Notes: a model not told the origin generated them from the sequence alone. Positions 1-64,000 are shown, numbered from the stretch's first letter. The stretch: 64,000 bases of DNA from an uncultured Actinomycetota bacterium (GCA_963705885.1 OY970120.1:2671219-2735218), one strand, 5' to 3'. A program made the numbers and translations.

Positions 1-267
1 GCCCTCGGCGACGGTCGCCCAGGTCGTCGCCAGCTCCTCCACGACCTGCAGGTAGACCTCGTAGGGCTGGGCTCCGCCGCCGTACTCCTCGGCGTAGGGC
101 AGGCCGAGCAGGCCGGCCTTGCCCAGGGTCCGGAAGACCTCGCGCGGGAACCGGCTCTCGGCCTCGTCGGTCGCGGCGCGCGGCGCGAGCTCCTCGCGGG
201 CCAGCTCGCGGGTGAGGGCGAGCAGCTCGGTGGCCTCCTCGGTGGGCAGGTGTCTCTCGACGGGCAC
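1..267 (-). CDS. acyl-CoA dehydrogenase, N-terminal part (gene continues beyond window start)
   Basis: Minus-strand translation from GTG at 267 reads VPVERHLPTEEATELLALTRELAREELAPRAATDEAESRFPREVFRTLGKAGLLGLPYAEEYGGGAQPYEVYLQVVEELATTWATVAEG. This is the classic ACAD N-terminal domain pattern (FPRE..LG.AGLLGLPYPEEYGG). The start lies 3 nt after the stop of the upstream M24 peptidase gene. Confidence 0.6.
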   Translation of the reverse strand, partial: MPVERHLPTEEATELLALTRELAREELAPRAATDEAESRFPREVFRTLGKAGLLGLPYAEEYGGGAQPYEVYLQVVEELATTWATVAEG

Positions 268-269
268 GG

Positions 270-1412
270 TCAGCCCTCTCCGTCGCTCAGGACGACGACG
301 TCGCGATCGGTCACGTTGAGCCGCTCGACGCCGTCGTCGGTGGTGACCACGATGTCCTCGATGCGTGCCCCGTGCCGGCCGGCCAGGTAGATGCCGGGCT
401 CGATCGAGAAGGCCATGCCCGGCTCGAGGACGGTGTCGTTGCCCTCGACGATGTAGGGCTCCTCGTGGGTCTCGACGCCGATGCCGTGCCCGGTGCGGTG
501 CACGAAGGCCGCGCCGTAGCCGCCCTCCTCGATGACCGAGCGGGCCGCGGAGTCGACGGACGCCGCGGTGACACCGGGGCGGGCGTGCTCGCACGCGGCC
601 GCCTGAGCGCGCCGCAGCACCGGGAAGTAGTCGCGGAACTCCTGCGGCGGCTCCCCGAGGGCGTACATGCGCGTGCAGTCGGAGCAGTAGCCCTCGGCGG
701 TCGTCCCGCCGATGTCCACCACGACCACGTCGCCGCGCGCGAGCACCCGGTCACCGACCTCGTGGTGGGGCGAGGCGCCGTTGGGCCCGGAGCCGACGAT
801 GACGAAGTCGACCGTCTCGTGGCCCTCCTCCAGGATGGCCGCGCCGATCAGTCGACCCGCCTCCCGCTCGGAGCGGCCGGGCACCAGGAACTCGCCCATC
901 CGCAGGTGCACCCGGTCGATCGCCTGGCCGGCGCGCCGCAGCGCGTCGACCTCGTCGGGCGACTTGCGCATCCGCAGGTCCGACAGCACCTCCCCGGCCA
1001 GGGACTGCTCTGCCCCTGGCAGCGCGCCCCGGAACCGCAGCACCTGCTCGGCCCACATCCGGTTCGCCAGTCCCACGCGCCCCGGCGAGCGGCCGAGCCG
1101 GCCCGCCACGAGCGCGTACGGGTCCTCGGTCTCGCCCCAGCCCACGACCTCGATGCCCAGCGAGGGCACCGCGGAGGCCTCGACGGCCGGCACCTCGAGC
1201 CGCGGGGCGACGAGGAACGGCTCGGCGTCGGCCGGCAGCACCAGGCAGGTCAGCCGCTCGAGCGGCAGGGCCTCGTAGCCCGTGAGCCACCGAAGGTCCG
1301 GCCCCGGGGTGAGCAGCAGGGCGTCCAGCCCGGCGTCGGCGGCCGCCTTGCGGGTGTGTGACAGCCGGTCGGGCGAGACGGCACGAGGGGTCATACCGGC
1401 CAATCTAGCCAA
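270..1412 (-). CDS. M24 family Xaa-Pro aminopeptidase/dipeptidase
   Basis: 380-aa ORF with the creatinase-like N-domain and a pita-bread C-domain. Metal-ligand motifs DIGG...HGTGHGIGVETHEEP...SIEPGIY are present. GC3 bias is strong. Confidence 0.85.
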   Translation of the reverse strand: MARLAGMTPRAVSPDRLSHTRKAAADAGLDALLLTPGPDLRWLTGYEALPLERLTCLVLPADAEPFLVAPRLEVPAVEASAVPSLGIEVVGWGETEDPYALVAGRLGRSPGRVGLANRMWAEQVLRFRGALPGAEQSLAGEVLSDLRMRKSPDEVDALRRAGQAIDRVHLRMGEFLVPGRSEREAGRLIGAAILEEGHETVDFVIVGSGPNGASPHHEVGDRVLARGDVVVVDIGGTTAEGYCSDCTRMYALGEPPQEFRDYFPVLRRAQAAACEHARPGVTAASVDSAARSVIEEGGYGAAFVHRTGHGIGVETHEEPYIVEGNDTVLEPGMAFSIEPGIYLAGRHGARIEDIVVTTDDGVERLNVTDRDVVVLSDGEG

Positions 1413-1456
1413 CGGCCTGCGGCGGTCCGTCGGCCACGTCTGGCAGGCTTCCGCGC

Positions 1457-2383
1457 GTGACCGACCGACCAGAGAAGCTGTTGCTGCTCGACACCCCCTC
1501 GCTGTACTTCCGGGCCTTCTTCGGCGTGCCCGACAGCATCCGGGCGCCCGACGGCACCCCGGTCAACGCCGTGCGTGGCCTGCTGGACTTCATCGCCCGG
1601 CTGGTGACCGACCGCTCCCCCACGCACCTCGTCGCGGCGATGGACGCCGACTGGCGGCCGGCCTTCCGGGTGGCGGCCATCCCCTCCTACAAGGCGCACC
1701 GTGTCGCGTCGGGGGACCAGGAGCAGGTGCCCGACCCGCTCGTGGTGCAGGTCGCGATCATCGAGGACGTCCTCGCCGCGCTCGGCGTCCCCACGATCGG
1801 CGTAGACGGCTACGAGGCCGACGACGTCATCGGGACCATCGCCACGCACTCGGCGCGGCCGGTCGACGTGGTGACCGGCGACCGCGACCTGTTCCAGCTC
1901 GTCGACGACTCACGAGGCGTCCGCATCCTCTACATCGCGCGCGGCGTCGGGCGCCACGAGGTGGTCGACGAGGCCTTCGTCACCGCGAAGTACGGCATCC
2001 CGGGCCGCGCCTACGCCGACTTCGCGACCCTGCGCGGCGACCCGAGCGACGGGCTGCCCGGGGTGCCCGGCGTGGGCGAGAAGACCGCCGCGGCGCTGGT
2101 CACCAAGTACGGCTCGCTCGAGGGCATCCTCGCGGCCCTCGCGTCGGGCGACACGGGGATGCCCGCGGGCGCGCGCACCAAGCTCGCCGCCGCCACCGAC
2201 TACCTGGCCGTGGCGCCGGTCGTCGTGGCCGTCGCCGCCGACGCGCCCGTCCCCGCGCACGACGGCGCCGTGTCCGCCTCCCCGTACGACCCGGAGCGGC
2301 TGCTTCGGCTCTCCGAGCGGTGGGGCCTGGACAGCTCCCTCAACCGGGTCCTCGCCGCCTTCGGCACCGTCACCCGGGACTGA
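1457..2383 (+). CDS. 5'-3' exonuclease (Pol I-like 5' nuclease domain protein)
   Basis: GTG start. N-terminus LLLLDTPSLYFRAFFG and acidic-cluster motifs (DGYEADDVIGT, GDRDLFQL) are typical of the Rv2090-type 5'-3' exonuclease. A helix-hairpin-helix region (GVPGVGEKTAAALV) follows. Confidence 0.85.
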   Translation: MTDRPEKLLLLDTPSLYFRAFFGVPDSIRAPDGTPVNAVRGLLDFIARLVTDRSPTHLVAAMDADWRPAFRVAAIPSYKAHRVASGDQEQVPDPLVVQVAIIEDVLAALGVPTIGVDGYEADDVIGTIATHSARPVDVVTGDRDLFQLVDDSRGVRILYIARGVGRHEVVDEAFVTAKYGIPGRAYADFATLRGDPSDGLPGVPGVGEKTAAALVTKYGSLEGILAALASGDTGMPAGARTKLAAATDYLAVAPVVVAVAADAPVPAHDGAVSASPYDPERLLRLSERWGLDSSLNRVLAAFGTVTRD

Positions 2384-2442
2384 CCCGTCTCGCCCACCCC
2401 CGCCTACCTCACGTGGTCGAAGCGGGAGAGGCGGGAACGGGC

Positions 2443-5205
2443 TCAGGTCACCGCGGAGTAGGCGACGACGCCGCGACGCAGCAGGTCGGCAGCCCGCCGG
2501 GCCGTGTCGCCGACCGCCGACGCGGCGGCGTCGTCGGCCGCCGGCCGGGTGGCGTCGGCGACCTGGCCGAGCAGGTCCACCACCTGCTTGGTCCAGCGCA
2601 CGAAGTCGCCGGCCTGCAGGTCGGTGTCGCGCAGCACGGCGTCGAGCGAGTCGCCGGACGCCCACCGGTAGGTCGCCCAGACGAAGCCGAGGTCGGGCTC
2701 CCGGGCGCGCTCGATGCGGTGCTCGCGCTCGCGGTCCTCCAGCCCCGCCCAGATCCGCACCGTCTCGGCCAGCGCGTGGCGTGACCGGCCGGGCGGCAGC
2801 CGGGGCGTCGTCGCGTCCTCGGGCTGGCGCGACTCGAAGACCAGCGCCGAGACGCACGCGGCCAGCTCGGCCGGGCCCAGCCCGTCCCAGACGCCCGCCC
2901 GGAGGCACTCCGCGGCCAGCAGGTCGAGCTCGGTGTAGATGACGCCGAGCCGGCGGCCCTGCTCGCCGACCTGTTCGCCGTCGAGGTAGCCGAGCTCCTC
3001 CAGCAGCGCGCAGATGCGGTCGAACGTCCGCGAGATCGTGTGCGTCCGGTGCTGCACCCGCTGCTTGAGGCCGTCGGTCTCCCGCCGCAGCCGGTGGTAG
3101 CGCTCCGCCCAGCGGGCGTGGTCCTCGCGCTCGGCGCAGCCGTGGCAGGGGTGCGCCCGCATCGCGGCGCGCAGGCGGGCGAGCTCCGCGTCGTCGGCGG
3201 CGGCGGCGCGTTCCTTGCGGGGCCGCCCCGGGGGCATCACGGCGAGGCCCGTGTTCCGCAGGGTCGACGCGAGGTCACGGCGCTGCGCCGGGTTGCGGGC
3301 GTTGAACGACCTCGGCAGCCGCAGGCGGCGCAGCGACTCCACCGGCGACGGGAAGTCGGTCGTCGACAGGCGGCGCACCTGGCGCTCGGCGGTGAGGACG
3401 GTGGGGCGCGGCCCGTCGCCGCCGGCGGTCAGCCCCGGGTCCAGGACCACGGCCAGGCCGCCCCGCCGGCCGGCGGGCACGTGGATGACGTCTCCGGGCC
3501 GGAGCCGCTCCAGCGACGCGGCGGCCGCGGCCCGCCGGTTGGCCGCGCCGGAGCGCGACAGCTCGGCCTCCCGGTCGGAGAGGCCCCGGCGCAGCGCCGC
3601 GTACTCGGTGAAGTCGCCCAGGTGGCAGGTCATCGCCTCCTGGTAGCCCTCGAGACCCTCCTCGTTGCGCCGAAGCTGGCGGGCCAGCCCGACGACCGCC
3701 CGGTCGGCCTGGAACTGCGCGAACGACGACTGCAGCAGCGCGCGTGCCCGCTCGCGGCCGACCTGCCGCACGAGGTTGACCGCCATGTTGTAGGAGGGCC
3801 GGAAGCTGGAGCGCAGCGGGTAGGTGCGCGTGCTGGCCAGGCCCGCCAGCGCGTCCGGCTCGAACCCGGGCGACCACACGACGACCGCGTGCCCCTCGAC
3901 GTCGATACCGCGCCGCCCGGCCCGTCCGGTGAGCTGGGTGTACTCCCCCGGTGTCACGTCGGCGTGGCTCTCGCCGTTCCACTTCACCAGCCGCTCGAGC
4001 ACGACCGACCGGGCGGGCATGTTGATGCCCAGCGCGAGGGTCTCCGTGGCGAAGACCGCCTTCACCAGGCCGCGCACGAACAGCTGCTCGACGACCTCCT
4101 TGAACGTCGGCAGCATGCCCGCGTGGTGCGCGGCGACGCCCCGCTCGAGGCCCGCGAGCCACTCGTGGAACCCGAGCACCGCCAGGTCCTCGACGGGGAT
4201 GTCCGCCACGGCCTCCTGGACGACCGCACGGACCTCGTCGCGCTCGGCCGGCTGCAGCAGCCGGACGCCCGAGCGCAGGCACTGCGCCACCGCGGCGTCG
4301 CAGCCCGCCCGGCTGAAGATGAACGTGATGGCCGGCAGCAGCCCCTCGGCGTCCAGGCGCGTCACGACGTCCACCCGGCTGGGCGCCCACACCTTGCGCG
4401 GTCGCTGCCCTCCCCGGGTGGGCCTGCGGGCCCCGCTGCGGACGAAGCGGTCCTGCTGCCGGGCCAGCCGGGTGAGCTCCGGGTTCACGGTGCGCGCCCG
4501 GTCGTCCTCGCCGCCCCGCCCGCCGTCCTCGACGAAGAGGTCGTAGAGCCGGTGGTCGGCCATGACGTGCTGCCACAGCGGCACCGGCCGGTGCTCCTCG
4601 ACGATGACGACGGTGTCGCCGCGCACCGTCACCAGCCAGTCACCGAACTCCTCGGCGTTGCTGACCGTCGCCGACAGGGACACCAGGCGCACCGACTCGG
4701 GGAGGTGGATGATCACCTCCTCCCACACCGCACCGCGGAACCGGTCGGACAGGTAGTGCACCTCGTCCATGACGACGTAGCCGAGCCCCAGCAGGGTGGG
4801 CGACCCCGCGTAGAGCATGTTGCGCAGCACCTCGGTCGTCATGACCACGACCGGCGCCTCGCCGTTGACCGTGTTGTCGCCGGTGAGCAGTCCGACCCGG
4901 TCGGCGCCGTGACGGCGCACGAGGTCGGCGTACTTCTGGTTCGACAGCGCCTTGATGGGTGTCGTGTAGAAGCACTTGCGCCCCTCGGCGAGCGCGAGGT
5001 GCACCGCGAACTCGCCCACGACCGTCTTCCCCGCGCCGGTCGGCGCCGCCACGAGCACGCCGTTCCCGCTCTCGAGCGCCTGGCAGGCCCGCACCTGGAA
5101 GGGGTCGAGGCCGAAGGGGTAGAGGGCCTCGAAGGCCCCCAGCGCGGACGACGAGTGCTCCCGGCGCCGGCGCGCGTGGGCGTACCGCTCCGCCGGTGAC
5201 GTCAT
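2443..5205 (-). CDS. helY: ATP-dependent DEAD/DEAH-box RNA helicase HelY (Ski2-like)
   Basis: 920 aa. Walker A AAPTGAGKT, DEVH box (VVMDEVHYL), SAT motif, and a C-terminal Ski2/DSHCT-like region. Position next to tatA/tatC matches the Mycobacterium helY locus. Confidence 0.9.
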   Translation of the reverse strand: MTSPAERYAHARRRREHSSSALGAFEALYPFGLDPFQVRACQALESGNGVLVAAPTGAGKTVVGEFAVHLALAEGRKCFYTTPIKALSNQKYADLVRRHGADRVGLLTGDNTVNGEAPVVVMTTEVLRNMLYAGSPTLLGLGYVVMDEVHYLSDRFRGAVWEEVIIHLPESVRLVSLSATVSNAEEFGDWLVTVRGDTVVIVEEHRPVPLWQHVMADHRLYDLFVEDGGRGGEDDRARTVNPELTRLARQQDRFVRSGARRPTRGGQRPRKVWAPSRVDVVTRLDAEGLLPAITFIFSRAGCDAAVAQCLRSGVRLLQPAERDEVRAVVQEAVADIPVEDLAVLGFHEWLAGLERGVAAHHAGMLPTFKEVVEQLFVRGLVKAVFATETLALGINMPARSVVLERLVKWNGESHADVTPGEYTQLTGRAGRRGIDVEGHAVVVWSPGFEPDALAGLASTRTYPLRSSFRPSYNMAVNLVRQVGRERARALLQSSFAQFQADRAVVGLARQLRRNEEGLEGYQEAMTCHLGDFTEYAALRRGLSDREAELSRSGAANRRAAAAASLERLRPGDVIHVPAGRRGGLAVVLDPGLTAGGDGPRPTVLTAERQVRRLSTTDFPSPVESLRRLRLPRSFNARNPAQRRDLASTLRNTGLAVMPPGRPRKERAAAADDAELARLRAAMRAHPCHGCAEREDHARWAERYHRLRRETDGLKQRVQHRTHTISRTFDRICALLEELGYLDGEQVGEQGRRLGVIYTELDLLAAECLRAGVWDGLGPAELAACVSALVFESRQPEDATTPRLPPGRSRHALAETVRIWAGLEDREREHRIERAREPDLGFVWATYRWASGDSLDAVLRDTDLQAGDFVRWTKQVVDLLGQVADATRPAADDAAASAVGDTARRAADLLRRGVVAYSAVT

Positions 5206-5215
5206 GGCTGCGATG

Positions 5216-6118
5216 CTACGTCGCGGTCGCCGCCGTCCCGCTCTCCGGCGCGAACACCCGCAGGGCGGCGGGCACCGTCTCGCAGGTCACCGGCAGCACC
5301 GACACCCGTTCCCCGTCGGCGTAGGCCGTGACGTCGTCGGCGCGCAGCGTGACCGTGCGGGCCCGCCGGACGGTGACGGCCCGGTGCTCGACGTGCGTGC
5401 CGCGGTAGACCGTCGGGAACACCCGCAGGAACTCCGGCTTGGAGATCGGGCCCAGCACGGTGACGTCGAGCAGCCCGTCGTCCATGAGGGCGCCGGGGCA
5501 CACCAGCATCCCCCCGCCGTACGACCGACCGTTGCCGACCGCGACCAGCATCGCGGCGGTCTCCCAGCGGACCCCGTCGAGCTCGAGGACGTAGGGCACG
5601 GGGCGGAACGTCCGCAGCTCGGCCAGGATCGCCAGGTTGTAGCGGGCGCGCCCGTTGGGCCAGGTCATGCGGTTGGCGCGCTCGTTGACCATCGAGTCGA
5701 ACCCGGAGCCGAGCACGCCGGCGAACCAGCGGCCGTTGGCCCGGCCCAGGTCCAGCCGGCGGGTCCTCCCGAGGCGCACCAGGTCGACGGCCGCCGCCGG
5801 GTCGCCCGGGACGATGCCCAGCGACCGGGCGATGTCGTTGCCCGTGCCCGCGGGCACGACGCCCAGCGGGACGTCCGTCCCGCCCACCACCTGCAGGGCG
5901 ATGTTGACCAGGCCGTCGCCGCCGACGGCCACGACGCCGTCGACGCCGGCGGCCACCCGGTCGCGGAGCCGGTCGAAGGCCTCGTCGCCGTCGCGTCCGG
6001 CGACGACGTCGACGCCGGTGCCGTCCCGGCGCAGCCGCGCGCAGACCTGGTCGAGCCATCTCGCACCCCGGCCGTTGCCCGACGTCGGGTTGACCACGAG
6101 CGCGAGCCGGCGGGTCAC
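5216..6118 (-). CDS. diacylglycerol kinase catalytic-domain family lipid kinase
   Basis: 300 aa. N-terminal LALVVNPTSGNGRG and a GGDGT-like motif (VVAVGGDGLVN), as in DAGK_cat/YegS-type lipid kinases. Confidence 0.8.
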   Translation of the reverse strand: MTRRLALVVNPTSGNGRGARWLDQVCARLRRDGTGVDVVAGRDGDEAFDRLRDRVAAGVDGVVAVGGDGLVNIALQVVGGTDVPLGVVPAGTGNDIARSLGIVPGDPAAAVDLVRLGRTRRLDLGRANGRWFAGVLGSGFDSMVNERANRMTWPNGRARYNLAILAELRTFRPVPYVLELDGVRWETAAMLVAVGNGRSYGGGMLVCPGALMDDGLLDVTVLGPISKPEFLRVFPTVYRGTHVEHRAVTVRRARTVTLRADDVTAYADGERVSVLPVTCETVPAALRVFAPESGTAATAT

Positions 6119-6157
6119 GCCGGGCCTCCGACGCGGGGTGCGAGCACGGCGGGAAGG

Positions 6158-7042
6158 CTAGCGGTCCTGGTCACCGGGAGGCGGGCCGAGCGGGCTCGCC
6201 TCGTCGTCGTCGAGACCCGTGTAGTCGACCCCGTCGACGCCCTGACGCCGGCGGCGGCGGTCGGTCAGCAGGGCCAGACCGGCCGCGAGGTAGTAGAGCA
6301 CCAGCATCGGGACCGCCAGCGCGGTCATCGTGTAGGGGTCGCCGGACGGCGTCGCCACGGCCGCGAAGACGAACCCGCCGAGGATCACCGGGCGCCAGGC
6401 GCGCAGCAGCTGGCGCCCGGACACGACCCCGGCGAGGTTGAGCGCGACGAGGAAGACCGGCAGCACGAACGCGATGCCGAAGACCAGGAACATCCGCAGC
6501 ACGAACGACAGGTAGTTGTCGAGCCCGATGATGTTGGCGACCCGCTCGGGCGCCGGGTTGAACCCGATCAGCAGGTCGAAGCCCTTGGGCAGGAAGAAGT
6601 AGGCCAGCACGGCGCCGCCGAGGAACAGCGGCACGCTCACGGCGACGAAGGCGATGCCGTAGCGGCGCTCGCGCTGGTGCAGGCCGGGCGCGACGAAGCC
6701 CCACAGGTTGTACATCCACACGGGGCTGGCCAGGAAGATGCCGGCCATCGCGCAGATCTTCAGCGCGTAGGAGAACGGGTCGCCGATGCCCTGGAAGTTC
6801 AGGGTGAGGTTGTAGCCCTTGGCCTTGTAGTCGTCGGCGATCTCGTAGAAGGGGTCGGTGACGAGGTCGAAGAGCTGCTTGTAGAACAGCGCCGACACGA
6901 TCGACGCGACGACGATGGCCACCACGCCCCGGGTGACGCGGACGCGCAGCTCGCTGAGGTGAGCACCGAGCGGCATCCGCCCCTCAGGGTCCCGGGGCGA
7001 CCGGTCACGCCGCCGCACGCGTCGCTCGCCGATGGACGTCAC
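6158..7042 (-). CDS. tatC: twin-arginine translocase subunit TatC
   Basis: Six predicted TM segments. The HLxELRxR motif (MPLGAHLSELRVR) is present. Sits immediately downstream of tatA. The real start may be the internal Met at ~6976 (MPLGAHL...). Confidence 0.9.
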   Translation of the reverse strand: MTSIGERRVRRRDRSPRDPEGRMPLGAHLSELRVRVTRGVVAIVVASIVSALFYKQLFDLVTDPFYEIADDYKAKGYNLTLNFQGIGDPFSYALKICAMAGIFLASPVWMYNLWGFVAPGLHQRERRYGIAFVAVSVPLFLGGAVLAYFFLPKGFDLLIGFNPAPERVANIIGLDNYLSFVLRMFLVFGIAFVLPVFLVALNLAGVVSGRQLLRAWRPVILGGFVFAAVATPSGDPYTMTALAVPMLVLYYLAAGLALLTDRRRRRQGVDGVDYTGLDDDEASPLGPPPGDQDR

Positions 7043-7061
7043 CGAGGGTCAGCCGGACCCG

Positions 7062-7340
7062 TCAGCGGTCGCGGTCGGCCTGCTCCGGGGCCGCGACGCG
7101 CGGCGACTCGTCGGCGTGGGGCGCGTCGACGACCCGGCCCTCGACCTCACGGGGCTGCGCCGGCGGAGCGGGCTTCTCCTCGTCGTCGTTGCGCATCTCC
7201 TTGACCTCGGACTTGAACACGCGCATCGAGCGCCCGAGGCTGCGGGCCGCGTCGGGCAGGCGCTTGGCGCCGAAGAGGAGGACGAGCACCACGAGGATCA
7301 GGATGATCTCAGGGGCTTGCAGCGATCGGAACATGGTCAC
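7062..7340 (-). CDS. tatA: twin-arginine translocase subunit TatA/E
   Basis: 92 aa. Single TM ([17 protein letters not shown]) followed by an amphipathic helix and an acidic tail. Canonical TatA. Confidence 0.9.
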
Positions 7341-7582
7341 CTCAGGGGTCGTGGGCCCGAACGACTCGATCCTACGCTCGCCCGCCCGTCCGGGACGGCC
7401 TCACGGGCAGCCTCGAGGTCCGCGAGCCGGTCGGAGAGCTCGCCGAGCCGGTCCGCGGTGGCGCCGAGCTCACGGGTCAGGGCGCGCAGCGTGCGCCAGA
7501 CGTCCCGGCCGAGGAGGAACAGGACCGCGCCCGCGCCGAGCACGAGAGCCGTCCAGAGCAGCAGCCAGGTCCACCACGTCAC
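7337..7582 (-). CDS. hypothetical small membrane protein (single TM plus coiled-coil-like tail)
   Basis: 81 aa, W-rich TM ([24 protein letters not shown]). Strong GC3 bias. Its stop overlaps the tatA start codon (ATGA-type overlap at 7337-7340). Confidence 0.45.
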
Positions 7583-7620
7583 CCGGGCACGCTACAGCGG
7601 GTCCGTCCGACCGGTTCGGG

Positions 7621-7953
7621 TCAGGCGCCGACGCGGGGGGTGATCATCGCGGCGAGCAGGTGGACGCGGTCGAGCCCGAGGGCGAAGTCGAGCACGTCGT
7701 CGTAGGTGATCGGGGAGCCGTCGTGCTCCTCGAGCGCCTCGGCGGGGATGACCCAGTGCTCGGCGGTGACCCCGCCGGAGACCAGCAGCGTCACGACCTC
7801 GTGGTCGGCCGGCTTCTTGACCTCGTCGCGGCAGGTGCTGCAGAGGAAGGAGTAGAAGGACCACTCGGGGCGGGTGCACACGACGAGACGCATCTGCGGC
7901 GGCGTGAGCTCGACATCCCCGCAGACGGGGCACGAGGTCTTGATGGTCGTCAT
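7621..7953 (-). CDS. hypothetical zinc-ribbon protein (CxxC...CxxC)
   Basis: 110 aa with CPVCGD...C(n)CSTCRD. Excellent GC3 codon bias. I do not recognise a named family. Confidence 0.55.
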   Translation of the reverse strand: MTTIKTSCPVCGDVELTPPQMRLVVCTRPEWSFYSFLCSTCRDEVKKPADHEVVTLLVSGGVTAEHWVIPAEALEEHDGSPITYDDVLDFALGLDRVHLLAAMITPRVGA

Positions 7954-8065
7954 GGCCGTCCGCCTCCCTTCCGAACCTTCGACGGGCGCCTGGTGAGGGC
8001 GACTTCCATCTGTTCGGCAGGCTCGGTGGGAGGCTTGAGCGAGATGGTCCGTTGGGACCAGGGGG

Positions 8066-9022
8066 TCACGTCCGAACGTACGCCCCGAGCGCCTCGCGGG
8101 CGCGCCGCTGCACGTCGGCGGCCAGCGTGGGCGGGTCCAGCACGCGCGCGGCGCCGCCCAGGCGCAGCGCCAGCGTCCTCAGCCAGCGGTCGTCGGCGGC
8201 GCGGAGCCGCACGAGCAGCCGGTCGTCGGGCATCCGGTCCACGGACTCGACCGGGTAGTAGTCGGCGACCCAGTGAGCCGGCGGGTCGAGCTCGAGGGTC
8301 ACCACGGTGTCCTCCGGCGAGGGGCGGAACAGGCCCTCCCGCAGGTCGCGCGTGCTGGCGGCGGGCGGCACCTCGGCGGCCACGTCGAGCACGGCGACCG
8401 CCTCGACCCGGTCCATGCGGAACAGCCGCACCTCCTCGGCGCGCCGGCACCAGGCCTCGAGGTACCACCGCGCGTCGACCATCAGCACCCGCATCGGGTC
8501 GACGTCGCGCTCGGTGGTCTCGTCACGGGCGGGGACGAAGTAGGTCAGGTGGAGCCGTCTACCGTCGACCAGGGCCCGGCGGACCTCGGCCAGCGGGCCG
8601 ACCCGGTCGGCCACGTCCACCGACACGTGCGCGCTCGGGGCGGCGGCGTCACCGGCCGCGGCCTCCAGCTTGGCCAGCGTCCGGTCCAGCGCCCCCCGGT
8701 CGTGCAGCCCCGGGACGTCGGCCAGGGCGCGCAGGCCCACCAGGAGGGCGAGGGCCTCGTCGACGGCCAGCCGCAGCGGCCGCGCGATCGCGTCGACGTT
8801 GCCCAGGTAGACGTGGCCGTCGTCCCACTCGGCCTCGATGAGGTCGTCGGGCATGTGGCCCGGCGTCCCGCACACGAACAGCAGCTCGAGGTCCTTGACG
8901 AGCTGGCGCTCGCTGATGCCGAACTCGGCGGCGGCCTCGGCCAGCGGGATGCCCTGGCGCCCGACGAGGTAGGGCACCATCGCGAGCAGCCGGGACAGGC
9001 GGTCGGTGGCCCCGGGGCTCAT
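8066..9022 (-). CDS. pafC: proteasome accessory factor PafC (HTH-WYL regulator)
   Basis: Start trimmed to MSPGATDRLSRLLAMVPYLV (ATG at 9022). N-terminal HTH, central WYL domain and C-terminal WCTERM-like region. Start overlaps the pafB stop (ATGA). Confidence 0.85.
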   Translation of the reverse strand: MSPGATDRLSRLLAMVPYLVGRQGIPLAEAAAEFGISERQLVKDLELLFVCGTPGHMPDDLIEAEWDDGHVYLGNVDAIARPLRLAVDEALALLVGLRALADVPGLHDRGALDRTLAKLEAAAGDAAAPSAHVSVDVADRVGPLAEVRRALVDGRRLHLTYFVPARDETTERDVDPMRVLMVDARWYLEAWCRRAEEVRLFRMDRVEAVAVLDVAAEVPPAASTRDLREGLFRPSPEDTVVTLELDPPAHWVADYYPVESVDRMPDDRLLVRLRAADDRWLRTLALRLGGAARVLDPPTLAADVQRRAREALGAYVRT

Positions 9023-10008
9023 GCGGCGCTCCCCGGCCCGGGCGGGGCGGCGGAGGCGAGAACACCCTCCAGGCGTCGTACGACCGCGTCGCGCACCTCG
9101 GACGGCGACACCACGCGGACGTCGGGGCCGAAGCCGGTGACCTGCTCCCCGAGCATCTCGGCGTCGCCGAACGGCACCGTGAGCTCGTCCCACCCGTCTC
9201 CCGCGGGGCGGGTGGCCGTGGCCCAGCGGCGCAGCGCGACGCCGCTCCCGGCCCGCACGTGCAGGACCGCCTCGCCGGTCGGGCGGTAGGGCACGAGCGT
9301 GGCGACCTCCGCGCGGAAGTCGATGCCGTCGGGCACGACGACCGCGCCGGCCGGCCCGACCGGCGTCACGGCACCGGCCATGCGGGAGAGCCGGAACACC
9401 CTGGTGTCGTCGCGGTCACGGTCGTGCCCGACGACGTACCACCGGCCGTGGCGCGACACGATGCCCCAGGGCTCGAGGTGGCGCAGGGCCGCCTCCTTGG
9501 CCCCCGACCGGCGGTAGGGGAAGGTGATGGCGCGCCGGTCCCGGACGGCCGCGTAGACCGGCTCGAAGGCCGGCTCGCTGGTCCGGACGCGCGGCTCGAT
9601 GCCCACGAGGCTGGAGCTGTCGGGCTCGATGCCGTCGGCCTTGAGCTTCAGCAGGGCACGGTTGGCCGGCGCGGCCAGGCTGGCCTGGGCCCACACGCGG
9701 GACGCGAGCCCGAGCACCGCCAGCTCGTCGGGCTCGAAGCGCACCTCGGGGACCGCGTAGTCGGCCCGGTCGACGCGGTAGCCGACCTCGTCGTCGAACC
9801 AGGCGTCGTTGCCGCCGGTCTGCAGCGGGACGCCCATGTCCCGCAGCTCGTCCTTGTCGCGCTCGAACATGCGGTCGAAGGCCTCGTCCGTTGCGCACTC
9901 CGCGTACTGCGGGACGGCGCGACGGATCTGGTCCTTGGCCAGGAACTGACGGGTCGAGAGCAGGGCGATGACGAGGTTGAGAAGCCGCTCGGTCTTCTGC
10001 GCGGACAC
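9019..10008 (-). CDS. pafB: proteasome accessory factor PafB (HTH-WYL regulator)
   Basis: 329 aa. N-terminal HTH (ERLLNLVIALLSTRQFL), WYL domain (WYVVGHDRDRDDTRVFRLSR). Paralog of the downstream pafC with overlapping stop/start. Confidence 0.85.
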   Translation of the reverse strand: MSAQKTERLLNLVIALLSTRQFLAKDQIRRAVPQYAECATDEAFDRMFERDKDELRDMGVPLQTGGNDAWFDDEVGYRVDRADYAVPEVRFEPDELAVLGLASRVWAQASLAAPANRALLKLKADGIEPDSSSLVGIEPRVRTSEPAFEPVYAAVRDRRAITFPYRRSGAKEAALRHLEPWGIVSRHGRWYVVGHDRDRDDTRVFRLSRMAGAVTPVGPAGAVVVPDGIDFRAEVATLVPYRPTGEAVLHVRAGSGVALRRWATATRPAGDGWDELTVPFGDAEMLGEQVTGFGPDVRVVSPSEVRDAVVRRLEGVLASAAPPGPGSAA

Positions 10009-10036
10009 CGGGACAACCTACCGCCCCCGCGGGGGC

Positions 10037-10420
10037 CTATCTCACGTCGAGGAGGTCCACCACGAAGATCAGGGTCTCCCCCGGCGCGATCACCGCGCCC
10101 GCGCCCCGGTCGCCGTAGCCGAGGTCCGGAGGGATCACGAGGCGGCGGCGGCCGCCGACCTTCATCCCGACCACGCCGCGGTCCCAGCCGGCGATGACGT
10201 TGCCGGCGCCGAGCGGGAACGAGAACGGCTCCCCGCGGTTCCAGGACGCGTCGAACTCCTCGCCCGTGGAGTAGGCCACGCCGACGTAGTGCACGACCGC
10301 CGTGTCACCCGGGGCGGCCTCGGCACCCTCGCCCTCGGCGAGGTCGACGAGCTGCAGCTCGCCCGGCGGCGGGCCCTCGGGGAAGTCGACCTCGGGCTTG
10401 CCGGCCCCCGCGCCGCTCAC
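10037..10420 (-). CDS. FKBP-type peptidyl-prolyl cis-trans isomerase
   Basis: 127 aa. FKBP core motifs (HYVGVAYSTGEEFDASW...PFSFPLGAGNVIAGWDRGVVGMKVGGRRRLVIPPDLGYG). Start overlaps the stop of the upstream FKBP gene by 4 nt. Confidence 0.85.
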   Translation of the reverse strand: MSGAGAGKPEVDFPEGPPPGELQLVDLAEGEGAEAAPGDTAVVHYVGVAYSTGEEFDASWNRGEPFSFPLGAGNVIAGWDRGVVGMKVGGRRRLVIPPDLGYGDRGAGAVIAPGETLIFVVDLLDVR

Positions 10421-11376
10421 GAGGCCTCCTTCGCGGGGCCGTGCTGGCCCAGCACGTCGATGACGACGGCGACGCTCTTGGTGGCGGCGTCGTCGCCCTC
10501 CTGGGCGGGCAGCTCGAGCAGCACCCGGCTGCCGACCGGCACGCCGACGAGGAGGTCGAACGGGCTGGGCTGCTGCCCGCCGATGCCGACGCCCTGCGGG
10601 CCGTCGGCCCAGGTGCTGGTCAGCGGGCCGCCGGTCCAGTCGACGGCCGTGTACTGCACGACGCCGAGCTTGCCCTGGGTGATCTCGGGCCCGGTGCCGG
10701 TGCTGAGCACGACCGTCCGCGGCTCCTTCGGCGGGTCGGTGCCCTTGGCCACCGTGACCTTCGGGTCGGCGCCCCCGGCGACGGCCGGCAGGCCCTTCGG
10801 CAGGTCGGCGACCGGGGTGGACTCCGGCAGCGGCGTCGAGCTGTCGTAGGCGGCGATCACGTCGACCACGAAGACCAGCGAGTCGGTCCCCTCGATGCCG
10901 GCCTGCGGGTTGCCCTGCTTGCCGTAGCCGTCCTTCGGGGGCGCGACGAGCAGCACCCGGCTGCCGACGTTGACCCCGCTCAGCGCCTTCACCCAGCCGG
11001 AGATGACCCCGCCGGGGCCGGACTTCAGCGTGAACGCGGCCGGGGTCCCGCGGTCGTAGGAGTTGTCGAAGACCTTGCCGTCGTAGACCTTGCCGAGGTA
11101 GTCGGCGACGAGCAGGTCACCCTTCTCGACCTTCTGGCCGTCGCCCTCCACCAGCGTCGTGCTCTCGAGCTTCTTGCCCGGCGTGCTGTCGGCCGCCACG
11201 GTGATCTTGGGCTTGGCGCCGTAGGCGCCCTTCACCTCGGGCAGGTCGTCGCCGGCGGCGGACTCCGAGGCGCCGCCGCACGCAGCGAGCACACCGGCCA
11301 GCATGACCGGGAGGAACAGAGGGGCAAGTCGGCGCACGGGAGTACCTCGGAAAGTCGGGGGGTGGGATGGACCCAC
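10417..11376 (-). CDS. FKBP-type peptidyl-prolyl isomerase, lipoprotein with two FKBP-like domains
   Basis: Signal peptide plus lipobox (LAGVLAAC-GG). Two domains, each with FKBP signatures (DNSYDRGTPAAFTL...VISGW). Start may be the GTG at VRRLAPLF. Confidence 0.8.
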   Translation of the reverse strand: MGPSHPPTFRGTPVRRLAPLFLPVMLAGVLAACGGASESAAGDDLPEVKGAYGAKPKITVAADSTPGKKLESTTLVEGDGQKVEKGDLLVADYLGKVYDGKVFDNSYDRGTPAAFTLKSGPGGVISGWVKALSGVNVGSRVLLVAPPKDGYGKQGNPQAGIEGTDSLVFVVDVIAAYDSSTPLPESTPVADLPKGLPAVAGGADPKVTVAKGTDPPKEPRTVVLSTGTGPEITQGKLGVVQYTAVDWTGGPLTSTWADGPQGVGIGGQQPSPFDLLVGVPVGSRVLLELPAQEGDDAATKSVAVVIDVLGQHGPAKEAS

Positions 11377-11439
11377 ACTAACCCGGGCGTCGGGCGACCA
11401 CCGAAACGCCGCCTCCAGGCCGTTCCGGCCCCCCGCCGC

Positions 11440-12801
11440 TCACATGCTGGCGATGAGCTTCTCGACGCGCTCGTCCACGGCCCGGAACGGGTCCTTGCAC
11501 AGGACGGTGCGCTGCGCCTGGTCGTTGAGCTTGAGGTGCACCCAGTCGACGGTGAAGTCGCGCCGGCGCTCCTGCGCGCGGCGGATGAACTCGCCGCGCA
11601 GCCTGGCCCGGGTGGTCTGCGGGGGCACCGACTTGGCCTGGAAGACCTCGATGTCGGTGGCGACCCGCTCGGCCGCCCCCTTGTTCTGGAGCAGGTAGAA
11701 CAGGCCCCTGTCGCGGGAGATGTCGTGGTAGGCCAGGTCGATCTGGGCGATGCGCGGCGAGGACAGCGTCAGGTCGTGCCTGGCGCTGTAGCGCTCGATG
11801 AGCTTGTGCTTCATCACCCAGTCGATCTCGGTGGCGACGAGGTCGAGGTTGCCGGAGTCCACGGCCGACAGGGTCCGCTCCCACAGGTCCAGGACCCGCT
11901 TGACCAAGCCCTCGTCGATGCCGCGCCGGGAGGCGAAGTCCCGCGCCTTGGTGAAGTACTCGGTCTGGATCTCCAGGGCGCTGGCTTCGCGACCGTTGGC
12001 GAGACGCACCTTGCGGCGGCCGGTGACGTCGTGGCTGATCTCGCGGATGGCCCGGATCGGGTTCTCGAGGGTGAGGTCGCGCATCACGACGTTGGACTCG
12101 ATCATCCGCAGCACGAGGTCGGTCGCCCCGAGCTTGAGCAGCGTCGTCGTCTCGCTCATGTTCGAGTCGCCGACGATGACGTGCAGGCGGCGGTAGCGCT
12201 CGGCGTCGGCGTGCGGCTCGTCGCGGGTGTTGATGATCGGGCGGGACCGGGTCGTCGCCGAGGACACGCCCTCCCAGATGTGCTCGGCGCGCTGGCTCAC
12301 GCAGAAGACCGCGCCGCGTGGCGTCTGCAGCACCTTGCCCGCCCCGCAGATGATCTGCCGGCTGACGAGGAACGGGATGAGCACGTCGGCGAGCTTGCTG
12401 AACTCGCCGTGGCGCCCGACGAGGTAGTTCTCGTGGCAGCCGTAGGAGTTGCCGGCGGAGTCGGTGTTGTTCTTGAACAGGTAGACGTCGCCGGCGATGC
12501 CCTCCTCGCGCAGGCGACGCTCGGCGTCGACGAGGAGCCCCTCGAGGATCCGCTCCCCCGCCTTGTCGTGGATGACCAGCTGGCGGATGTCGTCGCACTC
12601 GGGCGTGGCGTACTCCGGGTGGCTGCCCACGTCGAGGTAGAGGCGGGCTCCGTTGCGCAGGAACACGTTGCTGCTGCGGCCCCAGGACACGACTCGCCGG
12701 AAGAGGTAGCGCGCGACCTCGTCCGGCGAGAGCCGGCGCTGCCCGCGGAACGTGCAGGTGACCCCGTACTCGTTCTCCAGGCCAAAGATCCGGCGGTCCA
12801 T
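11440..12801 (-). CDS. pafA: Pup--protein ligase PafA
   Basis: 453 aa starting [13 protein letters not shown] (ATG at 12801, confirmed in sequence). Carboxylate-amine ligase fold motifs shared with Dop ([19 protein letters not shown]). The 1001-aa track ORF is a PafA frame fused to upstream out-of-frame sequence. Confidence 0.92.
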
Positions 12802-12878
12802 CACGTCACCGTACGCCGGACCGGCGCGCCGGGGCCGTCGACGCTCCGGCGATCTCGGCGGCCGTCCGGGCGGCCGGC

Positions 12879-15221
12879 TCAGCTGCGGCTGGTCACCAGC
12901 CCGTCGATCTGCACCTTGAGCCCGCTGGACCGGACCCGCACGGTCACGGTCCCCTTCTCCCGCTTGAACGCGGGGAGCACGAGGACCTGGCGCCGTCGCG
13001 TGCGGTCGCTCTTGAGGTTGATGCGCCCGACCCGACGGCCGTCGACCAGCACGGCGACCTTGCCGCACCGGGGGCAGGTGGTCGCGACGATGCCGACCCG
13101 CTTGAGCTTCGCCCCGCTGCGGGTGAGGGTCGCGTTCTTGCGCTTGGTGTGGCGGACCGTGCCGGCGTAGTAGCGGTCGCCCGTGCGCGCCTTCCAGCCC
13201 GACGAGGGCGTGAGCCGCCGGTCGTCGAGGGCGCGGGTCTGGCAGCGCGGACCGCTCCAGCCGGAGAGCTGCCCGGCCCGGTTGCGCGCCCGCACGGACA
13301 CGCAGTAGGTCCAGCCCTTGCGCATGCCGAGCGGCGCGTCGAGGTTGGTCGTCCGCTGCCAGGTGCCGGGCCGCTTCCACTTCTCGTAGGAACGGTCCCA
13401 GCGGGCCCGGCGCCAGCGCACGTCGTAGTTGCGCACGGCGCTCGAGCTGATGCCGCCGACGTAGGTGAACCGCGTCCTGTTGGCCGTGGTCCCGCGTGTC
13501 GTGGGCCCGGTGGTCCGCACGCTGGGTGTGCCGCTGAGCAGGTGGTTCCACACGCCGCCGGTGCCGGCGTTGTCCAGCGCGGCCTGGTCGACGGTGACGG
13601 TCGGCTGCGGCCCGCCGTAGGGCGCCCAGGACGAGACGTGCGACGCGACGCCCTTGGACACGCGGTAGATCTGGCCGCCCGCGTGCCCGACGAGGAAGGT
13701 GCCGGTCTTCGGCCGGAACGGCAGCGAGTTGAACTGCGTCGGCGACAGGCTCTGCACCGGCTGCGGGGGAAGGCCCACCGACTCCCACGAGCTCGTGTAG
13801 ACGGGCGCGCCGCCGGCGATGCGGTAGACCTGCGGGCTGCCCGCGACGCTGACGAACGCGCCCTCGGCCGCCAGGGTGCTCGGCGACACCGCCGCGTCGA
13901 CGTTGTTGTTGTCGATGTTGATCGTCACGCCGCCCCACGTCTCGGTGTGACCCCCGCGGTACTGCCGGATGCGCTGGTGGTCTGCCCACTTGTCGGCCGG
14001 CACCTCGGGGTCGTTCGTGCTGATGTCGCACGACGTGGAGTAGGGCTCCGGGCACCACCGGGCGATCCACAGCTGGTCGGGCTGGTCGAAGGCCGGGTTG
14101 GACAGCTGGCTCACGACGGCCCTGATGGTCGAGCCGGCGCTGCCGTAGAGCCCGGAGACGTAGCCCCGCTCGTGCAGCCGGGCGGTCCACGCGTCGAGGA
14201 AGTCCAGGACACCCTGCCGGCACGTCGCGTTCGAGTAGGAGAAGGCCTCCATGTCGAAGTAGACGGGGTTCCCGACGCCGAGACCGAGCGCGTTGAGCTG
14301 CACGATCGCGTCGTCGGCGCCGGCCCGGCCCTGCGCGCCCGCCTGCGCGGGGTCGATGCGGTTCGGGTAGTCGCGGCAGGAGGCCTGCAGCCCGACGTAC
14401 GTCGGGATGAGCACCCAGCCCTGGTTCACGACGGCGTCGACCCACGACGCGGTGAGGTTCGGCTGCTGACAGCCCCGGCTCGCGCCGCCGATGTAGATGT
14501 TCACGGCCTTGTACGGCGACGCGCTGTACCAGGCTGTGAGCTGGGACAGCGACGGTGCCGTGCAGGCGTCGAAGCCCAGCCCGGTGTAGGTGGTGTCCGC
14601 GAAGCGCGGCCCGGCCGCGGCCGACGCGGACCTCTCCCCCGACGCCGAGGTCGATCGGCCGCCCGAGGCCGACGCGAGCGACCGCGCGGCCGACCTGCCG
14701 GAGGGTGCGAGAACGTCGCCGTCGTCACTGCCGAAGGCGACGCTGCCGGCGATCTCGCGGGCGCCCGCCGGGTCGTCGCCGGCGCTGACCACCGCGGTGA
14801 CCGCGGAGTCCTCGGAGCGCACGACGAGGTCGGGGGCGACGACTCCCTGCGCCGCGCCGGTCGTGAGATGGACGGCTCCGGTCCGGCCCACGACCTGCGG
14901 GGGGCAGGTGCTGCGGGAGGGGTCACCCAGGTAGACGGCGTGCCGGTCGAGGCGCACGCATCCGGGCGCACCGTCCAGGCGGTGCACCGGCCAGGCCGAG
15001 GGCACGGTCACCGAGACCCCGCGGTAGCTGACGCGGCGGGTCTCGCCGGTGTCCCCGGACGCGGCGGCCGCCGGGACGACCGGGGCCCCCAGCGCGGTCA
15101 CGAGACCCAGGACGAGCAGCGCCCGGCCGGAGCGCTTCGGATCGAGAGAACGCACGGTGGTCTGCCCCCGGTGACGTGTCTGTGTGCGCCGGTGTCCCGG
15201 CGATGTCGGCCCGGCAGCCAT
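12879..15221 (-). CDS. secreted multidomain protein with DUF1906 (Rv2525c-like, GH25-like TIM-barrel) domain
   Basis: Start trimmed to MAAGPT (ATG at 15221); a GTG at [32 protein letters not shown] is also possible. Signal peptide, then an Ala/Ser-rich region. Central domain [10 protein letters not shown]...[10 protein letters not shown]...[12 protein letters not shown]...[10 protein letters not shown] resembles DUF1906. C-terminal about 300 aa are unassigned and end in a basic tail with a CPRCG pair. Confidence 0.6.
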
Positions 15222-15345
15222 CACCGGATGCGGGCAGCCTAACGAGCGTTTCGTCCCGGTTGGGGCGAGGCGGTCGATCGGCGTGTTCCTCCGCGGCGGA
15301 CAAGCCCCCAGCACGGACCCGTCGCGAACAGGTCCGTGGCCTTGT

Positions 15346-15966
15346 CTAGAGGAGGCCCGCGGCGTCCAGCGCGAGGTAGACCAGGTCGACGTCGGTCGAG
15401 TCGCCGCTGCGGGCCAGGTCGCGCACGTCGGCGACACCGACGACGACCGGCTCGCAGTACTCGTCACCGCCCCAGGACACGACCTCGCCGGTCACCCGGC
15501 AGCCCCGGGCGATGACCACGTGGCGGCGCCAGGTGGACGCGCCGAACGCCCAGCACGACCCGGCGGGCTCGACGGAGTCGCAGGAGTAGCCGGTCTCCTC
15601 GCGCAGCTCGCGCGCGGCGGCGTCGTGCAGGTCCTCCCCCGGGTCGACGATGCCGCCGGGCAGGTCCAGGACGATCGCCGACGGCCCGGGCCGGAACTGG
15701 CGGGTGAGCACGACCCGGTCGTCGTGGGTCAGGGCCAGGACGGCGACGGTCGTGAACGGGGTGGTGTGGATGTCCCAGTCGGACACCGAGCCGTCGGGCA
15801 TGCGGTAGGTGCGCGTCGTGACCGGCAGCCACCCGTCGGTGCGGGGTCGCTCGGCGAGCAGGCGCCAGGGCTGCACCCGGCGCGCCCCGTCGGCCGCGGT
15901 CACGGGGTTACTGCTGCTCGTCCTGCCCGGCGTCGGGCTCCGGGCCGGGGGGCTCGTGCGAGCCAC
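15346..15966 (-). CDS. NUDIX hydrolase (ADP-ribose pyrophosphatase-like)
   Basis: NUDIX box [24 protein letters not shown]. The 5' end overlaps the prcA 3' end; the true start is probably the GTG near 15903. Same strand and directly downstream of prcA. Confidence 0.7.
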
Positions 15967-16732
15967 CGGCCAGGGACGTGGGGGGCGGGGTGCCGCGCTC
16001 GTCCGGCGCCGTCGCCGTGGCGGCCGGGGCCTCGCCGTCCGGGGTCCCGAGGATGCTGCCCAGCGCCCCCCCGCCCAGCCTGCGGAACGTACGCCGGGGG
16101 CGGTCGCGCTCGAGCACGGCCACCTCGAGCTGAGCTGCCGTCAGGCTGCGCTGCTCGCCGGTGGTCATGTCGCGGCCGAGCAGCTCGACGGCGGTCTGCA
16201 GCGCCTCCTGCAGCGACATGCCGTCGCGGTAGCGCTCCTGCAGCGCCGTGCTGATCTGCTCCCCCGAGCCGCCCATGGCGACGAAGCCGTGCTCGTCGGC
16301 GACGGAGCCGTCGTAGGTGAGCCGGTAGATCTGGTCCTCGTCCGGGGTGTCGCCGACCTCGGCGATGACGATCTCGACCTCGTAGGGCTTGGACTCGACG
16401 GTGAAGATGGTGCCCAGGGTCTGGGCGAACACGTTGGCCAGGCCACGCCCGGTGACGTCCTGACGGTCGTAGGAGTAGCCGCGCAGGTCGGCGTAGCGGA
16501 CGCCGGCCATGCGCAGGTTCTCGAACTCGTTGTACTTCCCGACGGCCGCGAACGCGATGCGGTCGTAGATCTCGGAGATCTTGTGCAGGGCCCGGGAGAG
16601 GTTCTCGGCGACGAAGAGGATGCCGCCGTCGTAGGCGATGACGACCACGCTGCGGCCGCGCGCGATGCCCTTGCGGGCGTAGTCGGCGCGGTCCTTCATG
16701 ACCTGCTCGGGCGAGACGTAACCGAAGGGCAT
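15908..16732 (-). CDS. prcA: proteasome alpha subunit PrcA
   Basis: Start trimmed to [44 protein letters not shown] (ATG 16732, alternative GTG 16738), matching the mycobacterial PrcA N-terminus. The track ORF carries a spurious 97-aa N-extension. Confidence 0.9.
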
Positions 16733-16784
16733 CGTCACGAGGTGCACTCCTGGGTGGGCGTCGGCGGGCCGGTGGTGGTCGTGG

Positions 16785-17639
16785 TCATCGCAGCGGGGCC
16801 TGCGGACCGCCGGGGTTGTCCATGCGGGCGGCGATGACGCCCTCGACGACCTCGCCGACGCCGTCGTCGGACAGCCGCCGGTAGCCGTCGGCCGTGACGA
16901 GCGAGACGACCGGGAAGATGCGGCGGGTGACGTCGGGGCCGCCCGTTGCCGAGTCCTCGTCGGCGGCGTCGTAGAGCGACTGCACGGCGCACAGCGCGGC
17001 GTCGTCGGCGGAGAAGTCGTCACGCCACAGCTTCTTGAGCGCCCCGCGGGCGAACACCGAGCCGGACCCGACCGAGTGGAACTTCTGCTCCTCGTAGCGG
17101 CCGCCGGTCACGTCGTAGGAGAAGAGGCGGCCGGCGGTCGCGGGGTCGTCGGCGTCCAGGTCGTAGCCGGCGAAGAGCGGGACGACGGCAAGACCCTGCA
17201 TCGCCATGCCGAGGTTGCCCCGGATCATCGTCGCGAGACGGTTGGCCTTGCCCTCGAGCGAGAGGGTGGCGCCCTCGATCTTCTCGTAGTGCTCGAGCTC
17301 GACCTGGAACAGGCGCACCATCTCGATCGCGATGCCGGCCGCGCCGGCGATGCCGACGCAGGAGTAGTCGTCGGCGTGGAAGACCTTCTCGATGTCGCGC
17401 TGGGCGATGTAGTTGCCCATCGTGGCCCGCCGGTCGCCGGCCATGACCACGCCGCCGGGGAAGGTGAGCGCGACGATCGTCGTGCCGTGCGGCGCCTCGG
17501 TGGTCATCGCCGTCAGCGGGGGCGTACGTCGGCCAGGGAGCAGCTCGGGGGCATGGTCACCGAGGAACTCGGCGAACGACGAGCTGCCCGGGGTCAGGAA
17601 CGCAGCCGGGAGACGCCCGGGGCCGGCGTGCTGGGTCAC
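16785..17639 (-). CDS. prcB: proteasome beta subunit PrcB (with propeptide)
   Basis: Propeptide followed by ...[10 protein letters not shown], the catalytic Thr-1 context. Ntn-hydrolase fold motifs are present. Immediately upstream of prcA. Confidence 0.9.
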
Positions 17640-17799
17640 CTGCGAGTCCTCCTCGTCGGTCCGTCATCGAGGCGATGAGGACTGGCACCGACCCTACTGC
17701 CGCGGCCCCGGCCACCGTGGGACGGACAGGCGCCTCGCCGCACCGGCAGCAATGCTTCTCCGACTCCGGTCGCATCGACGGATCTCTGCAGGAAGCCCG

Positions 17800-18009
17800 C
17801 TATTGCCCGCCCTTCTGGACGAAGGAACGAACGAAATCCTCGCTGTTCTCCTCGAGGACGTCATCGATATCGTCCAGGATCGCGTCGATGTCCTGGTCGA
17901 GCTTGTCCTTGCGCTCGGCGACGTCGGAGGCCGCCTCGGCCTCGACCTCCTCGACCTCCTCGCTGGTCTTGCTCGCGCGCTTCTGGCCGCCCGTGTCCTT
18001 GCTCGCCAT
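17800..18009 (-). CDS. pup: prokaryotic ubiquitin-like protein Pup
   Basis: 69 aa, acidic and disordered, with a C-terminal ...FVQKGGQ. Pup ends in GGQ/GGE. Located between dop and prcB. Confidence 0.92.
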   Translation of the reverse strand: MASKDTGGQKRASKTSEEVEEVEAEAASDVAERKDKLDQDIDAILDDIDDVLEENSEDFVRSFVQKGGQ

Positions 18010-18127
18010 CTCGGTCCAGCCCTCCCGCGGGTGTCCGTGCCGTCAGGGACGACCTTAGTCGCCGGGGTGGACACGACGCCGGGTCAACACCTCGAAGCGC
18101 CGCGGGGCCGGTGGCGGTCGGGGCCGG

Positions 18128-19642
18128 TCAGCCACCCGTGATCGCGGCGACGAGCTCCTCGGCGGTGTCGCACCGGTCGAGCAGGGCCCCGACGTGGTCC
18201 TTCGTCCCGCGCAGCGGCTCCATGGTCGGCACGCGCTGCAGCGAGTCGCGGCCCGGCAGGTCGAAGATGACCGAGTCCCACGACGCGGCCGCGACCTCGT
18301 CCGGGTACTTCTCCAGGCAGCGCCCACGGAAGTACGCGCGGGTGTCCGCCGGCGGGTTGGACACGGCGTGCGCGACCTCGGCGTCGCTGATGATCCGCTC
18401 GAACCGGCCGTTGGCGCTGAGCTTGTTGAACAGCCCCTTCTCCGGGCGTACGTCGGAGTACTGCAGGTCGATGGCCTCCAGCCGCGACGACCCCCAGTCG
18501 AGCCCGTCGCGCGACCGGTAGCCCTCGAGGATCTGCAGCTTCGCCACCCAGTCGAGCTCGCGCGAGAGCGACATGTGGTCGGTCTCGAGCCGGGTGAGCA
18601 CGGACTCCCACCGGTCGAGAACGTCGGTCGTCACCGGGTCGGCATCGGAGCCGAACCGGTCCTCGACGTACTTGCGCGCCTGCTCCGCGTACTCCATCTG
18701 CAGCTGCACCGCGGTCAGCGTGCGCCCGGTCCGCAGCGTCACGAGCTGTTTGAGCGACGGGTCGTGCGACACCGCGTGCAGCGTCGACACCGGACGGTCG
18801 ACGGACAGGTCGACGGAGAGGAAGGAGTCCTCGATCATCGACAGCACGAGCGCCGTGGACCCGAGCTTGAGGTAGGTCGACACCTCGGCGAGGTTGGCGT
18901 CGCCGATGATGACGTGCAGCCGGCGGTACTTCTCCGCCACCGCGTGCGGCTCGTCGCGGGTGTTGATGATCGGTCGCTTGAGCGTCGTCTCGAGACCGAC
19001 CTCGACCTCGAAGAAGTCGGCCCGCTGCGAGATCTGGAAGGCCTTCCCCCGCCCGTCCTGCCCGACGCCGACGCGGCCGGAGCCGCAGACGACCTGACGG
19101 GACACGAAGAACGGCGTGAGGTGGCGGACGATCTCGGCGAACGGCGTCTCGCGGCGCATCAGGTAGTTCTCGTGGGTCCCGTAGGACGCGCCCTTGTTGT
19201 CGGTGTTGTTCTTGTAGATGTTGATCGGCGGGGTGTTCGGCACCTGCGCCGCGCGTCGGGCCGCGGCCGCGATGATGCGCTCGCCCGCCCGGTCCCAGAT
19301 GAGGGCGTCGCGCGGGTTCGTCGTCTCGGGCGCGGAGTACTCCGGGTGCGCGTGGTCGACGTAGAACCGCGCCCCGTTGGTCAGGATGATGTTCGCGAGG
19401 CCGACGTCCTCGTCGGTGAGCTGGCTCTGGTCTGCCACGTCGCGCGCGAGGTCGAAGCCTCTCGCGTCGCGCAGCGGGTTCTCCTCCTCGAAGTCCCAGC
19501 GCGTCCGGCGCGAGCGGGCCGGCGCGTGCTGCGCGTGGGCGTTGACCACCTGGCTCGAGATCAGCATCGCGTTGGCGCCGGGGTTGCCGGGCACCGAGAT
19601 GCCGTACTCGGTCTCGGTGCCCATCACGCGCCACACGCTCAT
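18128..19642 (-). CDS. dop: Pup deamidase/depupylase Dop
   Basis: 504 aa. N-terminus [10 protein letters not shown] plus shared PafA/Dop ligase-fold motifs ([19 protein letters not shown]). Carries the Dop-specific insertion and sits in canonical position upstream of pup. Confidence 0.92.
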
Positions 19643-19662
19643 GCGTCGAAGCCTACGCGCGC

Positions 19663-20211
19663 GTGCCAGACTCCTGCCCCGTGGACAGCGCGCGTCGCGC
19701 CGCGACCGGCGAGGAGCAGGTCGCCGTCATCGACGACTCCGGGGTGGTGATCGGCTCGGTGCCCCGGTCGGTCATGCGCCGCGACAACCTGCCGCACGTC
19801 GTGGTCGCCGTGCTCGTTCGCGACCCGGCCGGCCGCGTCTACGTGCAGCGTCGCACCGACACCAAGGACGTGTTCCCCGGGATGCACGACTGCTTCGCCG
19901 CCGGGTGCCTGCAGGCGGGCGAGGAGCCCGCGGCGGCCGCCGCGAGGGAGGCGGCCGAGGAGCTGGGGGTGGTGGGCGTGCCCCTCGCGCCGCTGTTCGT
20001 CACGCGCTACGACGACGAGTCGACCCGTCACCTCTGCCATGTCTACGAGGCGCTCTGGGACGGTCCGGTGACCCACCAGCCCGAGGAGGTCGCCTGGGGA
20101 GGCTGGATGACGGTGGACCAGCTGTGCAGCCGGCTCGCCGACCCCGCCTTCCGCTTCGTGCCCGACGGTCGGGCGCTCGTCGAGCAGTGGCTCGCCGGCA
20201 GGGGCAGATGA
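19663..20211 (+). CDS. NUDIX hydrolase
   Basis: 182 aa. NUDIX box [31 protein letters not shown]. Lies between dop and arc on the opposite strand. Confidence 0.75.
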
Positions 20212-20350
20212 CAGGCCGATGACAGTCTGCTGAGCCTTGTGTCAGCGGCGACCGTGCAGACGCTCGTCGGGCCTACCGTGCGAGGACCTGGGGGGGCAGG
20301 GCGGGGTCGCAAAACGGTGGCCGCGCCACGGAGCAGGAAGGGGTCGGCAG

Positions 20351-20797
20351 ATGAAGACCGAGGCGAAGACCGGGATCCCGGGCCCGAGGACGGCAGGACC
20401 ATCCGCACCACCCGAGGCTGACCTCGTCCGCCGCGGCCTGGTGATCGCCGGCCTGGTGGGGGTCGCGATGGTCCACCTCCTCGACCTCGAGGAGAAGCTG
20501 GAGGAGGCGTGGTTCATCGGCGTGCTGTTCATCGGGCTGATCGCCGTGTGCCTCGTCCTGGCGGAGATGCTCGTGCGGTCCGACGACGTCCGCGTCTGGT
20601 CCCTGGCCGGGGCGGTCTGCCTGGCGACGATCATCGGCTACGCGCTCAGCCGCACCGTCGGCCTGCCGACGGAGGGTGGCGCCGAGAAGGGCGAGTGGCT
20701 GGAGCACCTCGGCATCGCGTCCCTGCTGGTCGAGGCGATCGTCGTCTGGTCGGTCGCCGTCCGGCTCGCGGCGGGCCGACAGAACCGCGCCGCCTGA
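20351..20797 (+). CDS. hypothetical integral membrane protein (4 predicted TM)
   Basis: Start trimmed to MKTEAKTG (ATG ~20351, preceded by aaggggtcggcag). Hydrophobic segments VIAGLVGVAMV, FIGVLFIGLIAVCLVLA, VWSLAGAVCLATIIGYAL, IASLLVEAIVVWSVAV. May be positionally equivalent to Rv2113. Confidence 0.5.
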   Translation: MKTEAKTGIPGPRTAGPSAPPEADLVRRGLVIAGLVGVAMVHLLDLEEKLEEAWFIGVLFIGLIAVCLVLAEMLVRSDDVRVWSLAGAVCLATIIGYALSRTVGLPTEGGAEKGEWLEHLGIASLLVEAIVVWSVAVRLAAGRQNRAA

Positions 20798-20873
20798 GCC
20801 TGCGCCGGCCCCTCGGTCGCGTCGGGCGCCGAACCGCTGCGGCGCTCGACGCGGCACCCCGGGGCCGCGGTCG

Positions 20874-22643
20874 TCAGAGGTACTGGCCGGTGTTCGCGAC
20901 GGTGTCGATCGAGCGGCCGGCCTCGGTGCCCTGCTTGCCCTGAATGAGCGTGCGGATGTAGACGATGCGCTCGCCCTTCTTGCCCGAGATCCGCGCCCAG
21001 TCGTCGGGGTTGGTGGTGTTGGGCAGGTCCTCGTTCTCCTTGAACTCGTCGACGCAGGCCGCGAGCAGGTGGGAGATCCGCAGGCCCTTCTGGCCGAGCT
21101 CGAGGAAGTCCTTGATCGCCATCTTCTTGGCCCGGTCCACGATGTTCTGGATCATGGCGCCGGAGTTGAAGTCCTTGAAGTACAGGACCTCCTTGTCGCC
21201 GTTGGCGTAGGTGACCTCGAGGAAGCGGTTCTCCTCGAGCTCGGAGTACATCCGCTCGACGGTCCGCTGGATCATCGCGGCGACCGTGGCGTCACGGTTG
21301 TCACCGTTCTCGCGCAGGTCCTCCTCGTGCAGCGGCAGGTCGGTCTTGATGTACTTGGAGAAGATGTCGCGCGCCGACTCGGCGTCCGGCCGCTCGATCT
21401 TGATCTTCACGTCCAGCCGGCCCGGGCGCAGGATCGCCGGGTCGATCATGTCCTCGCGGTTGGACGCGCCGATGACGAGGACGTTCTCGAGCCCCTCGAC
21501 GCCGTCGATCTCGGACAGCAGCTGCGGGACGATCGTGTTCTCCACGTCGGAGGAGACGCCCGAGCCGCGGGTGCGGAACAGCGAGTCCATCTCGTCGAAG
21601 AACACGATGACCGGGGTGCCCTCGGACGCCTTCTCCCGGGCCCGGGAGAAGACGAGACGGATGTGCCGCTCGGTCTCGCCGACGTACTTGTTCAGCAGCT
21701 CGGGGCCCTTGATGTTGAGGAAGAAGGAGCGGCCCTCGGGCTTTCCGGTCACCTCGGCGACCTTCTTGGCCAGCGAGTTGGCCACGGCCTTCGCGATGAG
21801 CGTCTTGCCGCAGCCGGGCGGGCCGTAGAGCAGCACGCCCTTCGGCGGGCGCAGCTGGTGCTCCAGGAAGAGCTCGGGGTGCAGGTAGGGCAGCTCGACG
21901 GCGTCGCGGATCTGCTCGATCTGGGCCGCCAGCCCGCCGATGAGGGTGTAGTCGATGTCCGGGACCTCCTCGAGGACCAGCTCCTCGACCTCGGACTTGG
22001 GCACGCGCTCGTAGACGTAGCCGGAGCGCGGCTCCAGCAGCAGCGACTCGCCCACGCGCAGGTGCTCCTGGCGCAGCGGCTCGGCCAGCCGGACGATCTT
22101 CTCCTCGTCGGTGTGGCCGACGACCAGGGCCCGCTCGCCGTCGGCGAGCACCTCCTTGAGCATCACGACCTCGCCGAGCTGCTCGAACTCCAGCGCCGCC
22201 ACGACGTTCATGGCCTCGTTGAGCATGACCTCCTGGCCGCGGACCAGGTCGTCGGTCTCGACACCGGGGCTCACCGCCACGCGCAGCTTGCGGCCGCCCG
22301 TGAAGATGTCGACCGTGTCGTCCTCGTTGCGGGTGAGGAAGACGCCGAAGCCGGCCGGGGGCTGCGCCAGGCGGTCGACCTCCTCCTTGAGGGTCACGAT
22401 CTGGTCGCGGGCCTCCTTGAGGGTCGTGACCAGCCTCTCGTTCTGCGTGGTGACCGCGGCCAGGTTGGTCTGGAGGTCGGCGACGCGCTCCTCGAGGGCG
22501 CGCAGATGGCGCGGCGACTCGCTGAGGCGGCCCCGGAGGGCCTCGACCTCGTCCTGCAACGCGCTGACCTGCGGGTTCAGGTCGTCGTCGTGGCGCGACG
22601 TGCGGCGCCTGCCATCGCCTGTCGGACGGTCCGTGGAAGACAC
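20874..22643 (-). CDS. arc: proteasome-associated AAA+ ATPase ARC/Mpa
   Basis: Start trimmed to the GTG at 22643 ([11 protein letters not shown]...), preceded by GGGAGGGTGA. N-terminal coiled coil, OB domains, Walker A GPPGCGKT, Walker [10 protein letters not shown], and the C-terminal GQYL proteasome-docking motif. The 776-aa track ORF is over-extended. Confidence 0.9.
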
Positions 22644-22804
22644 GGTGTCACCCTCCCCTGGGGGAAACGCTCGTCCGGGCGTCGTGTCGACCCGGACAGC
22701 CTTGACCCTACCTTCGGCACGTCCGGTTGGGACCTGCAGCGGTGCGTGTCGCACGATCCGTCCGATCTTGCCGGGTCGGCCGGTCGGGGTCGGGCACCGG
22801 CCGG

Positions 22805-24919
<2,115 letters not shown>

Positions 24920-24935
24920 CTAGGTCGTCGCCGGT

Positions 24936-25928
24936 GTGGGCGACGCCTCCGTGTCCGGGGTCGCCCCTAGTGTGCTGGACATGAGCGCAGAGGTGGTCCA
25001 GAGCGGCCCGGGCGAGGCGGTCGGCCTGCCGGTGGGGGCCGAGCAGCCTCCGCCGTCCGAGGCGTCTCGCGGGCCTGCCTCGCTCTCGCCGTCCCGCGCG
25101 AGCGACTTCATGACCTGCCCGCTGCTCTACCGCTTCCGCGTCATCGACCGGCTCCCCGAGCGACCCAGCGCCGCGGCGACGCGTGGCACGGTCGTCCACT
25201 CGGTGCTGGAGCGGCTGTTCGACCTGCCGGCGGCCGACCGCACCCCCGCGCACGCGCGCGACCTGCTGGCGCCCGAGTGGGAGCGGCTGCTCGAGGAGGA
25301 GCCCGGGCTCGCCGAGCTGTTCCCCGACGACGACGGCCGCGACGAGTGGCTCCAGTCGGCCCGTGACCTGCTCGACGTCTACTTCGGCCTCGAGGACCCC
25401 ACGCGCCTCGAGCCGGCCGAGCGAGAGCTCTTCGTCGAGCACGACCTCGACTCGGGCCTGCGGCTGCGCGGCTACGTCGACCGGGTCGACGTGGCGCCCA
25501 CGGGCGCGGTGCGGGTGGTCGACTACAAGACCGGCCGCGCGCCCCGTGAGGGATTCGAGGCCAAGGCCATGTTCCAGATGAGGTTCTACGCGCTGGTGCT
25601 CTGGCGGCTGCGCGGCGAGGTCCCCCGTCTCCTGCAGCTGCTCTACCTCGGCAGCAACGAGGTGCTGCGCTACGAGCCCGACGAGGCCGACCTGCGCGCC
25701 ACCGAGCGCAAGCTCGAGGCCATCTGGGCGGCGATCCAGCGGGCCACCGAGCGGGGCGACTGGCGGCCGAGCCCCAGCCGCCTGTGCGACTGGTGCGACC
25801 ACCAGGCGCTGTGCCCGGCGTTCGGAGGCACCCCGCCGGAGCTCCCGGTGCTCCCGGTCCCGGTGGTGCCCGCGGCGCTGGCGGCCGACGAGCGCCCGAC
25901 CCCGCACACGCCGGCCGACGAGGTGTGA
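24936..25928 (+). CDS. PD-(D/E)XK RecB-family nuclease (Cas4-like, predicted Fe-S cluster)
   Basis: Motifs DRVD...VVDYKTG (PD-D/ExK) and a C-terminal Cys cluster CDWCDHQALCP (4-Cys). Resembles Rv2119. An alternative start is the ATG at ~24981 (MSAEVV). Confidence 0.75.
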   Translation: MGDASVSGVAPSVLDMSAEVVQSGPGEAVGLPVGAEQPPPSEASRGPASLSPSRASDFMTCPLLYRFRVIDRLPERPSAAATRGTVVHSVLERLFDLPAADRTPAHARDLLAPEWERLLEEEPGLAELFPDDDGRDEWLQSARDLLDVYFGLEDPTRLEPAERELFVEHDLDSGLRLRGYVDRVDVAPTGAVRVVDYKTGRAPREGFEAKAMFQMRFYALVLWRLRGEVPRLLQLLYLGSNEVLRYEPDEADLRATERKLEAIWAAIQRATERGDWRPSPSRLCDWCDHQALCPAFGGTPPELPVLPVPVVPAALAADERPTPHTPADEV

Positions 25929-26065
25929 GCCGCCTCGGGGTGACCCTGAGATGTGCCGGATGTCGCACCGGGTTGTCCCGTAAATGCCTAGGCGGGCGCG
26001 GCCGGGCTGTCTAGCGTGGCACGAGTCCGGCCTGCTCCGTCCTGCCTGCTCCGGGAGAGTCCACT

Positions 26066-26848
26066 GTGACCAGCACGCCTCCGCCCACCGCACCCGCCAC
26101 GACCGTGACGGCGGCCGCCCGGGCCGTGGACCTGACCAAGGTCTACGGCGAGGGCGACACGCGGGTCGTGGCTCTCGACGCGGTCAACGTCGCGTTCGAG
26201 CGAAGCCGGTTCACCGCCATCATGGGCCCCTCCGGCTCCGGCAAGTCGACGCTCATGCACTGTCTCGCGGGTCTGGACACCGCGACGTCGGGGTCGGCGT
26301 TCATCGGCGACGTCGACCTGAGCTCGCTCGACGACAAGCGCCTGACCCGGCTGCGCCGCGACAGCCTCGGCTTCATCTTCCAGGCCTACAACCTGGTGCC
26401 GACGCTCTCGGCCCGCGAGAACATCACGCTCCCCATGGACATCGCGGGGCGCAAGCCGGACAAGGAGTGGCTCGACGGGGTCATCTCCACCGTGGGGCTC
26501 GGTGACCGGCTGCACCACCGGCCGAGCGAGCTCTCCGGCGGCCAGCAGCAGCGCGTGGCGGTCGCTCGGGCGCTGGTGAGCCGGCCCGAGGTCGTGTTCG
26601 CCGACGAGCCCACCGGCAACCTCGACTCCCGGTCGGGCGCCGAGGTGCTGACCTTCCTGCAGCAGTCGGTGCGCGAGATGGGGCAGACGATCGTCATCGT
26701 CACCCACGACCCCGGGGCGGCCGCCTACTCGGACCGGGTGGTCTTCCTCGCCGACGGTCGCACGGTCGACGAGATGTTCGACCCCACCGCCGACGCGGTG
26801 CTCGACCGGATGAAGAGCTTCGACATGCCCGGCCACCCGGGGGCCTGA
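26066..26848 (+). CDS. ABC transporter ATP-binding protein (MacB/FtsE-like)
   Basis: Walker A GPSGSGKST, Q-loop, signature LSGGQQQRVAVARAL, Walker B VVFADEPTGNLD, H-loop VTHD. Confidence 0.85.
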   Translation: MTSTPPPTAPATTVTAAARAVDLTKVYGEGDTRVVALDAVNVAFERSRFTAIMGPSGSGKSTLMHCLAGLDTATSGSAFIGDVDLSSLDDKRLTRLRRDSLGFIFQAYNLVPTLSARENITLPMDIAGRKPDKEWLDGVISTVGLGDRLHHRPSELSGGQQQRVAVARALVSRPEVVFADEPTGNLDSRSGAEVLTFLQQSVREMGQTIVIVTHDPGAAAYSDRVVFLADGRTVDEMFDPTADAVLDRMKSFDMPGHPGA

Positions 26849-26851
26849 CCG

Positions 26852-29395
26852 ATGCTTCGAGTCACCGTCAAGAGCCTGCTCGCCCGCAAGCTCAGGCTCC
26901 TGCTCACCGCGCTGGCCGTCGTGCTCGGCGTCGCCTTCGTGTCCGGCACCCTCGTCCTCGGCGACACGCTGAACTCGACCTTCGACAAGCTCTTCGCCAC
27001 CGCCTACTCCGGCACCGATGTCGGCGTCCGCGGCAAGTCGGCGTTCGAGGTCAGCGTCACCGACGGTGGCGACCCGACCCAGTCCCGGCCGCCGGTGCCG
27101 GTCGGCGTCCTCGATCAGGTCCGCGGCGTCGAGGGCGTCGGCGAGGCCGAGGGCGACTCCGCAGGCTTCGCCCAGATCGTGACACCGGACGGCGAGGTGG
27201 TCGAGACGAGCGGCGCCCCGACGCTGGGCGGCTCGTGGCTGGGCGACAGCCCGCTCAACCCCTACGTCCTGCAGGACGGCGCACCTCCGGCCGGCCCCGG
27301 CGAGGTCGCCGTCGACGAGGCGACGGCGAGCGACAACGACCTCGCCGTCGGCGACATCATCGGGGTGCTGACCCAGTCGGGACCTCTGGACGCCACCATC
27401 ACCGGCATCGTGAGCTTCGGCGAGAGCGGCAGCCTCGCGGGCGCCACCGTCACGCTCTTCGACCCCGGGGTCGCGCAGAGCGCGATCGGAACTCCCGGCA
27501 GCTTCAGCGAGGTCCTCGCCGTGGGCGACGGCACCGTGAGCGACGAGGAGCTCCGCGACCGGGTCGCGGAGGTGCTGCCGGCCGGCTACCAGGCGCTCAC
27601 CGGTGAGCAGCTCGCCGCCGAGGACTCCAGCGACATCAAGGACGCGCTCGGCTTCTTCAGCACTTTCCTGCTCGTGTTCGCCGTCATCTCGATCTTCGTC
27701 GGGTCCTTCATCATCTTCAACACGTTCAGCATGCTGGTCGCCCAGCGCAGCCGCGAGCTCGCGCTCCTGCGCGCCCTCGGAGCCAGCAGGCGGCAGGTGA
27801 ACCTCGCGGTGCTCGTCGAGGCCCTCGTCGTGGGCCTGCTGGGGTCCACCATCGGGCTCGGGCTCGGGGTCCTGCTGTCGATGGGGCTGCAGGCCCTCGT
27901 CGGGCTGTTCCTCGGGGACCTCCCCACCGACGGCCTCGTGTTCCAGGCCGACACCGTGGTCTGGGCCTACGTCACGGGCGTCGTCGTGACGGTCGCGTCG
28001 GCCGTCGCCCCCGCCCGGCGCGCGACACACATCCCGCCCGTCGCGGCGCTGCGCGACGACGTCGCCCTGCCGGCCTCCTCCCTGCGGCGCCGGGCGGTGC
28101 TGGGCACCGCGGTCCTCGCCGCCGGCGTCCTGAGCATGGCGGCGGGCCTCGTCGGCAGCGCCGGCATCCTGTGGGTCGGCGTGGGTGCGCTCGGCATCTT
28201 CCTGGGCGCGGCGATGCTCAGCCCGTTCCTCAGCCGCCCCGTGGTGGGCGGCATCGGCAGCGTGCTGCCCCGCCTCTGGGGGTCGATCGGGCGGCTGGCC
28301 CGCGAGAACGCGCGCCGCAACCCGCGCCGCACCGCCTCCACCGCGTCCGCCCTGATGATCGGGCTGGCGCTGGTCGCGGCCGGTGGCGTGCTGGCGGCGT
28401 CGCTGGTCAAGAGCGCCAACGCGATCATCGACCGCAGCGTCGGGGCCGACTTCATCGTGTCGGCCAGCAACTTCCTCCCCATCCCGGGCAGCGTCGCCGA
28501 CGACGTGCGCGACGTCGAGGGCATCGACGCGGTCACGTCCTTCCGCGCCGGGCAGGCCGAGATCGACGGCAAGGTCGTGTCCCTGCAGGGCGTCACCGCC
28601 GACACCGTCGACCGCACGCTGCAGCTGGAGATCGTCGACGGCGACCTCGCGGGGCTCGCCGAGGACGACCGGTTGCTGGTCGACGCCGACCTCGCCGAGG
28701 AGCGGGGATGGCAGGTGGGTGAGAGCATCCCGGCGGTGTTCGGCAAGACCGGCGCCAGGGACCTGGTGCTGGCCGGGACCTACGCCGAGAACCAGATCGC
28801 CGGCAGCTACCTCGTCAGCCTCGAGACCTACGAGGAGAACTACACCCAGACGCTCGACCAGGTCGTGGCCATGACGGTGACGCCCGACGCCGACGTCGAC
28901 GCCGTGCGCGAGGACATCACGGCCGCGGCGGGCGCCTCGAACCTCGAGATCCGCGACCAGAGCGAGTTCAAGCAGGAGCAGCGCGACCAGATCAACCAGC
29001 TGCTCGGCTTCATCTTCGTGCTGCTCGCGCTGGCGGTGCTCATCGCGGCCCTCGGCATCGTCAACACGCTGGCGCTGTCGGTGATCGAGCGCACTCGCGA
29101 GATCGGGCTGCTGCGCGCCGTCGGCATGGGGCGCCGTCAGGTGCGTCGCATGGTGCGTCTCGAGTCGGTGGTCATCGCGATCTTCGGCACGCTGCTGGGC
29201 CTCGTGCTCGGCGTGGCCCTCGGTGCCGCGCTGGTCACCGCCCTCAACGACGAGGGCATCGACCAGCTGGTGATCCCGTTCGGCCAGCTGGTGGTCTACC
29301 TGGTCGTCGGCGCGCTGATCGGTGTCGTGGCGGCAGTGTGGCCGGCCCGCCGCGCGGCCCGCCTGGACGTGCTGCGGGCGATCACGACCGAGTGA
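26852..29395 (+). CDS. ABC transporter permease, FtsX-like family with two FtsX domains (MacB-type)
   Basis: 847 aa. Two repeats of a 4-TM FtsX permease domain, each preceded by a large extracytoplasmic domain. Starts 4 nt after the ATPase gene. Confidence 0.85.
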   Translation: MLRVTVKSLLARKLRLLLTALAVVLGVAFVSGTLVLGDTLNSTFDKLFATAYSGTDVGVRGKSAFEVSVTDGGDPTQSRPPVPVGVLDQVRGVEGVGEAEGDSAGFAQIVTPDGEVVETSGAPTLGGSWLGDSPLNPYVLQDGAPPAGPGEVAVDEATASDNDLAVGDIIGVLTQSGPLDATITGIVSFGESGSLAGATVTLFDPGVAQSAIGTPGSFSEVLAVGDGTVSDEELRDRVAEVLPAGYQALTGEQLAAEDSSDIKDALGFFSTFLLVFAVISIFVGSFIIFNTFSMLVAQRSRELALLRALGASRRQVNLAVLVEALVVGLLGSTIGLGLGVLLSMGLQALVGLFLGDLPTDGLVFQADTVVWAYVTGVVVTVASAVAPARRATHIPPVAALRDDVALPASSLRRRAVLGTAVLAAGVLSMAAGLVGSAGILWVGVGALGIFLGAAMLSPFLSRPVVGGIGSVLPRLWGSIGRLARENARRNPRRTASTASALMIGLALVAAGGVLAASLVKSANAIIDRSVGADFIVSASNFLPIPGSVADDVRDVEGIDAVTSFRAGQAEIDGKVVSLQGVTADTVDRTLQLEIVDGDLAGLAEDDRLLVDADLAEERGWQVGESIPAVFGKTGARDLVLAGTYAENQIAGSYLVSLETYEENYTQTLDQVVAMTVTPDADVDAVREDITAAAGASNLEIRDQSEFKQEQRDQINQLLGFIFVLLALAVLIAALGIVNTLALSVIERTREIGLLRAVGMGRRQVRRMVRLESVVIAIFGTLLGLVLGVALGAALVTALNDEGIDQLVIPFGQLVVYLVVGALIGVVAAVWPARRAARLDVLRAITTE

Positions 29396-30052
29396 CCCCG
29401 TGGGCGCGCACGAGGTCGCCGAGCGTCCTCGGGTCGAGCTCGACCAGCGAGGCCACCACCGTGACCGCGTCGTCGTCCGGCAGCGGTGCGACGTGGGGCA
29501 CCGCGACGACGGCCGACCCGGCCGCGAGCCCGGAGGCGATGCCGGCCGGCGAGTCCTCGACGACCACGCAGTCGACGGGGTCGACGCCCAGCCGGGCGGC
29601 GGCGGTCAGGTACGGCTCGGGGTGCGGCTTGCCGCGGCGCACCTCGTCGCCGGTCACCACGGCGGCGAACGTCGCGGCCGGCAGGTCGGCCAGGACGGCG
29701 TCGGCCAGCCGCCGGTAGGACATGGTGACGAGGGCGAGCGGCACGTCGGCCGCCCGCAGCGCCCCGATCAGGTCGCGGGCACCCGGCTGCCAGGGCACGG
29801 CCACGCCTACCGCCGCGATCACGCCGTCCAGGAGGCGGTCGACGATCTCCCCGACGGGCAGGTCGACCCCGCCCTCGTCGCGCAGGCGGGCGGCCGTGAC
29901 CGGGATGGGGTTGCCCACGCTGGCGACCGCCTGCTCACGTGACCAGCTCCCGCCGTACGCGCGGGCGAGGGCGTGCTCCTCGGCCATCCACGAGGGCTCG
30001 GTGTCCACCAGCGTCCCGTCGAGGTCGAGCAGCACCGCGGCAGGCAGCCTGC

Positions 30053-30056
<4 letters not shown>
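29382..30056 (-). CDS. HAD-family hydrolase (beta-phosphoglucomutase-like subfamily)
   Basis: GTG start at 30056 (VSRLPAAVLLDLDGTLVDTEP, HAD motif I DxDGT). Motif III K, motif IV VVVEDSPAGIASGLAAG. GTG overlaps the metH stop (GTGA). Confidence 0.75.
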
Positions 30057-33577
<3,521 letters not shown>

Positions 33578-33628
33578 CGCGGGCGAGTCTAGGGCCGGGA
33601 CGACGCCGTAGGCTGGTCGGACCGGAAG

Positions 33629-34537
33629 ATGAGAGACCCAGCCACGCGGAGGAGCCCAGGTGACCACGAGGTGATCGAGCTCGACGGCTACCCCGAGCTC
33701 GTCGACCCGCTGCTGATCGCGGCGTTCGAAGGCTGGAACGACGCGGGCGACGCGGCGACCTCGGCGGTCGAGCACCTGGAGGAGGTCTGGTCCTCGACCC
33801 CGCTGACCGAGATGGACCCCGAGGACTACTACGACTACCAGGTCAACCGGCCGACGGTCTCGGTCGGCGAGGACGGCCGGCGACTGGTCACCTGGCCGAC
33901 GACCCGGGTCTCGTTCGCCCGGCTGCCCGACGTCGGCCGGGACGTCGTGCTCATCCGCGGCATCGAGCCGAACATGCGGTGGAAGCAGTACACCCACGAG
34001 ATCCTCGGCGTCTGCCACGAGCTCGGCGTCGAGATGGTGGTGACCCTGGGGGCGCTGCTCGCGGACTCGCCGCACACGAGGCCGGTCCCGGTGACCGGGA
34101 CGTCCTCGGACGAGGGCGTCGTCACCTCGCTGCACCTCGAGACGTCGCGCTACGAGGGCCCGACCGGCATCGTCGGGGTCGTGCAGGACGCGTGCACCCG
34201 CGCGGGCGTGCCGGCCCTGTCCATCTGGGCGGCGGTCCCGCACTACGTCGCCCAGCCGCCCTGCCCGAAGGCCACGCTCGCGCTGCTGCGCCACATCGAG
34301 GACCTGCTCGACGTGCCGATCCCCCTCGGCGAGCTGCCCGACGACGCGCGCGCCTGGGAGCGCGGTGTCGACGAGCTCGCGGCCGAGGACACCGAGGTCG
34401 CCGACTACGTCCGCTCGCTCGAGGAGGCCAAGGACCTCACCGACGCGCCGGAGGCCTCCGGTGACGCGATCGCGCGGGAGTTCGAGCGCTACCTGCGCCG
34501 CCGCGGCGACGAGCCCGGCCCCCACCCCCGCCCCTGA
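33629..34537 (+). CDS. PAC2 family protein (proteasome assembly chaperone 2-like)
   Basis: 302 aa. N-terminus PELVDPLLIAAFEGWNDAGDAAT... is typical of the actinobacterial PAC2 family (Rv2125-like). Acidic C-terminal tail. Confidence 0.8.
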   Translation: MRDPATRRSPGDHEVIELDGYPELVDPLLIAAFEGWNDAGDAATSAVEHLEEVWSSTPLTEMDPEDYYDYQVNRPTVSVGEDGRRLVTWPTTRVSFARLPDVGRDVVLIRGIEPNMRWKQYTHEILGVCHELGVEMVVTLGALLADSPHTRPVPVTGTSSDEGVVTSLHLETSRYEGPTGIVGVVQDACTRAGVPALSIWAAVPHYVAQPPCPKATLALLRHIEDLLDVPIPLGELPDDARAWERGVDELAAEDTEVADYVRSLEEAKDLTDAPEASGDAIAREFERYLRRRGDEPGPHPRP

Positions 34538-34637
34538 CCCCCCCCACCGTCGGTAGCAGGCGCGCAGGCGCAGGGCGGGGCGCGGCCAACCGTGGGTGAT
34601 CATGCGGGGTGCGGGTGGCCGGGGGGGTTGTGGTGCG

Positions 34638-35870
34638 TCAGAGGCGGATGCCGAGGAGGGCGTTGACGGCGCGGGACACGACGCCGGGCGCACCCTCGTC
34701 GGTCCCGGACCCCGCCTCGGCCTGGGTGACCCAGTGGTCCACGGCCGTGAGCGCCCCCGGCGCGTCGAGGTCGTCGGCCAGGTGTCGCCGGAGGGCGTCG
34801 AGCACGGCGTCCGGTGACGGACCGCCGTTGCGCGACACCGCGGCCTGCCAGCGGGCCAGGCGGGCCTCCGCCGAGGTCAGGTCCTCGTCGGTCCACTCCC
34901 AGTCCGAGCGGTAGTGGTGCGCGAGCAGCGCCAGCCGCAGGGCCATCGGGTCGTGGCCCTGCGCGCGCAGCGTCGACACGAACACGAGGTTCCCCCTGGA
35001 CTTCGACATCTTCTCGCCGTCGAGCCCGACCATGCCGGCGTGCACGTAGTGCCGCGCGAACGGCCACGACCCCGTGAGCACGTGCGCCTGCGAGGCGCTC
35101 ATCTCGTGGTGCGGGAAGACCAGGTCGCTGCCGCCGCCCTGCACGTCGATCGCCGTGCCGAGCCGCTCCAGCGCGATCGCCGCGCACTCCAGGTGCCAGC
35201 CGGGCCGTCCCGGAGGGAGCGCGTCGCCCGCCTCCCACGCCGGCTCCCCCGGCCGCGCCGCCTGCCAGAGCAGACAGTCCAGCGGGTGCTTCTTGCCCGG
35301 CCGCTCGGGGTCGCCGCCGCGCTCCGCCGCCAGCGCGAGCATCGTCTCGTCGTCGAGCCGCCCGACCCCGCCGAACCGCGGGTCGCTGTGCACCGAGAAG
35401 TACATGTCGCCGTCGACCTCGTAGGTCGCGCCCGCCTCCCGCAGCCGCTGCACGGCGACGGCGATCTCGGGGATCGCCTCGACCGCCCCGACGTAGTCGC
35501 GCGGGGGCAGGATGCCGAGGGCGGTCATGTCCTCGCGGAACAGGGCCGTCTCGCGCTCGGCCAGCTCCTGCCAGTCGTGGCCGTCACGGACCGCGCGCTC
35601 GAGCAGCGGGTCGTCGACGTCGGTGACGTTCTGCACGTAGTGCACGTCGTGCCCGCCGTCGAGCCAGACGCGGTGGACGAGGTCGAACGCGAGGTACGTC
35701 GCCGCGTGACCCATGTGGGTCGCGTCGTAGGGCGTGATGCCGCACACGTACATGCGCGCGGTCGGGCCCGGGGCGGTGGGCCGCACCTCGCCGGTCGACG
35801 TGTCGAACAGGCGCAGCGACAGCCCCGACCCCGGCAGGGACGGGATCGCGGGAGCGGGCCAGGCGTGCAC
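34638..35870 (-). CDS. mshC: L-cysteine:1D-myo-inositol 2-amino-2-deoxy-alpha-D-glucopyranoside ligase MshC
   Basis: Class-I aaRS-like HIGH ([10 protein letters not shown]) and KMSKS motifs. Near-colinear with M. tuberculosis MshC ([13 protein letters not shown]...[13 protein letters not shown]...[10 protein letters not shown]...[12 protein letters not shown]). Confidence 0.9.
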
Positions 35871-35887
35871 GCGGGGATCCTACGTGC

Positions 35888-36685
35888 CTAGAAGGGGGGC
35901 CACGGGATCGCCGGCCAGCCCTCCGAGGGGTACGGCAGGTGGCCGGCGTCGAGGAGCCGGTCGACCCGGCGCCGCAGGGCCAATACCTCGGCCGGCGCGA
36001 CGAGCCCGGACAGCTCGGCGCCCAGTGGTCCGTCCAGCCGGCCGCACAGCTCGCGCAGCAGCTCGCGCTCGACGTCGGTCAGACCCTCGCCGGCCCAGCC
36101 CCAGAGGACCGTGCGCAGCTTGGGCTCTCGGTGCAGGCACACGCCGTGGTCGACCCCGCGTACGACGCCGTCCGGCCCCGGCAGCACGTGGCCGCCCTTG
36201 CGGTCGGCGTTGTTCAGCACGACGTCGAGCAGGGCCATCCGGCGCAGGCGCGGGTCGTCTGCGTGGGCCAGCACGACCGGCTCCCCGCCGGTGCCGAGAG
36301 CGTCCAGGACGTGCCGCCATCCGTCGGGCACGGCGTGCGGCGCGAGCACGTCGACCAGACCGGCCGCCTCGTCGGTGTCGACCCAGAGCTGGCACATTCC
36401 CTCGCCGAAGGGTCCGTCGCGCAGCACCGTCGGCGGGACGACGTCGAACCCGCCGGCCACCGAGAGGACGTACGACGCGACCTCGCGGCCGGCCAGCGAC
36501 CCGTCGGGGAAGTCCCAGAGCGGCCGCTCCCCCGCGACCGGCTTGTAGACGCACCGCTCGACGACACCGTCGTGCTCGATGCTGCAGAACAGCGTCGCGT
36601 TCGAGGCCTCGACGAGACGGCCCTGCACGGTGACCTCGCCGTGGCGCAGCAGCTCGAGCGCGGTCGCGACGTCGATCTCGCTCAC
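35888..36685 (-). CDS. SCO1664-family protein (Rv2133c-like, conserved actinobacterial, function unknown)
   Basis: Start trimmed to the GTG at 36685 (VSEIDVATALELLRHGEV...), because the track ORF would otherwise overlap the upstream DUF3090 gene. Conserved neighbour of DUF3090 and mshC. Confidence 0.65.
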   Translation of the reverse strand: MSEIDVATALELLRHGEVTVQGRLVEASNATLFCSIEHDGVVERCVYKPVAGERPLWDFPDGSLAGREVASYVLSVAGGFDVVPPTVLRDGPFGEGMCQLWVDTDEAAGLVDVLAPHAVPDGWRHVLDALGTGGEPVVLAHADDPRLRRMALLDVVLNNADRKGGHVLPGPDGVVRGVDHGVCLHREPKLRTVLWGWAGEGLTDVERELLRELCGRLDGPLGAELSGLVAPAEVLALRRRVDRLLDAGHLPYPSEGWPAIPWPPF

Positions 36686-36701
36686 GGCCGGCCCGGCGGC
36701 G

Positions 36702-37268
36702 TCAGCGGCGGTAGCCGTTGGCCCGCGGGCACACGTGCCCCTCGGCGTCCAGCGGGCCCCCGCAGAACGGGCAGGGCGGCCGCCCGGCCGAGACCACGGC
36801 CTGCGCACGGGAGACGAACGATCGCGCGACCGGGCCGGGGATACGCACGCGCAGCAGCGGCGGCCCCTCGTCGTCATCGCCGGTGATGAGCGGGGTCTCG
36901 TCGTCCTCGTCGTCCTCGGTCAGCGCCTGCGCCTCGATCACGAGAACCTCGTCGGACTCGTCCCAGGCCAGAGCCATCGTGCCGACGCGGAACTCCTCCT
37001 CGATCGGGCTCGCCAGGGGCGCCGAGTCCTCGACGTCCGTCGGCGTGATGGCGGGCACGGGCGCCTCCCCGGACGAGAGCCGCACGACCTCGTCGAGCAG
37101 TGCCTCCACCCGCTCGGCGAGCACCGACACCTGCTGCTTCTCCAGCGCCACGCTGGTCGTGCGCCCACCGCCGGAGGCCTGCAGGAAGAAGGTGCGCTGT
37201 CCGGGCTCGCCGACGGTGCCCGCCACGAAACGGTCGGGCGGGTCGTACTCGAACACGATCCGGGCCAT
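36702..37268 (-). CDS. DUF3090 family protein (Rv2134c-like)
   Basis: 188 aa. MARIVFEYDPPDRFVAGTVGEPGQRTFFLQA..., acidic linker, C-terminal CPFCGGPLDAEGHVCPR zinc-ribbon-like motif. Confidence 0.7.
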   Translation of the reverse strand: MARIVFEYDPPDRFVAGTVGEPGQRTFFLQASGGGRTTSVALEKQQVSVLAERVEALLDEVVRLSSGEAPVPAITPTDVEDSAPLASPIEEEFRVGTMALAWDESDEVLVIEAQALTEDDEDDETPLITGDDDEGPPLLRVRIPGPVARSFVSRAQAVVSAGRPPCPFCGGPLDAEGHVCPRANGYRR

Positions 37269-37285
37269 GCGCCGACCCTATGCGC

Positions 37286-38005
37286 TCAGCCCCGGCCACC
37301 GGCGCCCGCGCCGCCCCCCACCGGGGCGTCGGACGACGGCGCCTTCCGCCGTCGGGTGCGCCGCCGCGGAGGAGCCAGGAAGCCCAGGTCGCCCCCGGTG
37401 TCGTTGGAGCGGACGACGAACGGGCGCAACGGGGTGTAGGTCACGACGCTCACCGACGCCGGGTCCACCAGGATCCGCTGGAACTGGTCGAGGTGCATCC
37501 CCAGCGCGTCGGCGAGGACCGCCTTGATGACGTCGCCGTGCGAGACGACCGCGTAGACCGCGTCGTCGCCCAGCCGCGCGTTCCAGTCGCGCACGGCCTG
37601 CACCGCCCGCGACTGCATGTCACGCATGGCCTCGCCTCCGTCGCCGGGGAAGGTCATCGCGGACGGGTGGGACTGCACGACCTTCCACAGCGGGTCCTTG
37701 GCGAGCCGCTTGAGCTCCTGGCCCGACCAGTCGCCGTAGCGCACCTCCCCGACCCGGTCGTCCGCGTGGCGCTCGACGCCCTCGCGGCCGGCGAGCAGCA
37801 GGTCGGTCGTCTCCTGGCAGCGCTGCAGCGGGCTGCTGACCACGCACGCCAGCGGCACGGGCGTCAGCCGCGCGGCGAGCGCGCCGACCTGGTCGCGGCC
37901 GGTGTCGTCGAGGGCGACACCCTCGGTCCAGCCGGCGAGGACCCCCGCGCCGTTCGCCGCGGTGCGGCCGTGGCGGACGAGCAGGACGGTGGTCACGAGG
38001 AGCAA
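37286..38005 (-). CDS. histidine phosphatase family protein (phosphoglycerate mutase-like)
   Basis: RHG motif (LLVRHGRTAANG) and catalytic His in VVSHGDVIKA. The start may be the GTG at ~37996. Confidence 0.75.
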   Translation of the reverse strand: MLLVTTVLLVRHGRTAANGAGVLAGWTEGVALDDTGRDQVGALAARLTPVPLACVVSSPLQRCQETTDLLLAGREGVERHADDRVGEVRYGDWSGQELKRLAKDPLWKVVQSHPSAMTFPGDGGEAMRDMQSRAVQAVRDWNARLGDDAVYAVVSHGDVIKAVLADALGMHLDQFQRILVDPASVSVVTYTPLRPFVVRSNDTGGDLGFLAPPRRRTRRRKAPSSDAPVGGGAGAGGRG

Positions 38006-38048
38006 CAGTACGAGACCCCGCGGCCCCTCCGTCGGTCACAATGGGCGC

Positions 38049-39023
38049 GTGATCGTCGACTGCGCGCTCTACCACCACGGGGTGCGCGAGCTCGTCGACG
38101 AGGACCTGGGCGAGGCACTCCGCGCCGCCCGGGCGCGCGGCGGCAGCTTCATCTGGATCGGCCTGCACGACCCGACGCACGACGAGCTGGAGAAGGTGGC
38201 GGCCGAGTTCGCGCTGCACCCGCTCGCGGTCGAGGACGCGGTCAAGGCACACCAGCGGCCCAAGATCGAGGAGTTCGAGGACTCGCTGTTCGTGGTGCTC
38301 AAGACGGTCCGCTACGACGAGGCGACCCAGCAGGTCGAGCTCGGGGACGTGATGCTCTTCCTCGGCGACTCGTTCGTCGTCTCGGTGCGCCACGGCCAGG
38401 CGCGCGCGCTCACGGGCATCCGCCGTCGCCTCGAGGCGGAGGGGCACCTGCTCGACTGCGGCCCGTCGGCGGTGCTCTACGCGATCTGCGACGCCGTCGT
38501 CGACGACTACAGCGCCATCGCCCTCGCCGTCGAGGAGGACATCGAGGAGGTCGAGGAGCGGGTCTTCTCCCCGGACCGCAGCAACGACGCCGAGCGCATC
38601 TACAACCTCAAGCGCGAGGTGATCGAGTTCCGGCGAGCCGTCCGTCCCCTGGTCGACCCGATGAGCCGGCTGGCGGCGGGCATCGTCCCGCGGGTGCACG
38701 AGACCCTGCACCCGTTCTTCCGCGACGTCGCGGACCACGCCGTCCGCGTGGCCGACCAGGCCGACGGCTTCGACGACCTGCTGTCGTCGGTGCTCAGCGC
38801 GAACCTCGCCCAGGTCGGCGTGCAGCAGAACGCCGACATGCGCCGCATCTCGGCCTGGGTGGCGATCGCCGCCGTCCCGACCGCCATCGCCGGCATCGAG
38901 GGCATGAACTTCACGAACATGCCCGAGCTGACGTGGCGCTACGGCTACCCGATGGTCCTCGTCCTCATGGTTGTCGCCTGCACGGCGCTCTACAGAGCGT
39001 TCAAACGGAGTGGCTGGCTGTGA
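38049..39023 (+). CDS. corA: magnesium/cobalt transporter CorA
   Basis: Start trimmed to the GTG at 38049 (VIVDCALYHHG...). Cytoplasmic funnel domain, two C-terminal TM helices with the GMN motif (GIEGMNFTNMPEL). Confidence 0.85.
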   Translation: MIVDCALYHHGVRELVDEDLGEALRAARARGGSFIWIGLHDPTHDELEKVAAEFALHPLAVEDAVKAHQRPKIEEFEDSLFVVLKTVRYDEATQQVELGDVMLFLGDSFVVSVRHGQARALTGIRRRLEAEGHLLDCGPSAVLYAICDAVVDDYSAIALAVEEDIEEVEERVFSPDRSNDAERIYNLKREVIEFRRAVRPLVDPMSRLAAGIVPRVHETLHPFFRDVADHAVRVADQADGFDDLLSSVLSANLAQVGVQQNADMRRISAWVAIAAVPTAIAGIEGMNFTNMPELTWRYGYPMVLVLMVVACTALYRAFKRSGWL

Positions 39024-39033
39024 AGGACTCGGC

Positions 39034-39060
39034 GGCCGGAGGAAAAATAGTCCTCCGGCC
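39034..39060 (+). terminator. putative intrinsic terminator hairpin after corA
   Basis: Perfect 10-bp inverted repeat ggccggagga-aaaatag-tcctccggcc, 11 nt after the corA stop. Flanked by unusually AT-rich sequence (aaaatag, tatttctg) for this genome. Confidence 0.45.
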
Positions 39061-39183
39061 AGCAGGTATTTCTGCCGAGTCATAGCCAGGGACCGCCGTG
39101 GCCAGCCACGATGGCCCTGACGTGCGCCGGGGGGCCGGAGGGCACGGGCAGGACAGACCGGTAGGAACCGACGGCGACTGGGG

Positions 39184-40647
39184 GTGGGCATGCGTTCCAC
39201 GGTGCGCCCCCGCGCAGGCTGGGCCGCCGGCCTGGTGGCCGCCCTGGTCGTCACCGTCGTCGGGACGAGCGCTCCGGCGAGCGCCACCGACCCCACCGCC
39301 ACCCCGACCGCCAGCGCCACCGCCACCGCGGACGGCGACGGCCTGACCAGGGCCGAGCGCCGGGCCAAGCGCGCCGAGGCCCGGAAGGCCAGGGCCGAGC
39401 GCGCCGAGGCCAGAGCGGCAGAGGCCGCCGAGGCGAAGGCCCGGGCGGAGGCCAAGTCAGAGGCCGAGGCGAAGGCCGCCGAGGCCGCCGCGCTGGCCGA
39501 GGAGGCGGCGCACGACGCCGCCGCGCTGGTCGAGGCGTCGAAGGAGCTGGCGAAGGCCAAGGCCGACCTGACGCTCGCGCAGGTGGCGCTCACGACGGCC
39601 CGCGAGGACCTCGAGACGGCGCGGGCCCTCGACGCCCAGGCGCAGACCGACCTCGACGCCGCGGTGCTGGCCGAGGAGCGTGCGGCCCGCGAGCTGGCCG
39701 ACGTCGAGGCCCGCATCCTCATGCGACAGGGAGACCTCGGCCGCCTGGCCCGCACCGCGTACCAGTCCAACGGCTCGATGGGCGAGTGGGCGATCGTGCT
39801 GTCGTCCGCCAGCCCCAACCAGCTCGCCGAGCGCCTCGCCTTCCTGCAGAGCGTCGGCGCCGCGGGCAACGCCGTCCTCGCCGACCTGGCCGCCGACAGG
39901 GCCGAGCTGCTCAACGCGCAGGCCCGGCTCTCGGCCGCCCGCGCGGAGGAGGAGGTCCAGCGCGCCGCCGCCGCGACGGCACTCGCCACCGTGCGCGCCA
40001 AGGAGATGCTCGCGGAGGCGGCGGAGAAGCAGGTCGACGCCGTCGTCGCGGCCCGCAAGGCGGCCTTCGACGCCGCCCGCGAGGCCGCGGTCGAGGACAA
40101 GCGGCGCTACCAGGTGCTGGTGGTGCAGTCCGGAGCGCTCGGCGCGCGCATCAACGAGCTGCACGCGGAGCTGGCCGGGTCCGGCAAGGTCCCGAAGGGC
40201 ACCGGTGAGTTCGTGCTGCCGGGCACCGGCGACGTGACCTCGCCGTTCGGGCCGCGCCTGCACCCGATCCTGAAGTACGTGAAGGTGCACACCGGGACCG
40301 ACTTCGGCGCCGGTGACGGCATCGTCTACGCCGCCGACGCCGGGGTCGTGCTGCTCACCGAGTACAACGTGGCGTACGGGAACATGACCGTCGTCGACCA
40401 CGGCCGCATCGGCGGGCTGCGCGTCACCACGCTGTACGCGCACCAGTCGGCCGTCGGGGTCGAGCCGGGCGACAAGGTCGTGCGCGGCCAGGCGATCGGC
40501 GTCATCGGGTCGACCGGCTACTCGACGGGTCCGCACCTGCACTTCGAGGTCAGGGTCGACGGCGAGCCGTTCGACCCCGCGCCCTTCCTCAAGGGCGCGG
40601 TGCTGCCGACCAGGCTGGGACAGGACGTGGGCCGCGCACGCCAGTGA
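39184..40647 (+). CDS. secreted coiled-coil M23 family metallopeptidase (peptidoglycan endopeptidase)
   Basis: Signal peptide, long Ala/Glu/Arg-rich coiled coil, C-terminal LytM/M23 domain (HTGTDFGAG...YNVAYGNMTVVDHG...TGPHLHFEV). Confidence 0.8.
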   Translation: MGMRSTVRPRAGWAAGLVAALVVTVVGTSAPASATDPTATPTASATATADGDGLTRAERRAKRAEARKARAERAEARAAEAAEAKARAEAKSEAEAKAAEAAALAEEAAHDAAALVEASKELAKAKADLTLAQVALTTAREDLETARALDAQAQTDLDAAVLAEERAARELADVEARILMRQGDLGRLARTAYQSNGSMGEWAIVLSSASPNQLAERLAFLQSVGAAGNAVLADLAADRAELLNAQARLSAARAEEEVQRAAAATALATVRAKEMLAEAAEKQVDAVVAARKAAFDAAREAAVEDKRRYQVLVVQSGALGARINELHAELAGSGKVPKGTGEFVLPGTGDVTSPFGPRLHPILKYVKVHTGTDFGAGDGIVYAADAGVVLLTEYNVAYGNMTVVDHGRIGGLRVTTLYAHQSAVGVEPGDKVVRGQAIGVIGSTGYSTGPHLHFEVRVDGEPFDPAPFLKGAVLPTRLGQDVGRARQ

Positions 40648-40707
40648 GCGTGACCCGGAGCCTGCTCGCTCGTTTGTCACGGTGGTCCCGTGGCAAAGGA
40701 GTAGGTC

Positions 40708-42126
40708 ATGCGCACACGCCTGGCAGCGGTCGCTGCCGCCTCGACGGCGGCTGCCGTCCTGGTGGGTGGGTCGCCGGCCGGTGCGACGAGCGGCCTGACC
40801 GTCCCCACCCCTGCCGTCACCCCGCTGCCGACGGTGTCGGTGCCGGTCCCCCTGCCGACCAAACCGACCGACCCCCTGCCGAGCCCGTCGCTGCCCGTGC
40901 CCGTCCCGTCGGTGCCCGGCACCGGCGGTGTCGGAGGCTCCGGCGGGTCGGGAGGCACGGGCGGCACGAACCCCGCGCCTGGCGGCCCCTCCGCCGGGAC
41001 GGACGGGTCCGGCAAGGCGTCCGCGACGTCCGCGCGGGCCGAGCGGGCTCGGGACCGCCGGGCGCGCGACGCGACGCCGATGCTCGCGGGCACGCCGCAG
41101 GCCAGGGACCTCATCGACGACGAGAGCAGCCCGGCCCTGCTCAGGGCGAGCCGCGACTTCCTGGCCGCCGACCAGGGCATCGCCGAGATCGCCCGGCAGA
41201 AGCGGATCATGGCCCAGCTCGAGCAGGCGGCGGCCGAGAAGGCCGCCACCTACCGGGCGATGGACCTCGACGTCCTCACGGCGACGAGCGCTGCCCAGCA
41301 GATGCACGAGCGCTACGACTCGGTGCGCGGCCAGCTGGCGGCCGACGCCCGCACGGCGTACGTCACCGGACGGCCGACCACCGACGACGGCGCCGTCACG
41401 GGCATGGCGATGGCGCTCGAGCGGCTCGTCGACGGCAGCACGCGGGCGGACCTGCGCGTCGGCGACCTCACCGTCCGCCGGGACACGGTGCGCGCCGAGT
41501 TCGAGGCGCTCTCGACCCGCTACGGCCAGGCGAAGAAGGCGCTCGACGACGCCAGCCGCCGCCTGACGAGGCTGGCCGCGCAGCGATCGGCCGCGCTGCA
41601 GGCGGTGCAGGCCGCCGGCGCCGGCGACCGGGCGCTGCACCAGGCGCGCATCGTCGAGTCCGGGCAGCTCGGCGCGCAGATCCGCGCGGCGTCGACAGGT
41701 CTCGAGCGGGCCGGGACGACCGTGCAGGGCAGCGGGGAGCTCGCCCGGCCGGTCGCCGGTCAGGTCACCTCGCCCTTCGGCATGCGCCTGCACCCGATCC
41801 TGCGCTACACCAAGCTGCACACCGGCACCGACTTCGCGGGCGGTGACCCGACCGTGCGCGCCGCCGACGACGGCCGCGTCGTCATGACGGTCGTGAGCAC
41901 TGCCTACGGCAACTTCACCGTCGTGGACCACGGCGTCGTGGACGGCAAGCGCGTCACCACGGCGTACGCGCACCAGGCGCGGTTCCTCGTCGCCGAGGGC
42001 GACGCCGTCCGCAAGGGCCAGCCGATCGGCATCGTCGGGTCCACCGGCTACTCGACCGGCCCGCACCTGCACTTCGAGGTCCGCGAGGACGGCACGGTCG
42101 TCGACCCCGCCCGCTACCTCGGCTGA
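40708..42126 (+). CDS. secreted coiled-coil M23 family metallopeptidase, paralog of the preceding gene
   Basis: Signal peptide, Pro/Gly-rich linker (GGSGGSGGTGGT), coiled coil, M23 domain (HTGTDFAGG...TGPHLHFEV). Confidence 0.8.
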   Translation: MRTRLAAVAAASTAAAVLVGGSPAGATSGLTVPTPAVTPLPTVSVPVPLPTKPTDPLPSPSLPVPVPSVPGTGGVGGSGGSGGTGGTNPAPGGPSAGTDGSGKASATSARAERARDRRARDATPMLAGTPQARDLIDDESSPALLRASRDFLAADQGIAEIARQKRIMAQLEQAAAEKAATYRAMDLDVLTATSAAQQMHERYDSVRGQLAADARTAYVTGRPTTDDGAVTGMAMALERLVDGSTRADLRVGDLTVRRDTVRAEFEALSTRYGQAKKALDDASRRLTRLAAQRSAALQAVQAAGAGDRALHQARIVESGQLGAQIRAASTGLERAGTTVQGSGELARPVAGQVTSPFGMRLHPILRYTKLHTGTDFAGGDPTVRAADDGRVVMTVVSTAYGNFTVVDHGVVDGKRVTTAYAHQARFLVAEGDAVRKGQPIGIVGSTGYSTGPHLHFEVREDGTVVDPARYLG

Positions 42127-42133
42127 GAGCGCC

Positions 42134-42574
42134 CTACTGCTCCAGTGCGCCCGTCGACTGGCCGACCTCGATGAGGTGCCCGTCAGGGTCCCGGACGTAG
42201 CAGCGGATCTCGGCGCCGCGGTCCTGCGGTGGGGTGAGGAACTGCGCTCCCTTGCTGCTCCAGTCCGCGAACACGGCCTGGATGTCGGCGACGCGGATGT
42301 TGAGGAACGCGCTGGTCAGGTGCGGGTCGGCGGGCACGTCCAGCGTCACCTCCGGCTTGTCCTCGGTCGGGCCGCCGCCGATGTTGATGATGACCCAGCC
42401 GTTGGCCAGCTTCACCATCGCCGGGATGCCCTGCTCCTGGTCGCCGGGCCACACCACCTCACCGCCGAGCACGGAGGCGTAGAAGTCGCGGGATCGGGCG
42501 ATGTCGGAGACCACGATGAAGTGGGTCAGCAGGATCCCCTCGCGCGGGGCGGGGAAGTCGTCGGCGATGCTCAT
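42134..42574 (-). CDS. VOC family protein (glyoxalase/bleomycin-resistance fold)
   Basis: 146 aa. Two beta-alpha-beta-beta-beta modules with the HF.V.DIARSRDFY and DPDGHLIEV motifs. Confidence 0.75.
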   Translation of the reverse strand: MSIADDFPAPREGILLTHFIVVSDIARSRDFYASVLGGEVVWPGDQEQGIPAMVKLANGWVIINIGGGPTEDKPEVTLDVPADPHLTSAFLNIRVADIQAVFADWSSKGAQFLTPPQDRGAEIRCYVRDPDGHLIEVGQSTGALEQ

Positions 42575-42630
42575 GCGTCCTCCTCGAGGTCGGTCGGACC
42601 CCCCGAGCCTGGCACGGATCGCCGTGACCG

Positions 42631-43455
42631 TCAGGCGTCGATGACGCCGCCGGCCAGCAGCGCCATGACCACGAGCCCGAGCAGGATGCGGTAGGCGACG
42701 AACGGCCGGAAGGTGTGCGTGGCGATGTAGCGCAGGAAGAAGGCGATGACGCCGAGCGCCACGAAGAACGCGATGACGGTGGCCACCAGCGTCGGCCCCC
42801 AGGTGACCGGGGCCTCGCCGGACACGACGTCCTTGAGCTCGAACAGGCCCGACAGGACGACGGCCGGGATCGCGAGGAGGAACGAGTAGCGCGCGGCTGC
42901 CTCGCGCCGGTAGCCCATGAGCAACCCGGCCGTGATGGTGCCGCCGGACCGCGAGACGCCGGGGATCAGGGCCAGTGCCTGCGCGCCGCCGTAGGCCAGC
43001 GCGTTCTGGAAGGTGAGCCGGTCGAGCGGCTTGGAGTTGCGCGCCACGTGGTCAGCCACGCCGAGGACCACGCCGAACACGACGAGGGTGCTGGCGATGA
43101 GCCACAGGTTGCGGAACGTGTCCTCGATCGTGTTCTGGAACAGCAGACCGAGCACGCCGATGGGCAGCGTGCCGACGATGACGTACCAGCCCATGCGCGC
43201 GTCGAGCTCGCCGCGCAGCTCGGGCCGGAACAGCGAGAGGCTCCACGTCCGCAGGATGTTCGCGATGTCGCGGCGGAAGTAGAGCAGGACGGCGGCCTCG
43301 GTGCCGAGCTGGGTCACGGCCGTGAACGCGGCGCCCGGGTCCTCCCAGCCGGCGAGCTCGGCGACGATGCGCAGGTGCGCGCTGCTGCTGATCGGCAGGA
43401 ACTCGGTCAGCCCCTGCACGAGGCCGAGCACGACGGCCTCGAACCACGAGAACAC
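42631..43455 (-). CDS. uppP: undecaprenyl-diphosphate phosphatase UppP (BacA)
   Basis: 274 aa, 8 TM. Signature motifs [14 protein letters not shown] and [10 protein letters not shown]. Confidence 0.9.
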
Positions 43456-43461
43456 GGGCGG

Positions 43462-44512
43462 TCAGTCCCCCAGGCCGGACTCGTCGAGCGCCTCGGACAC
43501 CGTCCGCAGCGTGGCGACCCGCTCGTCGAGGCTCCCGGCGTACGACGCGACGGCGAGGGTCGTCACCCCTGCCTCGGCGAACGCCGCCAGCCGGTCGCGG
43601 ATGCGCTCGCGCGGCCCGATGAGCGACGTGCGGTCGATGAACTCGAACGGCACGGCCTCGGCGGCGTCGCGGTGCTGGCGGGCCAGGTAGAGGTCCTGCA
43701 CCGTTGCGGCGGCCTCCTCGTAGCCCATCCGCACGGCCAGGCGGTTGTAGAAGTTCTGCTCGCGGCTGCCCATGCCGCCGACGTAGAGGGCGGCGTAGTG
43801 GCGCAGCGGGGCGGCGCAGGCCTGCAGGTCGTCGCCGACGACGACGGGCACGGTGGGCACGACGTCGAACCCGGTCATGTCCTTGCCGGCCGTCGCGCGC
43901 CCGGCCCGGATGTGGTCGGTCGACTCCTTCGCGTGCTCGGGGGCGAAGAAGATCGCGAGCCACCCGTCGGCGATCTCGCCGGTCAGCTCGAGGTTCCTGG
44001 GCCCGACGGCCGCGAGGTAGAGCGGGATGTGCTCGCGGACCGGGTGCACGGTGAGCCGCAGCGCCTTGCCGGGACCGTCGGGCAGCGGCAGCGTCCAGTG
44101 CGTGCCCTCGTGCACGACCTTCTCACGGGCGAGCGCCATGCGGACGATCTCGACGTACTCGCGGGTGCGGGCCAGCGGCTTGTCGAAGCGCACGCCGTGC
44201 CAGCCCTCGGACACCTGCGGCCCCGACACGCCGAGGCCGAGCCGGAACCGGCCGCCCGACAGCGAGTCGAGCGTCGCAGCGGTCATGGCCGTCATCGCGG
44301 GCGTCCGGGCGGGGATCTGGAAGATCGCCGACCCGACGTCGATGCGCTCGGTCTGCGCCGCCACCCACGCAAGCACCGTCGCGGCGTCGGAGCCGTAGGC
44401 CTCGGCGGCCCACGCACGAGTCGTAGCCCAGCCGGTCGGCCTCCTGGGCCAGGGCGAGGTTGTCCCGGTCGTTCCCGGCACCCCAGTAGCCGAGGTTCAC
44501 AGCGAGTCGCAT
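43462..44512 (-). pseudogene. LLM-class F420-dependent oxidoreductase, disrupted by a 1-nt frameshift (or sequencing error)
   Basis: The N-terminal 33 aa (MRLAVNLGYWGAGNDRDNLALAQEADRLGYDS) are in the frame of ORF 44123..44686. The remaining ~310 aa (WAAEAYGSDAATVLAWVAAQTERIDVGSAIFQIPARTP...) are in the frame of ORF 43462..44481. The break is at ~44405-44412, inside the conserved LGYDS-VWAAEAYG junction. Confidence 0.6.
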
Positions 44513-44540
44513 GGAGGTCGACCCTATAGATTCGCCGGTC

Positions 44541-45508
44541 ATGGAGCAGCGCAGCCTCGGCCGGTCGGGCCTGACCGTGAGCCGGCTCGGCCTCGGGACC
44601 ATGACCTGGGGCCGCGACACCGACGAGCACGAGGCCGCCGACCAGCTCTCGATGTTCCTCGAGGCGGGCGGGACGCTGCTGGACACGGCAGCCGGCTACG
44701 GCGACGGCGAGTCGGAGCGGGTGATCGGCGGGCTGCTCGCCTCCAAGGTCGACCGGGAGGAGGTCGTGCTCGCGACCAAGGCCGGCGTCTCCCGTCGTAC
44801 CGGCGAGCGGGTCGTCGACACCTCGCGGCGCGCGCTCCTGGACGCGCTCGACGGCTCGCTGCTGCGGCTCGGCACCGACCACGTCGACCTGTGGCAGGTG
44901 CACGCGTGGAGCGACCGCGCGCCGCTGGAGGAGACGCTGTCGGCGGTCGACGCGGCCGTCACGTCGGGGCGCGCGCGCTACGCCGGCGTCTCGAACTACT
45001 CGGGCTGGCAGACGGGGCAGGCGGTGACCTGGCAGGAGGCCTGGCCGGGCCGCGCGCGGATCGTCTCGACGCAGATGGAGTACTCCCTGCTCCAGCGCGG
45101 CATCGAGCGGGAGGTGCTGCCCGCGGCCGCGGCGCTCGGGCTCGGCGTCCTGCCGTGGTCGCCGCTGGGTGCGGGGTGCTGACCGGGAAGTACCGCGGCG
45201 GCACCCCGGCCGACTCGCGCGCCGCCTCGCCGCACTTCGCGCGGTTCATCGAGCGCTTCCTCGACGACCGCTGCCGCCGCATCGTCGACGCGGTGGCGAC
45301 GGCCGCCGACGGGCTCGACGTGGCGCCGCTGGAGGTGGCGCTGGTGTGGGTGCGGGACGCGGCCGGTGTCACCGCGCCGATCGTCGGGGCGCGCACGGCA
45401 GCCCAGCTGCGGGCGTCGCTGGACGCCGAGGGCCTGACCCTGCCGGCCGAGATCCGCTCCGCGCTCGACGAGGTCTCCGCTCCCCCGACGGGCTACCCGG
45501 ACGGGTGA
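44541..45508 (+). pseudogene. aldo/keto reductase, disrupted by a 1-nt frameshift (or sequencing error)
   Basis: N-terminal 2/3 (MEQRSLGRSGLTVSRLGLGTMTWG...LPWSPLGAGC*) is in one frame and ends at 45182. The C-terminal third (VLTGKYRGG...IVGARTAAQLRASLDA) continues in the +1 frame (ORF 44891..45508). The conserved WSPLGRGVLTGKY is split at ~45168-45180, consistent with one missing base. Confidence 0.6.
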
Positions 45509-45560
45509 GTTCGCCGGGTCCTGCCGCGTCGGCGGGGCGGACTGGGCCACACTGGGACCG

Positions 45561-45746
45561 ATGGCGGAGTGGGAGTACCAGCACCTCTACCTGCCGCGCG
45601 GCACGAGCCGGGGCGCCGCGCGGCGACTCCTGACGGACCACGCCGAGTACGGCCACTGGGAGCTCACCCGGCTGCGCCTGCACGCCGACGGCAGCCGCCG
45701 CGTGGTGCTGCGCCGCAAGGTGATCCGGGTGGTCCGCACCGCCTGA
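45561..45746 (+). CDS. conserved actinobacterial small protein (DUF5703-like), function unknown
   Basis: 61 aa, MAEWEYQHLYLPRGTSRGAARRLLTDHAEYGHWELTRLRLHADGSRRVVLRRKVIRVVRTA. Near-perfect GC3 bias. The family assignment is from memory and not certain. Confidence 0.5.
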   Translation: MAEWEYQHLYLPRGTSRGAARRLLTDHAEYGHWELTRLRLHADGSRRVVLRRKVIRVVRTA

Positions 45747-45764
45747 CGATCGGCAGCGCGTACG

Positions 45765-47078
45765 TCAGCAGGTGGACAGGAAGCGGTCCAGGACGCGCGT
45801 ACCGAATCGCAGCGAGTCGGTCGGCACGCGCTCGTCGACGCCGTGGAACATGCCAGTGAAGTCGAGGTCCGGGGGCAGCCGCAGGGGCGCGAAGCCGAAG
45901 CCACGGATGCCGAGCAGGCTGAAGGACTTGTTGTCGGTGCCGCCGGACAGGCAGTAGGGCACGGCGCGCGAGCCGGGGTCCTCGGCCTGCAGCGCTGCGA
46001 CCATCGCGTCGACGAGCGGCCCGTCGAAGGTCGTCTCGAGGGCGATGTCGGTGATGACCTCCTCGCGGCGGACGTCCGGGCCGATCAGCTCGTCGATGGT
46101 CGCGAGCAGCTCGTCCTCGAAGCCGGGGAGGAACCGGCAGTCGACGAACGCCTCGGCCGACTGCGGGATGACGTTGTGCTTGTAGCCCGCCTTGAGCATC
46201 GTCGGGTTGGCCGTGTTGCGCAGGGTGGCGCCGACGATGCGGGCGAGGGTGCCGAGCTTGGACAGCGCGGGCTCCGGGTCCGACAGGTCCACGTCGATGC
46301 CGAGGGCGTCGGACATCTCCTCGAGGAAGCGCTGCACGGTGGGCGTCATGCGCACGGGCCACTCGTGGCGCCCGACCCGCGCCACCGCCTCGGCCATCGC
46401 GGTCACGGCGTTGTCGTCGTTGACCATCGACCCGTGCCCGGCACGGCCTTCGGCGACCAGGCGGAGCCAGCGGATGCCCTTCTGCGCGGTCTCGATCAGG
46501 TAGACCCGCTCGTCACCGACGGAGAACGAGAACCCCCCGACCTCGCTGATGGCCTCGGACACGCCCTCGAACCGGCCGGGGTGGTTGTCGACCATCCAGT
46601 GCGCGCCGAGCTTGCCGCCGGCCTCCTCGTCGGCGAGGAAGCACAGCACGACGTCGCGCGGCGGGCGGCGGCCCTCGCGGCGCCACTGGCGCACGACCGC
46701 GAGCACCATCGCGTCCATGTCCTTCATGTCGACGGCACCGCGGCCCCAGACACAGCCGTCGACGACCTCGCCGGCGAAGGGGTCGTGGGTCCAGTCGCGG
46801 GCCTCGGCGGGCACGACGTCGAGGTGCCCGTGGACCAGCAGCCCGGGGCGGGACGAGTCCTCTCCCTCCCAGCGCACGACGAGGCTCGTGCGCCGCTCGG
46901 CCGACTCGAAGACCTCGGGCTCCAGTCCCACCTCGGACAGCAGGCCCGCGACGTGCTCGGCCGCCGCCCGTTCCCCCGGCCCGCTGCCGTCGCCGTAGTT
47001 CGACGAGTCGATGCGGATCAGGTCGCGGCAGATGTCGACGACCTCGGCCTCGGCCGTGGGGACGGCGGGGTCGGGCAC
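45765..47078 (-). CDS. M20/M25/M40 family metallo-hydrolase (dipeptidase-like)
   Basis: 437 aa. Motifs HGHLDVVP, ADEEAGG (DEE metal ligands), GHGS, and the dimerisation domain. Rv2141c-like. Confidence 0.85.
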   Translation of the reverse strand: MPDPAVPTAEAEVVDICRDLIRIDSSNYGDGSGPGERAAAEHVAGLLSEVGLEPEVFESAERRTSLVVRWEGEDSSRPGLLVHGHLDVVPAEARDWTHDPFAGEVVDGCVWGRGAVDMKDMDAMVLAVVRQWRREGRRPPRDVVLCFLADEEAGGKLGAHWMVDNHPGRFEGVSEAISEVGGFSFSVGDERVYLIETAQKGIRWLRLVAEGRAGHGSMVNDDNAVTAMAEAVARVGRHEWPVRMTPTVQRFLEEMSDALGIDVDLSDPEPALSKLGTLARIVGATLRNTANPTMLKAGYKHNVIPQSAEAFVDCRFLPGFEDELLATIDELIGPDVRREEVITDIALETTFDGPLVDAMVAALQAEDPGSRAVPYCLSGGTDNKSFSLLGIRGFGFAPLRLPPDLDFTGMFHGVDERVPTDSLRFGTRVLDRFLSTC

Positions 47079-47224
47079 GGTGCCTCCTCGGGGGCCGGTC
47101 GGACACGGTCATCCTGCCCCACGGGCCCTTCCGCCGATGCGTGGCGGGCCCGCCGGGTTTGCTAGGGTTGCCTGCGCACTTCGGGACGGCCGCGAGGCCG
47201 GGCCGGGTGCGTGCAGGACACCTC

Positions 47225-47310
47225 GTCCGGGTGGCGGAATTGGCAGACGCGCTAGCTTGAGGTGCTAGTGCCCTTTACCGGGCATGGGGGTTCAAGTCCC
47301 CCCTCGGACA
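47225..47310 (+). tRNA. tRNA-Leu (anticodon GAG), class II with long variable arm
   Basis: Read directly from sequence. Acceptor stem GTCCGGG/CTCGGAC (one GU pair), D-arm GCGGAATTGGCAGACGC, anticodon stem-loop CTAGC-TTGAGGT-GCTAG (anticodon GAG), 17-nt variable arm, T-arm GGGGG-TTCAAGT-CCCCC, discriminator A. CCA is not encoded. Confidence 0.85.
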
Positions 47311-47319
47311 CGCATTGCT

Positions 47320-47815
47320 CGACGCGAAGCCGCAGGTCACCGGCCTGCGGCTCGTGTGATTCCGGTGTCCGGCCGAAGACCCCGCTACGCCCAACGCCGG
47401 GACCTCAGCCCGGCGAGCCGGATTGCCCTGGAGCAGGTCCCCGCGCACCGCGGCCTCGAGGCACTTGCCGACGATGGTGGCGAGGTAGGCGACGGAGCGG
47501 TGCGACAGGCCGGTGACAGCGGCGTGGTCGGCCCTGCCGCTGTGAGCAGCCGGGCGTAGAGGGTGGGGAGGGCGGCGAGCTTGATGCTCTGCAGCGGTCG
47601 CGAGCTGAGGGCCGGCAGCCGCACTGCTCGACGGTGACCCTCTGCGGCCGCACGAACGACCCGGCGCCGACTTCGAGATACCTACCGGTGGCTTCCTTGC
47701 GAATCGGTTCTACCTCGGGCCGTCGGCCACCTTGGACCGGCGATCTGGGGAGTGCTCGCGAACGGCACCTGAGGGCGCATCGGGCGTAGCGTGAAAGGCG
47801 AACCAGGGGCTGCAC
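47320..47815 (-). pseudogene. possible decayed tyrosine-integrase-like gene remnant
   Basis: All three minus-strand frames carry ORF fragments, e.g. ...EPIRKEATGRYLEVGAGSFVRPQRVTV..., which is reminiscent of the integrase N-terminal I-K..GRY..V..G motif. No intact ORF exists. Purely inferential. Confidence 0.2.
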
Positions 47816-47871
47816 GCATGACTGGCAGTCGCATGCTGACCTGGGCTGCTCCCCTCAGAGAGTGGGTCGCG

Positions 47872-48315
47872 ATGGCCGACATGGAGTCCAGCGTGGTGAT
47901 AGCGCGGCCGGTAGAAGAGGTCTTCGACTTCTTCCTCGACCTGGATGCGAATGCATCGAAGGTCGATCCAACTGCAGGGTCTGTCCTCAAGGCGCCGGCT
48001 GGGCCTACCGGGCCCGGCACGACGTTTCGATTCAGGCAGCAGAGCCTCGGGCGAACGAGGGAAACAATGACTCGCTTCACGGCGGTCGAACCCAACGACA
48101 AGATTGAGTTCGAGGCCGAGATCGGCCCGATGAGACCCAAGTGCGACCTCACCTTCGCGGAGACGGCGTCAGGAACTGAGGTTACTTTCCGTGGAGACTC
48201 CAATGCCCCCGGCCCGCTCAGGCTGCTCAATCCGCTTCTCAACCGCAAGGGCCAGCAGGTTTGGAGTCGGAGGCTTGCCCGGATAAAGGCGGTCCTGGAG
48301 ACGGAGGCGCCCTGA
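47872..48315 (+). CDS. SRPBCC family protein (polyketide cyclase/START-like fold)
   Basis: Start trimmed to MADMESSVVIARPVEEVFDFFLD, a typical SRPBCC N-terminus. GC is about 60% with atypical codons (ata, gta, aca, act, ttt), so probably horizontally acquired. Confidence 0.7.
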   Translation: MADMESSVVIARPVEEVFDFFLDLDANASKVDPTAGSVLKAPAGPTGPGTTFRFRQQSLGRTRETMTRFTAVEPNDKIEFEAEIGPMRPKCDLTFAETASGTEVTFRGDSNAPGPLRLLNPLLNRKGQQVWSRRLARIKAVLETEAP

Positions 48316-48543
48316 CGCGTGGACGCCATTCACAGTCACCGAAGCGGTCAGGGAAGCGATTCTCGACGGAACCAGGCCGATTCAGCGGCATGTGCCGAAG
48401 TCCGTCGCCGCTGCGTCGGGACGGACCCTCGGAGCCCCGGGGTCGTGAAGGCCGACCTCGGTCCGGCGTGACCTACCGGGTCGAGCTCCGTCGCCGGCGG
48501 CACTCAGACACAACGCAGGGGCTCGAACCGAAGGGCACCCTGC

Positions 48544-49971
48544 CTACTCCAGCGGTGGGTCGGTCCCAGTGGTGTAGCGGCGCCCGAGCGGACTCGTCCA
48601 CGTGCGTACGCCCGTCTCCGGGTCGTACCGCAAGCGCCAGCGGCCGTGCGTCTTCGCGTTGTGGTGCTGCCGGCACAACGGGCCGAGGTTGATGGTGACC
48701 GTCCGGCCGCCCTCGCCGTGGAAGGTCAGCACGTGGTCACAGTCGCAGTCCTGGGCGCGCCGTGAGCAGCCTGGGAAACCGCAGGTCCGGTCACGGGCGG
48801 CGATGAATGCGCGCATCGCCTCGGAGGGGCGGTAGGTCTCGGCGCCGCGGTCGACGACCTGACGGGTCCCCGGGTCGGTGGTCCAGCGCACCCAGTCACG
48901 CTCGGCGGCAAGACGTCGCGCCAGCAGGCCGGGGATCGGGCCGTAGCCGGGCAGCTCGGCCGGGTTGTCCGCGAGCCCGAGCGCGGTCGGCAGGTCGACG
49001 ACCACGGCGACCGTCTGTGCTCCCCCGCACCGACATCTCGGCAGCTCCGGCGACGCCGCCGTCCCGGCCGGTGCCCCGCCCGGCGTCCCGCCTGCTGCGG
49101 TCGTCCCGCCGGCTGCGGGAACGGCAGCGGCCGGTGACGGAGTCGGCGCAGCCAGGATCGCCGCCACGAGGGCGTCCACCCGCAAAGCGTCCAGGCCCGG
49201 GTCCTCGGCGCCCGTCGAGCGCCGCGCGCCCTGCTCGACCGACGCGCGTCGGCTCAGGGCCGACCAGGAGGTGTCGGCGACGTCGGCCGGCAGGGTCACC
49301 CACCAGCCCTCCATCGCGTCGGGCATCGGGTTGCGCTCGATCGTGCGCCCGGCGGCCGCCTTGTGGTGGCGCCGCAGCGCAGCCGTCGGGTCGGCGGACA
49401 GGATCGCCCGGGCGGTCGCCCGCTTCATCTCGGCCAGCGTCTGCTCGTGGGCCTTCGCGAGCACGAGCACCTCCACGGTGGCCGACAGCTCGCCGTCGAG
49501 GTCGCGCACCGCGTCGACCAGGTGCGAGGCCTGCTGATAGGTGATCCGGCCGGTCTCCAGCGCTCGCTGCGTGGCAGCGCGCAGGTGAAGCAGGTCGTGG
49601 GCGACCCGCGTCCGGTGTGCTGCCGTCGGCGGCGCCAACCGGAGTGCGGCGCCGACCTCGTGCCGCGCGAGGTCGCCCTCGAGGCCCACGTCCTCGGTCG
49701 CGTCGACCACCGCGGACAGCGCTCGCTGCTGCAGCCCGTCGACCATCCCCTTGACCCGCTCGACGGCCTCGATCAGCTCGACGCGCGCGTCGCCGCCCAG
49801 CGACTCCGGCTCGATCGAGAGGAGCACCGCGAGCGAGCTCGGGTCAGGGTCGCGCTCGAGCATCGACCGGATGAGCTCCGGCGCCAGGCGTGGATCGACC
49901 CGCCGCTGGTCGAGCGGCAGCGGGTCGACCGGCCGCGAATCTGCGGTCGGTGCCGGCGCCGCTGGACTCAT
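48544..49971 (-). CDS. DUF222 domain HNH endonuclease (REP13E12-like family)
   Basis: 475 aa. N-terminal DUF222 region, C-terminal HNH motif CGFPGCSRRAQDCDCDHVLTFHGEGGRTVTINLGPLCRQHHNAKTH. Confidence 0.8.
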   Translation of the reverse strand: MSPAAPAPTADSRPVDPLPLDQRRVDPRLAPELIRSMLERDPDPSSLAVLLSIEPESLGGDARVELIEAVERVKGMVDGLQQRALSAVVDATEDVGLEGDLARHEVGAALRLAPPTAAHRTRVAHDLLHLRAATQRALETGRITYQQASHLVDAVRDLDGELSATVEVLVLAKAHEQTLAEMKRATARAILSADPTAALRRHHKAAAGRTIERNPMPDAMEGWWVTLPADVADTSWSALSRRASVEQGARRSTGAEDPGLDALRVDALVAAILAAPTPSPAAAVPAAGGTTAAGGTPGGAPAGTAASPELPRCRCGGAQTVAVVVDLPTALGLADNPAELPGYGPIPGLLARRLAAERDWVRWTTDPGTRQVVDRGAETYRPSEAMRAFIAARDRTCGFPGCSRRAQDCDCDHVLTFHGEGGRTVTINLGPLCRQHHNAKTHGRWRLRYDPETGVRTWTSPLGRRYTTGTDPPLE

Positions 49972-50225
49972 GGTCGCAACCTAGGACGGACCTTGGACAC
50001 AACTCCGGCCGCGACGACGCCGTTGTGACGTACGCCCGCCATGCCGTTCCTGGGAAGCACCCCGGTGATTGACCAAGCAACGATGTGGCGCGGTCAGGCC
50101 CGGCCGGCCGCTACACTGGCCGGGCGGCGTGCGGGACGCAAGTCCCCGTCGTACCTTCCACCGCTCGTCCGTCGGCCCTGGTCGGCGGAGCCGCGTGCTG
50201 TGGACGGCCGTCGAGGAACTAGGGA

Positions 50226-50618
50226 GTGAACGTGGCAGGTCGAGGCAGGATCGTCGGGTCGAACCTGGGCGGCAAGAGCTACGAGAACGGTGACGGGCCG
50301 AGCGTCGCCCAGGTGCGCCAGGCGCGCTACGTCTGCCGGGACGCCCACGTCACCGACGTCCCGTTCTCCGCCGAGGCCGCCGACCTCCCGGCCGTCTGGA
50401 GCTGCTCCGAGTGCGGCGACGGCGCCGTGGCCGACGGGCTCGACCCCGACGTCGCCATCCAGGCCCGTGAGGCGCTGGCCGTGGCCGCCCGCGGCGGCAA
50501 GCCGGTCGCCAAGACGCCGTGGCAGCACCTCATGGAGCGCCGCACGGTGCCCGAGCTCGAGGTCATCCTCGAGGAGCGCCTCGCGCTCCTGCGCGGCCGC
50601 CTGCGCGCCAGCGCCTGA
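50226..50618 (+). CDS. rbpA: RNA polymerase-binding protein RbpA
   Basis: GTG start preceded by ggaactagggag. Colinear with RbpA (...RIVGSNLGGKSYENGDG...ARYVCRDAHVTDVPFSAEA...WSCSECG...KTPWQHLMERRTVPELEVILEERL...), including the sigma-interaction C-terminal helix. Confidence 0.85.
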   Translation: MNVAGRGRIVGSNLGGKSYENGDGPSVAQVRQARYVCRDAHVTDVPFSAEAADLPAVWSCSECGDGAVADGLDPDVAIQAREALAVAARGGKPVAKTPWQHLMERRTVPELEVILEERLALLRGRLRASA

Positions 50619-50646
50619 CCCGCCGGCCCACCGGTACGGTCGCCGG

Positions 50647-50880
50647 ATGACGGGTCACGACCGGGGCCAGCGCACGTCCGCGTACGTCCTGGTCGGGCTC
50701 GGCGCGCTGCTGCTGGTGAGCGGCACGTTCGCCACCGGCCAGGCCCTCGCGGCCGGCAGCTGGGTGTCGGCGGCCCTCATCGCCGCCTTCATGGTCGTCA
50801 TCGTTCTCGGCATGAGGCGCGGGCTCAGCCAGCTGCGTCAGCCGCAGCAGCCTCCCCCGCAGCACCCGCCGCCGGACTGA
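50647..50880 (+). CDS. hypothetical small membrane protein
   Basis: 77 aa (MTGHDRGQRTSAYVLVGLGALLLVSG...AALIAAFMVVIVLGM..., Pro/Gln-rich tail). Good GC3 bias. The 3' end overlaps the convergent FmdB-like gene by about 40 nt. Confidence 0.35.
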   Translation: MTGHDRGQRTSAYVLVGLGALLLVSGTFATGQALAAGSWVSAALIAAFMVVIVLGMRRGLSQLRQPQQPPPQHPPPD

Positions 50881-51047
50881 GCACCAGCCGACGCGGTGGC
50901 GAGGCCGCCCACCGACACTGCCGACCACATGCGCGACACGTCGGCGTGACCCTCCGGGCACTGCACGGTCCCGGCGTCGGCCTCGATCGCGCGACGCACC
51001 TCGAACACCCGGTCGCACTCGCGGCAGCGGTAGTCGTAGACGGCCAT
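50838..51047 (-). CDS. FmdB family zinc-ribbon protein
   Basis: MAVYDYRCRECDRVFEV...VQCPEGH matches the FmdB/CxxC_CXXC_SSSS N-terminus. Gly/Cys-rich tail. Confidence 0.7.
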   Translation of the reverse strand: MAVYDYRCRECDRVFEVRRAIEADAGTVQCPEGHADVSRMWSAVSVGGLATASAGAQSGGGCCGGGCCG

Positions 51048-51079
51048 GCGCCCATCGTAGGTCGCCTAGCCTGGCGCGC

Positions 51080-52000
51080 ATGCCGGACGGACCACGCGAG
51101 CTGCGCCTCGCCGTCACCGCGGACGACTACGAGGACGCCCTGCGGTTCTACCGCGACGTCCTCGGCCTCACCGAGGAGGCGACCTACACCCACGACGGGT
51201 CGCGGGTCACGATCCTGCACGCGGGGCGGGCGACGCTGGAGCTCGCCGAGCCGGCCTACGCCGAGCACATCGACGAGGTCGAGGTGGGCCGCCGGGTCGC
51301 GGGCCACGTCCGTGTCGCGTTCGAGGTCAGCGACCCGCACGCGGTGACCCGGCGCCTCGCCGACGCCGGCGCGAGTGTCGTCGCCGAACCGGTCCTGACG
51401 CCCTGGGGCTCGGTCAACGCCCGGCTCGACGGGCCGGCCGGGCTGCACCTCACGGTCTTCTCCCCCGAGATCTACCTGACCCCGCCGACGCCGCTGGACG
51501 GACCTGTCGTGCTCGCCGACCCCGACCCCGCATGGGCGGACGCGGCGGACAGACAGATCGAGGACGTACGGCGGGCGCTGGGCGACCGGGCCGGGCCGGT
51601 CGAGCACGTGGGCTCGACATCGGTCCCCGGCCTCGCGGCCAAGCCGGTGCTCGACCTCGTCCTGACCGTCCCCGACCCGGCCGACGAGGACGCTTACGTG
51701 CCCGCACTGGAGGCCCTCGGCTACACGCTGCACCTCCGCGAGCCCGCCTGGCACGAGCACCGGCTGCTCAAGCACACCGACCCGGCGGTCAACCTGCACG
51801 TGTTCGGCGAGGGCGCCGAGGAGGCCGGCCGGATGGTGGCCTTCCGCGACCACCTGCGCGCGGACGACGGCGACCGCGCCCTCTACGAGCGCACCAAGCG
51901 CGACCTGGCCGGCCGGGACTGGCACGTCGTGCAGGACTACGCCGACGCCAAGTCCGACGTCGTCGCCGACATCATGCGCCGGGCGCGGCAGGGGCGCTGA
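51080..52000 (+). CDS. fusion protein: N-terminal VOC/glyoxalase-like domain plus C-terminal GrpB family (UPF0157) domain
   Basis: N-terminal about 120 aa have the VOC fold pattern (LRLAVTADDYEDALRFYRDVLGL...). The C-terminal about 170 aa match GrpB (VEHVGSTSVPGLAAKPVLDLVLTVPD...EHRLLKHTDPAVNLHVF...FRDHLRADDGDRALYERTKRDLA). Confidence 0.7.
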   Translation: MPDGPRELRLAVTADDYEDALRFYRDVLGLTEEATYTHDGSRVTILHAGRATLELAEPAYAEHIDEVEVGRRVAGHVRVAFEVSDPHAVTRRLADAGASVVAEPVLTPWGSVNARLDGPAGLHLTVFSPEIYLTPPTPLDGPVVLADPDPAWADAADRQIEDVRRALGDRAGPVEHVGSTSVPGLAAKPVLDLVLTVPDPADEDAYVPALEALGYTLHLREPAWHEHRLLKHTDPAVNLHVFGEGAEEAGRMVAFRDHLRADDGDRALYERTKRDLAGRDWHVVQDYADAKSDVVADIMRRARQGR

Positions 52001-53147
52001 CGTCGGAGCTGCCGCGCGACCAGTGGTGCTCTGCGACGAGCGCGCCGAGCGGCACGCAGAGCAGCACCACGGCCCAGCCCAGCGGGAGCCCCGCGGCGAC
52101 GAGCGCGACGACCGCGAAGCAGGCGACGACAGCCGGAGCCATCCGCGCGAGCCCGTGGGCCGGCGTGCCGCCCAACGGCGCGTGCAGCGCCCAGACCACG
52201 ACCAGGAACAGTGACACCGGCACGGCGACCGTGAGCACGATGAGCGCGTCCGACGCCGGGATCTCGTGGCTGACCGCCTCGGCGGCGACCTCGAGCCCCG
52301 CGCCGACCGCCGCCAGCGACGCGAACACGACGTAGTGGCCGTAGCCCCAGAGGAAGGCCAGCTCGCGGTGCCGCGCCAGCCCGCCGCCGGCGTCCTTGAG
52401 GAAGTAGACCCACCACAGGGCGAACAGCAGCGCGAGGCTCCCCGCACCGGTGACCACCGTCGCCACGGTGAGGCCGTCCTCGCTGACCGCGCTCTCGGCG
52501 GCCGTCGTGGCGGCCAGCACGCTCTCGCCGAGCACGATGATCGTGAACAGCCCGTAGCGCTCGGCGACGTGGTGCGGGTGCCAGTGCGTCGACCCCGGCC
52601 GCTCCGCCCACCACGGCACCGCCAGCTCGATCGCGACGAGAACGAGGAACCCCGCGACGGCCGGTCCCTCGGGCAGGGCGAGCCGGGCCAGCCAGGCGGC
52701 CTGCAGCACGGCCACCCCGACCGCGTACCGGCGGGTCGTCGACGCCCGCTCCGGGTCCCCCCGGGAGGCGCGCAGCCACTGCGCGACGAGCGCGACGCGC
52801 ATGATGACGTAGCCGACCGTCGCGGCCCGGAAGTCCTTGTCCTCGAACATCGCCGGCACCCCCGCCGCCAGGACGAGGACCCCACCCATCTGCAGGAGGG
52901 TCAGCAGCCGGTAGCCGACGTCGTCGCAGTCGTAGGCCGACGCGAACCACGTGAAGTTCATCCACGCCCACCAGATGGCGAAGAACGCCATGAGGTAGAC
53001 GACCAGCCCGTCGAGCACGTGGTCGTCCGCGATGTCGTGGGCCAGCTCGCGGGCCACCTGGGCGACGGCGACGACGAGCGTCAGGTCGAACAGCAGCTCC
53101 AGCGGCGTCGCGCCCCGGTGGGACTCGTCGACGTCGCGTGCGACCAT
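51972..53147 (-). CDS. low temperature requirement protein A (LtrA) family membrane protein
   Basis: Start trimmed to MVARDVDESHRGATPLELLFDLTLVVAVAQ (ATG 53147, confirmed), the LtrA N-terminal signature. Multiple TM helices follow. Confidence 0.75.
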   Translation of the reverse strand: MVARDVDESHRGATPLELLFDLTLVVAVAQVARELAHDIADDHVLDGLVVYLMAFFAIWWAWMNFTWFASAYDCDDVGYRLLTLLQMGGVLVLAAGVPAMFEDKDFRAATVGYVIMRVALVAQWLRASRGDPERASTTRRYAVGVAVLQAAWLARLALPEGPAVAGFLVLVAIELAVPWWAERPGSTHWHPHHVAERYGLFTIIVLGESVLAATTAAESAVSEDGLTVATVVTGAGSLALLFALWWVYFLKDAGGGLARHRELAFLWGYGHYVVFASLAAVGAGLEVAAEAVSHEIPASDALIVLTVAVPVSLFLVVVWALHAPLGGTPAHGLARMAPAVVACFAVVALVAAGLPLGWAVVLLCVPLGALVAEHHWSRGSSDVSAPAAPGA

Positions 53148-53329
53148 CGGCAGCCGCCACGGCCTGCGGCCGAGCCCCTCGCTCGCCCCGGCGGAGGCGG
53201 TCCTGGTGGCGTCCGGCACAGCCCGGACCGTAGCCGCCGCACGGTCCCCGCGCACGCGGTCGGCGACCTCGCCCGGCCGACAAGGCACAGGGCTGGACTT
53301 CTGCCAGACAAATCCCTAGCCTTGACCCC

Positions 53330-53926
53330 ATGTACGTCCTCACGGTGGACCAGCGGGACAGCCGGCGCACCCCCGACCTGGTCGGCGGGCTGCTCGAGAG
53401 CCTCGGCGGCGACCCCGCCGCCTACGTGCTCGGCTTCGAGCGCACGGCCGGCGACGAGGTCCAGGGCGTCCTCGACGACCCGGTGGCCGTCGTCGACCTC
53501 GTGCTCCGGCTCGTGCGCGACGGGGCCTGGAGCATCGGCGTCGGGGTCGGGGCGGTCAACGAGCCGCTGCCGCAGAGCACGCGTGCGGGCTCGGGGCCGG
53601 CCTTCAGCGAGGCGCGCGACGCGGTCTCGCGGGCCAAGTCCCGTCCCTACGACCTGGCCGTGTCCGGTGACCGGCCCGAGCAGGCGAGGCGGGCCCAGGC
53701 CGCGCTCGAGCTGCTCGCCGCCACCGTGAGCCGGCGCAGCGAGCGGGGGTGGGAGGCGGTGGACCTTGCCGCGGCCGGGCTGAACCAGATCGAGGTGGCC
53801 GCGCGCCTGGGCATCAGCAAGCAGGCGGTCTCCCAGCGGCTGCAGGCGGCCGACTGGCACGTGGAGCCCGACGGGCGCGAGCTGGCCTCCCACCTGTTGT
53901 CCGTCGCGGATGGCAGGGTGTCCTGA
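53330..53926 (+). CDS. SatD-like putative regulator with C-terminal HTH
   Basis: N-terminus MYVLTVDQRDSRR resembles the SatD family as I remember it. C-terminal HTH LNQIEVAARLGISKQAVSQRL. The stop is followed by the next gene's GTG within 3 nt. Family assignment is tentative. Confidence 0.5.
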   Translation: MYVLTVDQRDSRRTPDLVGGLLESLGGDPAAYVLGFERTAGDEVQGVLDDPVAVVDLVLRLVRDGAWSIGVGVGAVNEPLPQSTRAGSGPAFSEARDAVSRAKSRPYDLAVSGDRPEQARRAQAALELLAATVSRRSERGWEAVDLAAAGLNQIEVAARLGISKQAVSQRLQAADWHVEPDGRELASHLLSVADGRVS

Positions 53927-53928
53927 CC

Positions 53929-54501
53929 GTGACCGTCCTCGCCCTCGCCCTGCTCGCGCTGGCCACCCTCGCGCCGCTGCTGGTCGTCCCCGTCCGGCGG
54001 GTGGTGGACGACCCGGTCGTCCCGGTCGCCGCGGCGACCGCGCTGCTCCTCGCCCTGGCCGCAGCCGTCGCGGCCAGGGTCGACCCCGCGTCGGGCTGGC
54101 GCGCGGCCGCGGCGGCCGTCCTGGGCGTCGCGCTGGCCACGACCGGTGGCGGGCTCGTGGTCCGCTCGGTGTTCCGGCTCATGCGACGCGAGTTCCTCCC
54201 CGCCCGCACCAACCGCAGGGCCTCGGACCCCGAGACCTCCGACGCTCCTCCCGCGACGGCCGCCGAGCCCGGCACGGTGCTGCGCGGCGGCGCCTGGATC
54301 GGCTACCTCGAGCGGCTGGCCGTCGCCGCGACGCTGCTCGCCGGCTGGCCCGAGGGCATCGCCCTCGTGCTCGCCGTCAAGGGTGTCGGCCGCTACGCCG
54401 AGCTGCGCGAGCCCAACGCCCCTGAGGCGTTCATCATCGGCACCCTGGCCAGCCTGCTGTGGGCCACGGCTGCCGCGGGCACGGCCCACCTGCTGCGCTA
54501 G
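53929..54501 (+). CDS. hypothetical membrane protein, putative SatD partner (DUF3307-like?)
   Basis: GTG start at 53929. Hydrophobic helices VTVLALALLALATLAPLLVV, AATALLLALAAAVAA, AAVLGVALATTGGGLVV, plus conserved-looking WIGYLERLAVAATLLAGWPEGIALVLAVKGVGRY. Continuous codon bias from the upstream gene. Confidence 0.45.
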   Translation: MTVLALALLALATLAPLLVVPVRRVVDDPVVPVAAATALLLALAAAVAARVDPASGWRAAAAAVLGVALATTGGGLVVRSVFRLMRREFLPARTNRRASDPETSDAPPATAAEPGTVLRGGAWIGYLERLAVAATLLAGWPEGIALVLAVKGVGRYAELREPNAPEAFIIGTLASLLWATAAAGTAHLLR

Positions 54502-54510
54502 CGTCCCGCC

Positions 54511-55515
54511 ATGCGCATCCTCGTGATCGGCGGCACCCGTTTCATCGGTCGCCACGTCGTCGACCAGGCGGTCGCCAGGGGCCACGACGTGACCGTGTTC
54601 CACCGCGGCCGCAGCGGCAGCGACCTGTTCCGTGACGACGACCGGGTCGACCTGCGCATCGGCGACCGCGACTCCGACCTCACCGCGTTGGCCGACGGCC
54701 GCTGGGACGCGACCGTGGACACGTGCGCGTACTTCCCCCGGCAGGTGCAGGCGCTGGCCGACGCGCTCGGCGACCGAGCCGGCCGCTACCTGCTCGTGTC
54801 CAGCGTCTCGGCCTACGCGCCGCCGACGCACGCCGGCTACACCGAGGACTCGCCGCTGGCCGAGCTCGACGACCCGAGCACGGAGGAGGTCACCGGCGAG
54901 ACCTACGGCGGCCTGAAGGTGCTGTGCGAGCGGGCGGCCCTCGACCGGTTCGGCCGGGCCACCACGATCGTGCGGCCGACCTACGTCGTCGGGCCCGACG
55001 ACTACACCTGGCGGTTCCCGTGGTGGGTCGACCGGATGGCACGGGGCGGCGAGGTGCTCGCCCCCGGACCGGCCGACGCGCCGTCGCAGGTGATCGACGT
55101 CCGCGACATGGCGTCGTGGATGGTCGGCCTGCTGGAGCGGCACGGGTCCGGCGCGTTCCACGCCGCAAGCCCGCCCCCGCCCTTCACCTGGGGAGAGCTG
55201 CTCACGGCGGTCCGCGACGCCGTCGCACCGGCCGGCACCACGCTGCGCTGGGTGGACGGGGACTTCCTGCTCGGCGAGGGCGTCGACGACGGCGCGCTGC
55301 CGTTGTGGAGCGCGGGCGACCCTGACGTGCTGATGATGACCGCCGACCCGGCCCGGGCCGTTGCGACCGGTCTGGCCCCCCGGTCGCTCGCCGAGACGGT
55401 CCGCGACACGTGGGCCTGGACGCAGCATGCGGACATGCCCGAGGGCACCGGCCTCTCCGCGGACCGCGAGCGCGACCTGCTGGCCGGTTGGCGGTCGCGT
55501 CAGGCCCGTGTGTAG
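54511..55515 (+). CDS. NAD-dependent epimerase/dehydratase family protein (SDR superfamily)
   Basis: Rossmann motif MRILVIGGTRFIGRHVV; YxxxK-containing extended SDR fold. Confidence 0.8.
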   Translation: MRILVIGGTRFIGRHVVDQAVARGHDVTVFHRGRSGSDLFRDDDRVDLRIGDRDSDLTALADGRWDATVDTCAYFPRQVQALADALGDRAGRYLLVSSVSAYAPPTHAGYTEDSPLAELDDPSTEEVTGETYGGLKVLCERAALDRFGRATTIVRPTYVVGPDDYTWRFPWWVDRMARGGEVLAPGPADAPSQVIDVRDMASWMVGLLERHGSGAFHAASPPPPFTWGELLTAVRDAVAPAGTTLRWVDGDFLLGEGVDDGALPLWSAGDPDVLMMTADPARAVATGLAPRSLAETVRDTWAWTQHADMPEGTGLSADRERDLLAGWRSRQARV

Positions 55516-56760
55516 AGCACGATGCCCAGGCACATCTCGTCGGACGTGCCCTCCCCCCAGGTGACGTAGCGGGGCTGCTCGTCGGCCAGCTCGGGGACGA
55601 GCGAGCGCAGCGACGCGTCGTGGGTGCACGTGACGCGCAGCCGGTCACCGGGCCGCACCCGCACCGGCCGGTCCAGCGGGTCCGCGCCCTGGTCGTCGAA
55701 GTCCCACACGGGGCGGTCCAGCAGCCGTCGCGACGTCTCGCCGTCCCGGACGAGGTCCACGGTGATCGACCGGCCGAGCAGGTGCATGTGACCGGCCACG
55801 GCGCGCACGTCCAGCGTCGTGTCCACCCGGCGGTCGCAAGCGCTGCGTCGGACCCGCGCGCGGCGCGACGAGGTTGCCGTCGCAGAGCAGCTGAAGACCC
55901 GACACGGTGCGGCCCGAGGACTCGCCGAACCGGCTCACCAGGTCGAGCATCGACCGCGACCGGTCGCACATCGGCCCGGACTCGTCGGGCGTGCACGGCA
56001 GCTCGACCGGGGCGACGAGCAGCATCGTCTGCAGCGGCTGGAGGTCGGCCGTGCCGGGCATGGTGCGGAGCCGGACCGCCGTGTCGTCGGGCTCGGTGCC
56101 CTCGCGCAGGTTGTAGTGGAGCTGCAGCACGATGCGGCTGCCCGGCTCCAGCAGCTTGCCGACGCCGCCGCGGTAGACCGTCTCGCCGCCGCCGGGGGCC
56201 CAGCCCGCCAGCCACGGCGCTGAGTCAAGGGCTCCGACCGCGGACCCGGAACGGTTCGGCAGCGCCCCGCCGCCGAAGCAGGTCCAGCCGCGGCCAGCAG
56301 TTGCCGCGTCGTGCCGCTCGGCGGCGGCCACCTGGTCGGGCGCCACCACGTAGAGGATGGCGTGGTGCACGACGGCCGGGTTCCCGGGCAGGACGTTGGA
56401 CCCGGTGACGAACGCCTTCTCCGTCAACCCCGGGTCGACGAGGAAGCACCGGTAGTCGTCGAGCCCGCCGTCGGGTCCGCTGGGGGTGTAGGGGCCGCCG
56501 GGGAGCCGGATGGTCACGGACCGCTCGCCGGGGCGCAGCGGCAGCGCGGCCGGTGCGGCGGCGACCTGCTCGGAGGTGTCGCCCGTGGTGCCGTGGTCGT
56601 GCGCGCTGTGGTCGTGGGGGAACACCGCCGCCGCGCGCTCGTCGCTGCCTGGGCTGCCGGACGGGTCCGACGAGCAGGCGGCGAGCAGCAGCGCGGCTGC
56701 CAGCAGGACCAGCGGGGCGCGCCGACACAGCCCCCCTCCTCGCCGGCCGGTACGCACCAC
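55500..56760 (-). pseudogene. copper type II ascorbate-dependent monooxygenase-like (PHM/DBH-like) lipoprotein, disrupted by a frameshift (or sequencing error)
   Basis: Lipoprotein signal LVLLAAALLLAACSS. N-domain DDYRCFLVDPG...PAVVHHAILYVV...LQLHYN (CuH His-His...His pattern) is in the frame of ORF 55645..56760. C-domain AGHMHLLGRS...EMCLGIVLY (CuM HxH...M) is in the frame of ORF 55500..55826. The break is at about 55826-55870, in a GC-rich run. Confidence 0.6.
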
Positions 56761-56833
56761 CCGCCGATCCTAGGCTTCCCGACGGCCCGGCAGGGGTAGA
56801 CGACAACGACTGCCCCTTGCGCGAGGAGAGCCC

Positions 56834-57655
56834 ATGAGCACCCGACTGTCCAGCGGTCGCGGAGCCGCCCACCAGGCGGCCAACAGCGACGCCGTGAACA
56901 AGGCCGCCCGTGTCGGCTTCCTGGCCAAGGGCCTGGTCTACGCGCTCATCGGAGTCCTGGCGGTGCAGGTGGCCCTGGGCGACTCGCAGCAGGCCGACCA
57001 GAAGGGAGCGCTGCAGGCAGTCGCCGAGCGGCCCGGCGGCACCGTCGTGCTGTGGCTGATGGTCGGCGGGTTCGTCGGCTACGCGCTGTGGCGCTTCAGC
57101 GAGGCGGCCTGGGGTCGCCGCGACGAGACCGACGACCGCAAGCGCACCGCGAAGCGCCTCGGCTCGGCGGTCAACGGGCTGGTCTACCTGGCCTTCGCCG
57201 TCCTCGCCTTCCGCACGGTCACCTCGTCCTCATCCTCCGGCAGCGAGAGCTCCTCGCTCACCGCGAAGGCCCTGGAGTGGCCGGGGGGCCAGGTGCTCGT
57301 GGGCATCGCGGGTCTGGTCGTGATCGTCATCGCCGGCGCCCTGACGGTCCGCGGGCTCAAGACCGACTTCGAGAAGCACCTCGACACCGGCCGCATGGGA
57401 AGCACCACGTTCACCGTCGTCCGCCGGCTCGGCCAGGTCGGCTACGTGGCCCGCGGGCTCGTCTTCGGCCTGGTCGGCGTGCTCGTCGTCAAGGCGGCGC
57501 TCGACCACCAGCCGGGCAAGGCCGAGGGGTTCGACGTCGCGCTCAAGTCGCTCGCCGACGCACCGTTCGGTCCGGCGCTGCTGGTCGCGGCCGGCCTCGG
57601 CCTGGTCTGCTTCGGGGCCTACTGCGTCGCCGAGGCGCGCTACCGCCGCCTCTGA
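56834..57655 (+). CDS. DUF1206 domain-containing membrane protein
   Basis: 273 aa. Repeated DUF1206 modules (ARVGFLAKGLVYALIGVLAV; YVARGLVFGLVGVLVV). Ser-rich linker. Confidence 0.7.
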   Translation: MSTRLSSGRGAAHQAANSDAVNKAARVGFLAKGLVYALIGVLAVQVALGDSQQADQKGALQAVAERPGGTVVLWLMVGGFVGYALWRFSEAAWGRRDETDDRKRTAKRLGSAVNGLVYLAFAVLAFRTVTSSSSSGSESSSLTAKALEWPGGQVLVGIAGLVVIVIAGALTVRGLKTDFEKHLDTGRMGSTTFTVVRRLGQVGYVARGLVFGLVGVLVVKAALDHQPGKAEGFDVALKSLADAPFGPALLVAAGLGLVCFGAYCVAEARYRRL

Positions 57656-58449
57656 CCGAGGGCGTAGAACGCGACCGCGGCTGCTGCCGCGACGTTGAGG
57701 GAGTCCACGCCGGCGGCCATCGGGATCCGCACGAGATGGTCAGCCGTGGACGTCGCGCCCTCGGAGAGCCCGGGTCCCTCCGCACCCAGCAGGAGGGCGC
57801 AGCGGTCGGTCACGCCCGGCGGGAGCTCGGCGAGCGGCGTGGCGGCGGGGTCGGGGGTGAGCGCGAGCACCGAGAAGCCGAGGTCCCGCAACCGGTGCAG
57901 GCCATCCGGCCACGAGTCCATCCGGGACCAGGGCACGGCGAAGACGGCACCCATCGAGACCTTGACCGAGCGCCGGTAGAGCGGGTCCGCGCAGCGCGGG
58001 CTGACCAGCACGGCGTCGATGCCGAGCCCGGCCGCGCCGCGGATGACGGCTCCCACGTTGGTGTGGTCGACCAGGTCCTCGAGCACCGCGATGCGCCGGG
58101 ACCGGGCCGCGAGGTCCAGCGCGTCGGGCAGGGGCAGCCTGCCCATCGCCGCGAGGGCGCCGCGGTGCACGGAGTAGCCGGTGACCTCCTCGAGCACGTC
58201 GCGCGACGCCACGTAGACCGGGGCGTGCAGCGTGTCGAGCAGGTCCGCGAGCGCCGGCAGCCACTTCTCCTCCAGCAGGACCGAGCGCACCGGGTAGCCC
58301 GCGGCGACCGCCCGGCGGATGACCTTCTCGCCCTCGGCGATGAACAGGCCCTCGGCCGGCTCCCGGGCACGGCGCAGCACGACGTCGGTCAGGCCCACGT
58401 AGTCGCCGAGCTCGTCGGCGCCGGTCGACACCCGCACGATCGCGCCCAC
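57640..58449 (-). CDS. TrmH/SpoU family RNA 2'-O-methyltransferase
   Basis: Start trimmed to the GTG at 58449. SPOUT motifs NVGAVIRGAAGLGIDAV, LLLGAEGPGLS, IPMAAGVDSLNVAAAAAVAFY. Confidence 0.8.
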   Translation of the reverse strand: MGAIVRVSTGADELGDYVGLTDVVLRRAREPAEGLFIAEGEKVIRRAVAAGYPVRSVLLEEKWLPALADLLDTLHAPVYVASRDVLEEVTGYSVHRGALAAMGRLPLPDALDLAARSRRIAVLEDLVDHTNVGAVIRGAAGLGIDAVLVSPRCADPLYRRSVKVSMGAVFAVPWSRMDSWPDGLHRLRDLGFSVLALTPDPAATPLAELPPGVTDRCALLLGAEGPGLSEGATSTADHLVRIPMAAGVDSLNVAAAAAVAFYALGQRRR

Positions 58450-58615
58450 CCGGCCATGCTGCCCTACCGGTCCCGCGACAAGTGGTGCATAGGCACCCTT
58501 ACACCTCCAGACCCGGGTTGCCGACACAGGGAGGAGCACCGGTGCGAGACCGGCGCGCTCGCCCCGCTCCGCCCAGGCGCGCGGCGGGACGACGTACGGC
58601 GGGGAGGCGGGCCGG

Positions 58616-60901
58616 ATGCGAGACGCCACCGACGCCTCCGCTGCGGGCGTCCCTCCCGTCGCACCGCCCCGGCCCGGCCTGCACGCCGCGCTGCTCGTCC
58701 TCGGTCCCCTCCTCGTCGGTCTCGTCGTCACCGCCCAGGTCGTCGGGGCCAACTGGCTGTCGGCGCTGGCCATGCTCGTGGCCGCCGGCTGGACCGGCGG
58801 CGCCCTCGTCGTCGGGGTGCGGCGGTACCGTCCCGCCCTGCCCCGCCCCTGGCTCGCCCTCGCGGTCGCCACGGGGATCTTCGTGGCCGGCGCCGTCGCC
58901 CGGGTGGTGCTGAGCGGCTCGCCGCTGTCGCCCCTCGCCGACGTCCTGTCGCTCTCCGGCTACGCGACGACGCTCTACGCGTTCAGCAGCCTCCTCCGCG
59001 GCCGGGGCTCGGTAGCCGGCGACCGGCACGAGCTCGCCGACGGCGTGATCGTCATGACGGCCGCGGCGTCGGCGGCCGTGGCGTTGCTCACCGTCCCCAC
59101 CCTCACCGGGACGGACCTCCCCCGCGTGTACGCCGCTGTGCAGGGCATCTACCCGCTCATCGACGTGGCCGTCATCGGCGTCATCCTGATGCTCTCCTGG
59201 ACGTCCGCGGTCGCCGCGACCTCGTTCCGGCTGCTGGCGGGGGCGATCGTCGCGATGCTGGTGGGCGACCTCGCGTACGCGCTGGCGGCCCGTGAGGGGC
59301 AGCTCGTCGCCCCTCCGCTCGTCGACGGCGCCTACGTGCTCGCGTTCCTCTTCCTCGGCACCGCGGCCCTGCACCCGTCGATGGCCGCGCTGAGCGCCGT
59401 CCAGCGACGACCGGTGCAGCCCTGGTCCCCCGGCCGCCTCGCCGTCCTGGTCGTCTGCGTGGCGCTGCCCGCCGCGCTGCGCGTCCGGCCGGACGTGCAC
59501 GCCGCGGAGCGGACCGTCCTCGCGATCGGTTCGGCCGTGATGCTGACCGCCCTGCTCGTGCGCGCGGTGGGCGCGGTGAACGCCCACAGCCGGGCCCAGG
59601 ACGTGCTCCGCCACCAGGCGACGCACGACTCGCTCACCGGCCTCGCCAACCGCGCGCACCTGGTCACGCTGGTGTCCGGGCTGCTGGAGGACGCGACGCG
59701 TCGCGGTGGCGGTGTGGAGATCGTCTCCCTGGACCTCGACGGCTTCCAGATGGTCAACGAGTCGTGGGGTCACGACCTCGGTGACCAGCTGCTCAGAGAG
59801 GCGGCATCGCGACTCCGGGCGCTGACCGGGCCGCACGAGGTGCTCGCCCGCACGGACGGCGACCAGTTCGTGCTCGCCCGCGCCGTGGACGCCGACGAGG
59901 GCATCTCGCCCGCCGCCGGCTTGCTCGAGGCCTACCGGCGGCCGTGGCCGCTGTTCGGCCGCGCCTTCGTCCTCACGGCGTCGCTCGGGTCCGTCGTCGC
60001 GACCCGCGTCACGCCGGAGGTCACCGCCACCGGGCTGCTGCAGGACGCGGACACCGCCATGCACCGGGCCAAGGTCGCCGGGCGCAACCGGTGGGTGCAG
60101 TTCGACCCGTCGATGCACGAGACCGTCCGGTCGCGGCTCGAGACGGAGATGGAGCTGCGGGGGGCCCTCGAGCGCGGCGAGCTGAGCCTGCACTACCAGC
60201 CGGTCGTCCGGCTCGCCGACGCCCGCGTGGAGGGCTTCGAGGCGCTGCTGCGGTGGACCCACCCCGAGCTGGGGCAGGTGCCGCCGCTGGACTTCGTCGG
60301 CATCGCCGAGGAGACCGGACTCATCGAGGACATCGGCCGCTGGGTCATCAGCACCGCGCTGTCCGAGCTGACCGCCTGGTCGCGGGGCGACCTCTCGATG
60401 GCGGTCAACGTCTCCGCCCGCCAGCTCGGCGACCCCGCCCTGGTGGACCACGTCCACGAGGCGCTCGACCGGTTCGGCGTCGACCCGCGGCGGCTGACCC
60501 TGGAGATCACCGAGTCGGTGCTGGCCGACGACGCGGCCTCGCTCGCCGTCGTCCGCCAGCTGCGCGGGCTCGGCGTCCAGGTGTCCGTCGACGACTTCGG
60601 CACCGGCTACTCGTCGCTGGCGCACCTGCGGCGGTTCCCGGTGAACAGCCTCAAGGTGGACCGGTCCTTCGTCGCCGGGGTCGCGGAGGACGCCGGCGCC
60701 GAGGCCATCGTGCGGGCGATCGTCGCCCTGGCCCACGAGATGGACCTCCTCGTCGTCGCGGAGGGCGTGGAGACCTCCCGGCAGGCCGAGGCGCTGCTCG
60801 CGATGGGCGTCGAGTCGGCCCAGGGCTGGCTGTTCGGGCGTCCCGCGTGCGCGGCGGCCGTCGCCGAGACCGTCCGCGCCGAGCGACCCGTCCTCAGCTA
60901 G
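58616..60901 (+). CDS. membrane-anchored GGDEF-EAL protein (diguanylate cyclase/phosphodiesterase)
   Basis: N-terminal about 300 aa with multiple TM helices. GGDEF-region motif DLDGFQMVNESWGHDLGD. EAL domain with EALLRW, DDFGTGYSSL, and the conserved E...KVD...EGVE residues. Confidence 0.85.
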   Translation: MRDATDASAAGVPPVAPPRPGLHAALLVLGPLLVGLVVTAQVVGANWLSALAMLVAAGWTGGALVVGVRRYRPALPRPWLALAVATGIFVAGAVARVVLSGSPLSPLADVLSLSGYATTLYAFSSLLRGRGSVAGDRHELADGVIVMTAAASAAVALLTVPTLTGTDLPRVYAAVQGIYPLIDVAVIGVILMLSWTSAVAATSFRLLAGAIVAMLVGDLAYALAAREGQLVAPPLVDGAYVLAFLFLGTAALHPSMAALSAVQRRPVQPWSPGRLAVLVVCVALPAALRVRPDVHAAERTVLAIGSAVMLTALLVRAVGAVNAHSRAQDVLRHQATHDSLTGLANRAHLVTLVSGLLEDATRRGGGVEIVSLDLDGFQMVNESWGHDLGDQLLREAASRLRALTGPHEVLARTDGDQFVLARAVDADEGISPAAGLLEAYRRPWPLFGRAFVLTASLGSVVATRVTPEVTATGLLQDADTAMHRAKVAGRNRWVQFDPSMHETVRSRLETEMELRGALERGELSLHYQPVVRLADARVEGFEALLRWTHPELGQVPPLDFVGIAEETGLIEDIGRWVISTALSELTAWSRGDLSMAVNVSARQLGDPALVDHVHEALDRFGVDPRRLTLEITESVLADDAASLAVVRQLRGLGVQVSVDDFGTGYSSLAHLRRFPVNSLKVDRSFVAGVAEDAGAEAIVRAIVALAHEMDLLVVAEGVETSRQAEALLAMGVESAQGWLFGRPACAAAVAETVRAERPVLS

Positions 60902-61652
60902 CCACGATCTGGGCGATCGCGACCAGGCCCACCAGGACCACGAGGCCCCGCAGCACCGGCTGCGGCACCCGGCGGCCGATGCGCGCGCCCACCTGCCCGC
61001 CGACGGTCGCGCCGACCGCGACCAGGCCCGCCGCCTCCCACGCGACGTCGGTGACCGCGACGAACAGCAGCGCGGCGACCGCGTTGACCAGCAGCGCGAG
61101 CACGTTCTTGGCCGCGTTCACCCGCTGGAGGTGCTCGTCGAGCAGCAGGCCGAGCACCGCGATGAGCAGCACGCCCTGCGCCGCACCGAAGTAGCCGCCG
61201 TAGACCCCCGCTCCGAAGACGGCGACGTGCAGCAGCGGGCCACCGTGCTCCCGGCGTCCCCCCTCGTCCCGCGCCCGCAGGCGCCCGGCCAGCCGGGGCT
61301 GGACCACGACGAGCACGCAGGCCAGCCCGATCAGCACCGGCACGATCGCGCGGAACGCCGCCTCGGGCAGGGTCAGCAGCAGGACCCCGCCGGTCAGGCC
61401 GCCGAGCACCGACGCCACACCCAGCCGCACCAGCCGGCGCCCCTGTCCCGCGAGCTCGGCGCGGTAGCCGATCGCACCGCTGAGCGACCCCGGCACCAGC
61501 CCGACGGTGTTCGTCACGTTCGCCAGGACGGGTGGGTAGCCGGCCGCGAGCAGCGCGGGGAACGTGACGAGCGTCCCGGACCCGACGACGGTGTTGATGG
61601 TCCCCGCGGCCAACCCGGCCAGCGCGACGACGGCCGCCTCCCAGAGGGTCAC
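60894..61652 (-). CDS. sulfite exporter TauE/SafE family membrane protein
   Basis: Start trimmed to the GTG at 61652. 4+4 TM repeats with GxGGG-like motifs (GTINTVVGSGT; YGGYFGAAQG). Confidence 0.8.
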   Translation of the reverse strand: MTLWEAAVVALAGLAAGTINTVVGSGTLVTFPALLAAGYPPVLANVTNTVGLVPGSLSGAIGYRAELAGQGRRLVRLGVASVLGGLTGGVLLLTLPEAAFRAIVPVLIGLACVLVVVQPRLAGRLRARDEGGRREHGGPLLHVAVFGAGVYGGYFGAAQGVLLIAVLGLLLDEHLQRVNAAKNVLALLVNAVAALLFVAVTDVAWEAAGLVAVGATVGGQVGARIGRRVPQPVLRGLVVLVGLVAIAQIVAS

Positions 61653-61764
61653 CGCCGGCCCGCCACGGCGCCGATCCTCACCGGTGCCCGGCGATGAGGC
61701 AAATGGGTGCCCCCGGCCGCGAGGCCGGCCCGGGCGGGTCAAGGCGACCTCCGGCCAGGCCGAC

Positions 61765-62856
61765 GTACGACGGGTGAGCCCTCGCACCCTGCGGCCTGCT
61801 GCCGCGCTGGTCGCGGGCGTCCTGCTGTGCGCCGTGCCGGTCTCGCCGGCCCGGGCCGAGACCGCGCAGGAGGCCCGCGCCGCGGCACGCGCCGCGGCCG
61901 CGCGGGTGACCGAGATGCAGCCCGGCGTGGAGCGCGCGCTGCGCGCCTACGAGCGCGCGCTCGGCAGCCTGGCCGCCGGGGTCAGCCGGAGCATCGTCGC
62001 CGACCAGGCGGCCGACGCAGCGGCCCAGGTCGAGGCGGCACGCCGGGCGGCGGCGAGCGACCGCGTACGGGCGCTCTACATGACCGGGGGCACGGCCGCG
62101 CTCTACGCCAGCGTCATGGACGCCGCCAGCGCGTCCGACGCCCTCGTGCGCGTCGCCTACGTGCAGCGGCTCGTGGCCTCGGGGTCCGCCGACGCGCTGG
62201 CCGGTACGGCGGAGACGACCCGCCTGCGCGAACGGGCCGGCCGCCTCGAGGCACGCGCCGACGCCGGGGCGGTCAGAGCCTCGCAGGTCCAGCGCCGCTA
62301 CGAGGCGCTCGTGGCCCGGCTCGGCGACGCGACCGCCCAGGTCGATGCGCTCAGCGAGCGGGCGCGTGGGCTCGAGGAGGCGCAGCGCCTGCTCGACCGC
62401 ATCGCGGCGCTCAACGCGGCGGTGGACGCCACGGGTGCCCAGCGGGTCGCGACCGCGCGGGCCAGCGCGACCGTCCCGCCGCTGTACCAGCGGCTCTACG
62501 TCCAGGCCGCGCGCACCTGCCGGGGCATGTCGTGGACGCTGCTGGCCGCGATCGGTCAGGTCGAGTCGGGTCACGGCGCCAACCCGGGCACGTCCTACGC
62601 GGGCGCCCAGGGCCCGATGCAGTTCATGCCGGCCACCTTCGCGGCGTACGGCGTGGACGGCGACGGCGACGGCGACCGCGACGTCCAGGACCCGGCCGAC
62701 GCGGTGTTCTCGGCGGCGAACTACCTGTGCCGCAACGGCGCCGGCCGCGGCCCGGACGCCCTGGCCCGGGCGGTCTGGCACTACAACCACGCCGAGTGGT
62801 ACGTCCAGCTGGTGCTCAAGCTGGCCGGCCAGTACGCCCAGCGCGACGGCGCCTGA
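61765..62856 (+). CDS. secreted lytic transglycosylase domain protein with N-terminal coiled coil
   Basis: Signal peptide (RPAAALVAGVLLCAVPVSPARA). SLT catalytic motifs GQVESGHG, GPMQFMPATF, AANYL. The exact start among nearby GTGs is uncertain. Confidence 0.7.
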   Translation, partial: VRRVSPRTLRPAAALVAGVLLCAVPVSPARAETAQEARAAARAAAARVTEMQPGVERALRAYERALGSLAAGVSRSIVADQAADAAAQVEAARRAAASDRVRALYMTGGTAALYASVMDAASASDALVRVAYVQRLVASGSADALAGTAETTRLRERAGRLEARADAGAVRASQVQRRYEALVARLGDATAQVDALSERARGLEEAQRLLDRIAALNAAVDATGAQRVATARASATVPPLYQRLYVQAARTCRGMSWTLLAAIGQVESGHGANPGTSYAGAQGPMQFMPATFAAYGVDGDGDGDRDVQDPADAVFSAANYLCRNGAGRGPDALARAVWHYNHAEWYVQLVLKLAGQYAQRDGA

Positions 62857-62996
62857 GCACCCACGAACATTGCGCTGACACACCACCTCCGCGGCGTGCC
62901 CGGTGCGGGAGCGCACATTCGGTGTCGTACGAGAGCGCACGCCGGTCACCCAGGCGCGGGGAGGTGAGGAGCGGGCGGACGACGGGCCGCGCCGGG

Positions 62997-63914
62997 TCAG
63001 CGGGGCAGGCTCGGGCCGCCCGGGTCCGCTGACCCCTGGTCGCCACCGCCGAGCATGCCGCCGATGCCCTTGAGGGCCTCCCCCAGCTCGCTGGGCACGA
63101 TCCAGACCTTGTTGCTGTCGCCCCGCGCGATCTGCGGCAGGGTCTGGAGGTACTGGTAGGCCAGCAGCTTCTGGTCGGGGTTGCCGGCGTGGATCGCCTC
63201 GAAGACCTTCTGGATCGCCTGCGCCTCGCCGTCGGCCCGCAGCACGGCCGCCTGCGCGTCACCCTCGGCCTTGAGGATCGACGCCTGCCGCTCGCCCTCG
63301 GCGGTGAGGATCTGCGACTGCTTGAAGCCCTCGGCGGTGAGGATCGTGGCGCGCTTCTCGCGGTCGGCGCGCATCTGCTTCTCCATCGAGTCCTGGATGG
63401 AGGTCGGCGGGTCGATCGCCTTGATCTCGACGCGGTTGACGCGGATGCCCCACTTGCCGGTGGCCTCGTCGAGCACCCCCCGCAGGGCGCCGTTGATGTG
63501 GTCGCGGGAGGTCAGCGTCTCCTCGAGGTTCAGGTTGCCGACGACGTTGCGCAACGTCGTGACGGTGAGCTGCTCGACGCCCTGGATGTAGTCCGCGATC
63601 TCGTAGGTCGCCGACTTGGCGTCGGTCACCTGGAAGTAGATGACCGTGTCGATGCCGACGACGAGGTTGTCGGCCGTGATGACCGGCTGCGGCGGGAAGG
63701 ACACGACCTGCTCGCGGAGGTCGATCATCGGCCGGAGGCGGTCGACGAACGGCACCAGGATCGTCAGCCCCGGCGTCAGCGTCCGCTGGTAGCGCCCGAG
63801 CCGCTCGACCACGCCGGCTCGCGCCTGCGGGATGATGCGCACCGTCTTGGCGAGCGCGGTGAGCACCAGCAGCGCGAGCACGCCGACGACGACGAGCGCG
63901 ACAACGGACTCCAT
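62997..63914 (-). CDS. SPFH/band-7 (stomatin/prohibitin-like) family protein
   Basis: N-terminal TM, SPFH domain (RIIPQARAGVVERLGRYQRTLTPGLTILVPFVDR), C-terminal coiled-coil repeats (ILTAEGERQASILKAEGDAQAAVLRADGEAQA). Confidence 0.85.
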   Translation of the reverse strand: MESVVALVVVGVLALLVLTALAKTVRIIPQARAGVVERLGRYQRTLTPGLTILVPFVDRLRPMIDLREQVVSFPPQPVITADNLVVGIDTVIYFQVTDAKSATYEIADYIQGVEQLTVTTLRNVVGNLNLEETLTSRDHINGALRGVLDEATGKWGIRVNRVEIKAIDPPTSIQDSMEKQMRADREKRATILTAEGFKQSQILTAEGERQASILKAEGDAQAAVLRADGEAQAIQKVFEAIHAGNPDQKLLAYQYLQTLPQIARGDSNKVWIVPSELGEALKGIGGMLGGGDQGSADPGGPSLPR

Positions 63915-64000
63915 CAGATCTCCGATTCGTAGACGATGACGGTGGCCCCGTCGATCTGCACGATCTCGACGTTGCGGCCGGCCTCGATGCTGACCGACGG
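63914..64000 (-). CDS. NfeD family protein, C-terminal end (gene continues beyond window end)
   Basis: Minus-strand translation ...PSVSIEAGRNVEIVQIDGATVIVYESEI* is the NfeD OB-fold C-terminus. Its stop overlaps the SPFH start codon (ATGA). Confidence 0.55.
   Translation of the reverse strand, partial: PSVSIEAGRNVEIVQIDGATVIVYESEI

Follow-up and report, generated by a model that had tools for sequence, protein, structure and literature searches.

The window analysed here is a 64,000-nt stretch of DNA from an uncultured Actinomycetota bacterium. Between positions 33,629 and 38,005 it holds five genes. A PAC2-family gene lies on the plus strand (33629–34537; PF09754, E = 1.5e-66) and is convergent with mshC (35870–34638, 410 aa), the last of four minus-strand genes that run in the order histidine phosphatase (37996–37286, 236 aa), DUF3090 (37268–36702, 188 aa), SCO1664 family (36685–35888, 265 aa) and mshC. 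All five genes exceeded the curated family cut-offs, confirming the positions and families proposed in an earlier, sequence-only reading of this DNA. The mshC product scored 651.3 bits against the TIGR03447 equivalog (cut-off 485.1), the SCO1664-family protein 358.8 bits against TIGR03843 (172.4), and the DUF3090 protein 225 bits against PF11290 (27; E = 6e-67) and 241 against TIGR03847 (117). The phosphatase matched PF00300 (E = 2e-45) and TIGR03848 (297.6 bits; cut-off 203.9).

Read from the sequence, the gaps on the minus strand are 17 nt (phosphatase/DUF3090), 16 nt (DUF3090/SCO1664) and 17 nt (SCO1664/mshC). The first three genes had been described as a trio with gaps of 17 and 18 nt; the former value stands, while the latter was measured as 16 nt. 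Because the same spacing extends to mshC, the tightly packed genes number four, not three. Upstream, corA, encoding a Mg2+/Co2+ transporter (38049–39023, plus strand; PF01544, TIGR00383), diverges from the phosphatase gene across 52 nt (37997–38048). No other non-coding DNA lies ahead of the four genes, so the promoter presumably sits there. Simple scans of the 52 nt found no sigma-70-like promoter, SigH/SigR-type motif or intrinsic terminator, and the cluster itself contained no terminator-like site in such scans.

The TIGR03447 equivalog match identifies the mshC product as the cysteine:GlcN-Ins ligase of mycothiol biosynthesis. MshC is a paralogue of cysteinyl-tRNA synthetase (CysRS), and the CysS model TIGR00435 reached 283.7 bits with this protein, below its cut-off of 340. 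The closest structures were those of M. smegmatis MshC (3c8z, 8hfm; E = 1.6e-159), and the translation carries a class I HIGH-type motif (THMGHAATY) and a KMSKS motif. The PAC2 gene, which is syntenic in most loci, is orthologous to ParJ (SCO1662) of Streptomyces and Rv2125 of M. tuberculosis; its product matched the S. avermitilis PAC2 family protein 3mnf at E = 4.5e-108 and Rv2125 (5un0) at E = 1.9e-88. The SCO1997-type paralogue was rejected as its counterpart, with weaker matches of E = 1e-19 to 1e-27 (6.5e-19 for SCO1997, 3e35).

The cluster opens with a gene for a branch-1 histidine phosphatase that belongs to the MSMEG_4193/Rv2135c family. It has an alternative TTG start at 38005; in the 236-aa product of the source's gene call, RHG occupies residues 9–11 (VRHGRT) and a catalytic-type SHGD follows downstream. 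NCBIfam names TIGR03848 the 'MSMEG_4193 family' and a 'putative phosphomutase'; from the locus mapping in the sequence-only reading, we take this family to include Rv2135c. Among solved structures, the small-molecule phosphatases PhoE, PspA and CobC come closest. Phosphoglycerate mutase was rejected as an assignment, since its equivalogs scored far below cut-off (NF038349, 73.5 against 225; TIGR01258, 19 against 81.7), and the model for bifunctional RNase H/acid phosphatase, NF005567, matched at E = 2e-25, also below its cut-off. Like Rv2135c, the window protein is a branch-1 histidine phosphatase and not a phosphoglycerate mutase, but it has a canonical RHG where Rv2135c has RHA (PMC3866925). 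Rv2135c hydrolyses small phosphoesters, with a Km near 10 mM for all tested substrates; acid phosphatase activity was demonstrated and mutase activity was absent (PMC3866925). Together with ParJ, which controls ParA polymerisation in Streptomyces (PMC4255298), this overturns the view that mshC alone in the block has a known function.

The SCO1664-family match is full-length, covering model positions 1–253 of 253 in TIGR03843. An upstream ATG at 36877 was listed by the ORF tool; the GTG at 36685 gives 265 aa, in agreement with most homologues and the source's gene call. The AlphaFold2 model of the protein (pLDDT 80.9, pTM 0.83) has a predicted bilobal kinase fold with the conserved Lys, catalytic-loop Asp and metal-binding Asp. 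Its top Foldseek matches were PI4K II-alpha 4pla and CtkA 3akk (E = 2e-4, prob 1.0), followed by MavQ, with HipA among the weaker ones (E about 0.1). PF00454 is the only Pfam family matched: 46 of 52 homologues hit it over the catalytic loop at E ≤ 0.1 (best 2.8e-5), all below threshold, and the window protein scored 15.6 bits against a gathering score of 27.1, with coverage limited to that loop. None of the 52 members matched HipA_C (PF07804) at E ≤ 0.1. Residues invariant in the alignment include K48, E68, D161-R-K-G-G-H166 and D179-H-G, and we assume the roles of K48 (ATP binding), D161 (catalytic loop) and D179 (metal binding) from a comparison of motifs rather than from superposition.

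The model, the Foldseek matches and the sub-threshold PF00454 hits support the kinase-like fold guessed at in the sequence-only reading. The SCO1664-family protein is thus predicted to be an atypical kinase of the PI3/PI4-kinase fold, of PI4K-II/CtkA type, with catalytic motifs intact. It shares with PI4K II, H. pylori CtkA and Legionella MavQ the predicted fold, the catalytic-loop D-R-x-x-x-[N/H] and the D-x-G metal-binding motif that follows. Unlike them, it is a 265-aa protein lacking membrane-binding or accessory domains, it invariably has His in place of the catalytic-loop Asn, and its gene is always encoded after the DUF3090 gene; the likeness also stays below the Pfam gathering threshold, at TM-scores of only about 0.45. 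Because the nearest structural neighbours include both lipid/inositol and protein kinases, a small-molecule substrate is equally compatible with the fold.

The DUF3090 protein was modelled confidently (pLDDT 91). The model suggests two consecutive beta-beta-beta-beta-alpha repeats packed into one PUR-type domain, and Pur-alpha was its top structural match by two independent methods. The likeness is to PUR repeat I–II of Pur-alpha and to the Whirly-like fold; it does not extend to sequence. No PUR-repeat signature was found, Pfam returning only PF11290 and a profile search of PDB sequences returning no Pur protein. In contrast to the basic Pur-alpha and Whirly domains, the DUF3090 family is strongly acidic (median pI 4.8; about −20 net charge for the window protein), with an acidic loop in repeat 2 (residues 117–137) and an added C-terminal CCHC zinc knuckle. 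A diverse alignment shows conservation of the knuckle ligands C166, C169, H178 and C180; residues 166–172 read CPFCGGP, and the chain ends in NGYRR. The family has no invariant Ser, Thr or Tyr. Taken together, the Pur-alpha fold, the conserved zinc ligands, the acidity and the lack of an invariant hydroxyl residue suit the role of partner or adaptor more than that of phospho-acceptor or of classical nucleic-acid binder. Nucleic-acid binding looks unlikely, as the acidic composition argues against it.

We surveyed the arrangement in other organisms. The four-gene order is kept in 88 of the 107 loci with enough flank to be evaluated, in actinomycetes with a locus G+C of about 43–75%, within a sample biased by 74 Streptomyces genome loci and by a metagenome set anchored on one subfamily. 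An order repeated in this way is far beyond chance, and the tight linkage proposed for the trio is genuine. Also as proposed, synteny with mshC spans widely separated actinomycetes: it is seen in the window, in Streptomyces and Dietzia, and in uncultured lineages whose locus G+C is about 43%. The SCO1664 gene directly follows DUF3090 in 131 of 137 loci, making these two a near-invariant core pair. Their estimated gap is the shortest in the cluster (median about −7 nt in Streptomyces), and in gene calls they overlap or lie 3–11 nt apart. Spacing between the SCO1664 gene and mshC is loose in Streptomyces, with a median of about 136 nt and values up to about 600. M. tuberculosis presumably has two other genes interposed between mshC and the trio, as the locus numbers in the sequence-only reading indicate.

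The phosphatase is the member most often dispensed with: 30 of 139 loci lack it upstream. These include 12 loci with only the DUF3090–kinase pair; three more have phosphatase, DUF3090 and kinase without mshC. All assignable ones fall within Limnocylindria (Chloroflexota) and have no mshC, CysRS, PAC2 or metH gene within 10 kb. In part, this is the breakdown outside a narrow clade that the sequence-only reading had named as counting against its proposal: the linkage with mshC holds in actinomycetes and is lost outside them, in Limnocylindria. The Chloroflexota kinase retains the YKP lysine as well as the motifs of the catalytic loop and of metal binding. At the Limnocylindrus locus, only 2 nt separate pfk from the trio behind it, and a few Chloroflexota loci carry an FGGY sugar kinase gene after the kinase. 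At two loci, of which at least one is actinobacterial, DUF3090 stands directly before mshC with neither kinase nor phosphatase nearby.

Compared with the actinobacterial TIGR03843/TIGR03847/TIGR03848 trio (SCO1664–1666; Rv2133c–Rv2135c; MSMEG_4191–4193), the window holds another copy with the same families, order and strand, mshC downstream and parJ/Rv2125 beyond. Nothing material differs; the window gaps are uniformly 16–17 nt and mshC is directly next. The block is an ordinary copy of a cluster that is present in nearly all actinomycetes and already catalogued. The sequence-only reading spoke of an undescribed pathway, but the cluster itself is not undescribed: NCBIfam models cover all three proteins, and Chandra and Chater published the SCO1664–mshC linkage in 2013–14 as near-invariable (PMC4255298). 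For C. glutamicum, a putative operon induced as part of the SigH regulon is listed that comprises mshC and its neighbour cg1708, a 'conserved hypothetical' (PMC3489674). The accessible literature assigns no function to the trio. The present analysis adds the kinase model of the SCO1664-family protein, the DUF3090 fold, the locus survey and the Chloroflexota loci without mshC.

We tentatively interpret phosphatase, DUF3090 and kinase as a phosphoryl-transfer module built around DUF3090 and secondarily coupled to mshC, encoded in a standard, vertically inherited actinomycete operon between a divergent corA and a convergent parJ-type PAC2 gene; this interpretation, taken as a whole, falls somewhat short of being probable. 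On the best reading, the module is not a dedicated step of mycothiol biosynthesis. The kinase would use ATP to phosphorylate a substrate, and the phosphatase would remove the phosphate. DUF3090, a putatively non-enzymatic, very acidic protein of Pur-alpha fold with a structural zinc knuckle, would be made in step with the kinase and act as its partner or specificity subunit. The occurrence of the DUF3090–kinase pair alone in Chloroflexota suggests that the module is older than, and separable from, mycothiol synthesis. In actinomycetes it would have been placed ahead of mshC, where it most likely tunes the cysteine-ligation step. Co-expression with mshC would not be obligatory, given the loose Streptomyces spacing, the separate promoter of C. 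glutamicum mshC and the genes presumed to be interposed in M. tuberculosis.

In the version of this module that we prefer, DUF3090 would dock on MshC and bring kinase and phosphatase to it. Even if the module exists as proposed, we consider this version less likely than not; the two loci with DUF3090 and mshC only point to DUF3090 as a hub. It would resemble the control of class I aminoacyl-tRNA synthetases by HipA-type kinases, in which HipA acts on GltX and HipT on TrpS (PMC6581861, PMC8262856). Like HipA and HipT, the SCO1664-family protein is predicted to be an atypical kinase of the same broad superfold, encoded behind a small partner gene, and its gene adjoins that of an enzyme derived from a class I synthetase. 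It differs from them in lying outside the HipA_C family, in not being part of a mobile toxin–antitoxin module and in having a partner other than an HTH repressor; phosphorylation of MshC is purely hypothetical. A hipBA-type toxin–antitoxin pair, domesticated or active, with DUF3090 as antitoxin and the kinase as toxin, is highly improbable. The order of a small protein and then a kinase in tight coupling does recall hipBA and hipBST, and HipA is among the weaker structural matches. However, no member searched matched HipA_C, DUF3090 has no HTH domain, and the kinase is single-copy in the window. Its gene is a near-universal 'signature' of actinomycetes that M. leprae still has as ML1300, and its fixed chromosomal position is unlike the patchy, mobile occurrence of toxin–antitoxin modules.

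On a small-molecule route, the kinase could phosphorylate an inositol-containing metabolite (free myo-inositol, GlcN-Ins or a phosphoinositide), with the trio supplying or recycling mycothiol precursors and the phosphatase serving as the long-missing MshA2, the GlcNAc-Ins-3-P phosphatase, or as a phosphomutase that relocates the phosphate to yield 1L-Ins-1-P for MshA. Phosphorylation of an inositol ring is the activity of PI4K II-alpha and MavQ, both among the best structural matches, and PF00454 is the sole Pfam match. The nearest solved relatives of the phosphatase act on small phosphoesters, Rv2135c is a phosphatase with a Km near 10 mM for every tested substrate, and the MshA2 step is listed without a gene in reviews and a 2026 paper. 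The NCBIfam name 'putative phosphomutase' and the adjoining pfk or FGGY sugar kinase genes point the same way. Yet the trio occurs without mshC in Chloroflexota, the phosphatase is its most dispensable member, and both DUF3090–mshC loci are without a local phosphatase and kinase. This route also gives no role to DUF3090, the best-conserved partner, Rv2135c has no mutase activity, and a kinase and a phosphatase acting on one metabolite would form a futile cycle. Phyletic evidence on the MshA2 identity is mixed. Overall, we regard this route as unlikely. A nucleic-acid function is very unlikely: DUF3090 would bind ssDNA or RNA like Pur-alpha and Whirly, and the enzymes would act on nucleic-acid ends or a bound regulator. 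The CCHC knuckle with its basic tail and the resemblance of the phosphatase to the acid-phosphatase half of NF005567 would suit it, but the acidic loop and low pI of DUF3090 are the reverse of what known Pur and Whirly domains show, the protein has no sequence similarity to the PurA family, and the conserved neighbours include no nucleic-acid enzymes.

It is also conceivable, if rather improbable, that the trio has no functional tie to mshC and is an independent housekeeping module, its place beside mshC, parJ and metH being due to an ancient actinobacterial backbone whose gene order around the Pup-proteasome region has frozen. The window carries this whole backbone (helicase, tatC, a pafB/C-like WYL protein, prcA, prcB, a Pup ligase/deamidase-family gene, the Mpa/ARC ATPase, trmI, a PD-(D/E)XK nuclease, metH, parJ, mshC, the trio, bacA and an M20 peptidase), and the same neighbours recur at loci of about 43% G+C. 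The module stands alone in Chloroflexota, Streptomyces mshC is loosely spaced and C. glutamicum mshC has its own promoter. Against this, the same-strand order and direct adjacency persist while the surroundings vary (corA present or absent, PGI inserted, PAC2 0.1–6 kb away), DUF3090 still immediately precedes mshC where kinase and phosphatase are locally absent, and gaps of 17–31 nt in several lineages imply co-transcription. The link to proteostasis once suggested for the block is overstated at best; its sole basis is the PAC2 name and proximity to the Pup-proteasome genes, a region that is a long conserved stretch of chromosome. Probably outside the module is corA, which is missing from the low-GC, Dietzia and Chloroflexota loci; Streptomyces and related MAGs conserve it beside the cluster, and in most of loci L002–L081 it adjoins in divergent orientation.

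Genes in the G+C-rich part of the window at 28–44 kb (about 0.70–0.76) were called from reading frames with GC3 >0.9 together with family scans. After metH (about 30053–33592, minus strand), a PAC2-family gene lies on the plus strand at 33629–34537 (PF09754, E 1.5e-66). The minus strand then carries mshC at 34638–35870 (TIGR03447, 651 bits against a cut-off of 485), the SCO1664-family gene at 35888–36685 (TIGR03843, 359 vs 172 bits), the DUF3090 gene at 36702–37268 (TIGR03847, 241 vs 117 bits) and a branch-1 histidine phosphatase gene at 37286–37996 (TIGR03848, 298 vs 204 bits); corA follows on the plus strand at about 38049–39023. All of these block assignments exceeded the curated cut-offs of the specific models, and the block that had been described in the sequence-only reading is real, with every gene present. 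For the SCO1664 reading frame an ATG further upstream, at 36877, is also available; the GTG at 36685 yields a product of 265 aa, the length common to most homologues and to the gene call of the source assembly.

Read off the sequence, the gaps within the block are 17, 16 and 17 nt. The tight packing first noted for the phosphatase, DUF3090 and SCO1664 genes (the trio) was thus confirmed, with one gap differing by 2 nt from the value originally given, but the packed unit consists of four genes including mshC rather than three. Motif scans revealed no terminator-like or sigma-70-like sites in 33400–39200, including the interior of the block, and the SigH/SigR-type promoter motif GGAAT-N16-20-GTT had zero matches across the entire window. 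The only RNA element found by Rfam and tRNA scans was a single tRNA-Leu, distant from the mshC block.

The block is a normal copy of a catalogued actinomycete cluster, with nothing peculiar of its own. It had been called undescribed, but each of the three trio proteins has a dedicated NCBIfam model, and these models were presumably built as a 'three-gene system' (TIGRFAMs descriptions). The closeness of SCO1664 to mshC is likewise on record: SCO1664 (M. leprae ML1300) is an actinomycete signature protein, 'generally very close to mshC', for which a tie to mycothiol or inositol biology has been suggested (Chandra & Chater, PMC4255298). The trio belongs to a small set of lineage-specific 'signature' genes that are near-universal in actinomycetes, a group that spans M. 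tuberculosis, M. leprae and antibiotic producers. Our search of the full-text literature found no functional assignment for the trio proteins, only scattered screen hits; MSMEG_4192 turned up twice, once in a ClpC1 interactome and once in a dibucaine Tn-seq. The mshC neighbourhood is not treated in the Aravind-group paper on aaRS-like ligases.

To assess conservation, 171 loci with DUF3090 were gathered: 80 were the closest species-representative genome loci listed by a DUF3090-anchored scan, 11 came from exact-protein look-ups of divergent representatives, and a metagenome scan with a divergent subfamily as its anchor supplied another 80. Because 74 of the 80 genome loci are from Streptomyces, the genome set shows constancy in one genus more than breadth, which rests on the look-ups and the metagenome scan. 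Arrangements were counted in the 107 loci with sufficient flank on both sides. The order phosphatase–DUF3090–kinase–mshC occurred in 88 of these. The earlier view of a conserved and uncharacterised cluster holds. The same trio without adjacent mshC was found in 4 loci, DUF3090–kinase only in 12, DUF3090 alone in 2 and DUF3090–mshC only in 1, with a second such locus on a shorter contig. Streptomyces, Dietzia (Mycobacteriales) and two uncultured actinobacterial lineages (about 43–44% locus G+C) share the full four-gene order, and loci of this kind often carry PAC2 and metH too.

Of 137 loci that extend at least 1 kb downstream, 131 have SCO1664 as the gene right after DUF3090; a phosphatase gene comes before DUF3090 in 109 of 139 loci. 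These figures, together with the arrangement counts, identify DUF3090 and the kinase as the conserved core; the phosphatase is therefore a frequent third member and mshC an actinomycete-specific addition. The four genes form a closely spaced cluster on one strand, and the upstream module is separable from mshC. By estimated spacing, the DUF3090–kinase pair is the tightest and, in Streptomyces, the kinase–mshC pair the loosest. Some longer database proteins resemble DUF3090–SCO1664 or phosphatase–DUF3090 fusions but hold only a truncated half of each domain; we therefore attributed them to frameshifts or faulty gene calls across neighbouring genes and gave them no weight as Rosetta-stone evidence.

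Among the four loci in which mshC is not adjacent, three represent the Candidatus Limnocylindrus type (Chloroflexota), with the trio placed after fumC and pfk; the fourth is Yinghuangia, in which mshC lies 2.7 kb further on. Locus L156, a DUF3090–kinase pair, encodes a DUF3090 identical to an NCBI protein of 'Candidatus Limnocylindrales', with relatives labelled Limnocylindria or Chloroflexota. No MshC/CysRS, PAC2, MetH or CorA homologue was found within 10 kb in any Chloroflexota-type locus. The proposed link to mycothiol is plausible inside the actinomycetes, but the mshC linkage does not reach Chloroflexota. A constant extra partner in the Chloroflexota loci was rejected, since their neighbours vary (DUF4097/DUF2089, Na/Ca exchanger, GT87, M17 peptidase, TreS–Mak, FGGY kinase). 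In the Candidatus Limnocylindrus locus L088 (2880–7381), the trio, fumarase C and 6-phosphofructokinase run on the same strand with gaps of 8, 2, 5 and 11 nt, which hints that the trio is connected with central sugar-phosphate metabolism in these bacteria.

DUF3090 is the sole protein common to the kinase-linked and mshC-linked arrangements. It lies immediately upstream of mshC in L085 (8001–9781, an uncultured actinobacterium) and L086 (2046–4024, unassigned); the SCO1664 kinase and the histidine phosphatase are absent within 6–8 kb in L085 and from the 4-kb contig of L086.

The SCO1664 protein was modelled from an alignment of 52 homologues (pLDDT 80.9, pTM 0.83). In a Foldseek search of the PDB the leading matches were PI4K II-alpha and CtkA, a Ser/Thr kinase of H. 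pylori (E 2e-4, prob 1.0). MavQ, a lipid kinase of Legionella, came next, and RIO1, lanthipeptide-synthetase kinase domains and HipA matched more weakly. Sub-threshold PF00454 matches cover the catalytic loop in 46 of the 52 homologues (best E 2.8e-5), and none of the 52 matches HipA_C. Sequence and profile searches of the PDB with the family gave chance-level matches only. Invariant residues include K48, E68, D161-R-K-G-G-H166 and D179-H-G, which we read, by comparison with the DRxxxN/DxG motifs of PI3/PI4 kinases, as including the lysine that contacts ATP, the residues of the catalytic loop and the aspartate that binds metal; the catalytic-loop asparagine is always exchanged for histidine. 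The early guess of a kinase-like fold was therefore correct, given the top structural matches and the invariant catalytic motifs, and we conclude that the SCO1664 protein is a predicted active atypical kinase. The modelled fold would be compatible with either an inositol compound or a protein as substrate and cannot decide between them.

In the DUF3090 model (pLDDT 91.3, from a diverse 64-sequence alignment) a CCHC knuckle comes after two beta-beta-beta-beta-alpha repeats; PDB sequence and profile searches with this family, too, returned chance-level matches only. The family is strongly acidic (median pI 4.8), and the protein in the window has a net charge of about -20 and an acidic loop of 11 charges. 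No Ser, Thr or Tyr is invariant in the family alignment; the conserved positions include R25, Q30, E43-K44-Q46, F93, R154 and the zinc knuckle. This combination argues against classical nucleic-acid binding and disfavours a phospho-acceptor at a fixed, conserved Ser/Thr/Tyr; it favours a role as a protein-binding partner. DUF3090 is a zinc-knuckle, non-catalytic-looking protein whose gene is tightly coupled to the kinase gene. Alignments revealed two C-terminal types, CPRANGYRR in mshC-linked loci and C[PA]R..G/A-x-L-N/H in DUF3090–kinase loci without mshC, which suggests that the tail may carry partner specificity.

Contrary to the sequence-only reading, mshC is not the sole member of the block with functional data. 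The best solved relatives of the PAC2 gene are S. avermitilis 3mnf (E 4.5e-108) and M. tuberculosis Rv2125 (E 1.9e-88), with SCO1997-type paralogues matching far more weakly, and in S. coelicolor the mshC-adjacent PAC2 gene is parJ (SCO1662), whose product regulates how ParA polymerises. The histidine phosphatase of the block carries the catalytic motifs; purified Rv2135c is an acid phosphatase without mutase activity, with a Km near 10 mM on all substrates tried (PMC3866925). According to work cited in a 2026 M. abscessus study, which handles mshC as a drug target, mshC is essential in M. tuberculosis. In C. glutamicum, a SigH-dependent promoter of its own lies 141 nt upstream of mshC (cg1709). 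The gene is also assigned to a putative operon together with cg1708, a 'conserved hypothetical' that is itself 1.75-fold induced in an rshA mutant (PMC3489674).

The kinase and phosphatase may add and remove phosphate on a common substrate, with DUF3090 in complex with the kinase, and in actinomycetes the module would act at the cysteine-ligation step. In the version we prefer, DUF3090 would dock on MshC and present it to both enzymes. Two points make this attractive: MshC is paralogous to CysRS, and DUF3090–mshC pairs survive without the kinase. HipA on GltX and HipT on TrpS act similarly on class I synthetases (PMC6581861, PMC8262856). Spelled out, DUF3090, as an acidic adaptor of Pur fold that might even mimic tRNA, would recruit a PI4K/HipA-like kinase and the histidine phosphatase to CysRS-derived MshC as a housekeeping phospho-switch on mycothiol synthesis, the Chloroflexota pair serving another class I enzyme; we consider this detailed proposal improbable. 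Such a switch would parallel the control of class I aminoacyl-tRNA synthetases by HipA-type kinases, but without toxicity.

The strongest competing explanation is a small-molecule route, in which an inositol kinase works with MshA2 or a phosphomutase. The resemblance of the SCO1664 kinase to PI4K-II and MavQ, the activity of the phosphatase's relatives on small molecules and the MshA2 step of the mycothiol pathway, still without a gene, all speak for it; yet it leaves DUF3090 without explanation and fits badly with a module that occurs without mshC and can dispense with the phosphatase. Alternatively, the trio–mshC adjacency might reflect nothing but a conserved backbone; the presence of the whole Pup-proteasome backbone in the window favours this reading, and the persistence of direct adjacency where the surroundings change weakens it. 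Should the phosphatase be MshA2, the mycothiol pathway would gain a gene for the last step that lacks one; should the module control or feed cysteine ligation, it would add a new regulatory layer to thiol redox homeostasis. With the kinase assigned to a PI4K-II/CtkA-like fold, DUF3090 to a Pur-like fold with a zinc knuckle, and the DUF3090–kinase pair recognised as the separable core, this 'conserved hypothetical' cluster becomes directly testable.

The Pup-proteasome backbone of actinobacteria is complete at 2443–23719, mostly on the minus strand, and the mshC block lies about 11 kb beyond this stretch in the same conserved region. The backbone comprises a DEAD/DSHCT helicase (2443–5286), tatC (6158–7048), a WYL/WCX PafB/C-like regulator (9019–10017), FKBP (10417–11439), the proteasome alpha and beta subunits (about 15908–17663), a Pup-ligase/deamidase-family gene (18128–19726), the proteasomal AAA ATPase Mpa/ARC (within 20874–23204) and a trmI-like methyltransferase (22805–23719). 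Between FKBP and the proteasome genes, 12879–15491 (minus strand) encodes a protein of about 870 aa with an Rv2525c-like glycoside-hydrolase-like domain, the remainder of which matched no Pfam family at E<=1e-5. Immediately after corA are tandem paralogues on the plus strand (39121–40647 and 40705–42126), each with a C-terminal Peptidase_M23 domain; the source-assembly gene calls also place an M23 gene beside corA. The stretch at 42631–47311 holds bacA/uppP, a luciferase-like monooxygenase, an aldo/keto reductase, an M20 peptidase and tRNA-Leu(GAG) (47225–47311). The bacA, aldo/keto reductase and M20 peptidase genes also flank the DUF3090 cluster in the low-GC actinobacterial contigs L085 and L090, so backbone synteny reaches past the cluster on the bacA side too.

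Follow-up and report, generated by a model that had tools for sequence, protein, structure and literature searches.

Organization of the locus

The window analysed here, a 64,000-nt stretch of DNA from an uncultured Actinomycetota bacterium, carries on its minus strand a gene for a predicted two-copper monooxygenase (55500-56760) that reads from a GTG start codon at 56760-56758 to a TGA stop codon at 55502-55500. The span of 1261 nt equals 3x420+1, or 3n+1, and holds 419 codons, the stop codon and one extra base; that one base interrupts the reading frame in this assembly. Two minus-strand ORFs divide the gene. The upstream ORF (55645..56760, 371 aa) begins with MVRTGRRGGGLCRRAPLVLLAAALLLAACSS and encodes the signal peptide and the motifs DDYRCFLVDPG, VVHHAILYVV and LQLHYN; its conserved sequence ends at ...LVAPRAGPTQR, beyond which it is out of frame. 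The downstream ORF (55500..55826, 108 aa) lies in a different frame and encodes AGHMHLLGRS and SDEMCLGIV (DEMCLGIV when cited without its first residue). An ORF and motif check showed that the motifs and coordinates listed in an earlier, sequence-only reading of this DNA are all real. A divergent gene for a DUF1206 membrane protein (56834-57655) and a convergent NAD-dependent epimerase gene (54511-55515) flank the locus, and a promoter and terminator scan at the locus returned no candidates.

Joining the two frames gave a repaired product of 419 residues, which served as the search query. From its N terminus, and throughout on the minus strand, this protein comprises a signal peptide read from the sequence (residues 1-29, 56674..56760) and a low-complexity tether that is predicted to be disordered (residues 30-74, 56539..56673; pLDDT <50 for residues 1-65) and includes the His-rich stretch HDHSAHDH (residues 49-56, 56616-56593). 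An N-terminal beta-sandwich, the CuH domain, follows at residues ~75-250 (56011..56538), assigned from a sub-cut-off PF01082 match, hhalign and residue invariance. A Cys-rich insert with two helices (residues ~256-307, 55840..55995) is delimited by a gap in the hhalign alignment to PHM, by helices at 267-278 and 280-292 in the AF2 model and by the invariance of its cysteines. Beyond the frameshift site (55838..55839) lies the C-terminal beta-sandwich, or CuM domain (residues 308-419, 55503..55837), which reads one base out of register with the N-terminal frame and was assigned by PF03712 and hhalign.

The lipoprotein signal proposed in the sequence-only reading is borne out by comparison with relatives. 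The lipobox L26-A27-A28-C29 (56685-56674) is preceded by a basic n-region and a hydrophobic h-region and fits the pattern [LVI][ASTVI][GAS]C, and a lipobox pattern was matched in 88 of 109 homologs; the lipobox cysteine, Cys29, is nearly invariant (≥90% conserved) among 35 orthologs. The n-region contains a twin arginine here, yet only 34 of the 88 homologs have one; Tat export was considered on the basis of this sequence feature.

Assignment to the PHM/DBH superfamily

Membership of both halves in the copper monooxygenase superfamily of PHM and DBH, which is also called copper type II, ascorbate-dependent, is well supported by Pfam profiles, profile alignment, predicted fold and invariant ligands. 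The 108-aa ORF matched Cu2_monoox_C (PF03712) with E=4.9e-12 and 46 bits against a cut-off of 23, and the 371-aa ORF matched Cu2_monooxygen (PF01082) with E=6.4e-4 and 20.3 bits, below the gathering threshold of 30. Assignment of the N-terminal domain leans on orthologs, hhalign and fold; a precomputed PF01082 match is present in many orthologs at 60-70% identity. With hhalign, the ortholog alignment matched the rat PHM catalytic core at 96.5% probability (E=8e-10) over 262 columns across both domains, pairing VHHAIL with VHHMLL, LQLHY with LQVHY, GHMH with VHTH and SDEMC with SDEMC (family and PHM, respectively). Of the rat PHM sequence used, two long stretches were compared with PDB sequences and agree with them. 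The assignment of both halves to the Cu(II) monooxygenase family by the sequence-only reading therefore stands, with PF03712 above its cut-off and PF01082 below it.

The AF2 model shows two beta-sandwiches, with a mean pLDDT of 79.6, values above 85 for most of the core and disorder at residues 1-65. In a Foldseek search of the PDB, the top 31 matches were all human DBH (4zel) or rat PHM, with E-values from 1e-13 to 3e-11, a probability of 1.0 and target-normalised TM-scores of up to 0.71. Searches of the PDB by sequence gave weak matches to the same enzymes (phmmer, E=0.02 to DBH; profile, E=4e-4 to PHM), and neither these nor Foldseek returned a bacterial structure among the matches. Used as a query against the PDB, a 55-aa C-terminal fragment matched only nanobodies, by chance.

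Both copper sites are complete. In an alignment of 35 orthologs (56-86% identity) and in fused relatives described below, the CuH ligands H132 and H133 (56367-56362) and H215 (56118-56116) are invariant and align to PHM H107, H108 and H172. The CuM ligands H324 (55790-55788), H326 (55784-55782) and M409 (55535-55533) are likewise invariant and align to PHM H242, H244 and M314. The H,H,H and HxH...M ligand sets recognised in the sequence-only reading are thus confirmed in full. Eight cysteines are also invariant among the 35 orthologs (C105, C161, C256, C265, C293, C308, C378 and C410).

Comparison with characterized enzymes

The PHM catalytic core (rat/human PAM; PDB 1PHM, 1OPM, 1SDW) and the window protein have ~18-20% identity and a common two-domain beta-sandwich fold, with the CuH His-His...His and CuM His-x-His...Met ligands at equivalent positions. 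They also have in common the LQVHY and SDEMC motifs, several cysteines and an extracytoplasmic or lumenal location. In contrast, A322, L411 and I413 occupy the positions of PHM R240 (the carboxylate anchor), N316 and Y318; among the 35 orthologs A322 is invariant, and L411 and I413 are both ≥90% conserved. The Cys-rich two-helix insert of ~50 residues between the domains is found in the window protein and not in PHM; on the evidence of the alignments and the model, this insert (256-307) is specific to the bacterial clade. Whereas PHM occurs in a secretory or PAL-linked context, the window protein has a lipoprotein anchor and no PAL domain nearby.

The best single PDB match was DBH (4ZEL; Foldseek E=1.2e-13), and the CuM motif H-x-H-L-x-G-R of the window protein resembles HTHLTGRK of DBH. 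As in the window protein, an arginine at the position of PHM R240 is absent from DBH, tyramine beta-monooxygenase (TBM) and MOXD1. These proteins are ~17-18% identical to the window protein, which differs from them in being a bacterial lipoprotein. A Pfam scan of the window protein found no DOMON and no dimerisation domain, residues 30-74 being disordered tether. Judged by its sequence, the protein is neither PHM nor DBH in the strict sense, because the substrate residues are replaced and both a DOMON domain and a PAL neighbour are missing. PNGase F-type proteins with two jelly rolls have a similar topology of two beta-sandwiches and gave weak Foldseek matches (1pgs and 7zgn, E ~1e-4), but at 7-8% identity, TM 0.26-0.38 and without the copper ligands the likeness is at the level of fold only.

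Position of the frameshift and near-identical alleles

The break consists of one extra T on the coding strand (AA at 55838-55839 of the plus strand), as located by alignment to L001, a near-identical locus with an intact gene: the window reads CGC-TT-GCGAC where L001 reads CGC-T-GCGAC, and the window allele at the junction is CAGCGCTTGC. It falls after codon R307 and directly before the invariant C308, inside the interval of about 55826-55870 to which the sequence-only reading had confined it. The ortholog alignment is gapless at this point (GPTQ[RSAH]CDRR in 35 orthologs), and all 35 orthologs as well as L001 are intact single ORFs, a comparison that the earlier reading had proposed.

A search with the repaired protein (419 aa) gave 4695 homologs at E<=1e-3, well beyond what chance would produce. 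For the top match, P0001, the listing gives 100% for both identity and coverage; the sole difference is at the junction, where P0001 has Ala and the window Arg as residue 307. The 90% cluster of P0001 has four members. P0122, from a 3.63-Mb NCBI/ENA contig, has the same sequence as the product of the broken 371-aa ORF. P0123 is an intact 419-aa protein from a 1.58-Mb ENA metagenome contig (locus L001). P0001, also intact at 419 aa, comes from the Logan assembly of run ERR12037361 and has the Glu339 allele in common with the window, and P0121, found in a third assembly, is a 111-aa fragment. The intact proteins of two independent assemblies therefore match the repaired product at 417-418 of 419 residues.

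Over 18.5 kb (window positions 45499-64000), L001 is 99.87% identical to the window, with 18 substitutions and 4 indel events; three of these substitutions and the extra T are the differences inside the gene. In L082, a third assembly of the species, the downstream half including the copper monooxygenase gene is ~94% identical and indel-rich, hence uninformative, and a scan of JGI metagenomes for exact matches to the junction gave none.

Origin of the frameshift

The break is not that of an old pseudogene. The out-of-frame C-terminal half retains a GC3 of 0.956, zero stop codons and no secondary lesions, so that a dead gene with further inactivating lesions, an outcome that the sequence-only reading had allowed for, finds no support beyond the single base. 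This lack of decay, together with the intact near-identical copies, implies either an error in the consensus or a mutation that arose very recently in this strain, and on balance we favour the consensus error; the shift, a single base, is probably not biological. Several features of the two assemblies bear on this choice. An SLT-domain gene (plus strand, ~61810-62853) is intact in the window and frameshifted in L001 by an extra G, so the window and L001 each have a private break, and such breaks seem to come with these assemblies. Of the four indels that separate window and L001, three lie within 41 nt of a substitution, against a mean of ~1 substitution per kb; such clustering would be the pattern expected from a mixed-strain consensus. 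The junction itself may record the same process. L001 reads CAG-CGC-T-GC, and the Q-A-C residues of P0001 imply CAG-GC-TT-GC; if the Ala codon of P0001 is GCT, the 13-nt window junction CAG-CGC-TT-GC would be the union of these two intact 12-nt haplotypes, exactly what a mixed-strain consensus would yield.

A real frameshift, by which the gene would be a freshly inactivated pseudogene in the source strain, we regard as a serious possibility that ranks behind the consensus error. Its product would be a 371-aa lipoprotein made of the CuH domain and 64 aberrant residues, without the CuM domain. The extra base lies outside any long homopolymer, and a GC3 frame scan of the whole 64 kb revealed no second gene with an out-of-frame tail, which indicates an assembly that is not obviously error-prone; the otherwise clean window is as compatible with a real mutation as with an uncommon error. 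Moreover, the haplotype comparison can be read in the other direction: with a GCT codon at the Q-A-C junction, P0001 DNA would equal the window allele minus one C, and P0001 as a natural compensating deletion would imply a circulating +T allele. Against an inactivated gene stand the intact protein in two independent assemblies, the undamaged C-terminal half, the strong conservation of the family (63% mean column identity), the private frameshift of L001 elsewhere and the apparent union of both intact haplotypes at the window junction. A programmed +1 ribosomal frameshift or other recoding, which would allow full-length enzyme to be made from the window sequence, is extremely improbable. Both frames are open, free of stop codons, over an overlap of ~290 nt, and in principle full-length protein could be recovered by a shift. 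Conservation would be expected of a programmed site, however, and is lacking here: the orthologs and L001 are intact single ORFs without the extra base, which excludes programming, and CAG-CGC-TTG-CGA offers no slippery or hungry-codon motif. The frameshift of the window is best regarded as probably an error of assembly, or else as a lesion of very recent date.

Distribution and genomic context

Proteins of this type are widespread. When 1.84 billion representatives were searched exhaustively with the profile, 944 clusters (50% identity) passed E<=1e-30 and 3348 passed E<=1e-10. In species-representative genomes, at least 580 relatives were confirmed (of at least 600 pattern matches) across Actinomycetota, and the best 80 of these include Nocardioides, Jatrophihabitans, Longivirga, Pedococcus, Sphaerisporangium and Nanopelagicales. 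Source annotations read 'hypothetical protein', 'monooxygenase' or the Pfam domain name; NCBIfam has no model for the family, and a full-text literature search found no study of a bacterial member. The view in the sequence-only reading that few bacterial members are characterized thus held in that none was found, but with 4695 homologs and this breadth of genomes such proteins are not rare. Within a known superfamily, the gene belongs to a large bacterial branch that is annotated but uncharacterized, and among the members of that branch it is an ordinary one.

To compare gene neighbourhoods, ORFs were called and clustered in 81 related loci and the window. The commonest neighbours were an ABC ATPase (19), a TrmH/SpoU methylase (18), the epimerase (11) and DUF1206 (8), with Band7/NfeD and TauE also present. 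No conserved substrate, donor or PAL neighbour emerged from these 82 loci, and the hope expressed in the earlier reading, that genomic context in relatives might point to a cognate substrate or partner, was not realised. A conserved operon partner was rejected, the commonest neighbours representing housekeeping synteny.

Many relatives carry additional domains fused to the same core. Among the best 150 representatives, 66 are at least 440 aa long, and 59 of these 66 have a CxxCH motif ~140 residues upstream of the CuH HH motif. Pfam Cytochrome_CBB3 was detected in 26 of the 66 long relatives, and YceI, a polyisoprenoid-binding lipocalin-like fold, was detected as a YceI-like domain in 16. Examples of such fusions are the uncharacterized proteins P0156, P0184, P0202 and P0209. 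The fusion relatives are 33-37% identical over the whole core and keep all six copper ligands, the eight cysteines and the insert. P0156, a cytochrome fusion for which a search gave more than 4600 relatives, is labelled Gaiellaceae (MAG), Actinomycetota, and so comes from the same phylum. The genes of cytochrome-fused relatives stand alone, with no conserved partner found, and the window protein differs from the fusion relatives in having neither the N-terminal CxxCH haem domain nor the YceI domain.

Proposed function

PHM and DBH are textbook non-coupled binuclear copper enzymes that have been studied almost solely in animals, where members of the superfamily make amidated peptides and noradrenaline. 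Taken together, the evidence makes it likely that the locus encodes a lipid-anchored, extracytoplasmic, predicted two-copper monooxygenase of a large bacterial PHM/DBH clade, and that its break is an error or a recent mutation. By homology, CuH would take electrons singly from an external donor, and CuM would bind O2 and hydroxylate a substrate, positioned between the domains, at a C-H bond. Because the residues that correspond to PHM R240, N316 and Y318 are Ala, Leu and Ile, we tentatively propose that this substrate would not be a glycine-extended peptide. The YceI fusions, the lipid anchor and the hydrophobic residues that stand in the pocket in place of those of PHM instead suggest a lipophilic substrate at the membrane surface, and we tentatively place the substrate of the window protein, too, as probably lipophilic and near the membrane.

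The fusion of a c-type cytochrome to the same core, by a domain-fusion argument, points to a haem protein rather than ascorbate as the probable reductant of the CuH site in this clade. To our knowledge, ascorbate is not an expected reductant in actinomycetes. For the window protein, whose same-phylum sisters carry the fused c-type cytochrome, the physiological donor may tentatively be taken as a redox protein, probably not ascorbate; this transfer of meaning from fused domains is indirect, by analogy. A broader proposal, which we advance as speculative and rather doubtful, is that the clade consists of bacterial non-coupled two-copper monooxygenases that would receive electrons not from ascorbate but from a protein redox partner, a c-type haem of the kind fused in Gaiellales-type relatives. 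Their target would be a lipophilic compound, possibly a polyisoprenoid, which they would hydroxylate on the outer surface of the cytoplasmic membrane. If true, Actinomycetota would possess a widespread chemistry of the envelope that has escaped notice, and PHM/DBH catalysis could be studied in a prokaryotic model that is easy to express. A large bacterial clade with every catalytic residue could in any case supply tractable prokaryotic models and reveal how such enzymes are reduced without ascorbate, and biochemical work on the whole clade would be reasonable.

The PHM/DBH fold could alternatively serve without an oxygenase role, in an extracytoplasmic lipoprotein that binds or buffers copper or in a copper chaperone. 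The His-rich tether beside the lipid anchor, the lack of substrate-related genes among the neighbours and the loss of the PHM substrate-binding residues are all compatible with such a role, which we nevertheless judge improbable. Relatives at 33-37% identity retain exactly the same catalytic ligands without exception, the CuM methionine included, and the SDEMC motif held in common with PHM is equally invariant. The c-type cytochrome fused in many relatives implies electron delivery and hence redox catalysis, in keeping with the monooxygenase assignment. Finally, the His-rich tether is a minority feature, with at least four histidines in the tethers of 21 of 88 relatives.

Assembly differences around the monooxygenase gene

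A gene for a lytic transglycosylase (SLT)-domain protein on the plus strand (window about 61810-62853; 3880-5230 in L001, the 99.87%-identical metagenome contig locus) is the mirror image of the copper monooxygenase gene, being intact in the window and broken in L001. It forms a single uninterrupted ORF in the window, and an extra G in L001 (indel at window 62275, L001 4485) shifts the frame and cuts the L001 gene call down to 144 aa. Between window 45499-64000 and L001, the variants are clustered: of the four indels, three have a substitution no more than 41 nt away, at a mean substitution density of about 1 per kb. Such a pattern would be expected from consensus problems over mixed strains, or from hypervariable patches of local extent.

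The species has a third assembly (L082/L084; ENA ERZ25039516, contig_47568), which matches the window near-exactly over its first 3 kb; beyond that, identity falls to about 94% with dozens of indels. The monooxygenase gene is also broken in this contig, at a different place from the window and into pieces of 111 and 308 aa. Overall, the contig looks chimeric or poorly polished.

Domain fusions and a histidine-rich tether

Many close relatives of the monooxygenase (P0156-P0288; alignments A2 and A3) carry an N-terminal c-type cytochrome fused to the same dicopper core, with CxxCH present in 59 of the 66 that are 440 aa or longer among the best 150 representatives. A YceI-like lipid-binding domain is additionally found in 16 of the cytochrome-fused relatives. 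One cytochrome fusion comes from a Gaiellaceae MAG and has more than 4600 homologs.

The window protein possesses a His-rich stretch, HDHSAHDH (residues 49-56; window 56593-56616, minus strand), in a disordered tether flanked by the lipid anchor on one side and the catalytic core on the other. A related type of motif, HTHxPGTxPHSHG, occurs in a subset of relatives, and 21/88 have four or more histidines. The tether stretch may be considered a candidate copper-capture site.

Neighboring genes

The monooxygenase gene and a divergent gene for a DUF1206 membrane protein are separated by 73 bp between starts (window 56761-56833), an interval in which a search for a sigma-70-like promoter detected none. 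Because DUF1206 neighbors the monooxygenase gene in only 8 of the 82 clustered regions (81 fetched loci plus the window), the pairing probably represents local synteny.

Elsewhere in the window are a tRNA-Leu(GAG) gene (47225-47311, plus strand) and the region beyond it (47300-49926). Coding-type GC3 signal is absent over about 1.3 kb after the tRNA gene, followed by the minus-strand counterpart (about 48577-49926) of an HNH-associated DUF222 gene from the L001 gene calls (L001 16789-18216). A small integrated element may be present at tRNA-Leu(GAG).
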